Translations under genes and position numbers: made by a program
Notes under the pieces: generated by a model
Told to the model about the DNA's origin: nothing
Seen by the model: the letters and a program-made list of their open reading frames with translations, nothing else
Databases searched by the model: none
DNA from: Candidatus Methylomirabilis limnetica
Lineage (GTDB): Bacteria > Methylomirabilota > Methylomirabilia > Methylomirabilales > Methylomirabilaceae
Length of the DNA stretch: 32,000 nucleotides
NCBI RefSeq assembly: GCF_003044035.1
Contig: NZ_NVQC01000008.1
Location: 60,001-92,000 of the forward strand
Direction of reading: 5' to 3'
Shown here: in pieces, positions 1-32,000 of the stretch
Numbering within the stretch: the first letter of the stretch is position 1
Layout of the letters: the number at the start of each line of letters is the position of its first letter

Positions 1-230
1 ACCTTCTGAGGTCAACCTCAGGTAATGATATGGGTGCGGTTCTTTTGCGACATTCATGAATCACTGCAATAACAGAAATTTTAAGAACTCGCTATCGATG
101 TGAAATTACTGCGCGATGACGCGACGATTGCGGAGTTTGACGCTGTGATTGGCAAGCACCTTCAGTTCTAGCATCGCGGTTGGGCTTCCTGTTCGGTGCA
201 GTGCTGCGCGAGCGTGCCGAGGACCAGGCT

Positions 231-650
231 TTAAGCCTGAGAGATGGGCTTATGAGCCCTAGGCGAGTAGGGTGGAGTGTACAGTTTAAGGCCTGGAATG
301 TGCTTGAAGTGTGTATCGAGGGTATACACCCGGTACCCATGTTCTATGGCAAGGGCACCGATGATAAGGTCTGACAGGGGAAGCGTGACGCCTTTCCGCC
401 GGAGCGAAGCCGAAAACTCCCCGGCTCGCTTCCAGGTTGAGAAGCTGGTTTCCAGGTAGCTGAGACCGGAGAGATTCGAGAGGATCGTATCGGCATCCTC
501 AGAGGATCGGCACCCCTGGAGTAGTTCGGCCAGCACCACGCCCACGAGAACTACCTGTTCAGTGCGGATCAGGGTCCGCAGTGCCGCCCGAGCCGGCTCG
601 TTGCCCCCTTTGAAGTATTCGATCCAGAGAGATGTATCAGCGATGACCAC
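231..650 (-). CDS. vapC: PIN-domain toxin VapC (type II TA ribonuclease)
   Basis: 139-aa ORF. The N-terminus 'MVIADTSLWIEYF' and overall pattern are typical of PIN/VapC. Its start overlaps the stop of the upstream antitoxin ORF by 14 nt. The last ~15 aa (TPPYSPRAHKPISQA) look like read-through into flanking remnant DNA. Confidence 0.85.
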   Translation of the reverse strand: MVIADTSLWIEYFKGGNEPARAALRTLIRTEQVVLVGVVLAELLQGCRSSEDADTILSNLSGLSYLETSFSTWKRAGEFSASLRRKGVTLPLSDLIIGALAIEHGYRVYTLDTHFKHIPGLKLYTPPYSPRAHKPISQA

Positions 651-876
651 GCCAGCGTCCCTCGCGTTCTGCCTGGGCCTTCAGTTCCTGTTCTTCCAGC
701 TTGCGCCAATCGAGGTCCAGGTGGATCTTGCCCTCCAAAGCGAGCAACCCCTCGATCTTCTTTCTTCGAAGAAACTCAGAGATTGCCAGGTGGATGGCCT
801 CCCTCTTCCGCTTGACCCCTGACACGTGCATTAATTCTTTGATTAGCTCGTCATCTAGATTGATAGTGGTGCGCAT
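637..876 (-). CDS. vapB: VapB-type antitoxin
   Basis: The ORF-track ORF is 637..930. I place the start at the internal ATG at 876 (MRTTINLDDELIKEL...) because a strong SD (TAAGGAGGTG) lies just upstream on the - strand. It is a small, charged protein immediately upstream of and overlapping vapC. Confidence 0.8.
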   Translation of the reverse strand: MRTTINLDDELIKELMHVSGVKRKREAIHLAISEFLRRKKIEGLLALEGKIHLDLDWRKLEEQELKAQAEREGRWRGHR

Positions 877-1004
877 TGCAAGCACCTCCTTATGATGCCT
901 ATCATATATGCCTTTAGACAGTGCTGTCAAGGGAATCGAGTGGGCGACAGCCTGTGGCGCTTAGCGCAACGGTGAGTGTGCGATCCCCGGATGACAATTC
1001 GCGA

Positions 1005-1202
1005 TCATCGGTCGACTCGTTCGATCCTGACGGCGTAGACCTTGTACTCGGGGATCTTCGAGAGGGGGTGGAGGGCCGAGTTGGTCAGAATGTTGGCTAC
1101 CGACCCGGCAAGTGTTACGAAAGAGACAACAACCCCTGCTACTCGTACGGCGTCGGTCATCTGGACGTATGCGGTCAGTTCTCCTCTGGCGTCCAGTTTG
1201 TG
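1005..1202 (-). pseudogene. Orphan 3' fragment of a paralogous formate dehydrogenase / molybdopterin oxidoreductase alpha subunit
   Basis: The - strand translation '...ARGELTAYVQMTDAVRVAGVVVSFVTLAGSVANILTNSALHPLSKIPEYKVYAVRIERVDR*' aligns residue for residue with the C-terminus of the intact FdhA at 2748..2945 ('RRGELTAYAQITEAVRAGEVFIPFVKLAESGANILTNSVYDPFAKIPEYKVCAVMIERLGK*'). There is no upstream coding continuation, and it begins 8 nt after the RNB gene stop. Confidence 0.7.
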
Positions 1203-1209
1203 GCCATCG

Positions 1210-2679
1210 TTACACCCGCGCGAAATCGATGAACCCTTGCTCCACATTGGTGTCGATGAGCTCGACCCGGACCCGATCGCCGACGTCAAGCCCCTTGAAC
1301 CCACGGACAACCCTACCCTCTGCAGAGGGGTGAAGGATACGTACCCAGGTCCCTTTCGCGGCCGCACCGGTGACGATGGCGTCGAAGCGCTGTCCGATCT
1401 TCGATTCGAGGAGCAGCGCGGCCGCCGATTTCTGGACCCGTCGCTCGACCTTGCTGGCATTGTCTTCCTGTTCGGTGCAGTGCTGCGCGAGCGTGTTGAG
1501 CTCCTCAAGGCTGTACGGGGCCGCGTGCTCAGCCAGCGTGGCTTTGAGCAACCGCTGTGTGAGCAGATCGGGGAAGCGCCGGTTCGGGGCCGTGGAGTGC
1601 GTGTAGGCCGGAATCGCCAGGCCGAAGTGGCCCGGCGACGTCTGATCTGGCCCCTCTACCACGTACTCGCCCCGACCGATCAGCTTGACGACGGTCAGCG
1701 AGAGATCGGGAAACCGCACCGGGTCCGCCTGGCGCCGGGTCAATAGGAACGCCTCCAGGGCGGCGGCGTCCGGCTCGGGCGGGAGCCGTGCCCCCAGGTG
1801 GGCCGCCAACTCCACAATCCGTTGCCATCGGTCCGGCGAGCGCAAGATCCGGCGCAGGGACGGTAGGCTCCGCGCCTCGAGGTACCGAACCGTCACACGA
1901 TTCGCCGCGATCATGAGATCCTCAATGAGCTCCTGTGCCCGGTCCTTGTCCTCGACGCGCAGATCGGTCAGCACGTCGTCCTCCAACACGGCGCGCGGCT
2001 CGATCGTCTCCAGGCTGAGCGCGCCGTGCATGTGTCGCACGGTCCGGAGTATCTGAGCCACCCGATCCTGAGTGCGGAGCTGTTCGTCGAGCCCGACCAC
2101 GGTGGCCACTCGCGTAGGAGCGGGCCCCCTGCCATCGAGCCAGGCGGCCACGCTGTGATAGGTGAGCTTCGCGTGGTTGACGACCCAGGCGCGATAGATA
2201 TCCGAACTCCCGAGCGAGCCATCCTGGTTAACCACCATCTCGATCACGATGGCCAGACGGTCCTCATCCTCGTTCAACGACGTAAGATCGGTGGAGAGGA
2301 TGAGGGGGAGCATCGGGAAGATCTCGGCCGCCGTGTAGACGGACGTGGTGTTGTGCTGAGCGTGGGCATCGGTGGCGGACCCCTTGCGCACCAGCGCGTC
2401 GACGTCTGCGACCGCCACCAGGATCTTCACCACCTCCCTGCCGAGTGGCTCTGCGACCGTAAGCTGATCGAGGTCGCGGGAGTCGTCATTGTCGATCGAG
2501 CACCAGGGCAGGTGTCGCAGATCTCGGATGGATGGGGTACGCTCGGTTGCCGGACGTGTGAGTCCGCTGATCTCTCTCAAGACCGCAGGTGAAAAATCCG
2601 GAAGCAGTCCACGCGCTATCATCGCGCGGCGCGCAATCGCCTGTAGATCGTGACGATGTCTTTGTCCGGTGTGACTCAT
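1210..2679 (-). CDS. RNase II/R-family 3'-5' exoribonuclease (RNB domain + C-terminal S1 domain, no N-terminal cold-shock domains)
   Basis: 489-aa ORF. It has the RNB motif I 'SIDNDDSRDLDQL' and a C-terminal S1-like 'GQRFDAIVTGAAAKGTWVRILHPSAEGRVV'. An SD (TAGGAGGT) lies ~9 nt upstream of the ATG at 2679. Confidence 0.85.
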   Translation of the reverse strand: MSHTGQRHRHDLQAIARRAMIARGLLPDFSPAVLREISGLTRPATERTPSIRDLRHLPWCSIDNDDSRDLDQLTVAEPLGREVVKILVAVADVDALVRKGSATDAHAQHNTTSVYTAAEIFPMLPLILSTDLTSLNEDEDRLAIVIEMVVNQDGSLGSSDIYRAWVVNHAKLTYHSVAAWLDGRGPAPTRVATVVGLDEQLRTQDRVAQILRTVRHMHGALSLETIEPRAVLEDDVLTDLRVEDKDRAQELIEDLMIAANRVTVRYLEARSLPSLRRILRSPDRWQRIVELAAHLGARLPPEPDAAALEAFLLTRRQADPVRFPDLSLTVVKLIGRGEYVVEGPDQTSPGHFGLAIPAYTHSTAPNRRFPDLLTQRLLKATLAEHAAPYSLEELNTLAQHCTEQEDNASKVERRVQKSAAALLLESKIGQRFDAIVTGAAAKGTWVRILHPSAEGRVVRGFKGLDVGDRVRVELIDTNVEQGFIDFARV

Positions 2680-2747
2680 CTCACCGTCTACCTCCTATAC
2701 CAGCTAGCGCTCTAGCGCGTCGAGCCGAGTCATCGTATGGTTGGCGA

Positions 2748-5450
2748 TCACTTGCCGAGCCGTTCGATCATGACGGCGCAGACTTTGTACTCTGGGATCT
2801 TGGCGAAGGGGTCGTAGACCGAGTTGGTCAGGATATTGGCTCCCGACTCGGCAAGCTTCACGAATGGGATAAAGACCTCTCCTGCTCGTACGGCCTCGGT
2901 GATCTGGGCGTATGCGGTCAGCTCGCCACGACGGGAGGTGAGTCGAACGAGCGTCCCCTGATCGATGTCGAGTCGCCGGGCGTCTTCCGGGTTGATGGCG
3001 ACCTCGAGTCGTGGCGCCAGTTCGAGTAGTCCCTGGACGCGCCGGGTGAGCGTCCCACCGTGCCAGTGGTAGAGGATACGGCCGGTGTTCAGGAGAAACG
3101 GAAAATCGTGATCAGGTAGTTCGGCCGCCTCAGCCGTTTGCACGACGGGGACAAATTGTGCCTTCCCGATGGGGAACGACTCAGCATATAGGAAGCGGGT
3201 GCCCGGGTGATCTGATGTCGGACATGGCCACTGGATCCCCCCTTCCCGGTCTAGTCGGTCGTGAGAGATCCCGGCGAGAAACGGGACCAGTCTCGCCATC
3301 TCTTCGAAGACCTCAGCCGGGTGGGAGTACTCGAACCCCGAACTCAGCACACCAAGCCGTTGGGCTACCCGTCGTGCCAACTCAGATGTAATCCACCAGT
3401 CCGGCTTTGCCTCTCCCGGTGGATCGAGCGCCTTCCTTACTCGCTGAACCCGCCGCTCCGAGTTGGTGAACGTTCCCTCCTTCTCGGCAAAGGCTGCCGC
3501 GGGGAGGAAGACGTGGGCCAGTTCGGCGGTCTCGTGGAGGAACAGGTCCTGGACTACGAGGCAGTCGAGGTTGGAAAGCGCCCGTGTGGCGTGGTGAAGA
3601 TTGGGTTCTGTGAGGAGGGGGTTTTCGCCGACCATGTACATGGCTCGGATCGACCCATCTAGACATGCCTCTATCATTTCAGTAAGCGTTATTCCTGCAC
3701 TGTTGGGAATTCGAACGCCCCAGGCCGCCTCGAACTTTTCCAGGGCTTCAGGAGTGTAGCGCTGATAGCCAGGCAGATGGGTGGGGAGGCATCCGGCGTC
3801 ACAGCACCCCTGGACGTTATTCTGGCCCCTGAGCGGCGAGATACCGGAGCCGGCAAAACCCATCTGTCCGGTGACAAGGGAGAGGTTCAGGAGGGCATGA
3901 ACGTTGGCGGTGCCGTTGGTGTGCTGGGTTATCCCCATCCCCCAGATGAGGCAAGAACCGGCGAAGAGAGGCTTTGCATACCAGCGGGCAGCCTGAACGA
4001 TCTGCTCCTGTGGGACGCCGGTTACCTGTTCAGCGAATTGTAGTGTATACGGTTCCAGCGACTCGCGCCAGGCTTCGAATCCTTCGGTCCGGTTCCGCAT
4101 GAACTCAAGATTCGTTAGCCCTTCATCGATAATCACCCGAGCCATCGCGTTAAAGAGGGTTACGTCAGTACCGGGTCGCTGCTGCAGCCAGAGGTCCGCC
4201 TGGTCGCACAGCTCGATCCGTTTCGGGTTCACGACGATGAGCCTGGCGCCACGACTCACGGCTTGGCGAAGGCGGACGGCGATCACCGGATGGTTCGATG
4301 ACGGGTCGGAGCCGACGACCATGAGGCAGCCGGCCGCCTCGTAATCGTCGTAGGAGTTGGAGGTAGCCCCAGATCCCAGTGAGCGCAGCATTGCCACGAC
4401 CGAAGGCGAATGACAGAGGCGCGCGCAGTGGTCGATGTTGTTGGTGCCCATCACGGCCCGGACAAATTTCTGGACGATATAGCCATCCTCGTTGGTTGCC
4501 TTCGCCGAGGCGAGCGCCCCGAAGCGTCCCCGATTTGTGACCAATCCCTCCGCCGCAGCATCGAGCGCCTCGTCCCAGGATACTGGATGCCAACTCCCAT
4601 TGCGGCGCACCATGGGGGGAGTGATCCGGTCGGCTGCATGGATGAACCCTGTACCGAATCGGCCCTTGACACAGAGCATGCCGAGACTCGATCGATTCGT
4701 GGGGACATCGTCGGCTATCAGCGCGAGGCGACCATCGGCGCGAACGCGAAGGCGTATGCCGCAGCCGACGCCACAGTAGGGGCAGGTCGTCTCGACCTCC
4801 CGCATGACAGGCGCGGGCGCTTCCTTCGGCCGGATGGCCCCCGTGGGACACGTGGCGACGCACTGCCCGCACGAAGTACAGACGGAGGAAGCGAGCGATC
4901 CGTCGCCGAAGACTCCCACCGTAGTCCGGGCGCCTCGCCCCAACAAGGCGATAGCGCCGATCTGTTGGACGTCATTACAGGCTACGGTACAGCGCCCACA
5001 CAGGATGCAGGCATCCCGATCAAGGACGAAGAACGATTTGGTATCGTCCACAGGCGTGTGTCGCCATGGCATATGGCGGCGCTGGAAGAACCCGAGTCTG
5101 GCGCAGGCATCGGAGAGCTGACCAAACCCAGGCCGATTCAACGAGGGGGTCGCCATACCGCACGTGAGGTCAAGGACCCCGTTTCGGATCCGTGTGAGAA
5201 CGGGATCGTTAGTCGAGACCACCATCCCCTCGCGGGCGGGGAGATGACAGGAAGCTGGAAAGCCGTGCATCCCTTCGACCTTGACCAGGCAGGTCCGGCA
5301 GGCACCGAGGGCAGGGCGGTCGGGATCCTTGCAGAGCTGCGGGAGCGGGAGGCCAAGCCGGTTCACGGCGTCGAGGACCGTCGCGCCGGGTTGGACCGCC
5401 ACACTGGTTCCGTTGATAGTCAGACTGACGACCGCATCGCCCATCTTCAT
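2748..5450 (-). CDS. fdhA: NAD-dependent formate dehydrogenase alpha subunit (FdsA/FdhA-like, Cys-type)
   Basis: 900 aa. From the N-terminus: a NuoG-like 2Fe-2S motif (CKDP...CRTCLVKVEG...C), two 4Fe-4S ferredoxin motifs (CILCGRCTVAC, CTSCGQCVATC), a MopB cluster (CPYCGVGCG), an active-site region 'HCARLCHSPS' with Cys rather than a TGA/Sec codon, and a C-terminal molybdopterin dinucleotide-binding domain. Its ATG overlaps the upstream gene's stop (ATGA at 5447-5450). Confidence 0.92.
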   Translation of the reverse strand: MKMGDAVVSLTINGTSVAVQPGATVLDAVNRLGLPLPQLCKDPDRPALGACRTCLVKVEGMHGFPASCHLPAREGMVVSTNDPVLTRIRNGVLDLTCGMATPSLNRPGFGQLSDACARLGFFQRRHMPWRHTPVDDTKSFFVLDRDACILCGRCTVACNDVQQIGAIALLGRGARTTVGVFGDGSLASSVCTSCGQCVATCPTGAIRPKEAPAPVMREVETTCPYCGVGCGIRLRVRADGRLALIADDVPTNRSSLGMLCVKGRFGTGFIHAADRITPPMVRRNGSWHPVSWDEALDAAAEGLVTNRGRFGALASAKATNEDGYIVQKFVRAVMGTNNIDHCARLCHSPSVVAMLRSLGSGATSNSYDDYEAAGCLMVVGSDPSSNHPVIAVRLRQAVSRGARLIVVNPKRIELCDQADLWLQQRPGTDVTLFNAMARVIIDEGLTNLEFMRNRTEGFEAWRESLEPYTLQFAEQVTGVPQEQIVQAARWYAKPLFAGSCLIWGMGITQHTNGTANVHALLNLSLVTGQMGFAGSGISPLRGQNNVQGCCDAGCLPTHLPGYQRYTPEALEKFEAAWGVRIPNSAGITLTEMIEACLDGSIRAMYMVGENPLLTEPNLHHATRALSNLDCLVVQDLFLHETAELAHVFLPAAAFAEKEGTFTNSERRVQRVRKALDPPGEAKPDWWITSELARRVAQRLGVLSSGFEYSHPAEVFEEMARLVPFLAGISHDRLDREGGIQWPCPTSDHPGTRFLYAESFPIGKAQFVPVVQTAEAAELPDHDFPFLLNTGRILYHWHGGTLTRRVQGLLELAPRLEVAINPEDARRLDIDQGTLVRLTSRRGELTAYAQITEAVRAGEVFIPFVKLAESGANILTNSVYDPFAKIPEYKVCAVMIERLGK

Positions 5451-7678
5451 ACCTTTCCAGTGGTATCTGGCGGGATTGAGAGCATCTCTTCAGGAAACTG
5501 ATCAACCGCTGAAAGGAGGGATAGGGGCGCCGATTGACCGAGGCCGCACAGCGAGGCCAGCCGCACCACTTGGGCCAGTTCCTCGAGCTCTTGCCGCCGG
5601 CCAGAGTTCTGAGGCTGCTGAAGGAGCGCGAGCAGGCGACCTGTTCCCTCTCGGCATGGCGTGCATTTTCCACACGACTCCCGCGCATTGAAGGCGAGTA
5701 GTGTCCGAGTGACGTCGCCGATGGAGACGCTCTCGTCGAGACTAACCACACCTCCGCTTCCCGGAGAGAGGTTGCCGCCCGGGACCAGCGGCTCATCGAA
5801 CTGGCTCGGGTGGACGATCACGCCGGATGGTCCACCGACGAGCGCCGCCTTCAGGGGCCGTCCATTTCCACTTCCTCCGCCGATCTCTTCAATCAGGTGC
5901 CGGAGCGTCACGCCCATCGGCGCCTCTACGATCCCCGTTCTGGCAAGATGGCCGGAGAGGCCGAAGAGCTTGGTCCCCCGTCCTCCCCCGAGAGCCGCAA
6001 ACCATGCGGCCCCTCGACTCACAATAAGCGGCACAGCCGCAAGAGTCTCCACGTTGTTGATAACCGTAGGCTTGCCCCACAGCCCTGCCTCCACAGGGAA
6101 CGGAGGTTTAGGGCGAGGCATAGCGCGATTGCCCTCGATCGCTTCCATGAGCGCCGTCTCTTCTCCGAGGATAAAGCCGCCCGCGCCTCGCCGAAGTTCC
6201 AGGTGAAAGGAGAAATCGCTTCCGAGGATCCGCTCGCCAAGCAGTCCGGCCGCCTCAGCCGATCGAAGTGCGGTCCGCATCCGATGGGCCGAGAGATCCG
6301 CCTCACCGTTGATGAAGAGAATGCCGAGGCTGGTTCCAGAGGCAAAGGCTGCCAGGAGGATTCCTTCCAAGAGCCGATGGGGATCACCCTCCATCAGATG
6401 GCGGTCCTTGAAGATTCCAGGCTCACCCTCCTCGCCGTTGATCACGAGGTACTTGGGAGAGCCTGTTGAGTTGCGGCAGGCCTCCCATTTACGCGCGGCT
6501 CCGAAGTACGCCCCGCCACGCCCGGCAAGGCCGGACGCCTTAACCTCGCTGATGACGGCCAGCGGGTCGCCCTGTTCGAGGGTGCGAGCGAAAGCCGCGT
6601 AGCTCCCCTGACGCAAGGCGTCGGCCAGGTCGCTTACATCAACTACGCCACAGCGATCGAGGACAGCTCGATGCTGGCCACGAAGGAACGGCTCCTGGTC
6701 GAGGCCGGAGATTCCGCGCCAGGACGATTCCTGCCAGGCCACCGCCTCAATTCCAGAGGGTGGGCGGTCAGCCTTTAGCGCGGAGACCAACGGGATCACA
6801 TGATCGAGGGTCACCGCCTTGAGCGTAATTCTTGGCCAGCCGGGTCGGTAGAGTTCCACAACGGGAGCGGCGTAGCACATGCCGTTGCAGCCCCCCTCCA
6901 CGACGGTCGCGGACAGCCCTTGGCGCTCAACCTCCTCTGCCAGCCGATCCATAAGGATGTCGGCCCCGACCGACCCGCTACAGCTCCCCACGCCGACGAC
7001 GAGCCTGAGTTCTGAAGGATGCCTCACGAGGCCAGGTCTCACAACGGCCCACGAAAAGGCATCTTCACCCCCTCCTTTACCCTCCCCCCTCGGAGGGGGA
7101 GGGGCCGGGTGGGGGGGATTTTCTGAGGGCAGAGAGGTGAGGGATTGTTCGACAAGCCGCGCGAGGGCAGCCATCGGAGTGTCGCCAGTTGGCTTCAACA
7201 GGGACGGGACTGAGACGAGAGATTTTCGAGGAGATGGAGGATCAAAAATGCGGTCGAGCCGGTCCGTCCCGAGCCGTCCATAGCAGCGGTGATCCACCTC
7301 GACCACAGGGGCCACCCCACACCTGAAGAGGCAGTCGGCCTCTTCGATAGTGACGCTGTGATCCGGCGACGTCTCGCCGGCCATGAGCCCAAGGCGGTCC
7401 TGGAGGGCGTGGAGCAGTGTAAGACCACCCTGGATGCGACAGCTCACGCCTGTACACACCCTAACCAGGCGGGATCCCGGTTTGATAAGGCGGAACTCCG
7501 GGTACTGGGTGGCCACTCCGTACACCTCGCTCGTGGGAACCCGGAGATGTAGGGCTACCACCACGAGGCTCTCCGGACTGAGCCAGCCCTCGGCCTCTTG
7601 CGCCGTTTGCAATGCCGGCAGGAGCCAGGTCCGCTCCCGGGGGAACTGCGCAATTGCGTCGTTGCGTCGTTGCGTCAT
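5447..7678 (-). CDS. Fused NuoE-like (2Fe-2S) + thioredoxin-like ferredoxin + NuoF-like (FMN/NAD/4Fe-4S) diaphorase subunit of formate dehydrogenase (FdsG-FdsB fusion)
   Basis: 743 aa. NuoE-type Cys pattern (CTGVSC...CLFRC). NuoF motifs 'GLAGRGGAYFGAARKWE', 'NGEEGEPGIFKDRHLME' and 'ESCGKCTPCREG'. Translationally coupled to fdhA. Confidence 0.9.
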   Translation of the reverse strand: MTQRRNDAIAQFPRERTWLLPALQTAQEAEGWLSPESLVVVALHLRVPTSEVYGVATQYPEFRLIKPGSRLVRVCTGVSCRIQGGLTLLHALQDRLGLMAGETSPDHSVTIEEADCLFRCGVAPVVEVDHRCYGRLGTDRLDRIFDPPSPRKSLVSVPSLLKPTGDTPMAALARLVEQSLTSLPSENPPHPAPPPPRGEGKGGGEDAFSWAVVRPGLVRHPSELRLVVGVGSCSGSVGADILMDRLAEEVERQGLSATVVEGGCNGMCYAAPVVELYRPGWPRITLKAVTLDHVIPLVSALKADRPPSGIEAVAWQESSWRGISGLDQEPFLRGQHRAVLDRCGVVDVSDLADALRQGSYAAFARTLEQGDPLAVISEVKASGLAGRGGAYFGAARKWEACRNSTGSPKYLVINGEEGEPGIFKDRHLMEGDPHRLLEGILLAAFASGTSLGILFINGEADLSAHRMRTALRSAEAAGLLGERILGSDFSFHLELRRGAGGFILGEETALMEAIEGNRAMPRPKPPFPVEAGLWGKPTVINNVETLAAVPLIVSRGAAWFAALGGGRGTKLFGLSGHLARTGIVEAPMGVTLRHLIEEIGGGSGNGRPLKAALVGGPSGVIVHPSQFDEPLVPGGNLSPGSGGVVSLDESVSIGDVTRTLLAFNARESCGKCTPCREGTGRLLALLQQPQNSGRRQELEELAQVVRLASLCGLGQSAPLSLLSAVDQFPEEMLSIPPDTTGKV
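7065..7122 (-). repeat. G/C-rich palindromic repeat element, copy 1, in frame inside the diaphorase CDS
   Basis: The reverse complement reads 'gaaaatcccccccacccggcccctccccctccgaggggggagggtaaaggagggggtg', nearly identical to the intergenic copy at 8908..8964. The core is an inverted repeat CCCTCCCCC-TCCGA-GGGGGGAGGG. It encodes the linker 'ENPPHPAPPPPRGEGKGGGE'. Confidence 0.75.
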
Positions 7679-7701
7679 CGCGTCATCGCGTCTCTAGCGT
7701 C
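7653..7701 (-). repeat. Tandem octamer repeat spanning the start codon of the diaphorase gene
   Basis: The - strand reads GACGCTAG-a-GACGCGAT-GACGCGAT-GACGCAAC-GACGCAAC-GACGCAAT. The annotated ATG (7676-7678) lies inside the array. Confidence 0.65.
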
Positions 7702-7978
7702 TGAACCAGAAAGACCAAGCAGGCCGGTCAACGAGATAGACCTAGTACGGTACCAGGACAGTCGCATGAAGATCGTCTTCATGTCAAGGGGCATAGTGTT
7801 GCATTGTAATGCGTGCAGTGAGGCCGGAGGAGGTGTGCCTGGATGACAATTATTTTGTTGCAGTTTCGCTCTGAAGGTGTCAAACTAACAAAATAGGGCT
7901 GAGGCTGTCTAGCTCAGTGCGGTGATGTTTGGGCGAGGGCGTGATGCCTAGCGTCTCATTGGAAGGGGGGTTAGTATA

Positions 7979-8209
7979 GTGGTGTCTGCGTTCGTCTTCC
8001 TTGAGTGTACAGCAGGTCGGTCCAAAGATGTGGCCAAGCAGATATCCAGCATTCCCGGGGTGAGGCTCTCTCATGCCGTGACCGGTCCACACGACATCAT
8101 CGCCTTTGTGGAGGGATCCGATATCAACACGTTAGGGATCACGATCATCTCAAAGATCCAGGCGGTGTCCGGGGTGCTTCACACCACTACGAACGTCGTC
8201 ATAGAGTAA
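7979..8209 (+). CDS. Stand-alone Lrp/AsnC-type ligand-binding (RAM) domain protein
   Basis: 76 aa. 'AFVFLECTAGRSKDVAKQISSIPGVRLSHAVTGPHDIIAFVEG' matches the AsnC_trans_reg fold pattern. GTG start with a G-rich SD (GGAAGGGGGG) upstream. Confidence 0.7.
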   Translation: MVSAFVFLECTAGRSKDVAKQISSIPGVRLSHAVTGPHDIIAFVEGSDINTLGITIISKIQAVSGVLHTTTNVVIE

Positions 8210-8437
8210 CATCTTCCATTAATCGCCATCGCTCCTCTCCGTCTTGCCCCCTCTGCCAATCGATCAAATTATGGCATCGATAGCTAAACGTCAGAAAAGA
8301 CTTGACAAGCCCAGTATTCGCCATCTAGAGTTACGTACGGTGGCATCAAAGACAGATCGGGGTGAATCATCCAATCAACAACTGCCGATGACGGCAGCGG
8401 CGGGCAACGAAGCCCACGGAGCCTATGGAGTCGATCT

Positions 8438-8671
8438 ATGACGGTAGAGAGGCGTGCGCAGAAGCAGGAGAAACGGCCAACGATCATGACCCTGGAGGAG
8501 GTGGCTCGCTTCCTCCGACTCAACAAATCGACAATCTACCGGATGGCGCGGGAGGGGACGCTCCCGGCTTGGAAGTTAGGGAACGTCTGGCGATTCAAGA
8601 AAGAAGCCATCGAAGACTGGATCGTCGAAAGCCAGCGTGACCACGATAAAAAGCATCACGGTAAATCCTAG
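8438..8671 (+). CDS. Excisionase-family / MerR-like helix-turn-helix DNA-binding protein
   Basis: 'MTLEEVARFLRLNKSTIYRMAREGTLPAWKLGNVWRFKKEAIEDWI' is the canonical HTH_17/excisionase-family signature. The start could be the ATG at 8438 or the internal ATG at 8486. Confidence 0.75.
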   Translation: MTVERRAQKQEKRPTIMTLEEVARFLRLNKSTIYRMAREGTLPAWKLGNVWRFKKEAIEDWIVESQRDHDKKHHGKS

Positions 8672-8907
8672 GTTGCCGTATGGGGCGGGAACAGCCTGCG
8701 CCTGCCCATTTACATCGGAGTCAGGCAGACTCGAAGGATCCCTGCTGTTATCGACCCATTGACTGGGCCGCACTCTGGCGGCCAGCCTTGCTCTCTCATC
8801 GCCACGTTACTCTTGACCGCCTTGCCCATTCGACCAGTCATCCCTACGACGCTACCAAACAGCACGCATAGGCACTGAGCCTTCAGTCCGTACAGACCGG
8901 TTGCTTC

Positions 8908-8964
8908 GAAAATCCCCCCACCCGTCCCCTCCCCCTCCGAGGGGGGAGGGTTGGGGAGGGGGTG
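8908..8964 (+). repeat. G/C-rich palindromic repeat element, copy 2 (intergenic)
   Basis: 'gaaaatccccccacccgtcccctccccctccgaggggggagggttggggagggggtg'. Same family as 7065..7122, in the opposite orientation. Confidence 0.75.
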
Positions 8965-9109
8965 CGCCGCAGGCTTATGAGGTATTGCTTTGTCAATGCC
9001 AATCCCCCGGTATCCGTGGTAGGGTGTTTGGCGGGGGCAAGTGGCAGGGTCGGCTTGTCACCACATAAGAAATCAGTTAGCATGCCTTCACAGAAGAAGA
9101 GGTTGCAGC

Positions 9110-10327
9110 ATGCCGGGGAGATCCGAAAGGCGAGGAAAGGACAGCGCATCGGAGCTGGAAGAGCTCAGGCGGCGTTGCGAGGAGCTCAGCGCCTCGGTCG
9201 AGTCGATGCGAGCCTATCACGAGGATCTACTGGGAAGCCTGCAAGACGGCATTATCATTGTCGAGCCGGACGGACGTATCCGCTCAATCAATCAAGCAGC
9301 GGAGGAGCTGGCCAGACTATCGGCCCAGATATTTCACGGCAGGCCCTTCGAGCAGATATTTCCGAATGATCGCTCGCTGCAGGAGTTGGTACGGAAGACC
9401 ATGGAGAGCGGCCGGACCCATACTGACTTCGATGCCAGGCTGACGAGACAGGATGGCTCGCAGGTGGTTATCAGCGCCGTTGCCTCCCTCATCAGTGATG
9501 GCATGGGACAGGCGCGGGGCATGGTCCTGGCGCTCCGGGATCAGACAGGGATCAGGGAGCTTGAGGAGCGCCTATCGCGATCAGACCGCCTGGCAGCTCT
9601 CGGTACGGTTGCCACAGGGGTGGCCCACGAGATCCGAAATCCGCTGGCCGGCCTCAGGGGGGCGGCCCAGTTGCTCGAAGGCGAACGTGATTTTCCCCCC
9701 GCGCTTACAGAGTACACCTCGGTCATCATTAAAGAGGTTGATCGGCTAGGCGCGATCGTCGAGCAGCTTCTATCGTTTGCCACGCCACGAGGCCCAGTCC
9801 TTCGTTCATGCAATCTGCACGAGATCCTCGATAGCGTCCTCTTTTTAGAGCGGGCGCCGCTGTGCGCTGCCAATATCACTGTTCAGCGTCAGTACGACCC
9901 CCAGCTCCCTGAAATCCTCGCTGATCCCTCTGAAATTCGACAGCTCTTTCTGAACCTGATCTGTAATGGGGTAGAGGCGATGCCAGGCGGAGGTGAACTC
10001 ACCGTTCTAACATGGTATGAGCGGTCTGCCAAGCGTTGCGGGGGCCGATCGGTGGCCGTGGCCGATATTATCGATCAGGGAAGCGGGTTCGATCCTGAGA
10101 TCGAGCGCCACCTGTTCACCCCTTTCTTCACCACAAAAGAAAGGGGGACCGGGTTGGGGTTGGCCATCTGTCTCCGGATCGTGGAGGACCATGGCGGGGC
10201 CATGGAGGCGACAAGCTTAGCAGGCAGGGGCAGCAGGTTTCGAGTATGGCTTCCCTTGGCGAAGCAACCCGAAGCCGTGTTACCTCATGATGAACCTCAA
10301 CGAACCACGCAAGGTGTCAGGCCATGA
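9110..10327 (+). CDS. Cytoplasmic PAS-domain sensor histidine kinase (NtrB/AtoS-like)
   Basis: PAS segment (LLGSLQDGIIIVEPDGRIRSINQAAEEL), H-box 'HEIRNPLAGL', N box 'LNLICNGVEAM', G boxes 'DQGSGF' and 'GTGLGLAI'. No TM segments. I prefer the ATG at 9110 (SD GAAGAAGAGG upstream) over the ORF-track start at 9041. Confidence 0.85.
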   Translation: MPGRSERRGKDSASELEELRRRCEELSASVESMRAYHEDLLGSLQDGIIIVEPDGRIRSINQAAEELARLSAQIFHGRPFEQIFPNDRSLQELVRKTMESGRTHTDFDARLTRQDGSQVVISAVASLISDGMGQARGMVLALRDQTGIRELEERLSRSDRLAALGTVATGVAHEIRNPLAGLRGAAQLLEGERDFPPALTEYTSVIIKEVDRLGAIVEQLLSFATPRGPVLRSCNLHEILDSVLFLERAPLCAANITVQRQYDPQLPEILADPSEIRQLFLNLICNGVEAMPGGGELTVLTWYERSAKRCGGRSVAVADIIDQGSGFDPEIERHLFTPFFTTKERGTGLGLAICLRIVEDHGGAMEATSLAGRGSRFRVWLPLAKQPEAVLPHDEPQRTTQGVRP

Positions 10328-11787
10328 TCGAGACACGACAGATCCTCGTGGTTGATGACGAAGAAAGCATCCGTTGGACCATGCGCAAGGCGCTTGAGCG
10401 CGAGGGGTATCGGGTTGTACTGGCCGCCGATGGGGTGGAAGGGCTCACGCGGGCTACAGACCCGAGCATCGACCTTGTTCTCATGGATATCAAGATGCCG
10501 GGCGCAGACGGACTGGAGACCCTCAGCAGGATCAAAGAAGCCCGCCCCGAACTTCCCGTCATCATCATGACCGCCTTTGCCACACTCCAGGCTGCGGTCC
10601 AGGCGATGAAGCGCGGGGCCTACGACTACATTACCAAGCCGTTTGACTTCGGTGAGCTCTCGATTCTAGTGCGGCGAGTCTTCGAGATCCGTGAGCTCAC
10701 CGAGCGGGTGGCGCAGATGGAGGCCTTCGGCGGCCGGCCTTTTGACTTCGAGGGCGTGGTAGGCCTCTGCCCGGCCATGCAGCAGATCTTCAAGCTGGTG
10801 GGAAAGATGGCCGCCAGCGACTTGACGGTTCTCATCAGGGGGGAGAGTGGCACCGGCAAGGAGCTGCTGGCTAAAGCGATTCATTACAACAGCCGACGCT
10901 CTGCGCGTCCGTTTGTGGCCATCAACTGCGCTGCCATCCCTCGTGATCTCCTGGAAAGCGAGCTGTTCGGCCATGAGCGTGGGGCCTTTACGGGAGCCAG
11001 CGCCCTTCGACGCGGCAAGTTCGAGCTTGCCGAGGGCGGGACGATCTTCCTCGATGAGATCGGGGACATGGATATTGGCCTACAAGCCAAAATCCTGCGT
11101 GTGCTCCAAGAGCGGCAATTCGAGCGGGTGGGGGGCGAACGGCCGCTGTCTGCAGATGTGAGGGTCATCGCTGCCACCAACCAGAATCTGGAGACCGCCG
11201 TCGCGCAGAAGAGCTTTCGAGAAGACCTCTACTACCGCCTGAACGTCGTGGCCATCAACCTCCCTCTGCTCGGCGAGCGAAGCGAGGACATCCCCCTGCT
11301 TGTGAACCACTTCCTCCACCTGTTTGCAGAAGAACAGAGGCAGGAACCAAAGACCGTCTCTCTAGAGGCGCTCGAGTTGATGCTCGCTTATCGCTGGCCT
11401 GGAAATGTTCGCGAGCTGGAGAATGTTGTAAAGCGGGCCTGCGTGCTTGCCCCGACCTCTCTAATCCTGCCGGAGCATTTGCCTGCCGCTCTCCTGCACG
11501 TAGAGGAGATCGGCGCTGCCGGCGGCAGATCGTCCTTTGATCGGATGCTGTCTCAAGGGATCACGGGCGAGCTTTCCCGTCTGAAACAGGAACGAGACGG
11601 ACAGATCTATTCGTACTTCCTTGCCACGCTGGAGCGACCGCTGCTTTTGCGCGTCATGGAGAGGACCGGCGGAAACCAGCTTCGGGCGGCCGAGTTGCTC
11701 GGGATCAATCGCAATACGCTCCGGAAGAAACTCCGCGAGCTTGGAATTACGCCTGTCCGCGGCGACGAAGAAAAGACGGACCGGTGA
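10324..11787 (+). CDS. Sigma-54-dependent response regulator (NtrC family: REC + AAA+ + Fis-type HTH)
   Basis: Receiver 'LVLMDIKMPGADG', Walker A 'GESGTGKE', sigma-54 contact loop 'GAFTGA', C-terminal 'GGNQLRAAELLGINRNTLRKKLRELGI'. ATGA overlap with the kinase stop. Confidence 0.93.
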   Translation: MIETRQILVVDDEESIRWTMRKALEREGYRVVLAADGVEGLTRATDPSIDLVLMDIKMPGADGLETLSRIKEARPELPVIIMTAFATLQAAVQAMKRGAYDYITKPFDFGELSILVRRVFEIRELTERVAQMEAFGGRPFDFEGVVGLCPAMQQIFKLVGKMAASDLTVLIRGESGTGKELLAKAIHYNSRRSARPFVAINCAAIPRDLLESELFGHERGAFTGASALRRGKFELAEGGTIFLDEIGDMDIGLQAKILRVLQERQFERVGGERPLSADVRVIAATNQNLETAVAQKSFREDLYYRLNVVAINLPLLGERSEDIPLLVNHFLHLFAEEQRQEPKTVSLEALELMLAYRWPGNVRELENVVKRACVLAPTSLILPEHLPAALLHVEEIGAAGGRSSFDRMLSQGITGELSRLKQERDGQIYSYFLATLERPLLLRVMERTGGNQLRAAELLGINRNTLRKKLRELGITPVRGDEEKTDR

Positions 11788-11828
11788 AGGTCCTTCGCGG
11801 GCTGTGGAGCTCCGATGTGCACGGTGAT

Positions 11829-12767
11829 TCAGTGGCGTGAGCGACCTTTGGTCGGCTGCGGCTGGCCTGTAGATGCCAATACCGCCTCGGCCGAGGTGAG
11901 GAGGAACGCTTTGAAAGCGATCGCTGCTCGGCTGAGATGCTTGTCTTCCCGGTGTACCACAAACCACTGCCGACGCAGGGGAAGGCCGGCAACATCCAGT
12001 ATGACCAGACGCTTGAGCGTGAGCTCCATGCGAAGGGCATGATGGGATAGGAGCGCGATCCCGAGTCCAGCGGCCACAGCCTCCTTCACGGCGCTATTAT
12101 CCCCCAGTTCCAACCCGACCCGCAGCTTCACCCCATGGTGGCGGAAGAATTCATCGGCATTGAGACGGGTTCCGGAGCCCACCTCGCGCGCGATAAAGAC
12201 CTCCCGGGCCAGGTGATCCACTGAAATCCGCTTGGCCGTTGCGAGCGGATGAGATGGGGCGGCGATAACTACGATCTCGTCAGCGAGAAACGGCTCGGCC
12301 ACATGCGGAACTTCCTCTGGAGGACGCCCCATGACGACGAGGTCAACCTCATTGTGCAGGAGGCGTTCTCGCGCAAGCGCGCGGTTGGTGACCTCCAGGT
12401 TGATACTAATACCAGGATATCGCTTCTGAAAAGCCCCGAGCAAGGAGGGCAGGACATAGGCGCCGGCAGTGCTCACGGCGGCGACGGCAATTCGTCCGCG
12501 CTTCAGACCGTCGAGCTCTTCCATCGCAAGTCTGGCTTCGTCGATCAGCGCACAGATCCTTTCGGCGTATACCAGGAGTTCCTTGCCCGCCTCGGTAAGG
12601 ACGATGGTCCGGCCAACCCGCTCGAAGAAGGTCGCATCGAGGGCCCGCTCCAGTTCCCGAACCTGCGCCGAGACGGCAGGCTGGGTCAGGAGCAGCTCCT
12701 CGGCCGCGCGGGAGTAGCTGCTGTGCCTGGCGACCGCCAGAAAGACGCGAAGCTGATGAAATGTCAT
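11829..12767 (-). CDS. LysR-family transcriptional regulator
   Basis: 312 aa. N-terminal wHTH 'LRVFLAVARHSSYSRAAEELLLTQPAVSAQVRELE' followed by a LysR substrate-binding domain. Confidence 0.9.
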   Translation of the reverse strand: MTFHQLRVFLAVARHSSYSRAAEELLLTQPAVSAQVRELERALDATFFERVGRTIVLTEAGKELLVYAERICALIDEARLAMEELDGLKRGRIAVAAVSTAGAYVLPSLLGAFQKRYPGISINLEVTNRALARERLLHNEVDLVVMGRPPEEVPHVAEPFLADEIVVIAAPSHPLATAKRISVDHLAREVFIAREVGSGTRLNADEFFRHHGVKLRVGLELGDNSAVKEAVAAGLGIALLSHHALRMELTLKRLVILDVAGLPLRRQWFVVHREDKHLSRAAIAFKAFLLTSAEAVLASTGQPQPTKGRSRH

Positions 12768-12984
12768 AATGATTATTCCTATTGTCGTTCTTACGTGCGA
12801 TTATAAACAATTGTCCATAGATATTTCACAAATTTCTTATTTGACTTTATACTGAGAGCGTTGCACACTGCGTAATAGCTTGGCGAATATCGTGAAGCCG
12901 CGATGGCTTCGCACCTGACTCTTGAGGCGTAGTGCATGATTGGATGTGTGGTTACGGGACGTAGTCGAAAGGGTCTGGATTGAC

Positions 12985-13884
12985 ATGACCGAATCGGTAG
13001 TGCATTGGACGGAGTTCCATGACCTCGTCCTCCACGCGAGGGGGAAGGTTCGAGATATCTATGACTTTGGCGATAGCCTCCTGTTGGTAGCGACAGACCG
13101 GATTTCTGCGTTCGATGTTGTCTTACCGACAGCCATACCAGGGAAGGGAAGGGTCCTCACCGCACTCTCGGCGTTTTGGTTTCAGATGACAGCGGATCTG
13201 ACGCCGAACCACCTTATCACCACGGATGTGGAAGCTTACCCGAAGGCCTGTCAGCCCTACCGGGAGACGCTTGCGGGGCGGAGCATGCTGGTCAGGAAGA
13301 CGAAACCCCTCCCTATTGAGTGCATTGTCCGGGGCTACCTCTCTGGATCGGGCTGGGCAGAGTACCAAAAGACTGGTGCTGTCTGCGGCATCTCGCTGCC
13401 GGCCGGCCTCTTGGAGTCCTGCCGTCTCGACCCGCCTCTCTTCACGCCTTCCACAAAGGCGGAGCAGGGGGCGCATGATGTCAACATTACATTTGACGAG
13501 GCAGCGGCTCAGCTTGGCCTGGAGCTGGCCGAACGGGTGCGGGACTTGAGTCTGGCCCTGTACGAGCGGGCTCGGGCGTATGCCTTGGAACGGGGGATCA
13601 TCATCGCCGACACGAAATTCGAATTTGGATTGCTTGACGGCAACCTCATCTTCATTGACGAGGTACTCACCCCTGACTCCTCCCGTTTCTGGCCTTGCGA
13701 CACCTACACGCCAGGGCGATCCCAACCGAGCTACGACAAGCAGTTTGTGCGGGACTACTTGAAGTCGATCGCCTGGGAGATGAAGGCGCCAGGCCCTGAG
13801 CTGCCGCCGGAGATCGTCGCGCGGACGAGTGCCAAGTACCAGGAAGCCCTGATACAGCTCACTGGAGCCGATCTTTCGTCATGA
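12985..13884 (+). CDS. purC: Phosphoribosylaminoimidazole-succinocarboxamide (SAICAR) synthase
   Basis: '[26 protein letters not shown]', 'IADTKFEFG' and '[12 protein letters not shown]' are PurC signatures (long form). I prefer the ATG at 12985 over the TTG at 12940 given in the ORF track. Confidence 0.9.
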
Positions 13885-13900
13885 GGAGAGGCATCGGCTG

Positions 13901-14170
13901 ATGTATGGCTTCATGATCACCACGCTGAAACAGGCCAGGCGCGTTGTCGTCATTGTAGTCGGCTTCACTGTTCTGGTGCTTGGGGTCGTGCTCATCGTAC
14001 TGCCCGGACCTGCCGTTCTGGTCATCCCGCTCGGCCTGGCAATCCTGGCCACTGAGTTCGTCTGGGCCAGAAGACTCCTCGTTCGGTTTAGGTGGAAGAC
14101 GAGGCAGTTGAAGAATACCATTTCCAGAAAAGTGCAGGGTGATCGTCAAGAGAATTCACGATCCATGTGA
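13901..14170 (+). CDS. Small two-TM membrane protein, PGPGW-type
   Basis: 89 aa. 'VLIVLPGPAVLVIPLGLAILATEFVWARR' resembles the PGPGW transmembrane family motif. It lies 17 nt downstream of purC. Confidence 0.6.
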   Translation: MYGFMITTLKQARRVVVIVVGFTVLVLGVVLIVLPGPAVLVIPLGLAILATEFVWARRLLVRFRWKTRQLKNTISRKVQGDRQENSRSM

Positions 14171-14218
14171 TCGCCTTCCTACCTGCTATGCACCGTCTAC
14201 TCTTGTGCTATACCGAAC

Positions 14219-14446
14219 GGTAACTACCCAGGCGTTTAGACTGAAGGCCGAAGGCTGAAGGCTCTACATCAGCTCGCACGGCACGAATTGCGTCAGTCAC
14301 GACCTTCTGTGTCTCCGGGCTGCGGTCCACTCAGAGAGGAATCCTCATTGGGCAAGAAGCCCATACGCTTCGATGTCTTGCGACTGCATCGTGTTACCCC
14401 TAACAGCCTTCAGTCATCAGCCTATCTACCTTACTGAGTAGTTACC
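14219..14446. repeat. MITE-like non-coding element bounded by 13-bp terminal inverted repeats
   Basis: Left end 'ggtaactacccag' (14219-14231). The right end 'ctgagtagttacc' (14434-14446) has reverse complement 'ggtaactactcag', a 12/13 match. The subterminal 'ctgaaggccgaaggctgaaggct' is partly complementary to 'agccttcagtcatcagcct'. No ORF. Confidence 0.45.
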
Positions 14447-14513
14447 AATATCCTTCATGAATAGAGACAGTAATGAGTTTCTTTTCTGAGGCGAAACGAG
14501 GGAAGGGTGAGGG

Positions 14514-15530
14514 ATGGAACGACAGATGAGGATGATGGCCTTGCTCGTTGGCCTTGCACTCATCGCACCTCGATTAAGCTGGAGCGAAGCTCACACCGCA
14601 CTCGATAAAAGGTTTTCCGCCCTATTGGGACAGGCCCGGTCGATACGTGACAAGGAAGAGCAGACCCAATCGCTTTCCGGCATCGGAAAGATGATGTGTC
14701 TGTCGTTTCCCAAAGAACCAGGGATTCGAGTGCTTCAGGAAGCCCTTGCCCTCTCGCGAACCCTTACCTCACCGATAGCCCGTTCCATGCAGCAGTACTG
14801 GGTTGCCGCCTGGCTTGCAGGAGAATGCGGCGAGATAGATGAGGCGATCCGTATTGCGCAGAGCATCGACGATCTCAATCAGCGCGTGGGTGCCATCCAA
14901 GCCATAGAGAAGATTCGAAAAGAGGCAGAGAAAGAGAGCGTCAACGCCACGCGCCATCAAGAAGAAGAAATGCGACGCGCGCTGGAGCAAGGGCCGCCTT
15001 TCCTCGTAACCGTTGAGAATGTTGATGACGAAGGTAGCGTCAAAAGCTTTGCTCACGGATTTATCGCGGACCCTCGCGGGTATGTGCTTACAAACGCGCA
15101 TCTGGACAAGGGGGGCAGCATACGGGTCACGCACCTTGGTAAGGAGTACAATGCCGACATCGTAAGGCGGCTTGGGAGTTCCGACATACTCCTTCTCCGA
15201 TTACAGGGTGCTGCTCGATCACTTCCGGTAGCCACCCTAGCCGATCGACCGGAGCTCCTCCAGAACGAAACGGTTATTGGTACCGTGTGCGGTCCAGTCG
15301 GGGGCATTCGAAGAAGGGTCGGGATCTTCGAAAAATCACTGAATGGTGGGCAGGCATTCAGCGCGGACTTTCAATCCGACGGCATTGAACAAGGCTGCAG
15401 CGGGGCCCCCCTCCTCAACGCAAAGCGTGAGGTGATCGGGATGGTGTATGGGGTGTCTCCCAATGATCGATTTGGCTTCGCGAAACCCAGCACCGAACTC
15501 CGCAAAATCCTTGATAAGGCCTTGAAGTAA
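14514..15530 (+). CDS. Secreted trypsin-like (S1/Trypsin_2) serine protease with an unknown helical N-terminal domain
   Basis: Signal peptide 'MRMMALLVGLALIAPRLSWSEA'. Catalytic triad context 'LTNAHL', 'SDILLLRL', 'GCSGAPLLN'. About 150 aa of the N-terminal region has no motif I recognise. Confidence 0.75.
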   Translation: MERQMRMMALLVGLALIAPRLSWSEAHTALDKRFSALLGQARSIRDKEEQTQSLSGIGKMMCLSFPKEPGIRVLQEALALSRTLTSPIARSMQQYWVAAWLAGECGEIDEAIRIAQSIDDLNQRVGAIQAIEKIRKEAEKESVNATRHQEEEMRRALEQGPPFLVTVENVDDEGSVKSFAHGFIADPRGYVLTNAHLDKGGSIRVTHLGKEYNADIVRRLGSSDILLLRLQGAARSLPVATLADRPELLQNETVIGTVCGPVGGIRRRVGIFEKSLNGGQAFSADFQSDGIEQGCSGAPLLNAKREVIGMVYGVSPNDRFGFAKPSTELRKILDKALK

Positions 15531-15532
15531 AG

Positions 15533-15562
15533 GTAGATGGTTGCCGCTGCTGAGCCATCTAC
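15533..15562 (+). terminator. Hairpin just after the protease stop
   Basis: GTAGATGG-(14 nt)-CCATCTAC. No U-tract, so this is weak. Confidence 0.3.
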
Positions 15563-15767
15563 TGGGGACAGGCAATACAGGAGACGGAGCGTTCAGATGT
15601 TAGTCACCGAGCCATGCCGGAGGGATGAGAAGCGGTGAGAGCAGGGGAGACAGGTCGGGCCCACCCCTTGGTGCGGCCTGACGTTGTACGTATAAGCCTA
15701 CGGCACAGTGACTCGAGTGATAAGCTGGGCACTTCAGGTCGAGATCAGAATACACCCGTACCCTGGC

Positions 15768-16709
15768 TCAGCGGGCCTTGCTTTTAGAGCGAGGGGCCGA
15801 CCGCCTCACTCGCTTACCCTTGTAATGGAACGTATCCTCAAGGTTCCCGTTTGGATCCTTGAGAAAGGCGGTGTCTTCGCTCGGATCCCACACTGGGCCC
15901 TGCGTGGACCAATGCACGACCAGTTGTCCCTTCGCAGCAACTCCATCCGTTCCACTTCCGTTGGACACGATGACCGTGTAACCCGGGTCCACGCTCACAT
16001 CAGGGAAGACGTATCTCTGTCCCGCCTCATTCGATAACACATAGCCGACCAGATTGATAGTGGCGTTGCTGAGATTGGCGATGCGAACGTAGGAGGGGTA
16101 CTGGTCGTCTTGAGTGGGATCAACAGGGTGCACGGTGGTGATTTTTAGGTCTCTGGCGCGACCTCGTGCAGACCACATACCGACCTTGTGTTGTTGCGCC
16201 TCGGCTTGGAGTCGAAGGAGCAGGGCGTGATGCTTCCGATTAGGTCCTATAAAGAAGGCCTGCGCCAAGCCCTCCTGAACCAACCTGGCATTGACCATCT
16301 CGTTGCCCGCAAAGACATAGGCCAGGACGCGGCCGTAACTGTCGGTTCTCTCCTGATCGAACTCCAAACGGATTTCCCGTCCCATGACGAGCGATTCGTT
16401 GAGCCGTTTGGCCTTCAAATAGAATGGCTCCTGAAATTCGGGCGAGTTGATGCCCAGATACCGAACTTTACGGCCATCTTCGAGAAGAATGGTATCCCCA
16501 TCGTAGACCCGCTTGACCTGGACGAGTTCATCTGCGACTACTGGAGCGGCGATTGCCACCGCGCCCTGACCACGTTCGTCCTTTGTATAGGCGCTACTAC
16601 AAGAAGTGCAGGACAGCACCCCGATGAGTACCAACACCGGTAGCCATAGGCGGCGCCAGCTCATTTGCCATGTACTCGACCGATCAATCCATTTCGACGT
16701 ATGTCTCAT
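15768..16709 (-). CDS. Lipoprotein thermonuclease (SNase) fused to a lamin-tail domain (LTD)
   Basis: SNase core 'VKRVYDGDTILLEDGRKVRYLGINSPE...YGRVLAYVF...VNARLVQEGLA'. C-terminal LTD-like 'VRIANLSNATINLVGYVLSNEAGQRYVFP...VIVSNGSG'. The lipobox 'LIGVLSC' suggests the true start may be the ATG at 16664 (MSWRRLWLPVLV...). Confidence 0.8.
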   Translation of the reverse strand: MRHTSKWIDRSSTWQMSWRRLWLPVLVLIGVLSCTSCSSAYTKDERGQGAVAIAAPVVADELVQVKRVYDGDTILLEDGRKVRYLGINSPEFQEPFYLKAKRLNESLVMGREIRLEFDQERTDSYGRVLAYVFAGNEMVNARLVQEGLAQAFFIGPNRKHHALLLRLQAEAQQHKVGMWSARGRARDLKITTVHPVDPTQDDQYPSYVRIANLSNATINLVGYVLSNEAGQRYVFPDVSVDPGYTVIVSNGSGTDGVAAKGQLVVHWSTQGPVWDPSEDTAFLKDPNGNLEDTFHYKGKRVRRSAPRSKSKAR

Positions 16710-16760
16710 ACCTGATTGTGGTTTAGTGGAAGGGGATGCAGGGACGGCGGCACGAAAACC

Positions 16761-17060
16761 TCAAATATGCGCCAACTCGATAACTACCTTCAGTTGCCGG
16801 CCCATAGCCGCCTCGGCGGTTTTCAGGTCATAGGTCGCTTGCAAGTTGAGCCAATATTGCGGCGACTGACCGAACGCCCGGCCGAACAATAACGCCAATT
16901 CCGCCGTCACCGGGCGCGCACAGTTTACAACATGGGACACCCGCATAGGAGAAACGCCAATGGCACGAGCGAACTGCGCTTGAGAAATGTCCAGTTCATC
17001 GAGTATTTCGCGCAGGAACTCTCCCGGATGCATGGGCAGTAAACCGTTCTTCAACATCAT
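16761..17060 (-). CDS. higA: HigA-family antitoxin (XRE-type HTH)
   Basis: 'HPGEFLREILDELDISQAQFARAIGVSPMRVSHVVNCARPVTAELALLFGRAFGQSPQYWLNLQATYDL' is the canonical HigA/VapI pattern. It lies 9 nt downstream of higB. Confidence 0.88.
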   Translation of the reverse strand: MMLKNGLLPMHPGEFLREILDELDISQAQFARAIGVSPMRVSHVVNCARPVTAELALLFGRAFGQSPQYWLNLQATYDLKTAEAAMGRQLKVVIELAHI

Positions 17061-17069
17061 AACCTCCTG

Positions 17070-17351
17070 TCAGTGATAGTCTACAATCTCGACATCGAAC
17101 GCATCGCCGCTCTCGAAGCGGAAGCACACGCGCCATCGGTCATTAATGCGGATGCTCCATTGGCCGGCGCGGTCATGCTTCAAGGCTTCCAACCGGTTCG
17201 AAGGCGGTAAGCGCAAGTCTTCAATCCGAGTCGCGCCATTCAATTGCGTAAGACGCATCGCAGATCGCATCTGAATGGCCGGAGGAAAGCGGCGCGATTT
17301 GCCTGTCGCGTAGAAGCGTTTGGTCTCGGCATCAGTGAAAGATCGAATCAC
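17070..17351 (-). CDS. higB: HigB-family toxin (RelE/ParE superfamily mRNA interferase)
   Basis: 'IRSFTDAETKRFY...RLEALKHDRAGQWSIRINDRWRVCFRFESGDAFDVEIVDYH' matches the HigB 'killer protein' family. Family length (~92 aa) favours the GTG at 17351 rather than the ATG at 17390. Confidence 0.82.
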   Translation of the reverse strand: MIRSFTDAETKRFYATGKSRRFPPAIQMRSAMRLTQLNGATRIEDLRLPPSNRLEALKHDRAGQWSIRINDRWRVCFRFESGDAFDVEIVDYH

Positions 17352-17385
17352 GACACAAACGTAAACTATTAGTTTATGTTTGTCA
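17352..17385 (-). promoter_or_regulatory. Putative higBA promoter with embedded perfect palindromic operator
   Basis: The - strand reads TTGACA-N17-TACGTT, ending 6 nt before the GTG. The perfect palindrome TAAACTAaTAGTTTA (17362-17376) lies between the -35 and -10. Confidence 0.4.
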
Positions 17386-17533
17386 AGCATCGAGTTCGTT
17401 GTCGTGATGGTGGGGTATTAGGCGGCGGGATTCGCGTACAGCGCAGTAGGCTGGCATGAGGGAGGTGAATCCCAGCAATCCGCTTACCGTCATCGACAGG
17501 CCACGACTTCCGGCGATACCATCAAGGTTATTG

Positions 17534-17565
17534 AGCTGGGTTGTGTTCCTCAACCCGGCCTACCG
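17534..17565 (-). repeat. Short palindromic dispersed repeat ('GTAGGYCGGGTT...AACCC' family)
   Basis: The reverse complement 'ggtaggccgggttgaggaacacaacccagctc' resembles the copy at 20124..20159. Confidence 0.4.
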
Positions 17566-17717
17566 TACTTTAGGACTTCAGCTAGCAGTTAAGATACGGG
17601 GATTCCTTGTTGTGGTCAAGTGGAAGGGGGTCGAGGGCTGAAGCGGCGTTTCGGGGCCGATCGAAGCGGGGAACGGTAGGGATGCAATGAGGGTAGGCTG
17701 GAACCGCTGTGGGATTC

Positions 17718-17748
17718 GGGCGGCTGCCTCTGCCTTGAGACAGCCGCC
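17718..17748 (-). terminator. GC-rich hairpin immediately downstream of the porin stop
   Basis: GGGCGGCTG-(14 nt)-CAGCCGCC. No clear U-tract. Confidence 0.35.
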
Positions 17749-17762
17749 GCCGCCCGTTACCT

Positions 17763-19163
17763 TCAGAACTGATAGATCAACTCGCCCTGGATAGTATTTT
17801 GCGAGTTGGCATTTTTGGTCCCATCGCCTCGGTCAAACACCAATTTATTGTCCCTCGCCTCATCGTGGCGGTACTCAATACTGGCGAAGAGGTGATCGAA
17901 GAGCTTATACCGGCCGGTGAGTGTCGTCTCCCAGACCTCTAGCTTGCTACCCGGCGTTGCGCCTGGGAGCCTGAAGCCATCCTGGTCCCTAAAGTACTCA
18001 CCCCGCACGCCAACCGACAGTCTGTCGGTCACGTCGTAGACGGCATAGGCCGCCACCGCGTGCCAGATCGCGGTCTGGCCGTTATCGACGAAGGCTTCCT
18101 CCTGCCTCCCATAGTCATAGTTCAGTGTGAGGGTCAATGGCGCGATCGGTTTATAGGTGGCGACGAGATCGATCAGGCCTCGCTTTGGGCCATTGCGATT
18201 AATGTCACGAGTAGGGTCGAACGCATTAGAGACTTGCTCAGCCCCCCATGTCCCACCGAGGGTGAGCGTGAAATCTTTCAGGAAGGGGGGTGTGACGGTA
18301 GCCGAACCATGAAACGATTTCCCTCTGTTATTATCGTCGGTATTGTCCCATCCGTTTACGATGCCAAGGGTTGTCGAAAGCCAGTCAGTGACAGGATAGG
18401 TTGCCATCACACCCGTGTGGGTGAAGGGGATAGCGTAGGCGAAGGCCATCGACCGAGAGATATTAAAATTACCGGTCCGCCTGATCACTTCGGCGCCGTG
18501 CAGGGTCACGAACTTTCCGCCTTTCAGGTCCAGGCCCTTGCCGATCGGTACCTTGTAGGTCACATAGGCCTGCGTCAGGTCAAAGGGCTCCGTCTTCGTG
18601 GGATCATCACCGCTGTCGATACCGAGGCCCAGGGAGTGGATCTTCTTCGCGTCCCGTCCAAAAAGTACGTCCACCCCAAAGCCGATTGGTGAAGCCTCGG
18701 TTGTCGGTTTTTCCACATAAAGCTCTGCCTGGTTGATATCAAACTGATTCGCCTTGTCGTCAAAGAGCCTGAGACCGTTGTTCTGACTCTTCGGGTCCCT
18801 AAAGTTATAGTTGTAAGACACGGCGACGTGCCCTCCAAAGTTCCAGTCCTTCATGGTGGAGAGCAGAGGCACAGTCTTGATCGTCTCCTCAATGCTTCTG
18901 ACCCGATCGCTGATGCTCTGCGGAGCCTCTGCTGCTCCAGCGAGGGCCCCGGGTGCCGGTGCGGCAGCCGGAGTCGGTAGAGCCCCAGCCTTTGCGCCAA
19001 TCATGTGCTCCAGTCGCTCCAGCCGTTGCCGCAGCTCTCGAATTTGGCGATCCTTGTCGTCCTCGGCCCATGCCGCAGGTACCGCAACTGCGGCGGCGAG
19101 GAGGAGCACTCCACCAATTACTAATCTGGTTACCGTCAGATGCTTCAACTTCCGCATTCTCAT
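17763..19163 (-). CDS. Outer-membrane beta-barrel porin (OmpL-like / porin-2 type) with N-terminal coiled-coil
   Basis: Signal peptide ending 'AVPAAWA', coiled-coil 'DRQIRELRQRLERLEHM', alternating beta-strand pattern, and the C-terminal OMP signature '...GELIYQF'. SD GAGGGGAGGGA lies upstream. Confidence 0.8.
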   Translation of the reverse strand: MRMRKLKHLTVTRLVIGGVLLLAAAVAVPAAWAEDDKDRQIRELRQRLERLEHMIGAKAGALPTPAAAPAPGALAGAAEAPQSISDRVRSIEETIKTVPLLSTMKDWNFGGHVAVSYNYNFRDPKSQNNGLRLFDDKANQFDINQAELYVEKPTTEASPIGFGVDVLFGRDAKKIHSLGLGIDSGDDPTKTEPFDLTQAYVTYKVPIGKGLDLKGGKFVTLHGAEVIRRTGNFNISRSMAFAYAIPFTHTGVMATYPVTDWLSTTLGIVNGWDNTDDNNRGKSFHGSATVTPPFLKDFTLTLGGTWGAEQVSNAFDPTRDINRNGPKRGLIDLVATYKPIAPLTLTLNYDYGRQEEAFVDNGQTAIWHAVAAYAVYDVTDRLSVGVRGEYFRDQDGFRLPGATPGSKLEVWETTLTGRYKLFDHLFASIEYRHDEARDNKLVFDRGDGTKNANSQNTIQGELIYQF

Positions 19164-19231
19164 CGATCCCTCCCCTCATTGGGTGTGACTACTTAGAAAG
19201 TCTCCGATGATCGAGTCTCATGGATATGATT

Positions 19232-19247
19232 CGCAAGAAGCGGGCCA
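19232..19247 (-). promoter_or_regulatory. Sigma-54 (-24/-12) promoter candidate upstream of the porin gene
   Basis: The - strand reads TGGCCC-GCTTC-TTGCG. The GG and GC are at canonical spacing (consensus TGGCAC-N5-TTGCW). It lies ~70 nt upstream of the ATG at 19163. Confidence 0.5.
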
Positions 19248-19501
19248 GCTTTCGCTAACGACAGATGACCGGTAGTGGCAGCGACCTGAAGCAGAGCTAG
19301 GAAGAGGGGGGAGCAGTGAAAAAACGTAGTGTTAGGCGACGAGCTTTGAAGGAAAATGGTTCGCGGACGGTTGTGCAAGAAGGGGAGTTCCTTACAAAAA
19401 TGAAAAAATTGTCATATTCGCCAGAATGGCGAGTGGTTATCTTCTAGGCAGGGCGACAAGGGTGATGCGCAAGAGAGATGCATAAGAGGGGTGCGACGTA
19501 G

Positions 19502-19522
19502 GGGCAGCCCTCGTGGCTGCCC
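19502..19522 (-). terminator. Hairpin downstream of the tlpA-like gene
   Basis: GGGCAGCC-ctcgt-GGCTGCCC, 7 nt after the stop. No U-tract. Confidence 0.35.
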
Positions 19523-19528
19523 TCATTG

Positions 19529-20074
19529 CTACCTCAAGAGGCTCTCAACCAGTGTCCTCGAAGCCTTGTTGGCCCAGTCATGGTATCCAATGTCTTTGGC
19601 GCGAATGATGCCTTGGCGGTCGATCAGGATCGAGACAGGAAGCCCGATAAGCCGGAACTTCCGACTGGCCTTCATATCAGTGTCGAGCGCTACGGGAAAG
19701 GTGAGGCGAAGCTCCTTAATGAAGTCGCGGATCTCTTGCTGTGCGTCCGGCTCGATGTTGACAGCGAGGATCTCCAACCCTTTTGCCTTGTACTCGGAGT
19801 AGACCTGCTGCATCGTCGGCATCTCTAGCCGGCAAGGGGGGCACCAGGTAGCCCAGAAGTTGATCAGCACAACCTTCTGGCCCCGAAACTCCGAGAGCCG
19901 AACGGTGTTTCCCTCAAGCGTCTTCAGCGTAAAGTCAGGCGCGAAGTGTCCCTCTTCGGGTCGCACATCATTAGCCCATACGTCAGTTCCTCCTGGCGTG
20001 CCACCTATAACGAGTCCGAGAATGATGGAGATGATCGCTATCTGGGATAGTAAACAGCAGAGATAGCGTCTCAT
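19529..20074 (-). CDS. TlpA/ResA-like periplasmic thiol:disulfide oxidoreductase
   Basis: N-terminal membrane anchor. Thioredoxin motif 'FWATWCPPCRLEMP' and redoxin fold pattern. Confidence 0.87.
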   Translation of the reverse strand: MRRYLCCLLSQIAIISIILGLVIGGTPGGTDVWANDVRPEEGHFAPDFTLKTLEGNTVRLSEFRGQKVVLINFWATWCPPCRLEMPTMQQVYSEYKAKGLEILAVNIEPDAQQEIRDFIKELRLTFPVALDTDMKASRKFRLIGLPVSILIDRQGIIRAKDIGYHDWANKASRTLVESLLR

Positions 20075-20123
20075 ATTCCGGCCATTCCTTTCTTAGTAAG
20101 CAGTATGCAGCAGTCAGCGCTCA

Positions 20124-20159
20124 GTTGTAGGTCGGGTTAGCCCAGCGTAACCCGACAAC
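20124..20159 (+). repeat. Short palindromic dispersed repeat ('GTAGGYCGGGTT...AACCC' family)
   Basis: 'gttgtaggtcgggttagcccagcgtaacccgacaac', with stem GTCGGGTTA/TAACCCGAC. It is flanked by a second inverted pair GCAGTCAGCGCTCAG / CTGAATGCTGACCGC. Confidence 0.45.
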
Positions 20160-20283
20160 TCGGCCAGGGCGAAGGGGGTATCAGAAGCTGAATGCTGACC
20201 GCTCCCTCAGAGTGGCATTTCCATGCCCAGTGGTGCGGCGTCGCCTCATGGGATCTTGCCAAGCTTAAAACTACCGGAAAAAC

Positions 20284-20338
20284 CGCCGCAGGTCAAATCG
20301 TGATTGACATTAGGGGGTGAAACGATTGACCTGCGGCG
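20284..20338 (+). promoter_or_regulatory. Long inverted repeat upstream of the Crp/Fnr gene
   Basis: 'cgccgcaggtcaaatcgt' -(20 nt)- 'acgattgacctgcggcg'. The ~17-bp arms have one bulge, and the loop contains TTGACA. It ends 64 nt before the ATG at 20402. Confidence 0.4.
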
Positions 20339-20401
20339 TTCGTCCGCCTACAATAAGACCGGCGTTCGGGACTTCCCCCGTTTCGTTATCCCAGGGTAGC
20401 C

Positions 20402-21067
20402 ATGTTGCCAGAGCAGTTGAAGTCGATTCCGTATTTCCAGGACCTCGATGCGCGAGCACTGGAGGGTATCCGGGCTCACGCATTTGAGGTACGGTTGCAG
20501 AAGGGACACGTTCTCTTTACGGAGGGGGAGCCGGCCCAGGCGATGTACGTGATTCGGTCCGGTAAGGTCAAGATCTTCAAGCTGTCCCCCGACGGACGCG
20601 AGCAGGTCCTCCGGATTGCAGAGGCCGGAGATTGTTTCAATGAGGTCCCGATCTTCGATGGTGGGCCGAACCCCGCCAACGCCCAGGCGGTGGAGCCGGC
20701 GGCGCTCTGGGGCATCCGGCGGGAGGAGATGCGGCGCCTGGTAGAGGAGCACCCGGCGATCGCGATCGGCTTTCTCAAGGCGTTTGCGGGGAAGCTTCGC
20801 TACTTCACCCGCAAGGTGGAGGACCTGTCCTTCCGTAGCGTGACAAGCCGCGTGGCCAAGTTCCTCTTGGAGATGGCCGAGGATGACGGCAGAGGAGGTC
20901 TGCGCCTGAAGCAGCAGTTCACGCAACAGGAGATAGCGTCCGTTGTGGGAACGGCCCGAGAGATGATCGGCCGGGCCTTCAAGGCCCTGGAAAAGGAAGG
21001 AGCCATCAAGCTCGATCGCCACCAGGTCATCATCGTAAGCCGGGCTGCCATGATTCGCCTGCTCTGA
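20402..21067 (+). CDS. Crp/Fnr-family transcriptional regulator (cNMP-binding-like domain + HTH; no N-terminal Fnr Cys cluster)
   Basis: 221 aa. 'GEPAQAMYVIRSGKVKIFKLSPDGREQVL' beta-roll pattern. C-terminal HTH 'TQQEIASVVGTAREMIGRAFKALEKEG'. Confidence 0.9.
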   Translation: MLPEQLKSIPYFQDLDARALEGIRAHAFEVRLQKGHVLFTEGEPAQAMYVIRSGKVKIFKLSPDGREQVLRIAEAGDCFNEVPIFDGGPNPANAQAVEPAALWGIRREEMRRLVEEHPAIAIGFLKAFAGKLRYFTRKVEDLSFRSVTSRVAKFLLEMAEDDGRGGLRLKQQFTQQEIASVVGTAREMIGRAFKALEKEGAIKLDRHQVIIVSRAAMIRLL

Positions 21068-21189
21068 CCTCACCGTTGCCCTTCTTGTAATGCGTGAGAC
21101 TAAAGTCGCATACACCTCTGAATCACCCCCCTATGCTAGAATGGACGCTGAGCAAACAACAACCTGAGAAAAAAGGAGGCAAAAGACTT

Positions 21190-21804
21190 ATGACCAACGA
21201 GAGCAGTTGCCATGAAGGGCACGTCAGTCCAACGCCCGAGCCAAAGACCTGCGACACCCAATCGACGGGTACGCCAATGCCAGAGGTACTTCGAGATCTA
21301 CCCGATGATCGCGTGGTAATCCTGGATATTCGTGAACAGGTGCGGGGAGGCGAAGAGCCGTTTCAGAGGATCATGCAAACCGTCATGTCCCTCCGAGACG
21401 ACCAGGTACTCAAGCTATGTAATATCTTCGAGCCGATACCGCTTTACGCTGCCTTGGCGCAACGGGGTCTCGCTCACTGGACGCAGCGGCGTGGCCCAGA
21501 AGATTGGTGCATCATGTTTTATCGAGCGGGGGCCGAGGCCGCGACCTCTCCGGCGTCCTGCACCTCGTCGAGGCCAGCGGAGCCTGTCGGGGACGCCATC
21601 GTTGTTGACGCCCGTGGACTAGAGCCACCACAGCCGATGGCGAAGATCCTGGAGAATCTCCCTCAGATTGCAGCGGGTGGAAAGATCCTGGCCATGACCG
21701 ACCGGCGGCCGATGCTGCTCTACCCGAAGTTGGAGGAGCGGGGCTTCGTCTTCTCCACCGAGGAAACGACGCATGGCTGGTTCGAAACCCGGATCTGGAA
21801 GTAG
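21190..21804 (+). CDS. Tandem DUF2249-domain protein with Cys/His-containing N-terminal tail
   Basis: There are two DUF2249-like modules: 'VILDIREQVRGGEEPFQRIMQTV...FEPIPLYAALAQRG' and 'VVDARGLEPPQPMAKILENLPQ...DRRPMLLYPKLEERG'. I prefer the ATG at 21190 because of a perfect SD (AAAGGAGG) upstream. The ORF-track start at 21094 is unlikely. Confidence 0.75.
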   Translation: MTNESSCHEGHVSPTPEPKTCDTQSTGTPMPEVLRDLPDDRVVILDIREQVRGGEEPFQRIMQTVMSLRDDQVLKLCNIFEPIPLYAALAQRGLAHWTQRRGPEDWCIMFYRAGAEAATSPASCTSSRPAEPVGDAIVVDARGLEPPQPMAKILENLPQIAAGGKILAMTDRRPMLLYPKLEERGFVFSTEETTHGWFETRIWK

Positions 21805-23098
21805 CGCCCCGGCCAGGCTGCCATCCCTCTGGGTGCCGCTACGCTATTTTGTGACGGCTCAGGTAGCCTTCGTGACCGCCATGCTCTGGGCGCCATGGCA
21901 GGTCAGCAATCTGCTGGACTTTTACTATCAGGGGCATGACCTCGCCCTCACCCATCTGCTGACTCTTGGGTGGATCACGATGACGATCATGGGGGCGTCG
22001 TTCCAGTTGGTCCCGGTCGCCCTGGAGACCACGCTGTGGAGCGAGCGCCTGGCCTGCTGGCAGTACTGGATTATGCTGCTCGGTGTCGCGATTATGGTGA
22101 GCCATTTCTGGATCGGTCATCACGAGGGTTTGGCCTTCGGCGCCGGTCTGGTGCTGGTTGCCGTGACACTTTTCCTGATCAATATGGGGCGCACACTGTG
22201 GCAGCTCCCCCACTGGGACATCGTGGGGCGACACATGGCGGCTGCGCTCGTCTACCTGGCCTCCACCGTGGTCATGGGAAACCTGATGGCGCTCGATAAG
22301 ATTTTCGACTTCTTAGGAGGTCAGGTCCTGACGACGATACACGCCCACGCCCACCTGGCCGGCATCGGCTGGGTCACCATGATGATCTTCGGGGCGAGCT
22401 ATAAACTGATCCCCATGTTCAGCCTGAGTGAGCTTCGCGATGAGCGGCTGGCCTACTGGGAGTTCTGGCTGCTCCACGTCGGTCTAGTCGGCCTCTACAT
22501 GACGCTCCTGCTGCAAAGTCCGTGGGCCACGCTGTTCGCTCTCCTGATCGCCACAGCGGTGGGCCTGTTCCTCTGGACGATGCGCGATGTCATGCGGGTA
22601 CGCCGGCGTCCGCGATTGGACTGGGGGCTGCGGCATACTATGAGCGCCATGACCACGCTCGCGATCGTGACGATCCTGGGTCTATGGCTGAGTACCGGTT
22701 GGCTCCCGAGCGATGAGTTTGCCGCCCGGCTGGCCTTTGGCTATGGGGTCCTGGCACTCCTGGGCTGGGTCTCCGCCATGATCATCGGCCTGATGTATAA
22801 GATCATCCCGTTCCTGGTTTGGCACCACCGTTACAGCGATCTCATAGGACTGCGGTCTGTTCCAGCCGCCGCCCAGATTCTTGGTGAGTCAACGCCTCGG
22901 ATGGAGTTCTGGCTGCTCTATGCGGGTATCGCGATGACCGTTACCGGAGTGATCTTCACGTCCTGGCTGCTCGTGCAGGTGGGTACGCTCGTGTTGGCAC
23001 TGGCGGGTCTGACGTTCGCCGTCGCCGTCTGTCGGATCTACTGCCATCTGGTTCCACGCCTGACGCCGCTTCCGGAGGCGCAGATTGTGGGAACATAA
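21773..23098 (+). CDS. 12-TM His-containing integral membrane protein with three-fold internal repeat (distantly heme-copper-oxidase-subunit-I-like or NnrS-like; function unknown)
   Basis: 441 aa and highly hydrophobic. The motif H-x-L-x-x-x-GW(I/V)(T/S)(M/A)(T/M)I(M/F/I)G(A/L)(S/M)(F/Y)(Q/K)(L/I)(V/I)P recurs at aa ~60, ~193 and ~325. 'ERLA(C/Y)W(Q/E)(Y/F)W' recurs ~25 aa after it. The gene overlaps the preceding gene by 32 nt. Confidence 0.75.
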   Translation: MAGSKPGSGSSAPARLPSLWVPLRYFVTAQVAFVTAMLWAPWQVSNLLDFYYQGHDLALTHLLTLGWITMTIMGASFQLVPVALETTLWSERLACWQYWIMLLGVAIMVSHFWIGHHEGLAFGAGLVLVAVTLFLINMGRTLWQLPHWDIVGRHMAAALVYLASTVVMGNLMALDKIFDFLGGQVLTTIHAHAHLAGIGWVTMMIFGASYKLIPMFSLSELRDERLAYWEFWLLHVGLVGLYMTLLLQSPWATLFALLIATAVGLFLWTMRDVMRVRRRPRLDWGLRHTMSAMTTLAIVTILGLWLSTGWLPSDEFAARLAFGYGVLALLGWVSAMIIGLMYKIIPFLVWHHRYSDLIGLRSVPAAAQILGESTPRMEFWLLYAGIAMTVTGVIFTSWLLVQVGTLVLALAGLTFAVAVCRIYCHLVPRLTPLPEAQIVGT

Positions 23099-23120
23099 GA
23101 CCCGCAGTTGATCCGCTTGG

Positions 23121-23288
23121 AGAATGACCGACCTCGCACAAGCTACGGGGTATCGTCTTCTGTTCTGGCCCGTCATTCCGTGCTTGACACGCCTGCCCCG
23201 TACTTGATGCGGGGGAATCCAGTCGGGTCCTCTGGATACCGGCTTCCGCCGGTATGACGAACTCGGGGCAAGCCGCGGGGAATGAACC
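23121..23288 (-). repeat. Multi-hairpin dispersed repeat ('VIPAEAGIQ / ARNDG' pseudo-peptide family), copy A
   Basis: The reverse complement shares 'cgtcataccggcgg-aagccggtatccagagg-cccgactggattcc...gtgtcaagcacggaatgacgggccagaacagaagacgatacc' with 30384..30527. It carries an extra hairpin module CCCCGcatcaagtaCGGGG. Confidence 0.75.
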
Positions 23289-23340
23289 CCCCTCAGTAGG
23301 TTCAAGAAGTGAAGGTACTAAAGGTACATGAAAAGGAGGC

Positions 23341-23685
23341 ATGATGACGGAACCAGAAACATCACCAGTGACTGAAGAGCAGATCTACACCACGCTCCGA
23401 AAGCTCATTGATCCGGAATTAGGAGTCAACATCGTGGATCTGGGCCTCGTCTACAACGTACAGATTGATGATGGCGAGGTCACCGTCCGTATGACCCTTA
23501 CCACACGCGGCTGCCCCCTGCATGGCACTTTCGTCCAGGCGATCGAGCGCAGCCTCAATGAGCTGGACGGCGTGACCGGCGTGACCGTCGATGTCGTGTG
23601 GGAACCCGCCTGGAATCCGGACATGATCACCCCTGAGGGGAAGCAAACGATGTCCAGCGCTGGACGTGGTGGGCCCGCATGGTGA
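23341..23685 (+). CDS. DUF59 / SufT-like (MIP18 family) Fe-S cluster assembly protein
   Basis: 'IYTTLRKLIDPELGVNIVDLGLVYNVQIDDGEVTVRMTLTTRGCPLHGTF...' is the canonical DUF59 pattern. The SD AAGGAGG lies immediately upstream, so the ATG at 23344 is also possible. Confidence 0.87.
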   Translation: MMTEPETSPVTEEQIYTTLRKLIDPELGVNIVDLGLVYNVQIDDGEVTVRMTLTTRGCPLHGTFVQAIERSLNELDGVTGVTVDVVWEPAWNPDMITPEGKQTMSSAGRGGPAW

Positions 23686-24755
23686 CGCCAGCGTTGACGG
23701 TCGATACGGTTATCGCGGCGCTTCGGCAGATAAAGTACCCGGGGATGAGTCGCGACATCGTGTCTATCGGTGTGGTGAAGGATACGCAACTGGATGGCGC
23801 TGACGTGTACCTCGACCTCCAGGTCCCGACGGAGGATCGCGAGGTCATCGCCAAGGTGGAGGCTGCGGTTCGCGAGACGCTCGCCCGCGTGCCTGGGATC
23901 GGTGATATGCGGATCCAGATCGGCCCACGCCCTGCATCTCCGGATTCCGCGCCCGGACCGTCTCCGCTCCCTGGCGTTCGGCGTATCATCGCCGTCGCTT
24001 CAGGTAAAGGCGGTGTGGGCAAGACGACTGTATCCGTCAACCTGGCCTTGGCCCTGGCGCAGTCGGGGGCTGCGGTGGGCTTGCTGGATGCCGACATCTA
24101 CGGGCCGAATGTTCCGCGGATGCTGGGCGAGCCGGGCCGTCCCAAGGCGGATGAGGGCAAGATTGTCCCGCTTGTGCGATACGGCCTGAAGGTGATATCG
24201 GTGGGGTATCTGCTGGGGGATCGGTCGCCGATAATCTGGCGTGGGCCTTTGGTGGCCCAGGCCTTGCGCCAACTCCTGCATGATGTACGGTGGGGCGAGC
24301 TGGACTACCTGATCGTAGATCTTCCCCCAGGGACGGGGGACGCCCAGTTGACCCTCGTACAGTCCGTACCGTTGACCGGTGGGGTCATCGTGACTACCCC
24401 CTCCGCCGTGGCCCTGATGGACGCAGAGAAAGGCCTGCAGATGTTTCGTGAGGCCCGCGTCCCGATTCTGGGCATTGTGGAGAACATGAGCTACTTTATC
24501 TGTCCCCACTGCCAGGGAGAAACCGACATCTTCAGCCGGGGCGGTGGACGTACGGTGAGTGAATCGCTTGGAGTGTCTTTCCTGGGGGAGATCCCCATCA
24601 ACCCGGCTATCCGCGAGGGCGGGGATATCGGCGCGCCCGTTGTCGTGGCGAAGCCGGAGTCCCCCGAAGCGCTGATCTTCCGCAATCTCGCGGAAAAGGT
24701 TCGCCTGGAGGCCGAGGCTGCCGCCGTGGCGATGCCTCAGGTGATCATCCGCTAA
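23679..24755 (+). CDS. Mrp/NBP35/ApbC-family P-loop Fe-S cluster carrier ATPase with N-terminal DUF59 domain
   Basis: Deviant Walker A 'ASGKGGVGKTT', 'VDLPPGTGD', and the CxxC cluster-ligand motif 'ICPHCQGETDIF'. Its start overlaps the previous stop (ATGGTGA). Confidence 0.93.
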   Translation: MVTPALTVDTVIAALRQIKYPGMSRDIVSIGVVKDTQLDGADVYLDLQVPTEDREVIAKVEAAVRETLARVPGIGDMRIQIGPRPASPDSAPGPSPLPGVRRIIAVASGKGGVGKTTVSVNLALALAQSGAAVGLLDADIYGPNVPRMLGEPGRPKADEGKIVPLVRYGLKVISVGYLLGDRSPIIWRGPLVAQALRQLLHDVRWGELDYLIVDLPPGTGDAQLTLVQSVPLTGGVIVTTPSAVALMDAEKGLQMFREARVPILGIVENMSYFICPHCQGETDIFSRGGGRTVSESLGVSFLGEIPINPAIREGGDIGAPVVVAKPESPEALIFRNLAEKVRLEAEAAAVAMPQVIIR

Positions 24756-24794
24756 TAACCAATAACTCTGTATCTTTCCAAGGAGGAAGTCACG

Positions 24795-25679
24795 ATGTCA
24801 GCAAGCTATGCAACAACCGTCGATGCCCGCATCCTACCGGTCCCGCAGAAGCACCCAACCATCTTCCGTGCCTTCGATGGGCTGGCGGTCGGGACTGCCA
24901 TGCTCTTGGTCAACGACCATGATCCCAAGCCGCTTTACTACACATTCGCCGCAGAGCGGGCTGGGGAGTTCGAATGGCGCTATCTGGAGAAGGGTCCAGA
25001 GGTGTGGCAGGTGGAGATCAGCCGGATTGCCGATGCCACAGGCAGACAGGCGCCCCCTGATACAATGGGCTGTGGTGGACTCCACGCGCACCACGAACAT
25101 CACGATCATCACGCGCACCAGCATGCCCACACCGGTTCTCCGACCCAGATCCTCAAGGACGAACATACCCTGATCCTTGAGGCTTTGGATGGGGTGGAGC
25201 GCAAGCTCGCCGCATTAGAGTCCGGCGCCGCCCCGGATCGAGCCTATTTCGAGAAGGCGGTAAGGTTTATCCGAACCTTCGCTGACGAGTGCCATCACGG
25301 CAAGGAGGAGAACCTGCTGTTCAAGACCATGGTGGACCGCGGCTTTCCATTGCAAGGGGGACCTATCGCGGTCATGCTGTCGGAGCACGAAGCCGGCCGC
25401 GGATACATCCGTGAGATGGCCGAGGCCTCGGCGAGCGTGGTGCAGGATAAGGCTGCGACAGAGAAGATCATCCGGAACGGGCGTGCTTACATCCAGATGC
25501 TGCGGCCTCACATCGATAAGGAGAACATGATCCTGTATGCGATGGCGGACAATATGTTTAGCCCTGAGGACCAGGCGGAGATGGGAAAGGCGTTCGAGCG
25601 CTTCGAGACTGAAAAGATCGGCGCGAACGTCCATGAGGAGATGATGACACTACAGGCGGAGTTGAAGGCGGGCGCCTAA
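24795..25679 (+). CDS. DUF2249 - His-rich linker - hemerythrin (HHE cation-binding) fusion protein
   Basis: N-terminal 'KHPTIFRAFDGLAVGTAMLLVNDHDPKPLYYTFAAERAGEFEWRYLEKGPEVWQVEISR' (DUF2249). Linker 'HAHHEHHDHHAHQHAH'. Hemerythrin-type ligand spacing 'LKDEH...', 'CHHGKEENLLF', 'MLSEHEAG', 'HIDKENMILY'. SD AAGGAGGAAG. Confidence 0.88.
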   Translation: MSASYATTVDARILPVPQKHPTIFRAFDGLAVGTAMLLVNDHDPKPLYYTFAAERAGEFEWRYLEKGPEVWQVEISRIADATGRQAPPDTMGCGGLHAHHEHHDHHAHQHAHTGSPTQILKDEHTLILEALDGVERKLAALESGAAPDRAYFEKAVRFIRTFADECHHGKEENLLFKTMVDRGFPLQGGPIAVMLSEHEAGRGYIREMAEASASVVQDKAATEKIIRNGRAYIQMLRPHIDKENMILYAMADNMFSPEDQAEMGKAFERFETEKIGANVHEEMMTLQAELKAGA

Positions 25680-25693
25680 TAAAGGCATAGTCG

Positions 25694-25746
25694 GAGCATC
25701 CCAGCCGTTCGTCCTGAGCATATCGAAGGAAACGGCTGGGATGCTC
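25694..25746 (+). terminator. Perfect 16-bp stem hairpin after the hemerythrin gene
   Basis: GAGCATCCCAGCCGTT-(21 nt)-AACGGCTGGGATGCTC, beginning 15 nt after the stop. No U-tract, so it could instead be a repeat or attachment-type structure. Confidence 0.45.
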
Positions 25747-25872
25747 AGGATATGCTTATCGAATCAGATGGTTCCTCGCTGTTTGGAGTTGGTATAACCT
25801 TGGAGTATACTCCATCGAGTCCGTCCATCTAATAACCGTTAGGAAGCCACTTTAACCACGAGGAGAAATACT

Positions 25873-25944
25873 GTGCAGGGATATGTTGCTTTAATTGGTA
25901 TGATCGTCCTTATACTACTGTATGTGTGGTTCCAGTTCGGGTGA
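25873..25944 (+). CDS. Candidate 23-aa hydrophobic micro-protein
   Basis: GTG start preceded by GAGGAG at ~7 nt. It encodes VQGYVALIGMIVLILLYVWFQFG*, a single TM-like helix, and lies in the AT-rich spacer. It is below the ORF-track length cutoff and is speculative. Confidence 0.3.
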   Translation: MQGYVALIGMIVLILLYVWFQFG

Positions 25945-26097
25945 CCAAAAAGTCTTTATGATAACGATGCTTCTGGCGGAAGCGTATTGATCGTCTTCGG
26001 CACATTGTATCTAAAACGTGGAAAGCAAGTTACAATCAGATTGGCTCAGATTTGGCCCATCACATTACGCCGCCGCAACGCACCCCGTGAAAAAACA

Positions 26098-26304
26098 TCA
26101 CGCCGCCTTTCCCGCTTCCTTGACTTCATCGACCTGATGAGGCTCGATCGCCGTCTCCTCAACCAGCTTGCCGTCACGCATCACGACCACGGCGGTGCCG
26201 GTTTGTCTCGCGATTTCGCGCGCTCGCCGTCCAGCCCTTAACAGCGCGGCGGGCGCAGCTTGCATGTCTGCATCCGGCAGCTTCGAAACCAGCGACTTGC
26301 TCAT
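26098..26304 (-). CDS. 68-aa protein translationally coupled downstream of the zeta-like kinase (candidate partner/antitoxin)
   Basis: 'MSKSLVSKLPDADMQAAPAALLRAGRRAREIARQTGTAVVVMRDGKLVEETAIEPHQVDEVKEAGKAA'. A perfect SD (AAGGAGGAAACCC-ATG) precedes it, and its ATG overlaps the kinase stop (ATGA at 26301-26304). It corresponds to the 3' portion of ORF-track ORF 26098..26733. Confidence 0.55.
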   Translation of the reverse strand: MSKSLVSKLPDADMQAAPAALLRAGRRAREIARQTGTAVVVMRDGKLVEETAIEPHQVDEVKEAGKAA

Positions 26305-26828
26305 GGGTTTCCTCCTTCGTCGTTCAGGATGGGGGTATCGCCGCTGTTGTCGAACCACTGCCAGTAATCGACGCGGTGGCGATAAATATCGTGAAAATTG
26401 CGCCGTCCGGCTGCAAAGCGGCGGCGAATGATCTCCGGCGGCACATCGTGCCCGCCCTGCCGCACCCGCATTGCTACGCGTGCGATCGCCTCTTCTGGGG
26501 TGGCCAACGACAGGAAAATCAGCTTCACCGCAAAGCCCGCCGCCCGCCAGCCGGTGATCATGCGCGCATAGGTCAGGCCTGACAGGGTTGTCTCGAAGGC
26601 GAAGCTGCGGCCTTCGGCAGCGTGGCGCGCGATTTCTTCCAGCATCAGGCGTCCGGCGCGGAACGCCACCGTTTCCGGCTGGAATGGCGACAGCCCGGCG
26701 GCGATCAGGTCGGCGTTGACGAACACCGGGCAACTAGCTTCCTTGGGTAGAAACTCGCGAGCGAAGGTTGTCTTGCCCGCCCCGTTGGGGCCGGCGATGA
26801 TGACGATCTTCCTGCCGCCCGTACTCAT
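26301..26828 (-). CDS. Zeta-toxin-like P-loop kinase / COG4185-type ATPase
   Basis: 175 aa. Walker A 'IAGPNGAGKTT', 'FVNADLIA', 'FAFETTLSG' and 'RVRQGGHDVPPEIIRRRF' fit the zeta toxin / predicted ABC-type ATPase family. Confidence 0.8.
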   Translation of the reverse strand: MSTGGRKIVIIAGPNGAGKTTFAREFLPKEASCPVFVNADLIAAGLSPFQPETVAFRAGRLMLEEIARHAAEGRSFAFETTLSGLTYARMITGWRAAGFAVKLIFLSLATPEEAIARVAMRVRQGGHDVPPEIIRRRFAAGRRNFHDIYRHRVDYWQWFDNSGDTPILNDEGGNP

Positions 26829-26983
26829 AGGGCGACCTCCCCGCTCATCAGGCGCGGCAGCAGCAGGTCGCGGGCGGCGCGAAGCTTTTGATTCTGCCTA
26901 TAAAGGCCGAAGTCCAGGTCGGTCTGGTCGAGCTGTAACAGCTCCTGCAGCAGGGTCTTCAGCTTGTCGTATTTCTGGCTCAT
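26825..26983 (-). CDS. 52-aa ORF coupled upstream of the zeta-like kinase; apparently chimeric (HsdS-like C-terminal tail)
   Basis: 'MSQKYDKLKTLLQELLQLDQTDLDFGLYRQNQKLRAARDLLLPRLMSGEVAL*'. Its stop overlaps the kinase ATG (ATGA at 26825-26828). The C-terminal 'QNQKLRAARDLLLPRLMSGE' resembles, from memory, the conserved C-terminal helix of type I R-M specificity subunits. Whether it is coding is uncertain. Confidence 0.4.
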   Translation of the reverse strand: MSQKYDKLKTLLQELLQLDQTDLDFGLYRQNQKLRAARDLLLPRLMSGEVAL

Positions 26984-27017
26984 CGTGGATCCCGTTCGTT
27001 GTTGGTCCTGCTCGCGT

Positions 27018-28265
27018 TCATGTCAGCTCCCACAGAGCGCGGATGGGGACCGCGAAGAGTCCCTCACCAAAGCCCAGGCTGGCCTCACCGTCATACAACA
27101 CCACGCCGGCGGCAAAGCGCTTGCCTGCAGCCTCCCGCAGCTTGCGCAAGCCGCGAAAATCCGAGGCCATCACCGTCGCAGCGGCTTTCACTTCCACCCC
27201 GACCAACTCACGACCGCCACGCTCCAGCACCAGATCGACCTCCACGCCATCCTTGTCGCGGAAGTGGTGGAAGCGGATGTCGTCGTCGCGCCAGCTCGCC
27301 TGTCGGCGCAGTTCCTGGTACACAAACGTTTCCAACAATTGCCCAAGGGTGCTACGGTCCAGCCACAGCAACTCGGCGTCAAGGCCAAGCAGAGCGCAGG
27401 CCACCCCGGTGTCCCCAAGATGCAACTTTGGCGTCTTGATGAGGCGGCTCAGCCGGTTGCTGTGCCAGGGCGCAAGTTGTTCGAGCAGAAAGACCCGCTC
27501 CAGCAGGGTGACATAGTCCTTGATGGTTGGGCGGCTCAACTGGAAGGGTGCCGCGAGATCGCTCACGTTCAGTAGCCGAGCCGTCTGGCCTGCCGCCAGC
27601 GCCAGCAGCCGTGGCAGTGCATCGAGCGAGGCGATGCGCGCCAGGTCGCGCACGTCGCGCTGGACCAGCGTCTCGATGTAGTCGCGGTACCATGTGGCAC
27701 GGCGGCGCGGGATGGCGCGGGCCAGCGCTGCGGGATATCCGCCTGCCGCGATGCGTGCCGCCAGTTCTTTACCCAGCCGCCCGTAGTTGCGTGCCTTGAA
27801 GCGACCCTCTAACAGCGCGTTGAGGAATCCCGGTGGGCGACCGGCCAGTTCGCACTGGGCCAGCGGGTGTAGCCGCAGAATCTCCATTCTTCCGGCCAGG
27901 GAATCGGCGAGCTTAGGAGCCAGCAGCACGTTTGCCGACCCCGTGAGCAGAAATCGACCGGGGCGGCGTCCGCGATCCACGGCCGCCTTGATGGCGGTGA
28001 ACAAGGTGGGAACCCGCTGGACCTCGTCCAGAATGGCGTGATCGGGCAGGTCGGCAACGAAACCAACGGGATCGGCAATAGCCGCGCCGAGAGCCACCGC
28101 GTCGTCGAAACTGAAGTAGGCGTAGCCTCTGGACTCGGCGATCCCTTGCGCGAGGGTCGTCTTGCCACACTGCCGCGGTCCGTGGATCAGGACAACGGGC
28201 GTGTCGGCCAGCGCGTTGATCAGGGCCGAGACGGCAAAACGGGGATGAAGGTGGTTTGTGCTCAT
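27018..28265 (-). CDS. AAA+ ATPase with DUF4143 domain and PD-(D/E)xK-like C-terminal motif
   Basis: Walker A 'HGPRQCGKTTLA', Walker B 'AILDEVQRVP', and a central wHTH-like DUF4143 region 'LNVSDLAAPFQLSRPTIKDYVTLLERVFLL'. The C-terminal 'DKDGVEVDLVLE...LVGVEVKAA' is nuclease-fold-like. I prefer the ATG at 28265 (MSTNHLHPRF...) over 28343. Confidence 0.85.
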   Translation of the reverse strand: MSTNHLHPRFAVSALINALADTPVVLIHGPRQCGKTTLAQGIAESRGYAYFSFDDAVALGAAIADPVGFVADLPDHAILDEVQRVPTLFTAIKAAVDRGRRPGRFLLTGSANVLLAPKLADSLAGRMEILRLHPLAQCELAGRPPGFLNALLEGRFKARNYGRLGKELAARIAAGGYPAALARAIPRRRATWYRDYIETLVQRDVRDLARIASLDALPRLLALAAGQTARLLNVSDLAAPFQLSRPTIKDYVTLLERVFLLEQLAPWHSNRLSRLIKTPKLHLGDTGVACALLGLDAELLWLDRSTLGQLLETFVYQELRRQASWRDDDIRFHHFRDKDGVEVDLVLERGGRELVGVEVKAAATVMASDFRGLRKLREAAGKRFAAGVVLYDGEASLGFGEGLFAVPIRALWELT

Positions 28266-28420
28266 GGCGGTCAAAAGTAACTCAAAACGTCGGCTGATTG
28301 CAAGGATTATATGCGTCTTATTGTAAGGATGAAGAGGAGCCAAGCGGCCGCCAGGTCGGAAGTTGGCCTAGCAACGCCGGGGAGTGCTCTCCAGCCTTTC
28401 GAGTCCGGCTCCTGCTCGCC

Positions 28421-28803
28421 TTACAGGACCATAGCCGATAGAGAAACTGGCCGCGCTCCTCGCCGCCGTCGGCCTGCGCCGCCTTGGGGGAGGACTTGGA
28501 GATCAGGTGGTAGCGGCCGATCGCGATCTCCGCGCTCGGCGGGGGGCTCCAGGTCGAAGGCTAGTGCGGCATCGTAGAAGCGGGCGCGGTCGTAGAGCAG
28601 GAAACGGGTCAGTGACCAGAAGCGCTGGCCGAAACGATCGAGCTGAGCCTTCGTATTGTCGAGCTGCGGTCGCAGGCGCTGACGCACGGCCTCGTCGAAG
28701 TGCTTGAACAGTGTTCTACGCGTGTCGTCCATCCGCGTGCGGATGCTCTCGTCCATCTCTGCCTGCAGAGCGCGGAACGCGGTGTCGATTCCTACAAGTC
28801 AGA
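28421..28803 (-). pseudogene. 5'-truncated, frameshifted gene fragment (unknown large protein, possibly defence/R-M associated)
   Basis: A protein-like reading '...LVGIDTAFRALQAEMDESIRTRMDDTRRTLFKHFDEAVRQRLRPQLDNTKAQLDRFGQRFWSLTRFLLYDRARFYDAALAFDLEPP' degenerates into an R/G/P-rich tail right after a C6 run (28541-28546). The neighbouring frame continues sensibly ('PSAEIAIGRYHLISKSSPKAAQADGGEERGQFLYRL'). Confidence 0.45.
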
Positions 28804-28833
28804 TAAGCGCCGCGCGTCAGAGCTGCCCATCCA

Positions 28834-30213
28834 TCACAGAATGTACGCGGTCTCATCGTGCTGGCTCAGGTCGAGACCGATCCCCTCCTCCTCATCGCTG
28901 ACTCTCAGGCCCATCAGCGCATCAACGATCTTGAGCAGGATAATCGTGCCGACGAATGCGAGCGCCATGCTTGCGAGCACCGCGATCGCCTGCACCCCCA
29001 ACTGGCTGGGATTACCAAAGAACAGCCCATTGGCGCCATCGGGATTGATCGCCTTTGAGGCGAACAGACCGGTTGCCAGGGCTCCCCAGGTCCCGCCAAC
29101 GCCGTGTACGCCCACGACGTCCAGCGAATCGTCGTAGCCGAGCCGCGCCTTGAGGATACAGGCAGAGTAGCAGAGGACCCCTGCGCCGGCCCCGATGATG
29201 ATGGCTGATAACGGACCGACGAAGCCGGAGGCGGGGGTGATGGCCACGAGCCCGGCCACGGCGCCGCTGGCCGCCCCCAGAACGGTTGGTTTACCCCTGG
29301 AGCTCCACTCCGTAAACATCCAGGCCAGAGTCCCTGCGGCGGCCGCGACGTGCGTTACGACGAAGGCGCTTACAGCCAGCTTGTTGGCGGCGATAGCGCT
29401 CCCTGCGTTAAAGCCGAACCAACCGAACCAGAGCAGCGCTGCGCCCGTGACCGCCATGGTGAGGTTGTGTGGCGGCATCGGGTGCGTAGGATGGCCGCGG
29501 CGTCGGCCAACGACGAGGGCAGCGGCCAGGGCCGAAGCACCGGAACTGATGTGGACGGCCGTTCCGCCGGCAAAATCAAGCGCCCCCATCTTGCGTAGCC
29601 ATCCACCAACGCCCCACACCCAGTGCGCGAGTGGATCATAGATGAACGTCGACCAGAGAAGGATAAAGAGCAAGAACGAACTGAACTTCATCCGTTCTGC
29701 GAAGGCACCGGTGATAAGCGCAGGGGTGATCGCAGCAAACATCATTTGATATGCCATAAATGCCTGGTGAGGGACGGTAGCCCCATAGTCGGGGTTAGGG
29801 TCCAGCCCTACACCTCGAAGACCTACCCAGGCGAGGTTCCCGATAACGCCCCCTATATCCGAGCTGAATGCCAGAGAGTACCCAAACAGTATCCATTGAA
29901 TGCTGATCAGGGCTAAGGCGATGAAGCTTTGCATGATTGTCCCCAGCGCATTCTTTCGACGGACAAGCCCGGCGTAAAACAGCGCAAGCCCAGGCGCCGT
30001 CATCAGCAGGACCAATGCCGAGGAGGTGAGCATCCATGCCGTATCTCCCGAGTCGATCTTCGGCGCCGATGGCGGGGGTGATTCAGGCGCTTGTACTGAT
30101 GAAGAGGCTCCGGGAGGAGGGGCCTGTTGGGCGAGGACCATTGCTGGGGCTTGCAGCAGTGCGCCCCCCAGAACCAGCAGGATCGCGATGTTCATGCTGA
30201 GTCGATTTGGCAT
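28834..30213 (-). CDS. amtB: Ammonium transporter (Amt family)
   Basis: 459 aa. Signal peptide, 11-12 TM helices, and Amt signatures '[24 protein letters not shown]' and '[25 protein letters not shown]'. The SD AAGGAG lies 6 nt upstream. Confidence 0.94.
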
Positions 30214-30305
30214 GGCTGCTCCTTACCTCGATGTGGGAGAACGAGAGAAACGAATAAGCATATAGACGATGGCATTCCTGTCGTGAACCCTAGAAGATCG
30301 GAGTG

Positions 30306-30321
30306 AGCAGTTTCTGTGCCA
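30306..30321 (-). promoter_or_regulatory. Sigma-54 (-24/-12) promoter candidate upstream of amt
   Basis: The - strand reads TGGCAC-AGAAA-CTGCT with canonical GG/GC spacing. It lies ~95 nt upstream of the ATG at 30213. Confidence 0.55.
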
Positions 30322-30383
30322 ATACGTCAGCGCCATTCGCTTTCGCGAGAAGGCTCGGAAGGCTCGAATCCACTGGGGGTTTA

Positions 30384-30527
30384 TTCCCAGCGACTTGCCG
30401 CGAGGTCGTCATACCGGCGGAGAGAAGCCGGTATCCAGAGGGCCCGACTGGATTCCGTGTCAAGCACGGAATGACGGGCCAGAACAGAAGACGATACCCA
30501 GCGACTTGCCGCGAGGTAGTTCATTAA
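30384..30527 (+). repeat. Multi-hairpin dispersed repeat, copy B
   Basis: It is bounded by the direct repeats 'cccagcgacttgccgcgaggt' (30386 and 30497). Internal hairpins are ACCGGC...GCCGGT, ATCCAG...CTGGAT and TTCCGTG...CACGGAA. Same family as 23121..23288, in the opposite orientation. Confidence 0.75.
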
Positions 30528-30835
30528 TTCACCCGTGAGGCTTCGACGTGGTTGTGAGATGATCTCGCCTGACCCAGTGGCTGCCCATTCTCCTGACTAT
30601 GAAATGGGCAGGCTGAAATCGCGCTGCTTATAACTTGGGCGCGACGATTTTAGATATTGACAAGGAGCGAATCCGTCACAATACTAGTCCTAGTGTTTCA
30701 TCGCGCCCTGGAGGACCTGGTAGGAAAGCCGCTGGAGCGGCATTGTGGAGCGGTTCGCTAAGGCGATCACAGTTCGATATAAGAGCAATGCCTCAATACT
30801 CTTAGACGGCCATATAGATTGCTCAGGGGGATGAG

Positions 30836-32000
30836 ATGGGAACGGGCAACCAATCGAAGTCCGGATTCGTCAGGAGCGGGATAATCATTTTGGGCGGCGT
30901 GCTCCTTGGAGTGGGCCTCTGGCCGATAAGCGGGGGGGTTATCAGTTTCGCTCAAGGTCAAAAGTCAACACCTTACGCGTTGAAGCTGCCACCTGGTGTC
31001 CTCGAGCCAATCATTCCGGAAGACAACCCGCTTTCAGTAGAAAAGGTGGCATTGGGTAAGACGCTCTATTTTGATAAACGTCTTTCCGTGGATAACACAA
31101 TTAGCTGCGCTGGCTGCCACGACCCCAGGCTTGGATTCGCGGATGGGAAAAAGGTTGCGGAGGGGATCGAACAGAAAAAAGGGGCCAGGAGCAGCCCCAC
31201 GACGTTAAACACCGCCTTTCTTGATACCCAGTTCTGGGATGGCCGGGCTTCGAGCCTGGAAGAACAAGCCAAAGGACCTCTTGTGAACCCCGTTGAGATG
31301 GGGATGCCATCGCATGATGTCCTTGTGACCAAACTTCGGAAGATTCCGGAGTACCGCCGGGGATTCCTGGAGGTCTTTGGGACAGAGGACTTTACTATCG
31401 ATCATGTGGCGAAAGCCATCGCATCCTTCGAGCGGACCCTTAATACCTTTAACTCCCCCTTCGATCGCTTCATTGGCGGCGATAAAGGTGCCATTAGTCC
31501 ATCTGCGCAGAGGGGATGGGAGCTTTTTCAGGGGAAGGCCCGCTGCCTCACCTGCCATGAGTTCAACACCGCTTACCCCTTCTTCACCGACAATAAGTTC
31601 CACAACATCGGGGTGGCCACGAAGGCGGTGAACTCTGAAGTCCTGGCCAGGAGGGCGGCAGTGGAAACGGATGTGGCGAGGCTGACCCGCGAGCCAGGGG
31701 CTTCCGAATTGGGCCGGTATCTCGTCACACAACAGCCTAAGGACATCGGGGCTTTTAAAACCCCCGGGCTCAGGGAGATCGCGCACACAGCCCCATACAT
31801 GCACGACGGGAGTGAACCGACACTGGATACCATGATCGATTTCTACGATAAGGGCGGAATTCCCAATCCGAATCTGGATGGCGGCATGCGACCTCTTAGG
31901 CTGACCTTAGAGGAGAGGAAGGATCTTGTAGAGTTTCTGAAGGCCCTGACAAGCGACGATCTGGCCCGTTTCGTTAAGGATCTCGATGGCATAGTGGGTC
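30836..32000 (+). CDS. Di-heme cytochrome c peroxidase (CCP/MauG family), 3'-partial at the window edge
   Basis: My own translation (this open-ended ORF is not in the track) gives 'MGTGNQSKSGFVRSGIIILGGVLLGV...LYFDKRLSVDNTISCAGCHDPRLGFADG...FWDGRASSLEEQAKGP...GKARCLTCHEFN...FKTPGLREIAHTAPYMHDGS'. It has two CxxCH heme motifs and CCP signatures. The SD GGGGGA lies upstream of the ATG at 30836. Confidence 0.9.
   Translation, partial: MGTGNQSKSGFVRSGIIILGGVLLGVGLWPISGGVISFAQGQKSTPYALKLPPGVLEPIIPEDNPLSVEKVALGKTLYFDKRLSVDNTISCAGCHDPRLGFADGKKVAEGIEQKKGARSSPTTLNTAFLDTQFWDGRASSLEEQAKGPLVNPVEMGMPSHDVLVTKLRKIPEYRRGFLEVFGTEDFTIDHVAKAIASFERTLNTFNSPFDRFIGGDKGAISPSAQRGWELFQGKARCLTCHEFNTAYPFFTDNKFHNIGVATKAVNSEVLARRAAVETDVARLTREPGASELGRYLVTQQPKDIGAFKTPGLREIAHTAPYMHDGSEPTLDTMIDFYDKGGIPNPNLDGGMRPLRLTLEERKDLVEFLKALTSDDLARFVKDLDGIVG

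Follow-up and report, generated by a model that had tools for sequence, protein, structure and literature searches.

Which process unites the six genes found on the + strand of Candidatus Methylomirabilis limnetica (NZ_NVQC01000008.1, assembly GCF_003044035.1) at 20402-25679 of the window, i.e., of the whole stretch of 32,000 nucleotides that was analysed? The genes encode a Crp-family regulator, two proteins with DUF2249 domains, a membrane protein with 12 transmembrane (TM) helices, a DUF59 protein and an Mrp/ApbC-type protein. Comparison across genomes identifies the cluster of this nitrite-dependent methane oxidiser as an extended copy of a module that several phyla have beside genes for nitrite, nitric oxide (NO) and nitrate reductases, and whose central protein is a reduced relative of respiratory oxidases.

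Gene order and regulatory sequences

The open reading frames and the Pfam assignments confirm the six same-strand genes of the preliminary description. The two overlaps reported there, which are implied by the gene coordinates, comprise 32 nt at 21773-21804 between the tandem DUF2249 and the membrane protein genes and 7 nt (ATGGTGA) at 23679-23685 between the DUF59 and the Mrp genes. These overlapping starts and stops suggest translational coupling. The features are as follows:

20326..20354, +: sigma-70-like promoter candidate (TTGACC-17-TACAAT, 10/12 match), 5' of the regulator gene
20402..21067, +: Crp/Fnr-family regulator, 221 aa (Pfam cNMP_binding and HTH_Crp_2)
21095..21110, +: conserved Crp-type box TGAGACTAAAGTCGCA (GA-N6-TC register, core GAC-N4-GTC)
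21132..21137, +: predicted -10 hexamer TATGCT, conserved as TAT(N)CT (anchored alignment)
21190..21804, +: DrpB-like tandem DUF2249 protein, 204 aa (Pfam; DrpB alignment)
21773..23098, +: heme-copper oxidase (HCO)-homology membrane protein, 441 aa, 12 TM helices (COX1 profile, AF2, Foldseek, HHalign)
about 23122..23297, no strand given: dispersed, lineage-specific MITE/REP-like repeat in the spacer of the HCO-like and DUF59 genes
23341..23685, +: stand-alone DUF59 (FeS_assembly_P) protein, 114 aa, with a conserved TTRGCP Cys motif (Pfam)
23679..24755, +: Mrp/ApbC-type P-loop Fe-S carrier, 358 aa (ParA/NUBPL, 335 bits)
24795..25679, +: DrpA-like DUF2249 domain, Cys-/His-rich linker and YtfE/RIC-like hemerythrin di-iron domain, 294 aa (Pfam)

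The presence of a Crp-family gene and of a conserved Crp-type box substantiates the view that the cluster is equipped with its own regulator. The protein has a CRP-like recognition helix (TAREMIGR), shares 33% identity with Thermus DnrT and, as had been noted, lacks the Fnr Cys cluster. Upstream of its gene, the TACAAT hexamer of the sigma-70-like candidate is apparently kept in Methylomirabilis relatives in a partial alignment; the scan for sigma-70-type promoters overall gave no enrichment over shuffles. Part of the candidate coincides with the right-hand arm (20323-20334) of an inverted repeat whose left-hand arm lies at 20288-20300.

A Crp/Dnr-type box had been considered upstream of both 21190 and 23341. 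An anchored alignment revealed one 5' of 21190 in 10/10 NC10 loci (TGAGA-N6-TCGCA), always 24 nt from the -10 hexamer and with diverged flanks, but no conserved box was found 5' of the DUF59 gene at 23341. The box at 21095-21110 is the sole exact match within the window, where the pattern alone shows no statistical enrichment, and Verrucomicrobiota loci yielded no counterpart. The Thermus Pdrp region contains the related TTGAC-N4-GTCAT. With the -10 hexamer at 21132-21137, the box would be centred near -41.5, which corresponds to class II activator geometry as judged from sequence spacing, and it is a predicted binding site of the regulator. The longest reading frame of the tandem DUF2249 gene begins at GTG 21094; its true start is likely ATG 21190, because this codon lies 3' of AAGGAGG and agrees with the 188-aa gene call of M. 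oxyfera.

The intergenic repeat, of which a second copy lies on the minus strand of the window (about 30372-30526), stands outside the functional module; M. oxyfera lacks it and has 66 nt between the HCO-like and DUF59 genes. The earlier labelling of the repeat as structured is unsupported, because folding prediction did not set it apart from shuffled sequence (z = -1.48).

The membrane protein and its soluble partners

The membrane protein is not an orphan: it matches the Pfam COX1 model with 60.3 bits (gathering threshold 34.8). Its AF2 model (pLDDT 83.5) contains 12 helices, and Foldseek ranks CcoN of cbb3 oxidase and NorB of cNOR highest (E about 1e-7, TM 0.62-0.70). The suspected triplication is evident from HHalign comparisons among the three 4-TM units (probability 98.2-98.6%, E 1e-14 to 5e-16). 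The protein belongs to the HCO superfamily in triplicated form, and hence to a redox/metal superfamily and not to an unrelated transporter family. The only universal histidines are H61 (TM2) and H192 (TM6), which do not vary even in Rhizobium and Thermus, lie 7-8 residues into their helices and are homologous to the heme-ligand positions of HCO helix X. Within the NC10/Verrucomicrobiota clade, H194, Y324 and H425 are kept as well. We infer that H61 and H192 most likely hold a single bis-His heme b near the outer membrane face.

The fold, shared with HCOs and NO reductases, may suggest a new kind of catalytic membrane enzyme that reduces NO or converts another N-oxide or O2, with one heme and a non-heme metal supplied by soluble partners. 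Consistent with this, H194 and Y324 are additional conserved residues of the NC10/Verrucomicrobiota clade, and in 18 verrucomicrobial species the module adjoins nirK, while the 8 kb around it contain no nor gene. However, in alignments four of the six canonical HCO metal ligands and the TM7 HH pair are missing, just two histidines are universal, and neither an electron-donor subunit of NorC, CcoO or CoxB type in the loci nor quinol-site evidence was found. Such an enzyme is regarded as very unlikely.

Both DUF2249 proteins have counterparts in Thermus. The tandem protein aligns with DrpB residues 109-271 (36% identity, E 2e-26); its N-terminal tail is Cys/His-rich, while other NC10 lineages and Thermus DrpB have DUF1858 there, and its C-terminal domain is TusA-like without the Cys. 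The DUF2249 part of the hemerythrin fusion shares 56.5% identity with Thermus DrpA (E 4e-29) and shows the motifs KHP...NDHDP...PLYY. The His-rich linker noticed earlier (LHAHHEHHDHHAHQHAH) is kept in NC10 orthologs at variable length. The assignment of the following domain to the YtfE/RIC type holds as well: the YtfE ligand motifs align and are kept in orthologs, with a score of 25 bits against the YtfE equivalog model (cut-off 254). DrpA and DrpB are the only DUF2249 proteins with experimental study, and the window proteins are their close relatives. DUF2249 presumably corresponds to COG4309. COG4309 was predicted in 2005 to belong to the NnrR, NsrR and DNR (NO) regulons (PMC1274295). The view that the gene combination has no characterised function holds just in part, given this prediction, the genetics of DrpA/DrpB (PMC6282519) and the HCO-homology families described in 2014.

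In Thermus, drpAB is induced by anoxia and nitrate via DnrT, and DrpB is membrane-associated though it has no TM segment (PMC6282519). When drpB is deleted, Pnar and Pdnr become constitutive, and DnrS and DnrT levels are affected by DrpA/DrpB; the authors interpreted the genetics as nitrate sensing and regulation, not repair, and DrpA was reported to be periplasmic (PMC6282519). These data argue for signal transduction, in which the HCO-like hemoprotein would sense NO, O2 or redox state at the membrane, the DUF2249 proteins would relay the signal to the Crp-family regulator as its co- or anti-activators and gene regulation, not repair, would be the main output. In line with this, no Fe-S sensor is built into the regulator, many verrucomicrobial loci have a single DUF2249 gene directly 5' of Crp (23 domains of the class 'other'), and the Thermus module includes a protoglobin, a typical sensor domain. 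We nevertheless consider it somewhat unlikely. Signalling offers no known precedent for DUF59, Mrp or an RIC-like hemerythrin, and DUF59 is the tightest-linked partner, even fused to the membrane protein in four divergent natural HCO-like::DUF59 fusions (P0220, P0269, P0282, P0287). Moreover, the Thermus drpAB double mutant makes NarG protein but has low nitrate reductase activity (PMC6282519), which points to cofactor maturation or protection and could indirectly explain the regulatory effects.

The Mrp/ApbC protein begins with a DUF59 domain, contains the motifs GKGGVGKT (Walker A) and CPHC, and scores 331.7 bits against the ApbC model (cut-off 348). A haloarchaeal Mrp::DUF2249 fusion was found to be induced in denitrification (PMC11218638).

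Conservation and denitrification context

The census covered 80 species genomes with HCO-like loci, NC10 and Verrucomicrobiota being at 35-40% identity. A DUF2249 gene immediately precedes the HCO-like gene in 75/77 evaluable loci, DUF59 immediately follows it in 72/74, and another DUF2249 comes after DUF59 in 55/72, so that DUF2249 / HCO-like / DUF59 / DUF2249 constitutes the conserved core, with its order kept across at least five phyla. The preliminary description is thereby upheld in that the genes form a real functional cluster of co-occurring families. As a unit, however, only the core of the six-gene set is conserved: with Mrp in 5/80 genome loci and hemerythrin in about 11, the full combination is an extension particular to Methylomirabilis. 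That unrelated housekeeping genes lie together by chance, an idea favoured by nothing but the frequent housekeeping roles of the Mrp and DUF59 families, is refuted by the conserved order, the gene fusions and the overlapping reading frames, and has next to no probability.

The proposed link to nitrite and NO metabolism is borne out by nirK, nor and nar neighbours. Frequent neighbours are Crp (41 loci), NirK-cytochrome c (18), NirV-like (17), SCO1 (15) and YgbA_NO (11). In the Thermus nar island the order is nar-drpA-drpB-...-HCO-like-DUF59, in the Rhizobium etli nor/nirK island it is nor-hemN-[module]-nnrS-nirK-nirV-nnrR, and in the haloarchaeon H. gibbonsii the module lies near nirK. An accessory system delivering heme or non-heme iron to, or stabilising, HCO enzymes (cNOR, qNOR, NO dismutase), NirK or Nar could account for hemN and norECBQD beside the R. 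etli module, for the SCO1 and NirV maturation genes near that of Verrucomicrobiota and for the nitrate reductase activity lost in Thermus drpAB mutants. Yet the neighbouring enzyme varies, being Nar in Thermus and NirK in Verrucomicrobiota and haloarchaea, with no nitrite, NO or nitrate reductase gene near the Methylomirabilis module, which argues against a dedicated chaperone of one enzyme, and a 12-TM hemoprotein-like core is unusual in assembly factors. This alternative is considered unlikely.

For the explanation preferred here we see about an even chance: a Crp-controlled NO/denitrification module in which a single-heme HCO-like protein and cytoplasmic DUF2249/DUF59 partners protect or mature iron centres. 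It builds on gene content, fold, triplication, conservation, synteny, fusions, context, the box and the homology to DrpA/DrpB. The regulator, which is closest to Thermus DnrT, would activate the class II promoter through the box near -41.5, and the operon would supply, in this order, the DrpB-like protein, the HCO-like protein, DUF59, the Mrp/ApbC Fe-S carrier and the DrpA-like::YtfE-like hemerythrin protein. The HCO-like hemoprotein would form the membrane core of an assembly, with DUF59 and three DUF2249 domains docking on its conserved cytoplasmic face. In response to NO from nitrite reduction, this assembly may protect, repair or mature iron/Fe-S centres, like NnrS plus RIC; insertion of a metal centre into the membrane protein by the soluble proteins is one possibility. 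In Methylomirabilis, with NO as an obligate intermediate, the Fe-S carrier and the di-iron repair domain would have been added. Mrp and hemerythrin, the strongest hints at repair, are missing from most loci, which counts against this explanation. So do the regulatory reading that the Thermus authors gave to their genetics, the sub-threshold NnrS similarity, the lack of enrichment of the box pattern in the window and the missing box counterpart in Verrucomicrobiota.

Comparison with known systems

Pei, Li, Kinch and Grishin reportedly described, in 2014, HCO-homology (HCOH) families built from three units. These families and their association with DUF2249 are presented as a bioinformatic description (Pei et al., Protein Sci 23:1220) in the account given by PMC11218638. 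They share with the window protein 12 TM helices from three homologous 4-TM units, only two conserved histidines, the denitrification/NO gene context and DUF2249 neighbours, and the window protein is expected to belong to one of the three-unit families. Beyond that work, the present analysis adds the relationship to DrpA/DrpB, the almost invariable pairing with DUF59, fusions included, and the Mrp/hemerythrin extension. CcoN and NorB, the catalytic subunits of cbb3 oxidase and cNOR, share the fold, the three-fold pseudosymmetry and central-helix histidines near the outer face at 11-16% identity; unlike them, the window protein is devoid of four of the six canonical ligands, a binuclear centre and a partner redox subunit gene.

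NnrS (PF05940), a membrane protein with heme and copper, belongs to NO regulons, and work in V. cholerae is said to have proposed a role in protecting the cellular iron pool from NO. It is likewise a 12-TM protein encoded beside nirK, nirV and nnrR-type regulators, but has no obligatory DUF2249 or DUF59 partners. The window protein gave no match to the NnrS model, and some HCO-like relatives show distant similarity at 18-26 bits, below the threshold of 28. R. etli encodes both side by side, and these are thus distinct proteins.

The Thermus DrpA/DrpB module shares Crp-family-dependent expression and an HCO-like gene and DUF59 in the same gene string. It differs in its extra protoglobin, its single-unit HCO-like protein and the absence of Mrp, whereas in the window the DrpB-like protein has no DUF1858, the DrpA-like domain is fused to hemerythrin and the gene order is another. 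With E. coli YtfE/RIC the hemerythrin fusion shares the di-iron motifs H-x-x-KEE, GPI-x-VM-x-SEH and HI-x-x-EN and a small N-terminal accessory domain, which is DUF2249 in the window protein and ScdA_N in YtfE. Finally, the Mrp and DUF59 proteins resemble ApbC/Mrp and SufT/TM0487-like DUF59 in the full ParA/NUBPL domain, Walker A and CxxC and in the canonical DUF59 with its Cys, but in this module DUF59 goes specifically with a membrane HCO-like protein, in some cases as a fusion, and not with a SUF, ISC or CIA system.

The module, its gene cluster and the intergenic repeat

The genes for a DUF2249 protein, an HCO-like membrane protein (HCO: heme-copper oxidase superfamily), a DUF59 protein and a further DUF2249 protein form a four-part module that is conserved within loci of nitrite, NO and nitrate respiration and that ranges over NC10, Verrucomicrobiota, Deinococcota, Alphaproteobacteria and Halobacteria. 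Mrp/ApbC and the RIC-like hemerythrin are additions of Methylomirabilis, in which a dedicated Crp-family regulator is retained. The six same-strand ORFs described earlier for the window were all found at their positions, their domain assignments agree with the Pfam and NCBIfam results, and the gene overlaps of 32 nt and 7 nt follow from the ORF coordinates. The ATG at 21190 is most likely the start of the tandem-DUF2249 (DrpB-like) gene, as it is preceded by AAGGAGG and agrees with the 188-aa gene call in M. oxyfera. The accession of the membrane protein is PTL37131.1 (CLG94_00950), that of the hemerythrin fusion PTL37134.1 (CLG94_00965). All close homologs come from NC10, and in M. oxyfera the entire cluster is syntenic, together with the redoxin and porin genes that lie divergently upstream. 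No convincing intrinsic terminators were found between the cluster genes, and neither Rfam models nor a tRNA scan gave a match in the window.

Features of the cluster region and related sites (window coordinates unless a locus is named)
19529-20074, - strand: redoxin/SCO1-type gene, syntenic in M. oxyfera
3879-4352 of the H. gibbonsii locus L089: redoxin/SCO1-type gene
20402-21067, + strand: Crp-family regulator gene
21095-21110: Crp-type box, Crp/Fnr register TGAGA-N6-TCGCA
21773-23098, + strand: HCO-like membrane protein gene
~23122-23297: dispersed repeat, first copy, in the HCO-like/DUF59 spacer
24795-25679, + strand: DUF2249::hemerythrin gene
~30372-30526, - strand: dispersed repeat (~165 nt), second copy

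Two further gene groups of the window were recorded. At 2748-7678 (- strand) two large adjacent genes encode a NuoE/NuoF-like fusion of 743 aa and a formate-dehydrogenase-like molybdopterin oxidoreductase of 900 aa with a 2Fe-2S/4Fe-4S module at its N terminus; the pair looks like a soluble NAD-linked formate dehydrogenase. At 9041-11787 (+ strand) a PAS histidine kinase and a sigma-54-dependent response regulator have overlapping reading frames and no obvious link to the cluster.

The repeat between the HCO-like and DUF59 genes had been described as structured, a view that did not hold, as it folds no better than shuffled sequence (MFE z = -1.48). The second copy shows ~90% identity to the first, relative to which it has 23 nt deleted and 4 nt inserted, and in M. 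oxyfera the repeat is absent and the spacer is 66 nt long. The view of a structured RNA or regulatory element was rejected. In the closest relative (L004, ~2290-2495) another insertion, bounded by the inverted repeats GCTGAAGGCTGAAGGCTG / CAGCCTTCAGCCTTCAGCC, occupies the same spacer, and in other NC10 lineages (L007, L009, L011) the HCO-like gene is followed by GC-rich hairpins; it seems that this spacer is a hotspot where small mobile or REP-like elements accumulate. Because of the second copy, the absence from M. oxyfera, the unremarkable folding and the differing insertions in the relatives, the repeat is a small insertion of the mobile or REP-like kind, sits in a spacer that tolerates such elements and stands outside the system.

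Regulator and promoter

The regulator consists of a cNMP-binding-like domain and a Crp-type HTH. It had been said to lack the Fnr Cys cluster, and indeed the whole protein contains a single Cys, which is not N-terminal. It shares 33% identity with Thermus DnrT and 24% with R. etli NnrR, all NCBIfam equivalogs for Crp/Fnr subtypes stay far under their cut-offs, and its recognition helix reads RE--GR (CRP-like), whereas that of DnrT reads E--SR. A search for Crp/Dnr-type boxes upstream of both 21190 and 23341 had been proposed. The first was found and is conserved in 10/10 NC10 loci; upstream of the DUF59 gene at 23341 no box is conserved, and the candidate 'GGTACTAAAGGTAC' was rejected there for this reason. 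The 20-bp element g.GAGACTaAaGTCgCAgAC upstream of the DrpB-like gene is kept in all ten NC10 loci, persists where the remaining spacer diverged or gained a ferredoxin gene, and keeps a constant distance of 24 nt to the conserved hexamer TAT(N)CT. Transcription is predicted to start near 21144-21150; with the box centred ~41.5 nt ahead of this site, the predicted geometry is that of class II activation. The DnrT-dependent promoter region of Thermus drp contains TTGAC-CCAG-GTCAT and has a GAC-N4-GTC core in common with the NC10 box. The box pattern alone is not enriched in the window, so the evidence for it lies in phylogenetic conservation and position.

The intergenic regions of the cluster contain no canonical FNR box (TTGAT-N4-ATCAA). 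Upstream of the verrucomicrobial modules a TGCGA-N6-TCGCA palindrome is not enriched (0.43 vs 0.68 per kb), and no motif equivalent to the NC10 box was found in Verrucomicrobiota. Upstream of the regulator gene, a near-perfect inverted repeat, GCAGGTCAAATCG / CGATTGACCTGC (20288-20300 and 20323-20334), overlaps a candidate -35 (TTGACC) and may be an operator or autoregulatory site. In NC10 members other than Methylomirabilis (L007-L011) a small Cys-rich ORF, apparently encoding a 2 x [4Fe-4S] ferredoxin, is located between the conserved box and the DrpB-like gene.

Fold of the membrane protein and conservation of its neighbourhood

The membrane protein matches Pfam COX1 with 60.3 bits (GA 34.8), and its AlphaFold2 model (pLDDT 83.5, pTM 0.84) shows 12 long helices. 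The best PDB matches in Foldseek are cbb3 CcoN, cNOR NorB and aa3/bo3 subunit I (E ~1e-7, TM 0.62-0.70, identity 11-16%). The triplication noticed in the preliminary description was borne out, as HHalign comparisons among the three 4-TM units give probabilities of 98.2-98.6%. The protein has the three-fold pseudosymmetry and the 12-TM core of HCO/NOR catalytic subunits, and it shows the three-unit organization of HCOH proteins, namely homologous 4-TM units that most resemble TM9-12 of HCO, and about two conserved His. When PDB sequences were searched with a profile, the TM6 motif 'HaHaHLaalGW' of the family aligned to 'GHVHaGalGW' of CcoN helix X, which carries the two heme ligands. The canonical six-His set of HCO/NOR (TM2, TM6, TM7 HH, TM10 H-x-H) is absent from the protein; no conserved His occurs in TM7 or TM10, and TM10 contains Tyr324. 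An alignment of NC10 and Verrucomicrobiota yields H61, H192, H194, Y324 and H425 as conserved candidates, and addition of the Rhizobium and Thermus homologs shrinks the invariant set to H61 (TM2) and H192 (TM6). The helix boundaries, together with the strongly positive loop between TM8 and TM9, point to a probable N-in topology, which would place H61 and H192 near the outer face as in oxidases. The residues would suit one heme with two His ligands and would not suit a binuclear catalytic centre. No adjacent electron-entry subunit (CoxB, CcoO, NorC) or fused quinol domain turned up in the census loci, M. oxyfera or the window. A new catalytic activity of the module may be considered as an alternative to the mechanism preferred below.

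The family comprises 876 clusters (50% identity, E <= 1e-30). Pei et al. 2014 reportedly describe, under the name 'HCO homology', proteins that are built of three evolutionary units and keep two conserved histidines; the bis-His picture fits this description. A passage of PMC11218638 credits Pei et al. 2014 with the association of DUF2249 with the HCO superfamily. The NnrS profile (PF05940) does not match the window protein and gives 18-26 bits, under the GA of 28, for some relatives. Among the family representatives, P0236 (704 aa) is an HCO-like::DUF3108 fusion, and in P0154 (862 aa), which has no Pfam match, two stretches match the family profile.

A neighbourhood census, proposed in the preliminary description, was carried out on 80 species-representative loci from NC10, many Verrucomicrobiota and few others, annotated by iterated HMMs seeded with the domains of the window itself. 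The order DUF2249, membrane family, DUF59 proved to be conserved.

Gene neighbourhoods in the census of 80 loci
DUF2249 directly upstream of the HCO-like gene: 75/77 evaluable loci (56 loci with two domains)
DUF59 directly downstream of the HCO-like gene: 72/74
Additional DUF2249 past DUF59: 55/72
Crp-family gene within <=8 kb: 41/80
Mrp: 5 loci
Hemerythrin: ~11 loci, fused in NC10, separate in few Verrucomicrobiota
Verrucomicrobiota flank, NirK-type copper nitrite reductase with cytochrome c tail and canonical copper motifs: 18 loci
Verrucomicrobiota flank, NirV-like FGE-sulfatase: 17 loci
Verrucomicrobiota flank, SCO1: 15 loci
Verrucomicrobiota flank, DGC-domain protein: 13 loci
Verrucomicrobiota flank, YgbA_NO: 11 loci

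Two census loci without partner genes represent a separate NC10 paralog clade (L013, L014, L085; ~44% identity), in which the DUF2249, DUF59 and Crp neighbours are all missing and some members match NnrS weakly; for lack of partner genes this clade was left out of the module. In four family representatives, which diverge from one another, an HCO-like protein is naturally fused to a C-terminal DUF59; this argues that DUF59 probably acts at the cytoplasmic face of the HCO-like protein. A redoxin (thioredoxin-fold) or SCO1-type gene recurs beside the module in NC10, H. gibbonsii and Verrucomicrobiota. Many verrucomicrobial loci have a single DUF2249 gene directly upstream of a Crp-family regulator gene (e.g., L016 13122-14474 and L022 10539-11591), and this DUF2249 belongs to the class of the tandem protein's N-terminal domain. 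These pairs hint at a DUF2249-regulator partnership, and the module may, as another alternative, signal towards the Crp regulator.

By tblastn against plasmids, family members were found on megaplasmids of Thermus, rhizobia and haloarchaea. In T. thermophilus SG0.5JP17-16, narGHJI, narK, drpA and drpB are followed, in this order, by a 144-aa single-unit HCO-like gene, a protoglobin gene, a 383-aa HCO-like gene and DUF59; drpA (DUF2249, 72 aa) and drpB (DUF1858 + 2 x DUF2249, 273 aa) agree in size and domains with the published description. On Thermus pTHTHE1601 (L086, 7557-8833) the stretch from drpB to the 383-aa HCO-like gene holds the 144-aa protein, which gives a weak COX1 match to a single 4-TM unit, and the protoglobin-domain protein, which has a ThiS-like tail. 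In H. gibbonsii the HCO-like gene and a neighbouring DUF2249 gene lie ~5 kb from nirK. The module on R. etli p42f (DUF2249, 450-aa HCO-like, tandem DUF2249, DUF59) is flanked by norECBQD-hemN and nnrS-nirK-nirV-nnrR-nnrU. As a third alternative, the module may be an accessory to NOR-type enzymes.

Proposed role and comparison with known systems

COG4309 is taken here to be DUF2249. It is a predicted member of the NnrR, NsrR and DNR regulons (PMC1274295). In Haloferax all four DUF2249 genes, including an Mrp::DUF2249 fusion, are up in denitrification (PMC11218638). Thermus drpAB is induced via DnrT by anoxia and nitrate, a drpAB double mutant makes NarG yet has little nitrate reductase activity, and DrpB is membrane-associated although it has no TM segment (PMC6282519). 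These published data fit an NO-linked role. NO is an obligate intermediate in the nitrite-dependent methane oxidation of Methylomirabilis and in denitrification generally. In the preferred mechanism, to which an even chance is given, the HCO-like protein would bind one heme and form a membrane core, the DUF59 and DUF2249 proteins would dock on its cytoplasmic side, where its conserved SER..W and PFLVW motifs are expected to lie, and under NO production the assembly would protect or mature iron and Fe-S centres. It is rather unlikely, although conceivable, that the module is a so far unrecognized membrane machine, widespread among denitrifiers and nitrite reducers, in which three DUF2249 domains and DUF59 cap the cytoplasmic face of a pseudo-trimeric HCO-like hemoprotein. 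Such a machine would either turn over NO as a minimal one-heme NOR relative or couple membrane NO/redox sensing directly to iron-centre repair and a Crp-family master regulator. If so, Thermus DrpA and DrpB would be its subunits and not nitrate sensors, and the catalytic option would supply the missing NO-handling step of nirK-only Verrucomicrobiota.

The module bears on how cells protect iron centres from NO and on the roles of NnrS-like and DUF2249 proteins. Four separate strands are joined here, i.e., HCO-homology membrane proteins, COG4309/DUF2249 in NO regulons, DrpA/DrpB, and the DUF59/Mrp/RIC proteins. The module is predicted to contain a single heme with two His ligands, to be capped by DUF59/DUF2249 on the cytoplasmic side and to have a class II promoter of the Crp type, and its presence in the tractable T. 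thermophilus, R. etli and Haloferax makes its function directly testable. As three-fold repetition persists at the sequence level, the membrane protein is also relevant to the evolution of the oxidase/NOR fold. The individual pieces were already known or predicted; new are the link of drpAB to the HCO-like/DUF59 pair, the discovery that HCO-like::DUF59 fusions occur naturally, the census with its counts, the promoter box of NC10 and the extension specific to Methylomirabilis.

Among the soluble proteins, the DUF59 gene product is a standard stand-alone member with the conserved Cys. Mrp matches the NUBPL/ParA P-loop domain PF10609 with 335 bits, its translation has an intact Walker A GKGGVGKT and a C-terminal CPHC (CxxC) motif, and it reaches 331.7 bits for the NCBIfam ApbC equivalog (cut-off 348). 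The assignment of the hemerythrin to the YtfE/RIC class is upheld by di-iron ligand motifs that align to the YtfE structures 5fnn and 7bha and are conserved in orthologs. E. coli YtfE is the closest solved relative; YtfE carries ScdA_N at its N terminus, whereas the window fusion carries DUF2249 and scores 25.2 bits for the NCBIfam YtfE equivalog (cut-off 254). A literature search for Methylomirabilis and hemerythrin found nothing specific.

The DUF2249 domains, for which no solved structures were found by sequence, sort into position-specific classes: the upstream protein has a TusA-like C-terminal domain with LEPPQP in place of the TusA Cys motif, and the downstream class has the conserved signature KHP...NDHDP...PLYYQF. 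Thermus DrpA shares 56.5% identity (E 4e-29) with the N-terminal domain of the hemerythrin fusion, and the tandem region of Thermus DrpB shares 36% identity (E 2e-26) with the upstream protein of the window. The latter differs from the DrpB architecture of DUF1858 + 2 x DUF2249, which is complete in other NC10 lineages (L007): the window protein has no DUF1858 and starts in its place with a Cys/His-rich low-complexity tail (SSCHEGH...KTCD, 21190-21320).

Follow-up and report, generated by a model that had tools for sequence, protein, structure and literature searches.

A divergent three-unit homologue of heme-copper oxidase subunit I, encoded between DUF2249 and DUF59 genes in Candidatus Methylomirabilis limnetica

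Introduction

Three-unit "HCO homology" (HCOH) proteins, related to the heme-copper oxidases (HCO), were reportedly described by Pei, Li, Kinch and Grishin (Protein Sci 2014) as having 12 transmembrane (TM) helices organised in three homologous 4-TM evolutionary units, with two conserved histidines that were proposed to bind a single heme. Their genes are said to occur near DUF2249 genes and in settings of denitrification or NO detoxification, and the 4-TM evolutionary units are reportedly detectable by sequence both in HCOs and in their 12-TM homologues. NnrS (Pfam PF05940) is a heme- and copper-binding protein that shields iron-dependent metabolism against NO; it is not known to be coupled to DUF59 or DUF2249.

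In the catalytic subunit of the cbb3 oxidase of P. stutzeri the CuB ligands are His207, His257 and His258 (PMC3578206). Three copies of a single 4-TM module are proposed to assemble into a 12-helix bundle resembling that of the HCOs (PMC4602095). The DUF2249 proteins DrpA and DrpB regulate nitrate respiration in Thermus, DrpB being membrane-associated and of described domain architecture (PMC6282519). In Haloferax DUF2249 genes are induced under denitrification, and the same work ties DUF2249 to the HCO superfamily, citing Pei et al. 2014 (PMC11218638). A literature search on HCOH, and on NnrS together with DUF2249, returned nothing further.

Here we analyse an HCO-like protein encoded in a stretch of 32,000 nucleotides of Candidatus Methylomirabilis limnetica (contig NZ_NVQC01000008.1, positions 60,001 to 92,000; hereafter the window, to which all coordinates refer; all features named lie on its + strand). 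Like the HCOH proteins, it has three HCO-homologous 4-TM units in one chain, two conserved histidines (H61 and H192) instead of six, and a denitrification or NO context with DUF2249 neighbours. Since HCOH-type proteins were reportedly described in 2014, this kind of protein is real and already known. Its family is large, with 974 clusters (50% identity) at E <= 1e-30, found in at least 571 species genomes.

Results

Three homologous units in one chain

The gene (21773..23098), defined by its open reading frame and translation, codes for 441 residues forming 12 TM helices, for which hydropathy and the AlphaFold model agree on a 4+4+4 order. These fall into unit 1 (21815..22210; aa 15-146, TM1-4), unit 2 (22211..22612; aa 147-280, TM5-8) and unit 3 (22613..23095; aa 281-441, TM9-12). 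Unit 1 contains the invariant His61 (codon 21953-21955), unit 2 an H-x-H motif made of the invariant His192 (22346-22348) and the subfamily-specific His194 (22352-22354), and unit 3 has Tyr324 (22742-22744) at the position of His192, as well as a 16-aa cytoplasmic insertion with W350, Y354 and P364 conserved in the family. The GW pairs at residues 66/67, 199/200 and 331/332 give a repeat period of 133/132 aa. The first-pass annotation, made from the letters alone, had already claimed three 4-TM repeats in this reading frame, and on rechecking its frame, coordinates and quoted motifs (motif A at aa 58-82, 191-216 and 323-347; motif B at aa 91, 224 and 375) were all exact.

The repeats are significant by direct self-alignment, with Smith-Waterman z-scores against composition shuffles of 13.9 (units 1 and 2), 7.7 (2 and 3) and 4.3 (1 and 3), and by hhalign of the unit family profiles (E = 1.3e-14 for 1 and 2, 5.1e-14 for 1 and 3, 4.8e-16 for 2 and 3; probability >98% for all three pairs), whereas forward against reversed unit profiles gave only E = 0.08-0.47. 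When two-helix hairpins were compared all against all, the six in-register pairs alone were significant (E = 1e-5 to 5e-14), against E = 0.06-0.5 for all nine out-of-register pairs, which makes the repeat a 4-TM unit in three copies. A compositional artefact of TM segments is ruled out by these two controls.

The same annotation had considered the scaffold evolutionarily young, which the sequences contradict. In nearest-neighbour tests the units cluster by position in 180 cases out of 180, and therefore the triplication predates the radiation of the protein family. Units at the same position share 27-32% identity across species, and different units 19-20%, alike within the same or between different proteins. 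By these comparisons the triplication is ancient, and both a young triplication and concerted evolution are ruled out. Nor are sequence-detectable units the novelty that had been implied, as they were reportedly published for HCOs and their 12-TM homologues by Pei et al. in 2014; that the present protein keeps the oxidase 4-TM building block unusually well is likewise a point already made in the literature. Each unit corresponds to the 4-TM module of the single-unit HCO homologues and MAPEG/YgdD-type homotrimers, but here the three are joined covalently in one chain and each has its own specialisation, with H for unit 1, HxH for unit 2 and Y for unit 3. Weak matches to DUF2871, a small membrane-protein family, occurred in three of 60 family members.

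Membership of the HCO superfamily

The protein matches the subunit I model of Pfam (PF00115, COX1) with 60.3 bits against a cutoff of 34.8, as do 59 of 60 family members above threshold, and the family profile retrieves the cbb3 subunit CcoN (3mk7_A, E = 1.2e-8). Unit 2 by itself matches the helix-X region of COX1 (profile positions 341-399). The AlphaFold model (pLDDT 89.7, pTM 0.89) has the 12-TM pseudo-threefold core, and its top Foldseek matches are all HCO or NO reductase (NOR) subunits I over the full length, with TM-scores of 0.61-0.74 for CcoN, NorB, CoxI and CyoB and of 0.72-0.74 for cbb3 CcoN (PDB 3mk7, 9g6b). The protein is thus a divergent HCO superfamily member with the 12-helix pseudo-threefold fold. 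Of the suggestion that it belongs to the oxidase or NnrS superfamilies, the oxidase part stands on both COX1 and the CcoN fold, and the NnrS link is remote: the NnrS Pfam model found no match in the protein itself at E <= 1, and relatives score 18-26 bits, below the Pfam cutoff of 28. Paralogues in the family can nevertheless be aligned collinearly to the NnrS profile (aa 112-355 on positions 89-301). Both proteins have 12 TM helices and stand outside respiratory complexes, and the NO-stress genomic setting around the HCO-like family is comparable to that of the NO-responsive NnrS, but the family matches COX1 much better.

With cbb3 CcoN the protein shares, besides the fold, the helix motif H-x-H-x4-G-W...G..Y.L.P, as found in helix X, and histidines at the same membrane depth as the oxidase ligands. 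The two are only ~14% identical in sequence, and the internal repeats are far better kept in the HCO-like protein. The unit-3 profile found no oxidase among PDB sequences. Global superposition pairs the protein with the oxidases collinearly (TM2 on helix II), but a shift of one unit is needed to align the sequence motifs, which makes the evolutionary mapping ambiguous.

Conserved histidines and their register

In 129 diverse relatives (22-38% identity), H61 in TM2 and H192 in TM6 are invariant without exception and are the only invariant polar residues of the family; each lies about seven residues from the periplasmic helix end. H194 is present in 91 of these sequences (70%). H194 and Tyr324 occur together in 87 relatives, both are missing in 34 and eight are mixed (Fisher p = 3e-22, a value that ignores phylogeny). 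None of the 129 has His at position 110, and 17 have it at position 111. Family conservation revealed no conserved HH in TM3 or TM7, no His in TM10 and no CuB His triad. The idea that the TM histidines could be heme or metal ligands gains from H61 and H192, conserved as expected of ligands; the "extra" HH pairs in IGHHEG and VWHHRY (116/117 and 351/352), which had also been pointed out, are not conserved. A His does precede motif A in units 1 and 2 and not in unit 3, exactly as had been noted, the residue there being Tyr324.

We determined register by counting residues between each position and the conserved Pro in G..Y.L.P on the profile alignments, with P. stutzeri ligand numbering for cbb3. 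In cbb3 the count is 22 for the TM2 His, 20 for the TM6 His, and 22 and 20 for the two in TM10, and in the HCO-like protein it is 20 for H61 in TM2, 22 and 20 for H192 and H194 in TM6, and 22 for Tyr324 in TM10. By this register, the ligand pattern is that of cbb3 cyclically shifted by one 4-TM unit.

The protein probably binds heme through H61 and H192. Register and pseudo-symmetry suggest that the two residues would jointly hold one heme b, in a pocket between units 1 and 2 that would be the pseudo-symmetry equivalent of the HCO heme site, one unit off relative to the cbb3 oxidase. In the protein's own subfamily, H192-x-H194 together with Tyr324 from TM10 may form a second, adjacent site, comparable to the way in which helix X bridges the oxidase hemes.

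A conserved operon

The gene lies in a cluster headed by a Crp/Fnr-family regulator (20402..21067; Pfam cNMP_binding and HTH_Crp_2). Next comes a DrpB-like gene with two DUF2249 (TusA-like) domains (21094..21804; Pfam), which runs 32 nt into the HCO-like gene and whose true start is probably downstream of 21094. On the other side follow a SufT-like DUF59/FeS_assembly_P protein with a CP motif (23341..23685; Pfam), an Mrp/ApbC-type Fe-S carrier ATPase with an N-terminal DUF59 (23679..24755; Pfam ParA/NUBPL at 335 bits, plus FeS_assembly_P), and a DUF2249-hemerythrin fusion weakly resembling YtfE/RIC (24795..25679; Pfam; NCBIfam YtfE at E = 1e-5, below cutoff). Folding of the 242-nt gap 3' of the HCO-like gene was no better than that of shuffles (z = -0.94), and an Rfam scan of the whole window gave no match.

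The order DUF2249 (DrpB-like), HCO-like gene, DUF59 forms a tight operon that is widely conserved. On the same strand, a DUF2249 gene is found directly upstream in 75 of 80 genomes and a DUF59 gene directly downstream in 74 of 80, a linkage that spans Methylomirabilota, Verrucomicrobiota, Ignavibacteriota, Bacteroidota and others, and in four relatives (P0189, P0240, P0244 and P0260) DUF59 is fused to the cytoplasmic C-terminus. Related loci add further genes, namely YgbA_NO, a NirK-type nitrite reductase, SCO1 and Crp in L001, and NifU and Mrp in L004, where Mrp is the same following gene as in the window. There is also a clade of stand-alone paralogues without the operon. A search for FNR/Dnr boxes gave 14 matches against 7.5 expected, none of them in the promoter region, and was dropped as evidence.

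Discussion

The reading we favour, with somewhat better than even confidence, is that of a non-catalytic homologue of HCO subunit I, of the NnrS type, in which H61 and H192 bind heme b and which binds or senses NO or O2 together with its operon partners. Its most likely role is that of an NnrS-like heme protein active under NO stress or in denitrification. Since a CuB-type His triad is lacking, respiratory reduction of O2 or NO is not expected; instead, the membrane heme would bind or sense NO (or O2), and the cytoplasmic DUF2249, DUF59/Mrp and hemerythrin partners would act with the heme protein to protect or rebuild iron and iron-sulfur centres, possibly also signalling to the Crp/Fnr regulator encoded nearby, in denitrification or under nitrosative stress.

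A more specific proposal, which we consider less likely than not, reads the cofactor layout as that of an HCO active site turned by one 4-TM unit. The TM2 and TM6 histidines would then sit in the pocket that is cofactor-free in all respiratory oxidases, and the HxH motif with Tyr324 (and His/Met111 in some clades) would provide a second heme or metal site in the NC10/Verrucomicrobia subfamily, giving a copper-free di-heme or heme/metal centre wired cytoplasmically to the DUF59 Fe-S carrier. If true, this would be a not previously characterised membrane module that links NO chemistry with the upkeep of iron-sulfur clusters, and a living intermediate for the distribution of oxidase cofactor sites among the three ancestral units.

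The operon partners point two ways, to Fe-S handling and to regulation. A mainly regulatory role, which we consider rather unlikely, would make the protein a membrane sensor or anchor whose heme passes information on NO, O2 or redox state to the DrpB-like DUF2249 protein, which in turn modulates the adjacent Crp/Fnr regulator of the Dnr type, the Fe-S partners being secondary. The DUF2249 gene is the immediate upstream neighbour almost throughout, and a Crp/Fnr gene heads the cluster in the window and lies within 4 kb in 30 of 80 loci; in Thermus, DrpA and DrpB control DnrS/DnrT-dependent expression, and DrpB binds the membrane without a TM segment (PMC6282519). However, the DUF59 linkage is equally tight and extends to physical fusion, the Crp gene is missing from most loci, and Thermus drpAB have not been reported beside an HCO-like gene.

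It is improbable, more so than a sensor, that the protein is a channel or transporter devoid of cofactor (for iron, copper, nitrite or NO), built on the HCO scaffold, in which the invariant histidines line a conduction path and do not ligate heme. The HCO fold does have three pores, and the partners DUF59, Mrp, NifU, TusA-like DUF2249 and, in L001, SCO1 traffic metal or sulfur, but the invariant histidines stand in the exact register of the HCO heme/CuB ligands at the same membrane depth, no transporter family was matched in Pfam, and NnrS, the sole 12-TM relative known to have been characterised, carries heme.

A catalytic CcoN subunit of a cbb3-type oxidase, or another respiratory HCO/NOR, is very improbable and was rejected: source annotations do read "cbb3-type cytochrome c oxidase subunit I", COX1 is matched above threshold, and CcoN chains are the closest structures, but counterparts exist for only two to three of the six canonical His ligands, with no conserved equivalent of the helix-VII HH and no His in TM10, PRK14485, the NCBIfam model for cbb3 subunit I, gives 17.4 bits where its cutoff is 1080 and no other oxidase model was matched, a phmmer search with the single sequence found no match among PDB sequences, and no electron-entry subunit (CcoO/CcoP, CoxB or NorC) is encoded in the window or in the related loci L001, L004, L005 and L007.

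The family is routinely mislabelled as "cbb3-type cytochrome c oxidase subunit I", which may inflate the inference of aerobic respiration in anaerobes among NC10, Ignavibacteria and Verrucomicrobia. As a non-catalytic homologue of the NnrS type, the HCO-like protein would act alongside DUF2249 (DrpA/DrpB-type) and DUF59 proteins in the physiology of NO and denitrification. NO handling is central in Methylomirabilis-type bacteria, and since NO is an intermediate handled by these NC10 bacteria, protection from it would be relevant to them.

Topology, repeats and age of the triplication

The open reading frame at 21773-23098 on the forward strand is intact from ATG to TAA and encodes a product of 441 aa, here called the HCO-like protein (HCO, heme-copper oxidase), with a translation identical to that of the first-pass annotation and all eight (8/8) of its motifs at the positions given there. 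Hydropathy and an AlphaFold2 model, built with 60 homologues as input (pLDDT 89.7, pTM 0.89), agree on 12 TM helices grouped 4+4+4, and in the model a short additional loop helix (aa 366-370) is present in the third group. The three units (aa 15-146, 147-280 and 281-441) resemble each other already in the single sequence, with Smith-Waterman z-scores of 13.9 for units 1 and 2, 7.7 for 2 and 3, and 4.3 for 1 and 3, and hhalign comparison of the unit family profiles gave E-values of 1.3e-14, 5.1e-14 and 4.8e-16, versus 0.08-0.47 for controls with reversed unit profiles. Among two-helix hairpins in-register pairs alone were significant (E = 1e-5 to 5e-14), with E ≥ 0.06 for every out-of-register pair, and thus the repeat unit is of four TM helices, present three times, which confirms the 3 x 4 TM organisation of the first-pass annotation.

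The accompanying suggestion of an evolutionarily young triplication was not borne out. In 60 proteins, the nearest neighbour of each unit was a unit of the same position (180/180), same-position units being 27-32% identical across species and different units 19-20%, both within one protein and between proteins. Since the units cluster by position, with higher same-position identity, the triplication is older than the family, without concerted evolution, and the three units are simply well preserved.

Superfamily placement and distribution

The Pfam COX1 model scores the HCO-like protein at 60.3 bits (threshold 34.8, passed by 59/60 relatives), and the family profile matches cbb3 CcoN (3mk7_A) with E = 1.2e-8. 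The top Foldseek matches of the model are all subunit I of cbb3, aa3, bo3 and ba3 oxidases, or NorB, with TM-scores of 0.61-0.74 for the full-length alignments. NnrS (PF05940) is matched by some paralogues only, collinearly and below threshold (18-26 bits versus a cutoff of 28), so that of the oxidase or NnrS kinship proposed earlier the HCO side is upheld and the NnrS side stays sub-threshold. Such collinear, sub-threshold matches are seen in the clade of a second, stand-alone paralogue of NC10 genomes (43-45% identity; locus L003, 8001-9380, and loci L013 and L014), which has neither DUF2249 nor DUF59 neighbours. DUF2871, presumably a small membrane-protein family, gave weak Pfam matches in 3/60 members of the family alignment (best E = 7e-4). 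It is a candidate for a stand-alone relative of the repeats, with a single 4-TM unit.

The closest sequences (84-98% identity) are from NC10/Methylomirabilis and carry the labels "cbb3-type cytochrome c oxidase subunit I" or hypothetical. The family comprises 974 representative clusters at E ≤ 1e-30, and no fewer than 571 species genomes contain relatives; the best 80 matching genome loci belong mainly to Methylomirabilota, Verrucomicrobiota, Ignavibacteriota and Bacteroidota, and one locus each carries the label Binatia, Sulfotelmatobacter, Deltaproteobacteria or Nitrospiraceae.

Conserved histidines and predicted pockets

In a sample of 129 diverse relatives (22-38% identity), H61 (TM2) and H192 (TM6) are conserved in 129/129 and are the only invariant polar residues, followed by H194 and Y324 (91/129 each) and H425 (58/129). 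The conserved histidines that the first-pass annotation expected are therefore these two, and not the HH pairs at 116/117 and 351/352, which are unconserved. A true oxidase is rejected: the two helix-VII histidines needed to complete CuB have no conserved counterpart among the 129 relatives, TM10 lacks His, the score for the NCBIfam cbb3 model is 17 bits (cutoff 1080), and no CcoO, CcoP or NorC genes are found nearby, whether in the window or at related loci.

We compared ligand registers by the distance, in residues, between each His and the conserved Pro in the "G..Y.L.P" helix motif common to both families, with the cbb3 sequences taken from the family-profile alignment (cbb3 ligand numbers other than those of CuB are presumed). 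In TM2, CcoN has its His at 22 and the family has H61 at 20; in TM6, CcoN has His at 20 and the family has H192 at 22 and H194 at 20; in TM10, CcoN has His at 22 and 20 and the family has Y324 at 22. Read in this way, the His pattern is apparently that of the oxidases after a cyclic shift by one 4-TM unit, and because of this shift HMM alignments match TM2 to CcoN helix VI and TM6 to helix X, although the global structural superposition on oxidases is collinear. The oxidase cofactor pocket combines a "20-type" His from one unit with a "22-type" His from the next, a rule that would place H61 and H192 in one pocket, and H194 and Y324 in the neighbouring one. The joint gain and loss of H194 and Y324 (87 both, 34 neither, 8 mixed; Fisher p = 3e-22, kinship ignored) and the equal depth of H61 and H192, each ~7 residues from the periplasmic helix end in the model, agree with this assignment. 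The positive-inside rule also supports the HCO topology, since the TM8-9 loop reads RVRRRPR.

Position 111 (His111, window 22103-22105) lies at the periplasmic end of TM3, with His in 28/60 proteins (NC10-type) and Met in 28/60 (Verrucomicrobia-type), this His/Met alternation being confined to the H194/Y324 subfamily. The shifted HMM alignment puts position 111 on the CcoN CuB ligand His258, one of the CuB ligands His207/257/258 of the P. stutzeri enzyme (PMC3578206), and it may be an extra ligand.

Gene cluster and neighbourhood

The HCO-like gene is preceded by genes for a Crp/Fnr regulator (20402-21067) and a double-DUF2249 protein (21094-21804), which overlaps its start, and followed by those for DUF59 (23341-23685), DUF59-Mrp/ApbC (23679-24755) and DUF2249-hemerythrin (24795-25679) proteins. 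Among the best 80 matching loci, all from different species, the gene directly upstream is a DUF2249 gene in 75/80, the gene directly downstream, on the same strand, is a DUF59 gene in 74/80, and 30/80 have a Crp-like gene within 4 kb. Locus L001 further contains YgbA_NO, NirK-type nitrite reductase, SCO1 and Crp, and locus L004 NifU and Mrp. Four distant relatives (P0189, P0240, P0244 and P0260; e.g. locus L005, 5001-6611) carry a C-terminal, cytoplasmic DUF59/FeS_assembly_P fusion. In the relative P0226 the fusion partner is DUF3108, not DUF59, and P0126 (862 aa) has an extra half.

The upstream gene has a DrpB-type architecture, with two DUF2249 domains in the window (21094-21804) and DUF1858/TusA/DUF2249 matches in L004 (3373-3936). 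In Thermus, nitrate respiration is under the control of two DUF2249 proteins, DrpA and DrpB, of which DrpB, a denitrification regulatory protein (DUF1858 plus two DUF2249), is membrane-associated without a TM segment (PMC6282519), and in Haloferax DUF2249 genes are induced during denitrification (PMC11218638).

The HCO-like and DUF59 genes are near-contiguous in 75 other genomes (median ~30 nt) and separated in the window by a 242-nt non-coding gap (23099-23340), with no Rfam match and no more folding than in shuffled sequences (z = -0.94). An imperfect inverted repeat, GCAGGTCAA(A)TCG (20288-20300) and CGATTGACCTGC (20323-20334), precedes the Crp/Fnr gene. The right arm of this possible operator overlaps a promoter-like TTGACC-17-TACAAT (20326-20354), and no canonical FNR box is present at 20288-20354. 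Immediately upstream of the cluster, on the opposite (reverse) strand, 17763-20074 encodes an OmpL-like beta-barrel porin (BBP2) and, as a secreted protein, a thiol peroxidase of AhpC/TSA type or redoxin; these may be part of one stress neighbourhood with the cluster.

Proposed role and significance

In the best-supported reading, this is a non-respiratory, NnrS-type HCO homologue, predicted to bind heme. A rival reading is that the protein serves DrpB-like proteins purely in signalling, as their sensor or anchor; another is a cofactor-less channel. As a heme-binding homologue, the protein would hold one heme through H61 and H192, and H194 and Y324 would provide a second site in the subfamily that includes the window protein. 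With its cytoplasmic DUF2249 and DUF59/Mrp/hemerythrin partners it would act in the response to NO or denitrification, where it could protect or repair iron and Fe-S centres, pass signals to the Crp/Fnr regulator, or do both. The fold, the repeats, the conservation, the operon and the fusions are observed directly; heme binding, the pockets and the NO-related role are predictions.

Pei et al. 2014 reportedly described 4-TM evolutionary units detectable by sequence, and single-unit and three-unit "HCOH" families, NnrS included, of which most three-unit families are said to have two conserved histidines, with one bound heme proposed; contexts in denitrification and NO detoxification are reported as well. 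That study is cited specifically for the link between DUF2249 and HCO-superfamily genes (PMC11218638), and for the trimer-like HCO core (PMC4602095). As DUF2249 adjoins in ~95% of genomes, the HCO-like family is almost certainly among those of Pei et al. 2014, and thus the three-repeat finding is real and already known in kind. That work may or may not already contain several details given here, namely the one-unit ligand shift, the coupling of H194 with Y324, the alternation of His and Met at position 111, the fusions to DUF59 and the operon statistics. Overall, the first-pass annotation correctly sensed the repeats, and its interpretation holds in part, without the recent origin. The chief practical value of these findings is to mend the "cbb3 oxidase" annotation of the family, and they flag an uncharacterised membrane module with a putative role in NO and Fe-S biology.

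Follow-up and report, generated by a model that had tools for sequence, protein, structure and literature searches.

An eroded defence islet of Candidatus Methylomirabilis limnetica with a lone ATPase, a scar ORF and a probable toxin-antitoxin pair of a minimal zeta-like kinase and its small downstream partner

The window (the whole stretch of 32,000 nucleotides that was analysed) belongs to Candidatus Methylomirabilis limnetica and carries at 25680-28833 an eroded defence islet of about 3 kb, flanked by an ammonium-transporter gene and a hemerythrin/DUF2249 gene. Four minus-strand ORFs were found there, encoding an ATPase, a 52-aa product, a kinase and a 68-aa product. The stop of the ATPase gene is separated by 34 nt from the start of the 52-aa ORF, and two ATGA start/stop overlaps join the 52-aa ORF to the kinase (26825-26828) and the kinase to the 68-aa ORF (26301-26304). 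These coordinates, the gap and both overlaps had been given by an initial annotation made from the sequence alone, and all of them were correct on rereading. The features of the islet are the following:

25680..26097, no strand: low-GC spacer, 46% G+C overall, between the islet and the convergent hemerythrin/DUF2249 gene
26098..26304, minus: 68-aa partner of the kinase, directly downstream of it; probable antitoxin
26301..26828, minus: minimal zeta/AvrRxo1/Pnk-like P-loop kinase, 175 aa; probable toxin
26311..26316, minus: AGGAGG Shine-Dalgarno of the 68-aa ORF, 6 nt before its ATG, within the kinase gene
26825..26983, minus: 52-aa ORF, in-frame fusion of two lost restriction-modification genes
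26825..26896, minus: 3' part of the 52-aa ORF, QNQKLRAARDLLLPRLMSGEVAL, last 23 codons and stop of a type I HsdS; the stop overlaps the kinase ATG
26897..26983, minus: 5' part of the 52-aa ORF, codons 1-29, MSQKYDKLKTLLQELLQLDQTDLDFGLYR, start of a type III / DrmMI-like N6_N4 DNA methyltransferase
27018..28265, minus: AAA_14 and DUF4143 ATPase, 415 aa from its ATG (Pfam DUF4143 162 bits, AAA_14 92 bits)
28306..28311, minus: perfect TATAAT, 41 nt in front of the ATPase ATG; possible -10 element
28432..28789, minus: DrmD-like SNF2 helicase pseudogene fragment, residues 614-731 of a 966-aa protein

The four-ORF block has a G+C content of 64% and the window one of 59%, against 44% in the spacer at 25750-26100, which had rightly been described as AT-richer. 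Inside the spacer lies an inverted repeat with 25-nt arms (25685-25755) that is probably a terminator, and the spacer as a whole (25680-26097) had no match in Rfam. No convincing terminator was found between the four ORFs.

The ATPase bears a Walker A motif (GPRQCGKT, residues 29-36), a Walker B motif (ILDE, 78-81) and a PD-(D/E)xK-like EVDLV...VEVK at residues 342-360, so that the domain call of the initial annotation and its EVDLV...VEVK tail both held, the former with Pfam support. It matches PADLOC PDC-S01 (PDLC04790) end to end, with 561 bits over residues 5-413 and profile positions 10-419 of 422, although this match covers the ATPase alone, with no link to the kinase pair. The profile match points to a stand-alone candidate defence gene of the PDC-S01 type, the candidate status being that of PADLOC-DB. 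The gene has its own upstream region; the helicase fragment lies on one side of it and the methyltransferase start on the other. The TATAAT that had been reported in front of it is present and is one of only two in the 32-kb window, but no acceptable -35 accompanies it and a two-hexamer promoter scan found no site.

A functional link between this ATPase and the genes downstream had also been proposed, with co-occurrence in other genomes as its touchstone. Among 80 related kinase loci, a relative of the ATPase was found within 6 kb of the kinase at one only, and the ATPase is therefore a neighbour, not a partner. Likewise, DUF4143 proteins do not figure among the common direct neighbours of the kinase pair (76 upstream and 77 downstream neighbours tallied). 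DUF4143 ATPases adjoin the kinase/small-gene module in two other places, at L003-L006 and L024, and at L003-L006 the ATPase takes the kinase's place, with no kinase alongside. The ATPase would thus be an independent gene, probably sharing a transcript with the pair by position only.

Comparison with L001, a contig of a close relative, shed light on the origin of the remaining pieces. This contig keeps an intact set of hsdM, hsdS, the kinase, the 68-aa gene, a DrmD-like helicase (662 bits on PADLOC DrmD) and a large methyltransferase. Three blocks of the window were aligned with it by blastn: 26081-26887 at 96%, with the hsdS end, the kinase and the small gene; 26901-26984 at 91.7% with L001 9514-9597, the methyltransferase start; and 28459-28789 at 72.5% with L001 8413-8739, the helicase interior. 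The helicase fragment is frameshifted near 28533-28541 and shares 73% and 65% identity with the L001 helicase in two frames (tblastn), which bears out the earlier mention of decayed gene fragments. As the alignments demonstrate, deletions took away almost all of an L001-type set, and what is left in the window is the frameshifted helicase fragment, a 52-codon methyltransferase/hsdS fusion and the intact kinase and 68-aa genes. Assignment of the islet to DISARM class 1 was rejected, as only about 118 frameshifted helicase codons and 29 methylase codons remain; a DrmD-like helicase and an adenine methylase of that kind are intact in L001, not in the window.

The 52-aa ORF had been regarded as a member of the cassette, but the PADLOC matches of its halves, the L001 junction alignment and the database matches identify it as a fusion scar. 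Its 5' part, whose L001 counterpart is the start of a 1080-aa N6_N4_Mtase, matches positions 2-29 of 1057 of PADLOC MTase_III, while its 3' part matches the extreme C-terminus of PADLOC Specificity_I (positions 372-396 of 403, E-value = 7e-7), corresponds to residues 325-350 of the L001 HsdS and falls inside the 96% identical block. The only full-length match is the ORF itself in Candidatus Methylomirabilis limnetica, and all other database matches are HsdS C-termini. Two candidate identities were accordingly dismissed: it is not a type I HsdS, having only the last 23 residues and lacking the two target-recognition domains and conserved regions, and it is not an antitoxin or partner, being a methyltransferase::HsdS chimera with no full-length homologue beyond one species. 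The first ATGA overlap (26825-26828), to judge from the alignment, is the ancestral hsdS-kinase junction, which was inherited. Both overlaps exceed chance for reasons of history, one being a family-wide trait and the other a legacy of that junction. Since the 52-aa ORF is a scar, the tripartite layout of small gene, kinase and small gene is an illusion. The scar ORF may now be only an accidental leader that hands ribosomes to the kinase start. For annotation in general, it follows that small ORFs chained by tight overlaps may be what deleted neighbours left behind instead of system components, and that a DUF4143 ATPase beside a toxin-like gene is not necessarily functionally linked to it.

These results bear directly on the model of the initial annotation, in which the four ORFs form one integrated atypical toxin-antitoxin or abortive-infection system. 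The common strand, the 34-nt gap, the two ATGA overlaps and the lack of a convincing terminator between the ORFs all speak for it, as do the DUF4143 ATPases beside the module at L003-L006 and L024. The same four-ORF arrangement, with an identical 52-aa ORF and the same flanking gene context, is also stable on 24 contigs; these appear to point to a single population, and this stability is therefore no independent support for one system. Set against the model are the scar nature of the 52-aa ORF, confined to one species, the single ATPase relative among the 80 kinase loci and the ATPase standing in place of the kinase at L003-L006. The co-occurrence and chimera results largely refute the model, which we now find hardly credible.

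The pair of the kinase and the 68-aa gene fared differently. At 78 of 80 genome loci a homologue of the small protein lies directly 3' of the kinase, and the other two have an in-frame fusion (L074) and a truncated copy (L059), so that the coupled downstream partner noticed earlier is conserved at all 80; of the co-occurrence expected for the cassette, it is this link that stood and that with the ATPase that failed. Of 76 loci, 66 show a 4-nt overlap of the two genes and 65 have an SD-like motif, which in the window is the perfect AGGAGG already pointed out inside the kinase gene. A signature of the family can be drawn up, comprising the motifs FETTLSG and GGHxVP in a kinase of about 175 aa, a partner of 60-70 aa and a 4-nt overlap, and the window pair fits it. 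Judged by these genome comparisons, the kinase and the 68-aa gene are a real unit, an autonomous and horizontally mobile two-gene module spread over many phyla and plasmids.

For the 68-aa protein, 484 homologues and 1045 clusters at 50% identity were obtained, whereas the 52-aa product, likewise once a candidate component, has no family of its own. The AlphaFold2 model (pLDDT 75) predicts a helix (residues 11-35), a beta-hairpin (38-51) and a disordered tail. Neither Pfam nor NCBIfam offered a family, the PDB gave no sequence match and no Foldseek fold match with an E-value below 1, and no recognisable DNA-binding fold was seen. Against the defence models of PADLOC v2, the kinase and its partner gave weak, generic matches only. 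Within the supposed defence block PADLOC recovered the ATPase as PDC-S01 and the 52-aa ORF as MTase_III and Specificity_I pieces.

The kinase scores 43.0 bits on Pfam Zeta_toxin (PF06414; cutoff 22.3), with residues 7-167 aligned to positions 17-193 of 199, and 40 bits on AAA_33. Its AlphaFold2 model (pLDDT 89) has as top Foldseek matches PezT (2p5t_B), AvrRxo1 (4z8q_A), zeta (1gvn_B) and Pnk (4gp7), with query TM-scores of 0.65-0.74. Specifically, TM was 0.70 for 2p5t_B (E-value = 2e-7), 0.72 for 1gvn_B and 0.73-0.74 for 3q8x; the E-value for 4z8q_A was 7e-7, and Clostridium thermocellum Pnk matched over nearly the whole length with TM 0.65-0.67. The earlier call of a zeta-like P-loop kinase is therefore upheld by both family profile and fold. 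Walker A (GPNGAGKT, residues 13-20) and the catalytic Asp D40 do not vary across the aligned family, and D40 aligns with D67 of the pSM19035 zeta (hhalign). The GTXR motif is absent: opposite zeta E116-G117-T118-G119-R120, hhalign places E79-T80-T81 and a gap, and the place is occupied by ETTLSG (family consensus FETTLSG). In zeta, GTXR (G117-R120) is the UDP-GlcNAc-binding motif (PMC6362051), and because it is missing UDP-GlcNAc is presumably not the substrate of this kinase.

Epsilon/zeta and PezAT, which are UDP-GlcNAc kinase systems, thus share with the window pair the Pfam family, the fold (TM about 0.70-0.74 on the query), Walker A and the catalytic Asp, yet differ in GTXR, in kinase length (240-290 aa for zeta and PezT, 175 aa here) and in the upstream position of the epsilon/PezA antitoxin, where the window has the scar. 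The partner does not resemble epsilon (hhalign E-value = 0.77) and has no HTH or RHH regulator part. Identity with the tripartite omega-epsilon-zeta system was also rejected, there being no regulator gene and no omega, and the 52-aa ORF consisting of HsdS and methyltransferase fragments. Another known case is Rv0366c of Mycobacterium tuberculosis, from a non-canonical PezAT-like pair. This short kinase of the zeta-like kind keeps Walker A and the catalytic Asp, lacks GTXR, and is bacteriostatic and neutralised by its neighbour Rv0367c (PMC6362051); that antitoxin differs in being encoded upstream, in its 129 aa and in its RHH-like N-terminal domain. Short GTXR-less zeta-like kinases can therefore be toxic, which supports a toxin-antitoxin reading.

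Other properties of the kinase tell against the toxin reading or would fit a harmless enzyme. More than 8000 related sequences were retrieved, and kinase identity across phyla is 65-90%, a conservation that is unusual for a toxin and speaks against the toxin reading. The kinase profile matches zeta weakly (hhalign probability 16%), and at sequence level the polynucleotide kinase Pnkp1 is its closest counterpart in the PDB (E-value = 0.037). The kinase could then be a non-toxic enzyme that phosphorylates, for instance, nucleotides or small molecules, or repairs RNA or DNA ends as a polynucleotide 5'-kinase, with the small protein as a regulatory or specificity subunit; the AAA_33 match, the resemblance to Clostridium thermocellum Pnk and the missing GTXR of UNAG-kinase toxins agree with this. 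We nevertheless consider it very unlikely, given the patchy and horizontally transferred distribution (at least 483 confirmed relatives in a scan that took a single genome from each of 185,579 species), the location of the pair on plasmids and within defence islands, its obligatory small partner with translational coupling typical of toxin-antitoxin pairs and the bacteriostatic effect of the related Rv0366c. Damaged copies tell against it as well. The kinase is deleted, truncated or interrupted by a nonsense codon and the small gene intact at L002, L003-L006, L014, L024 and L031, while the reverse decay, with the partner damaged, was seen at L059 only.

A downstream partner had been taken as a departure from the textbook layout, but AvrRxo1:Arc1 provides a precedent. 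In this Xanthomonas/Acidovorax system of a zeta-like NAD kinase the toxin gene comes first, the antitoxin is encoded downstream, and the partner is intact where the kinase is inactivated (PMC4938570). The order is therefore not unprecedented in the superfamily, and the window pair has the same layout, in which a zeta-like kinase gene is directly followed, in the same orientation, by a small and presumably protective ORF. AvrRxo1 differs in its size of about 420 aa and its type III secretion signal, as opposed to a minimal kinase domain of 175 aa, and no relationship could be detected between Arc1 (98 aa) and the helix and beta-hairpin partner described here.

Concerning genomic context, about a quarter of the pairs lie inside restriction-modification operons, often of type I or type III-like kind and translationally coupled to the preceding gene, and the surroundings are in general rich in defence and toxin-antitoxin genes. 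At 51 of 80 loci a same-strand upstream reading frame stops no more than about 40 nt short of the kinase start or runs into it, in 19 of these with an overlap of exactly 4 nt. The pair usually appears to have no promoter of its own, which is unusual in a type II toxin-antitoxin system with autoregulation. Such placement is compatible with an accessory guard of restriction-modification or DISARM-type systems, on the model of PrrC at the EcoprrI locus, instead of a plain addiction module: the kinase would be silent while the host system is intact and fire once a phage disables it, the window copy being an orphan of a lost host system. Fitting neighbours do recur both upstream (N6_N4_Mtase 8, Methylase_S 5, DUF1016/YhcG 4, HsdM 3 and DUF4391 2 of 76) and downstream (ResIII 9 and HSDR_N 5 of 77), the exact upstream overlap in 19 of 80 loci fits, the pair comes just behind hsdS both in L001 and on Synechocystis pSYSG, and neither a DNA-binding domain in the partner nor, often, an obvious promoter is present. 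Most loci, however, are outside restriction-modification operons, stand-alone plasmid copies occur beside a transposase or integrase, the window pair is intact though its restriction-modification genes are gone, and the PADLOC v2 matches are weak and generic. We rate a guard role as unlikely; it is, moreover, compatible with a toxin-antitoxin mechanism and does not exclude it. Quite unlikely, in our opinion, is the bolder form in which the whole widespread, unnamed pair watches over restriction-modification and DISARM operons as a sentinel whose translation depends on theirs, its kinase acting on a new, non-UDP-GlcNAc substrate and restrained by a partner of new fold until released by operon loss or phage shut-off.

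For the kinase and the 68-aa protein, a toxin-first type II toxin-antitoxin pair is the most likely identity on the sequence evidence at hand, and to the account as a whole, that is an eroded islet with a lone ATPase, a scar ORF and this probable toxin-antitoxin pair, we assign a probability of roughly 0.6. The toxin-antitoxin idea of the initial annotation is thus reasonable for the pair and fails for a four-gene system. In its favour are the decay asymmetry, in which the kinase is lost and the partner kept, together with the avrRxo1/arc1 parallel, the Rv0366c/Rv0367c precedent and the contexts rich in defence and toxin-antitoxin genes. Counting against it are the partner's lack of a recognisable DNA-binding fold, the apparent lack of an own promoter in most loci, the high kinase conservation, the weak zeta profile match, the polynucleotide kinase as best PDB match and the exclusion of the Synechocystis pair by the strict criteria of an earlier study (PMC4963859). 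The kinase would phosphorylate an essential metabolite or a nucleic-acid end, and the small protein would neutralise it by direct binding. As with epsilon, PezA and Arc1, the conserved acidic and basic helix of the small protein would probably cover the P-loop and the substrate cleft. That the pair alone outlived the erosion of the island may be explained by addiction to it.

The analysis singles out a strictly linked two-gene family of a minimal zeta-like kinase without the UDP-GlcNAc motif and a 60-70-aa helix/hairpin partner, a module that is widespread but uncharacterised. A survey of 'orphan' zeta toxins looked for antitoxins in upstream genes only (PMC10532202), and a downstream partner would therefore be missed. 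Knowledge of the substrate, and of the reason for the placement in restriction-modification operons, would widen the known range of zeta-type kinase toxins. A tractable representative in a model organism is the orthologous pair sll8004-ssl8003 on plasmid pSYSG of Synechocystis sp. PCC 6803, annotated as 'zeta toxin family protein' and 'hypothetical protein' and listed only as 'related to TA modules', having failed the strict criteria of those authors (PMC4963859). The sll8004 kinase shares 65% identity with the window kinase across 97% of its length, ssl8003 (59 aa) belongs to the family of the window partner (HMM E-value = 1e-14), and the pair has the same 4-nt ATGA overlap and AGGAGG ribosome-binding site. 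Like the L001 pair it follows hsdS within a type I restriction-modification operon, but on pSYSG an MNT-type nucleotidyltransferase gene separates the kinase from hsdS and DarT/DarG-like genes come after the pair, whereas in the window hsdS is deleted to its last 23 codons. The same pair layout was also found on Legionella and Crocosphaera plasmids, with a kinase identity of 48%.

The four minus-strand ORFs of the locus were re-read from the sequence, giving the same coordinates as the initial annotation, the same 34-nt gap after the ATPase ORF, both ATGA overlaps (at the 52-aa ORF/kinase and kinase/68-aa ORF junctions) and the perfect Shine-Dalgarno (SD) sequence of the last ORF. The downstream spacer is AT-richer, as had been judged by eye (44% G+C against 59% in the window), and Pfam agrees with the domain calls for the ATPase and the kinase, the latter scoring 43 bits with Zeta_toxin (cutoff 22.3). 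As a description of the sequence, the earlier reading was therefore correct. The TATAAT reported near the ATPase start is present, and only one other copy exists in the 32 kb; no usable -35 element accompanies it. The features are the following:

27018-28265, minus strand: ATPase ORF, 415 aa (ORF reading; Pfam AAA_14 and DUF4143)
26825-26983, minus strand: 52-aa ORF (ORF reading; no Pfam family)
26301-26828, minus strand: kinase ORF, 175 aa (Pfam Zeta_toxin and AAA_33)
26098-26304, minus strand: 68-aa ORF (ORF reading; no Pfam family)
26311-26316, minus strand: AGGAGG, 6 nt ahead of the ATG of the 68-aa ORF
28306-28311, minus strand: TATAAT, 41 nt ahead of the ATG of the ATPase

A scan of the locus for two-hexamer promoters came back empty, and terminator-like sites were as frequent as expected by chance. 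No RNA family was matched in Rfam between 25000 and 29000 (E-value up to 0.1), so an RNA antitoxin or a riboswitch is not indicated, while an NCBIfam search with all four proteins returned nothing specific.

The 52-aa ORF, proposed as a member of the module, is instead the scar of a deletion. With the PADLOC profiles, the profile search that had been suggested for this product found only two partial matches: residues 27-52 resemble the far C-terminal end of type I specificity subunits (E-value = 7e-7) and residues 3-30 the start of a type III methyltransferase profile of 1057 positions. Its single full-length database match is an identical [quoted passage not shown] and all remaining matches are HsdS C-termini ending ...QNQKLRAARDLLLPRLMSGE..., because of which we read it as methyltransferase residues 1-29 joined to the 23 C-terminal residues of HsdS. 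The undamaged arrangement is found on L001, a contig of a close relative, in the order hsdM, hsdS, kinase, 68-aa gene, a 966-aa SNF2 helicase and a 1080-aa N6_N4 methyltransferase, with a 4-nt hsdS/kinase overlap and a 68-aa protein 94% identical to that of the window. Specifically, blastn aligns window 26081-26887 with L001 5418-6224 (96%; the 3'-terminal 62 nt of hsdS together with the kinase and small genes), 26901-26984 with 9514-9597 (92%; the initial 83 nt of the methyltransferase gene) and 28459-28789 with 8413-8739 (72.5%; helicase interior), locating the methyltransferase/hsdS junction to within ~12 nt. The ATGA at 26825-26828 is the ancestral hsdS/kinase junction, and an exact 4-nt overlap of the kinase start with the preceding gene, whatever that gene is, is seen at 19 of the 80 related loci. 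The chimeric origin rules out an epsilon-like or omega-like antitoxin; nor is the in-frame fusion a sign of selection, as one third of deletions are in frame by chance. The exact 52-aa ORF is present on 24 contigs from several metagenomes, with constant gene order and flanks in the places examined, which points to one population.

The decayed gene fragments noted upstream of the block were also recovered, since 28432-28789 codes for helicase residues 614-731 in two frames and is thus a frameshifted helicase piece. Against PADLOC, the L001 helicase scores 662 bits with DrmD and its methyltransferase 563 bits with MTase_III; by these similarities, the genes lost from the neighbourhood were those of a type I M/S pair together with a helicase/methylase pair of DISARM-like or type III-like character. 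The window order (helicase fragment, ATPase, methyltransferase start joined to hsdS end, kinase, small gene) cannot be derived from that of L001 by one deletion, implying either an ancestor with the helicase/methylase genes upstream of hsdMS or a rearrangement. Both arrangements occur in metagenome ERZ27287891, the intact one as L001 (k141_35231) and the eroded one as a Methylomirabilis contig, L090 (k141_100247); the 96% identity of the kinase/small-gene DNA of L001 to that of the window suggests a recent exchange between these co-resident organisms.

Concerning the ATPase, it aligns over its full length with PADLOC PDC-S01 (561 bits) and contains both Walker motifs, A and B; its EVDLV...VEVK tail was found at residues 342-360. 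The ATPase segment (~26985-28431) separates the helicase fragment from the methyltransferase start; the helicase and methyltransferase genes of L001 are only 40 nt apart. A co-occurrence of such ATPases with the kinase module was not borne out, as a relative of the window ATPase is found at only one of the 80 kinase loci (L024; flanks of up to 6 kb considered), and DUF4143 is not a frequent domain in the genes immediately next to the kinase/partner pair (upstream n = 76, downstream n = 77). The ATPase is a neighbour of the pair and not its partner and, with the 52-aa ORF being a scar, the four ORFs are not one combined system. In contigs L003-L006 (4808-6195), an orphan small-partner gene follows a DUF4143 ATPase gene at a distance of 30 nt, and the interval retains just ~25 nt from the 3' end of the kinase gene. 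This is a second instance, independent of the first, in which a DUF4143 gene has come to lie at this module, there replacing the kinase.

The real unit of the locus is the kinase with the 68-aa gene. The kinase has more than 8000 relatives, the best 120 at 74-99% identity, and scanning one genome per species confirmed at least 483, of which 80 loci were taken as a sample (Beta- and Gammaproteobacteria, Latescibacterota, Acidobacteriota, Binatia, Nitrospirota, Melainabacteria, Planctomycetota and Desulfobacterota). In 78 of the 80 loci, an HMM search places a gene for the small protein directly 3' of the kinase and in the same orientation; it starts 4 nt inside the kinase in 66/76 and is preceded by an SD-like motif in 65/76, so that the proposal of a coupled downstream partner is supported. 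Additionally, kinase and partner form one in-frame 242-aa ORF (5983-6711) in the assembly of locus L074 as read, recalling the fused zeta system EzeT, and at L059 the small protein is reduced to its helix part. The small protein itself has 484 homologues (E-value up to 0.01), and an exhaustive profile search gave 1045 clusters (50% identity), the best-scoring 150 of which are all stand-alone proteins of 40-157 aa; pairwise dN/dS of its gene has a median of 0.5 (0.2-0.9 against the window copy). Upstream neighbours (n = 76) include N6_N4_Mtase (8), Methylase_S (5), HsdM (3), DUF1016/YhcG (4) and DUF4391 (2), and downstream ones (n = 77) ResIII (9) and HSDR_N (5), the others being heterogeneous; by these counts, about a quarter of the pairs lie inside restriction-modification operons. 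Two complete pairs (4264-4952 and 5992-6740) stand within 2 kb at L041, and at L014 an orphan partner gene (359-568, with a ~20-nt kinase 3' remnant) stands upstream of a complete pair (2473-3260), also within 2 kb.

The pair is also carried by plasmids. On pSYSG of Synechocystis 6803, hsdS (sll8006) and MNT (ssl8005) genes are accompanied by a kinase 65% identical to that of the window (sll8004), a member of the small-protein family (ssl8003; HMM E-value = 1e-14) and DarT/DarG-like genes. Kopfmann et al. placed sll8001-ssl8005 among genes "related to TA modules" that fell short of their criteria (PMC4963859). Along the whole stretch (NC_005231.1, 1-9348), small modules are stacked within a single type I restriction-modification operon, in the order DUF433/PIN, hsdS, MNT nucleotidyltransferase (an orphan whose gene overlaps the kinase start), kinase, small partner, DUF4433 (DarT-like) and macro-domain (DarG-like). 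Legionella and Crocosphaera plasmids bear a 48% identical kinase with an overlapping downstream ORF of 64-66 aa, which has the helix-then-hairpin sequence pattern and a weak HMM match (Crocosphaera E-value = 2e-4, Legionella not significant); these copies adjoin a Tn3 transposase or integrase and not restriction-modification genes.

The predicted kinase model (pLDDT 89) has PezT, AvrRxo1, zeta and the Clostridium thermocellum polynucleotide kinase as top Foldseek matches (query TM 0.65-0.74), while single-sequence and profile searches of the PDB gave P-loop segments only, plus a weak Pnkp1 alignment. In hhalign with pSM19035 zeta, K19 falls opposite K46 and D40 opposite the catalytic D67; E79-T80-T81 and a gap face E116-G117-T118-G119-R120, so that, as aligned, the kinase is without the GTXR UDP-GlcNAc motif (as defined in PMC6362051). 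The kinase probably acts on a substrate other than UDP-GlcNAc. For the 68-aa product, the suggested profile and structure searches provided a family and a model (pLDDT 75; helix 11-35, hairpin 38-51, disordered tail) but not a structural analogue: Foldseek gave no match with E < 1, a PDB sequence search found nothing, and no similarity to epsilon was seen. Near-invariant positions are D11, D13, A20, R23, A24, A32, T35, T37 and G45. The window pair differs from epsilon/zeta and PezAT in kinase size, in the missing GTXR motif and in the position and identity of the partner; with AvrRxo1-Arc1 it has the gene order in common, but not the partner.

The pair combines strict linkage, translational coupling, horizontal mobility, residence in plasmids and defence islands, and intact kinase catalytic motifs. 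Its decay is asymmetric: the small gene is intact where the kinase is 5'-truncated (L002), deleted (L003-L006 and the orphan copy of L014) or interrupted by in-frame stops (L024, L031), and the opposite is seen once, partially (L059). The same asymmetry has been reported for avrRxo1/arc1, another pair with a downstream antitoxin (PMC4938570), and Rv0366c is a short GTXR-less zeta-like kinase, bacteriostatic and neutralised by its neighbour (PMC6362051). From these properties and precedents, we infer a toxin-first toxin-antitoxin pair, to which addiction would account for its survival in the eroded island. The kinase is much more conserved than its partner (64-84% identity across the 80 loci and many phyla; 63 invariant columns in a 33-sequence alignment), which is unusual for the toxin of such a pair. 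This conservation, the usual coupling to an upstream gene, because of which the pair probably lacks its own promoter, and a partner without a DNA-binding fold speak against a classical type II system; they keep alive a role of the pair as guard of a restriction-modification operon and, less likely, a benign enzyme.

Within its large family, the copy in the window is unremarkable and slightly orphaned, and the interest lies in this two-gene family and not in the window locus. The family's annotation is limited to "zeta toxin family protein" and "hypothetical protein"; a 2023 survey of orphan zeta toxins sought antitoxins upstream only (PMC10532202), and a literature search on "COG4185" found no papers.

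Apart from the pair, an inverted repeat at 25685-25755 (25-nt arms, 88% complementary, 21-nt loop, nested perfect 10-nt pair) immediately follows the hemerythrin gene stop within the 44% G+C spacer; it matches no Rfam family and is probably a terminator of convergent transcripts. The genes flanking the islet (amt, hemerythrin/DUF2249, COX1-family, SoxA/TsdA cytochrome) are chromosomal core genes. Finally, a 313-aa ORF at 15768-16709 (minus strand) has a staphylococcal-nuclease and a lamin-tail domain, suggesting a secreted or surface nuclease with no relation to the islet.
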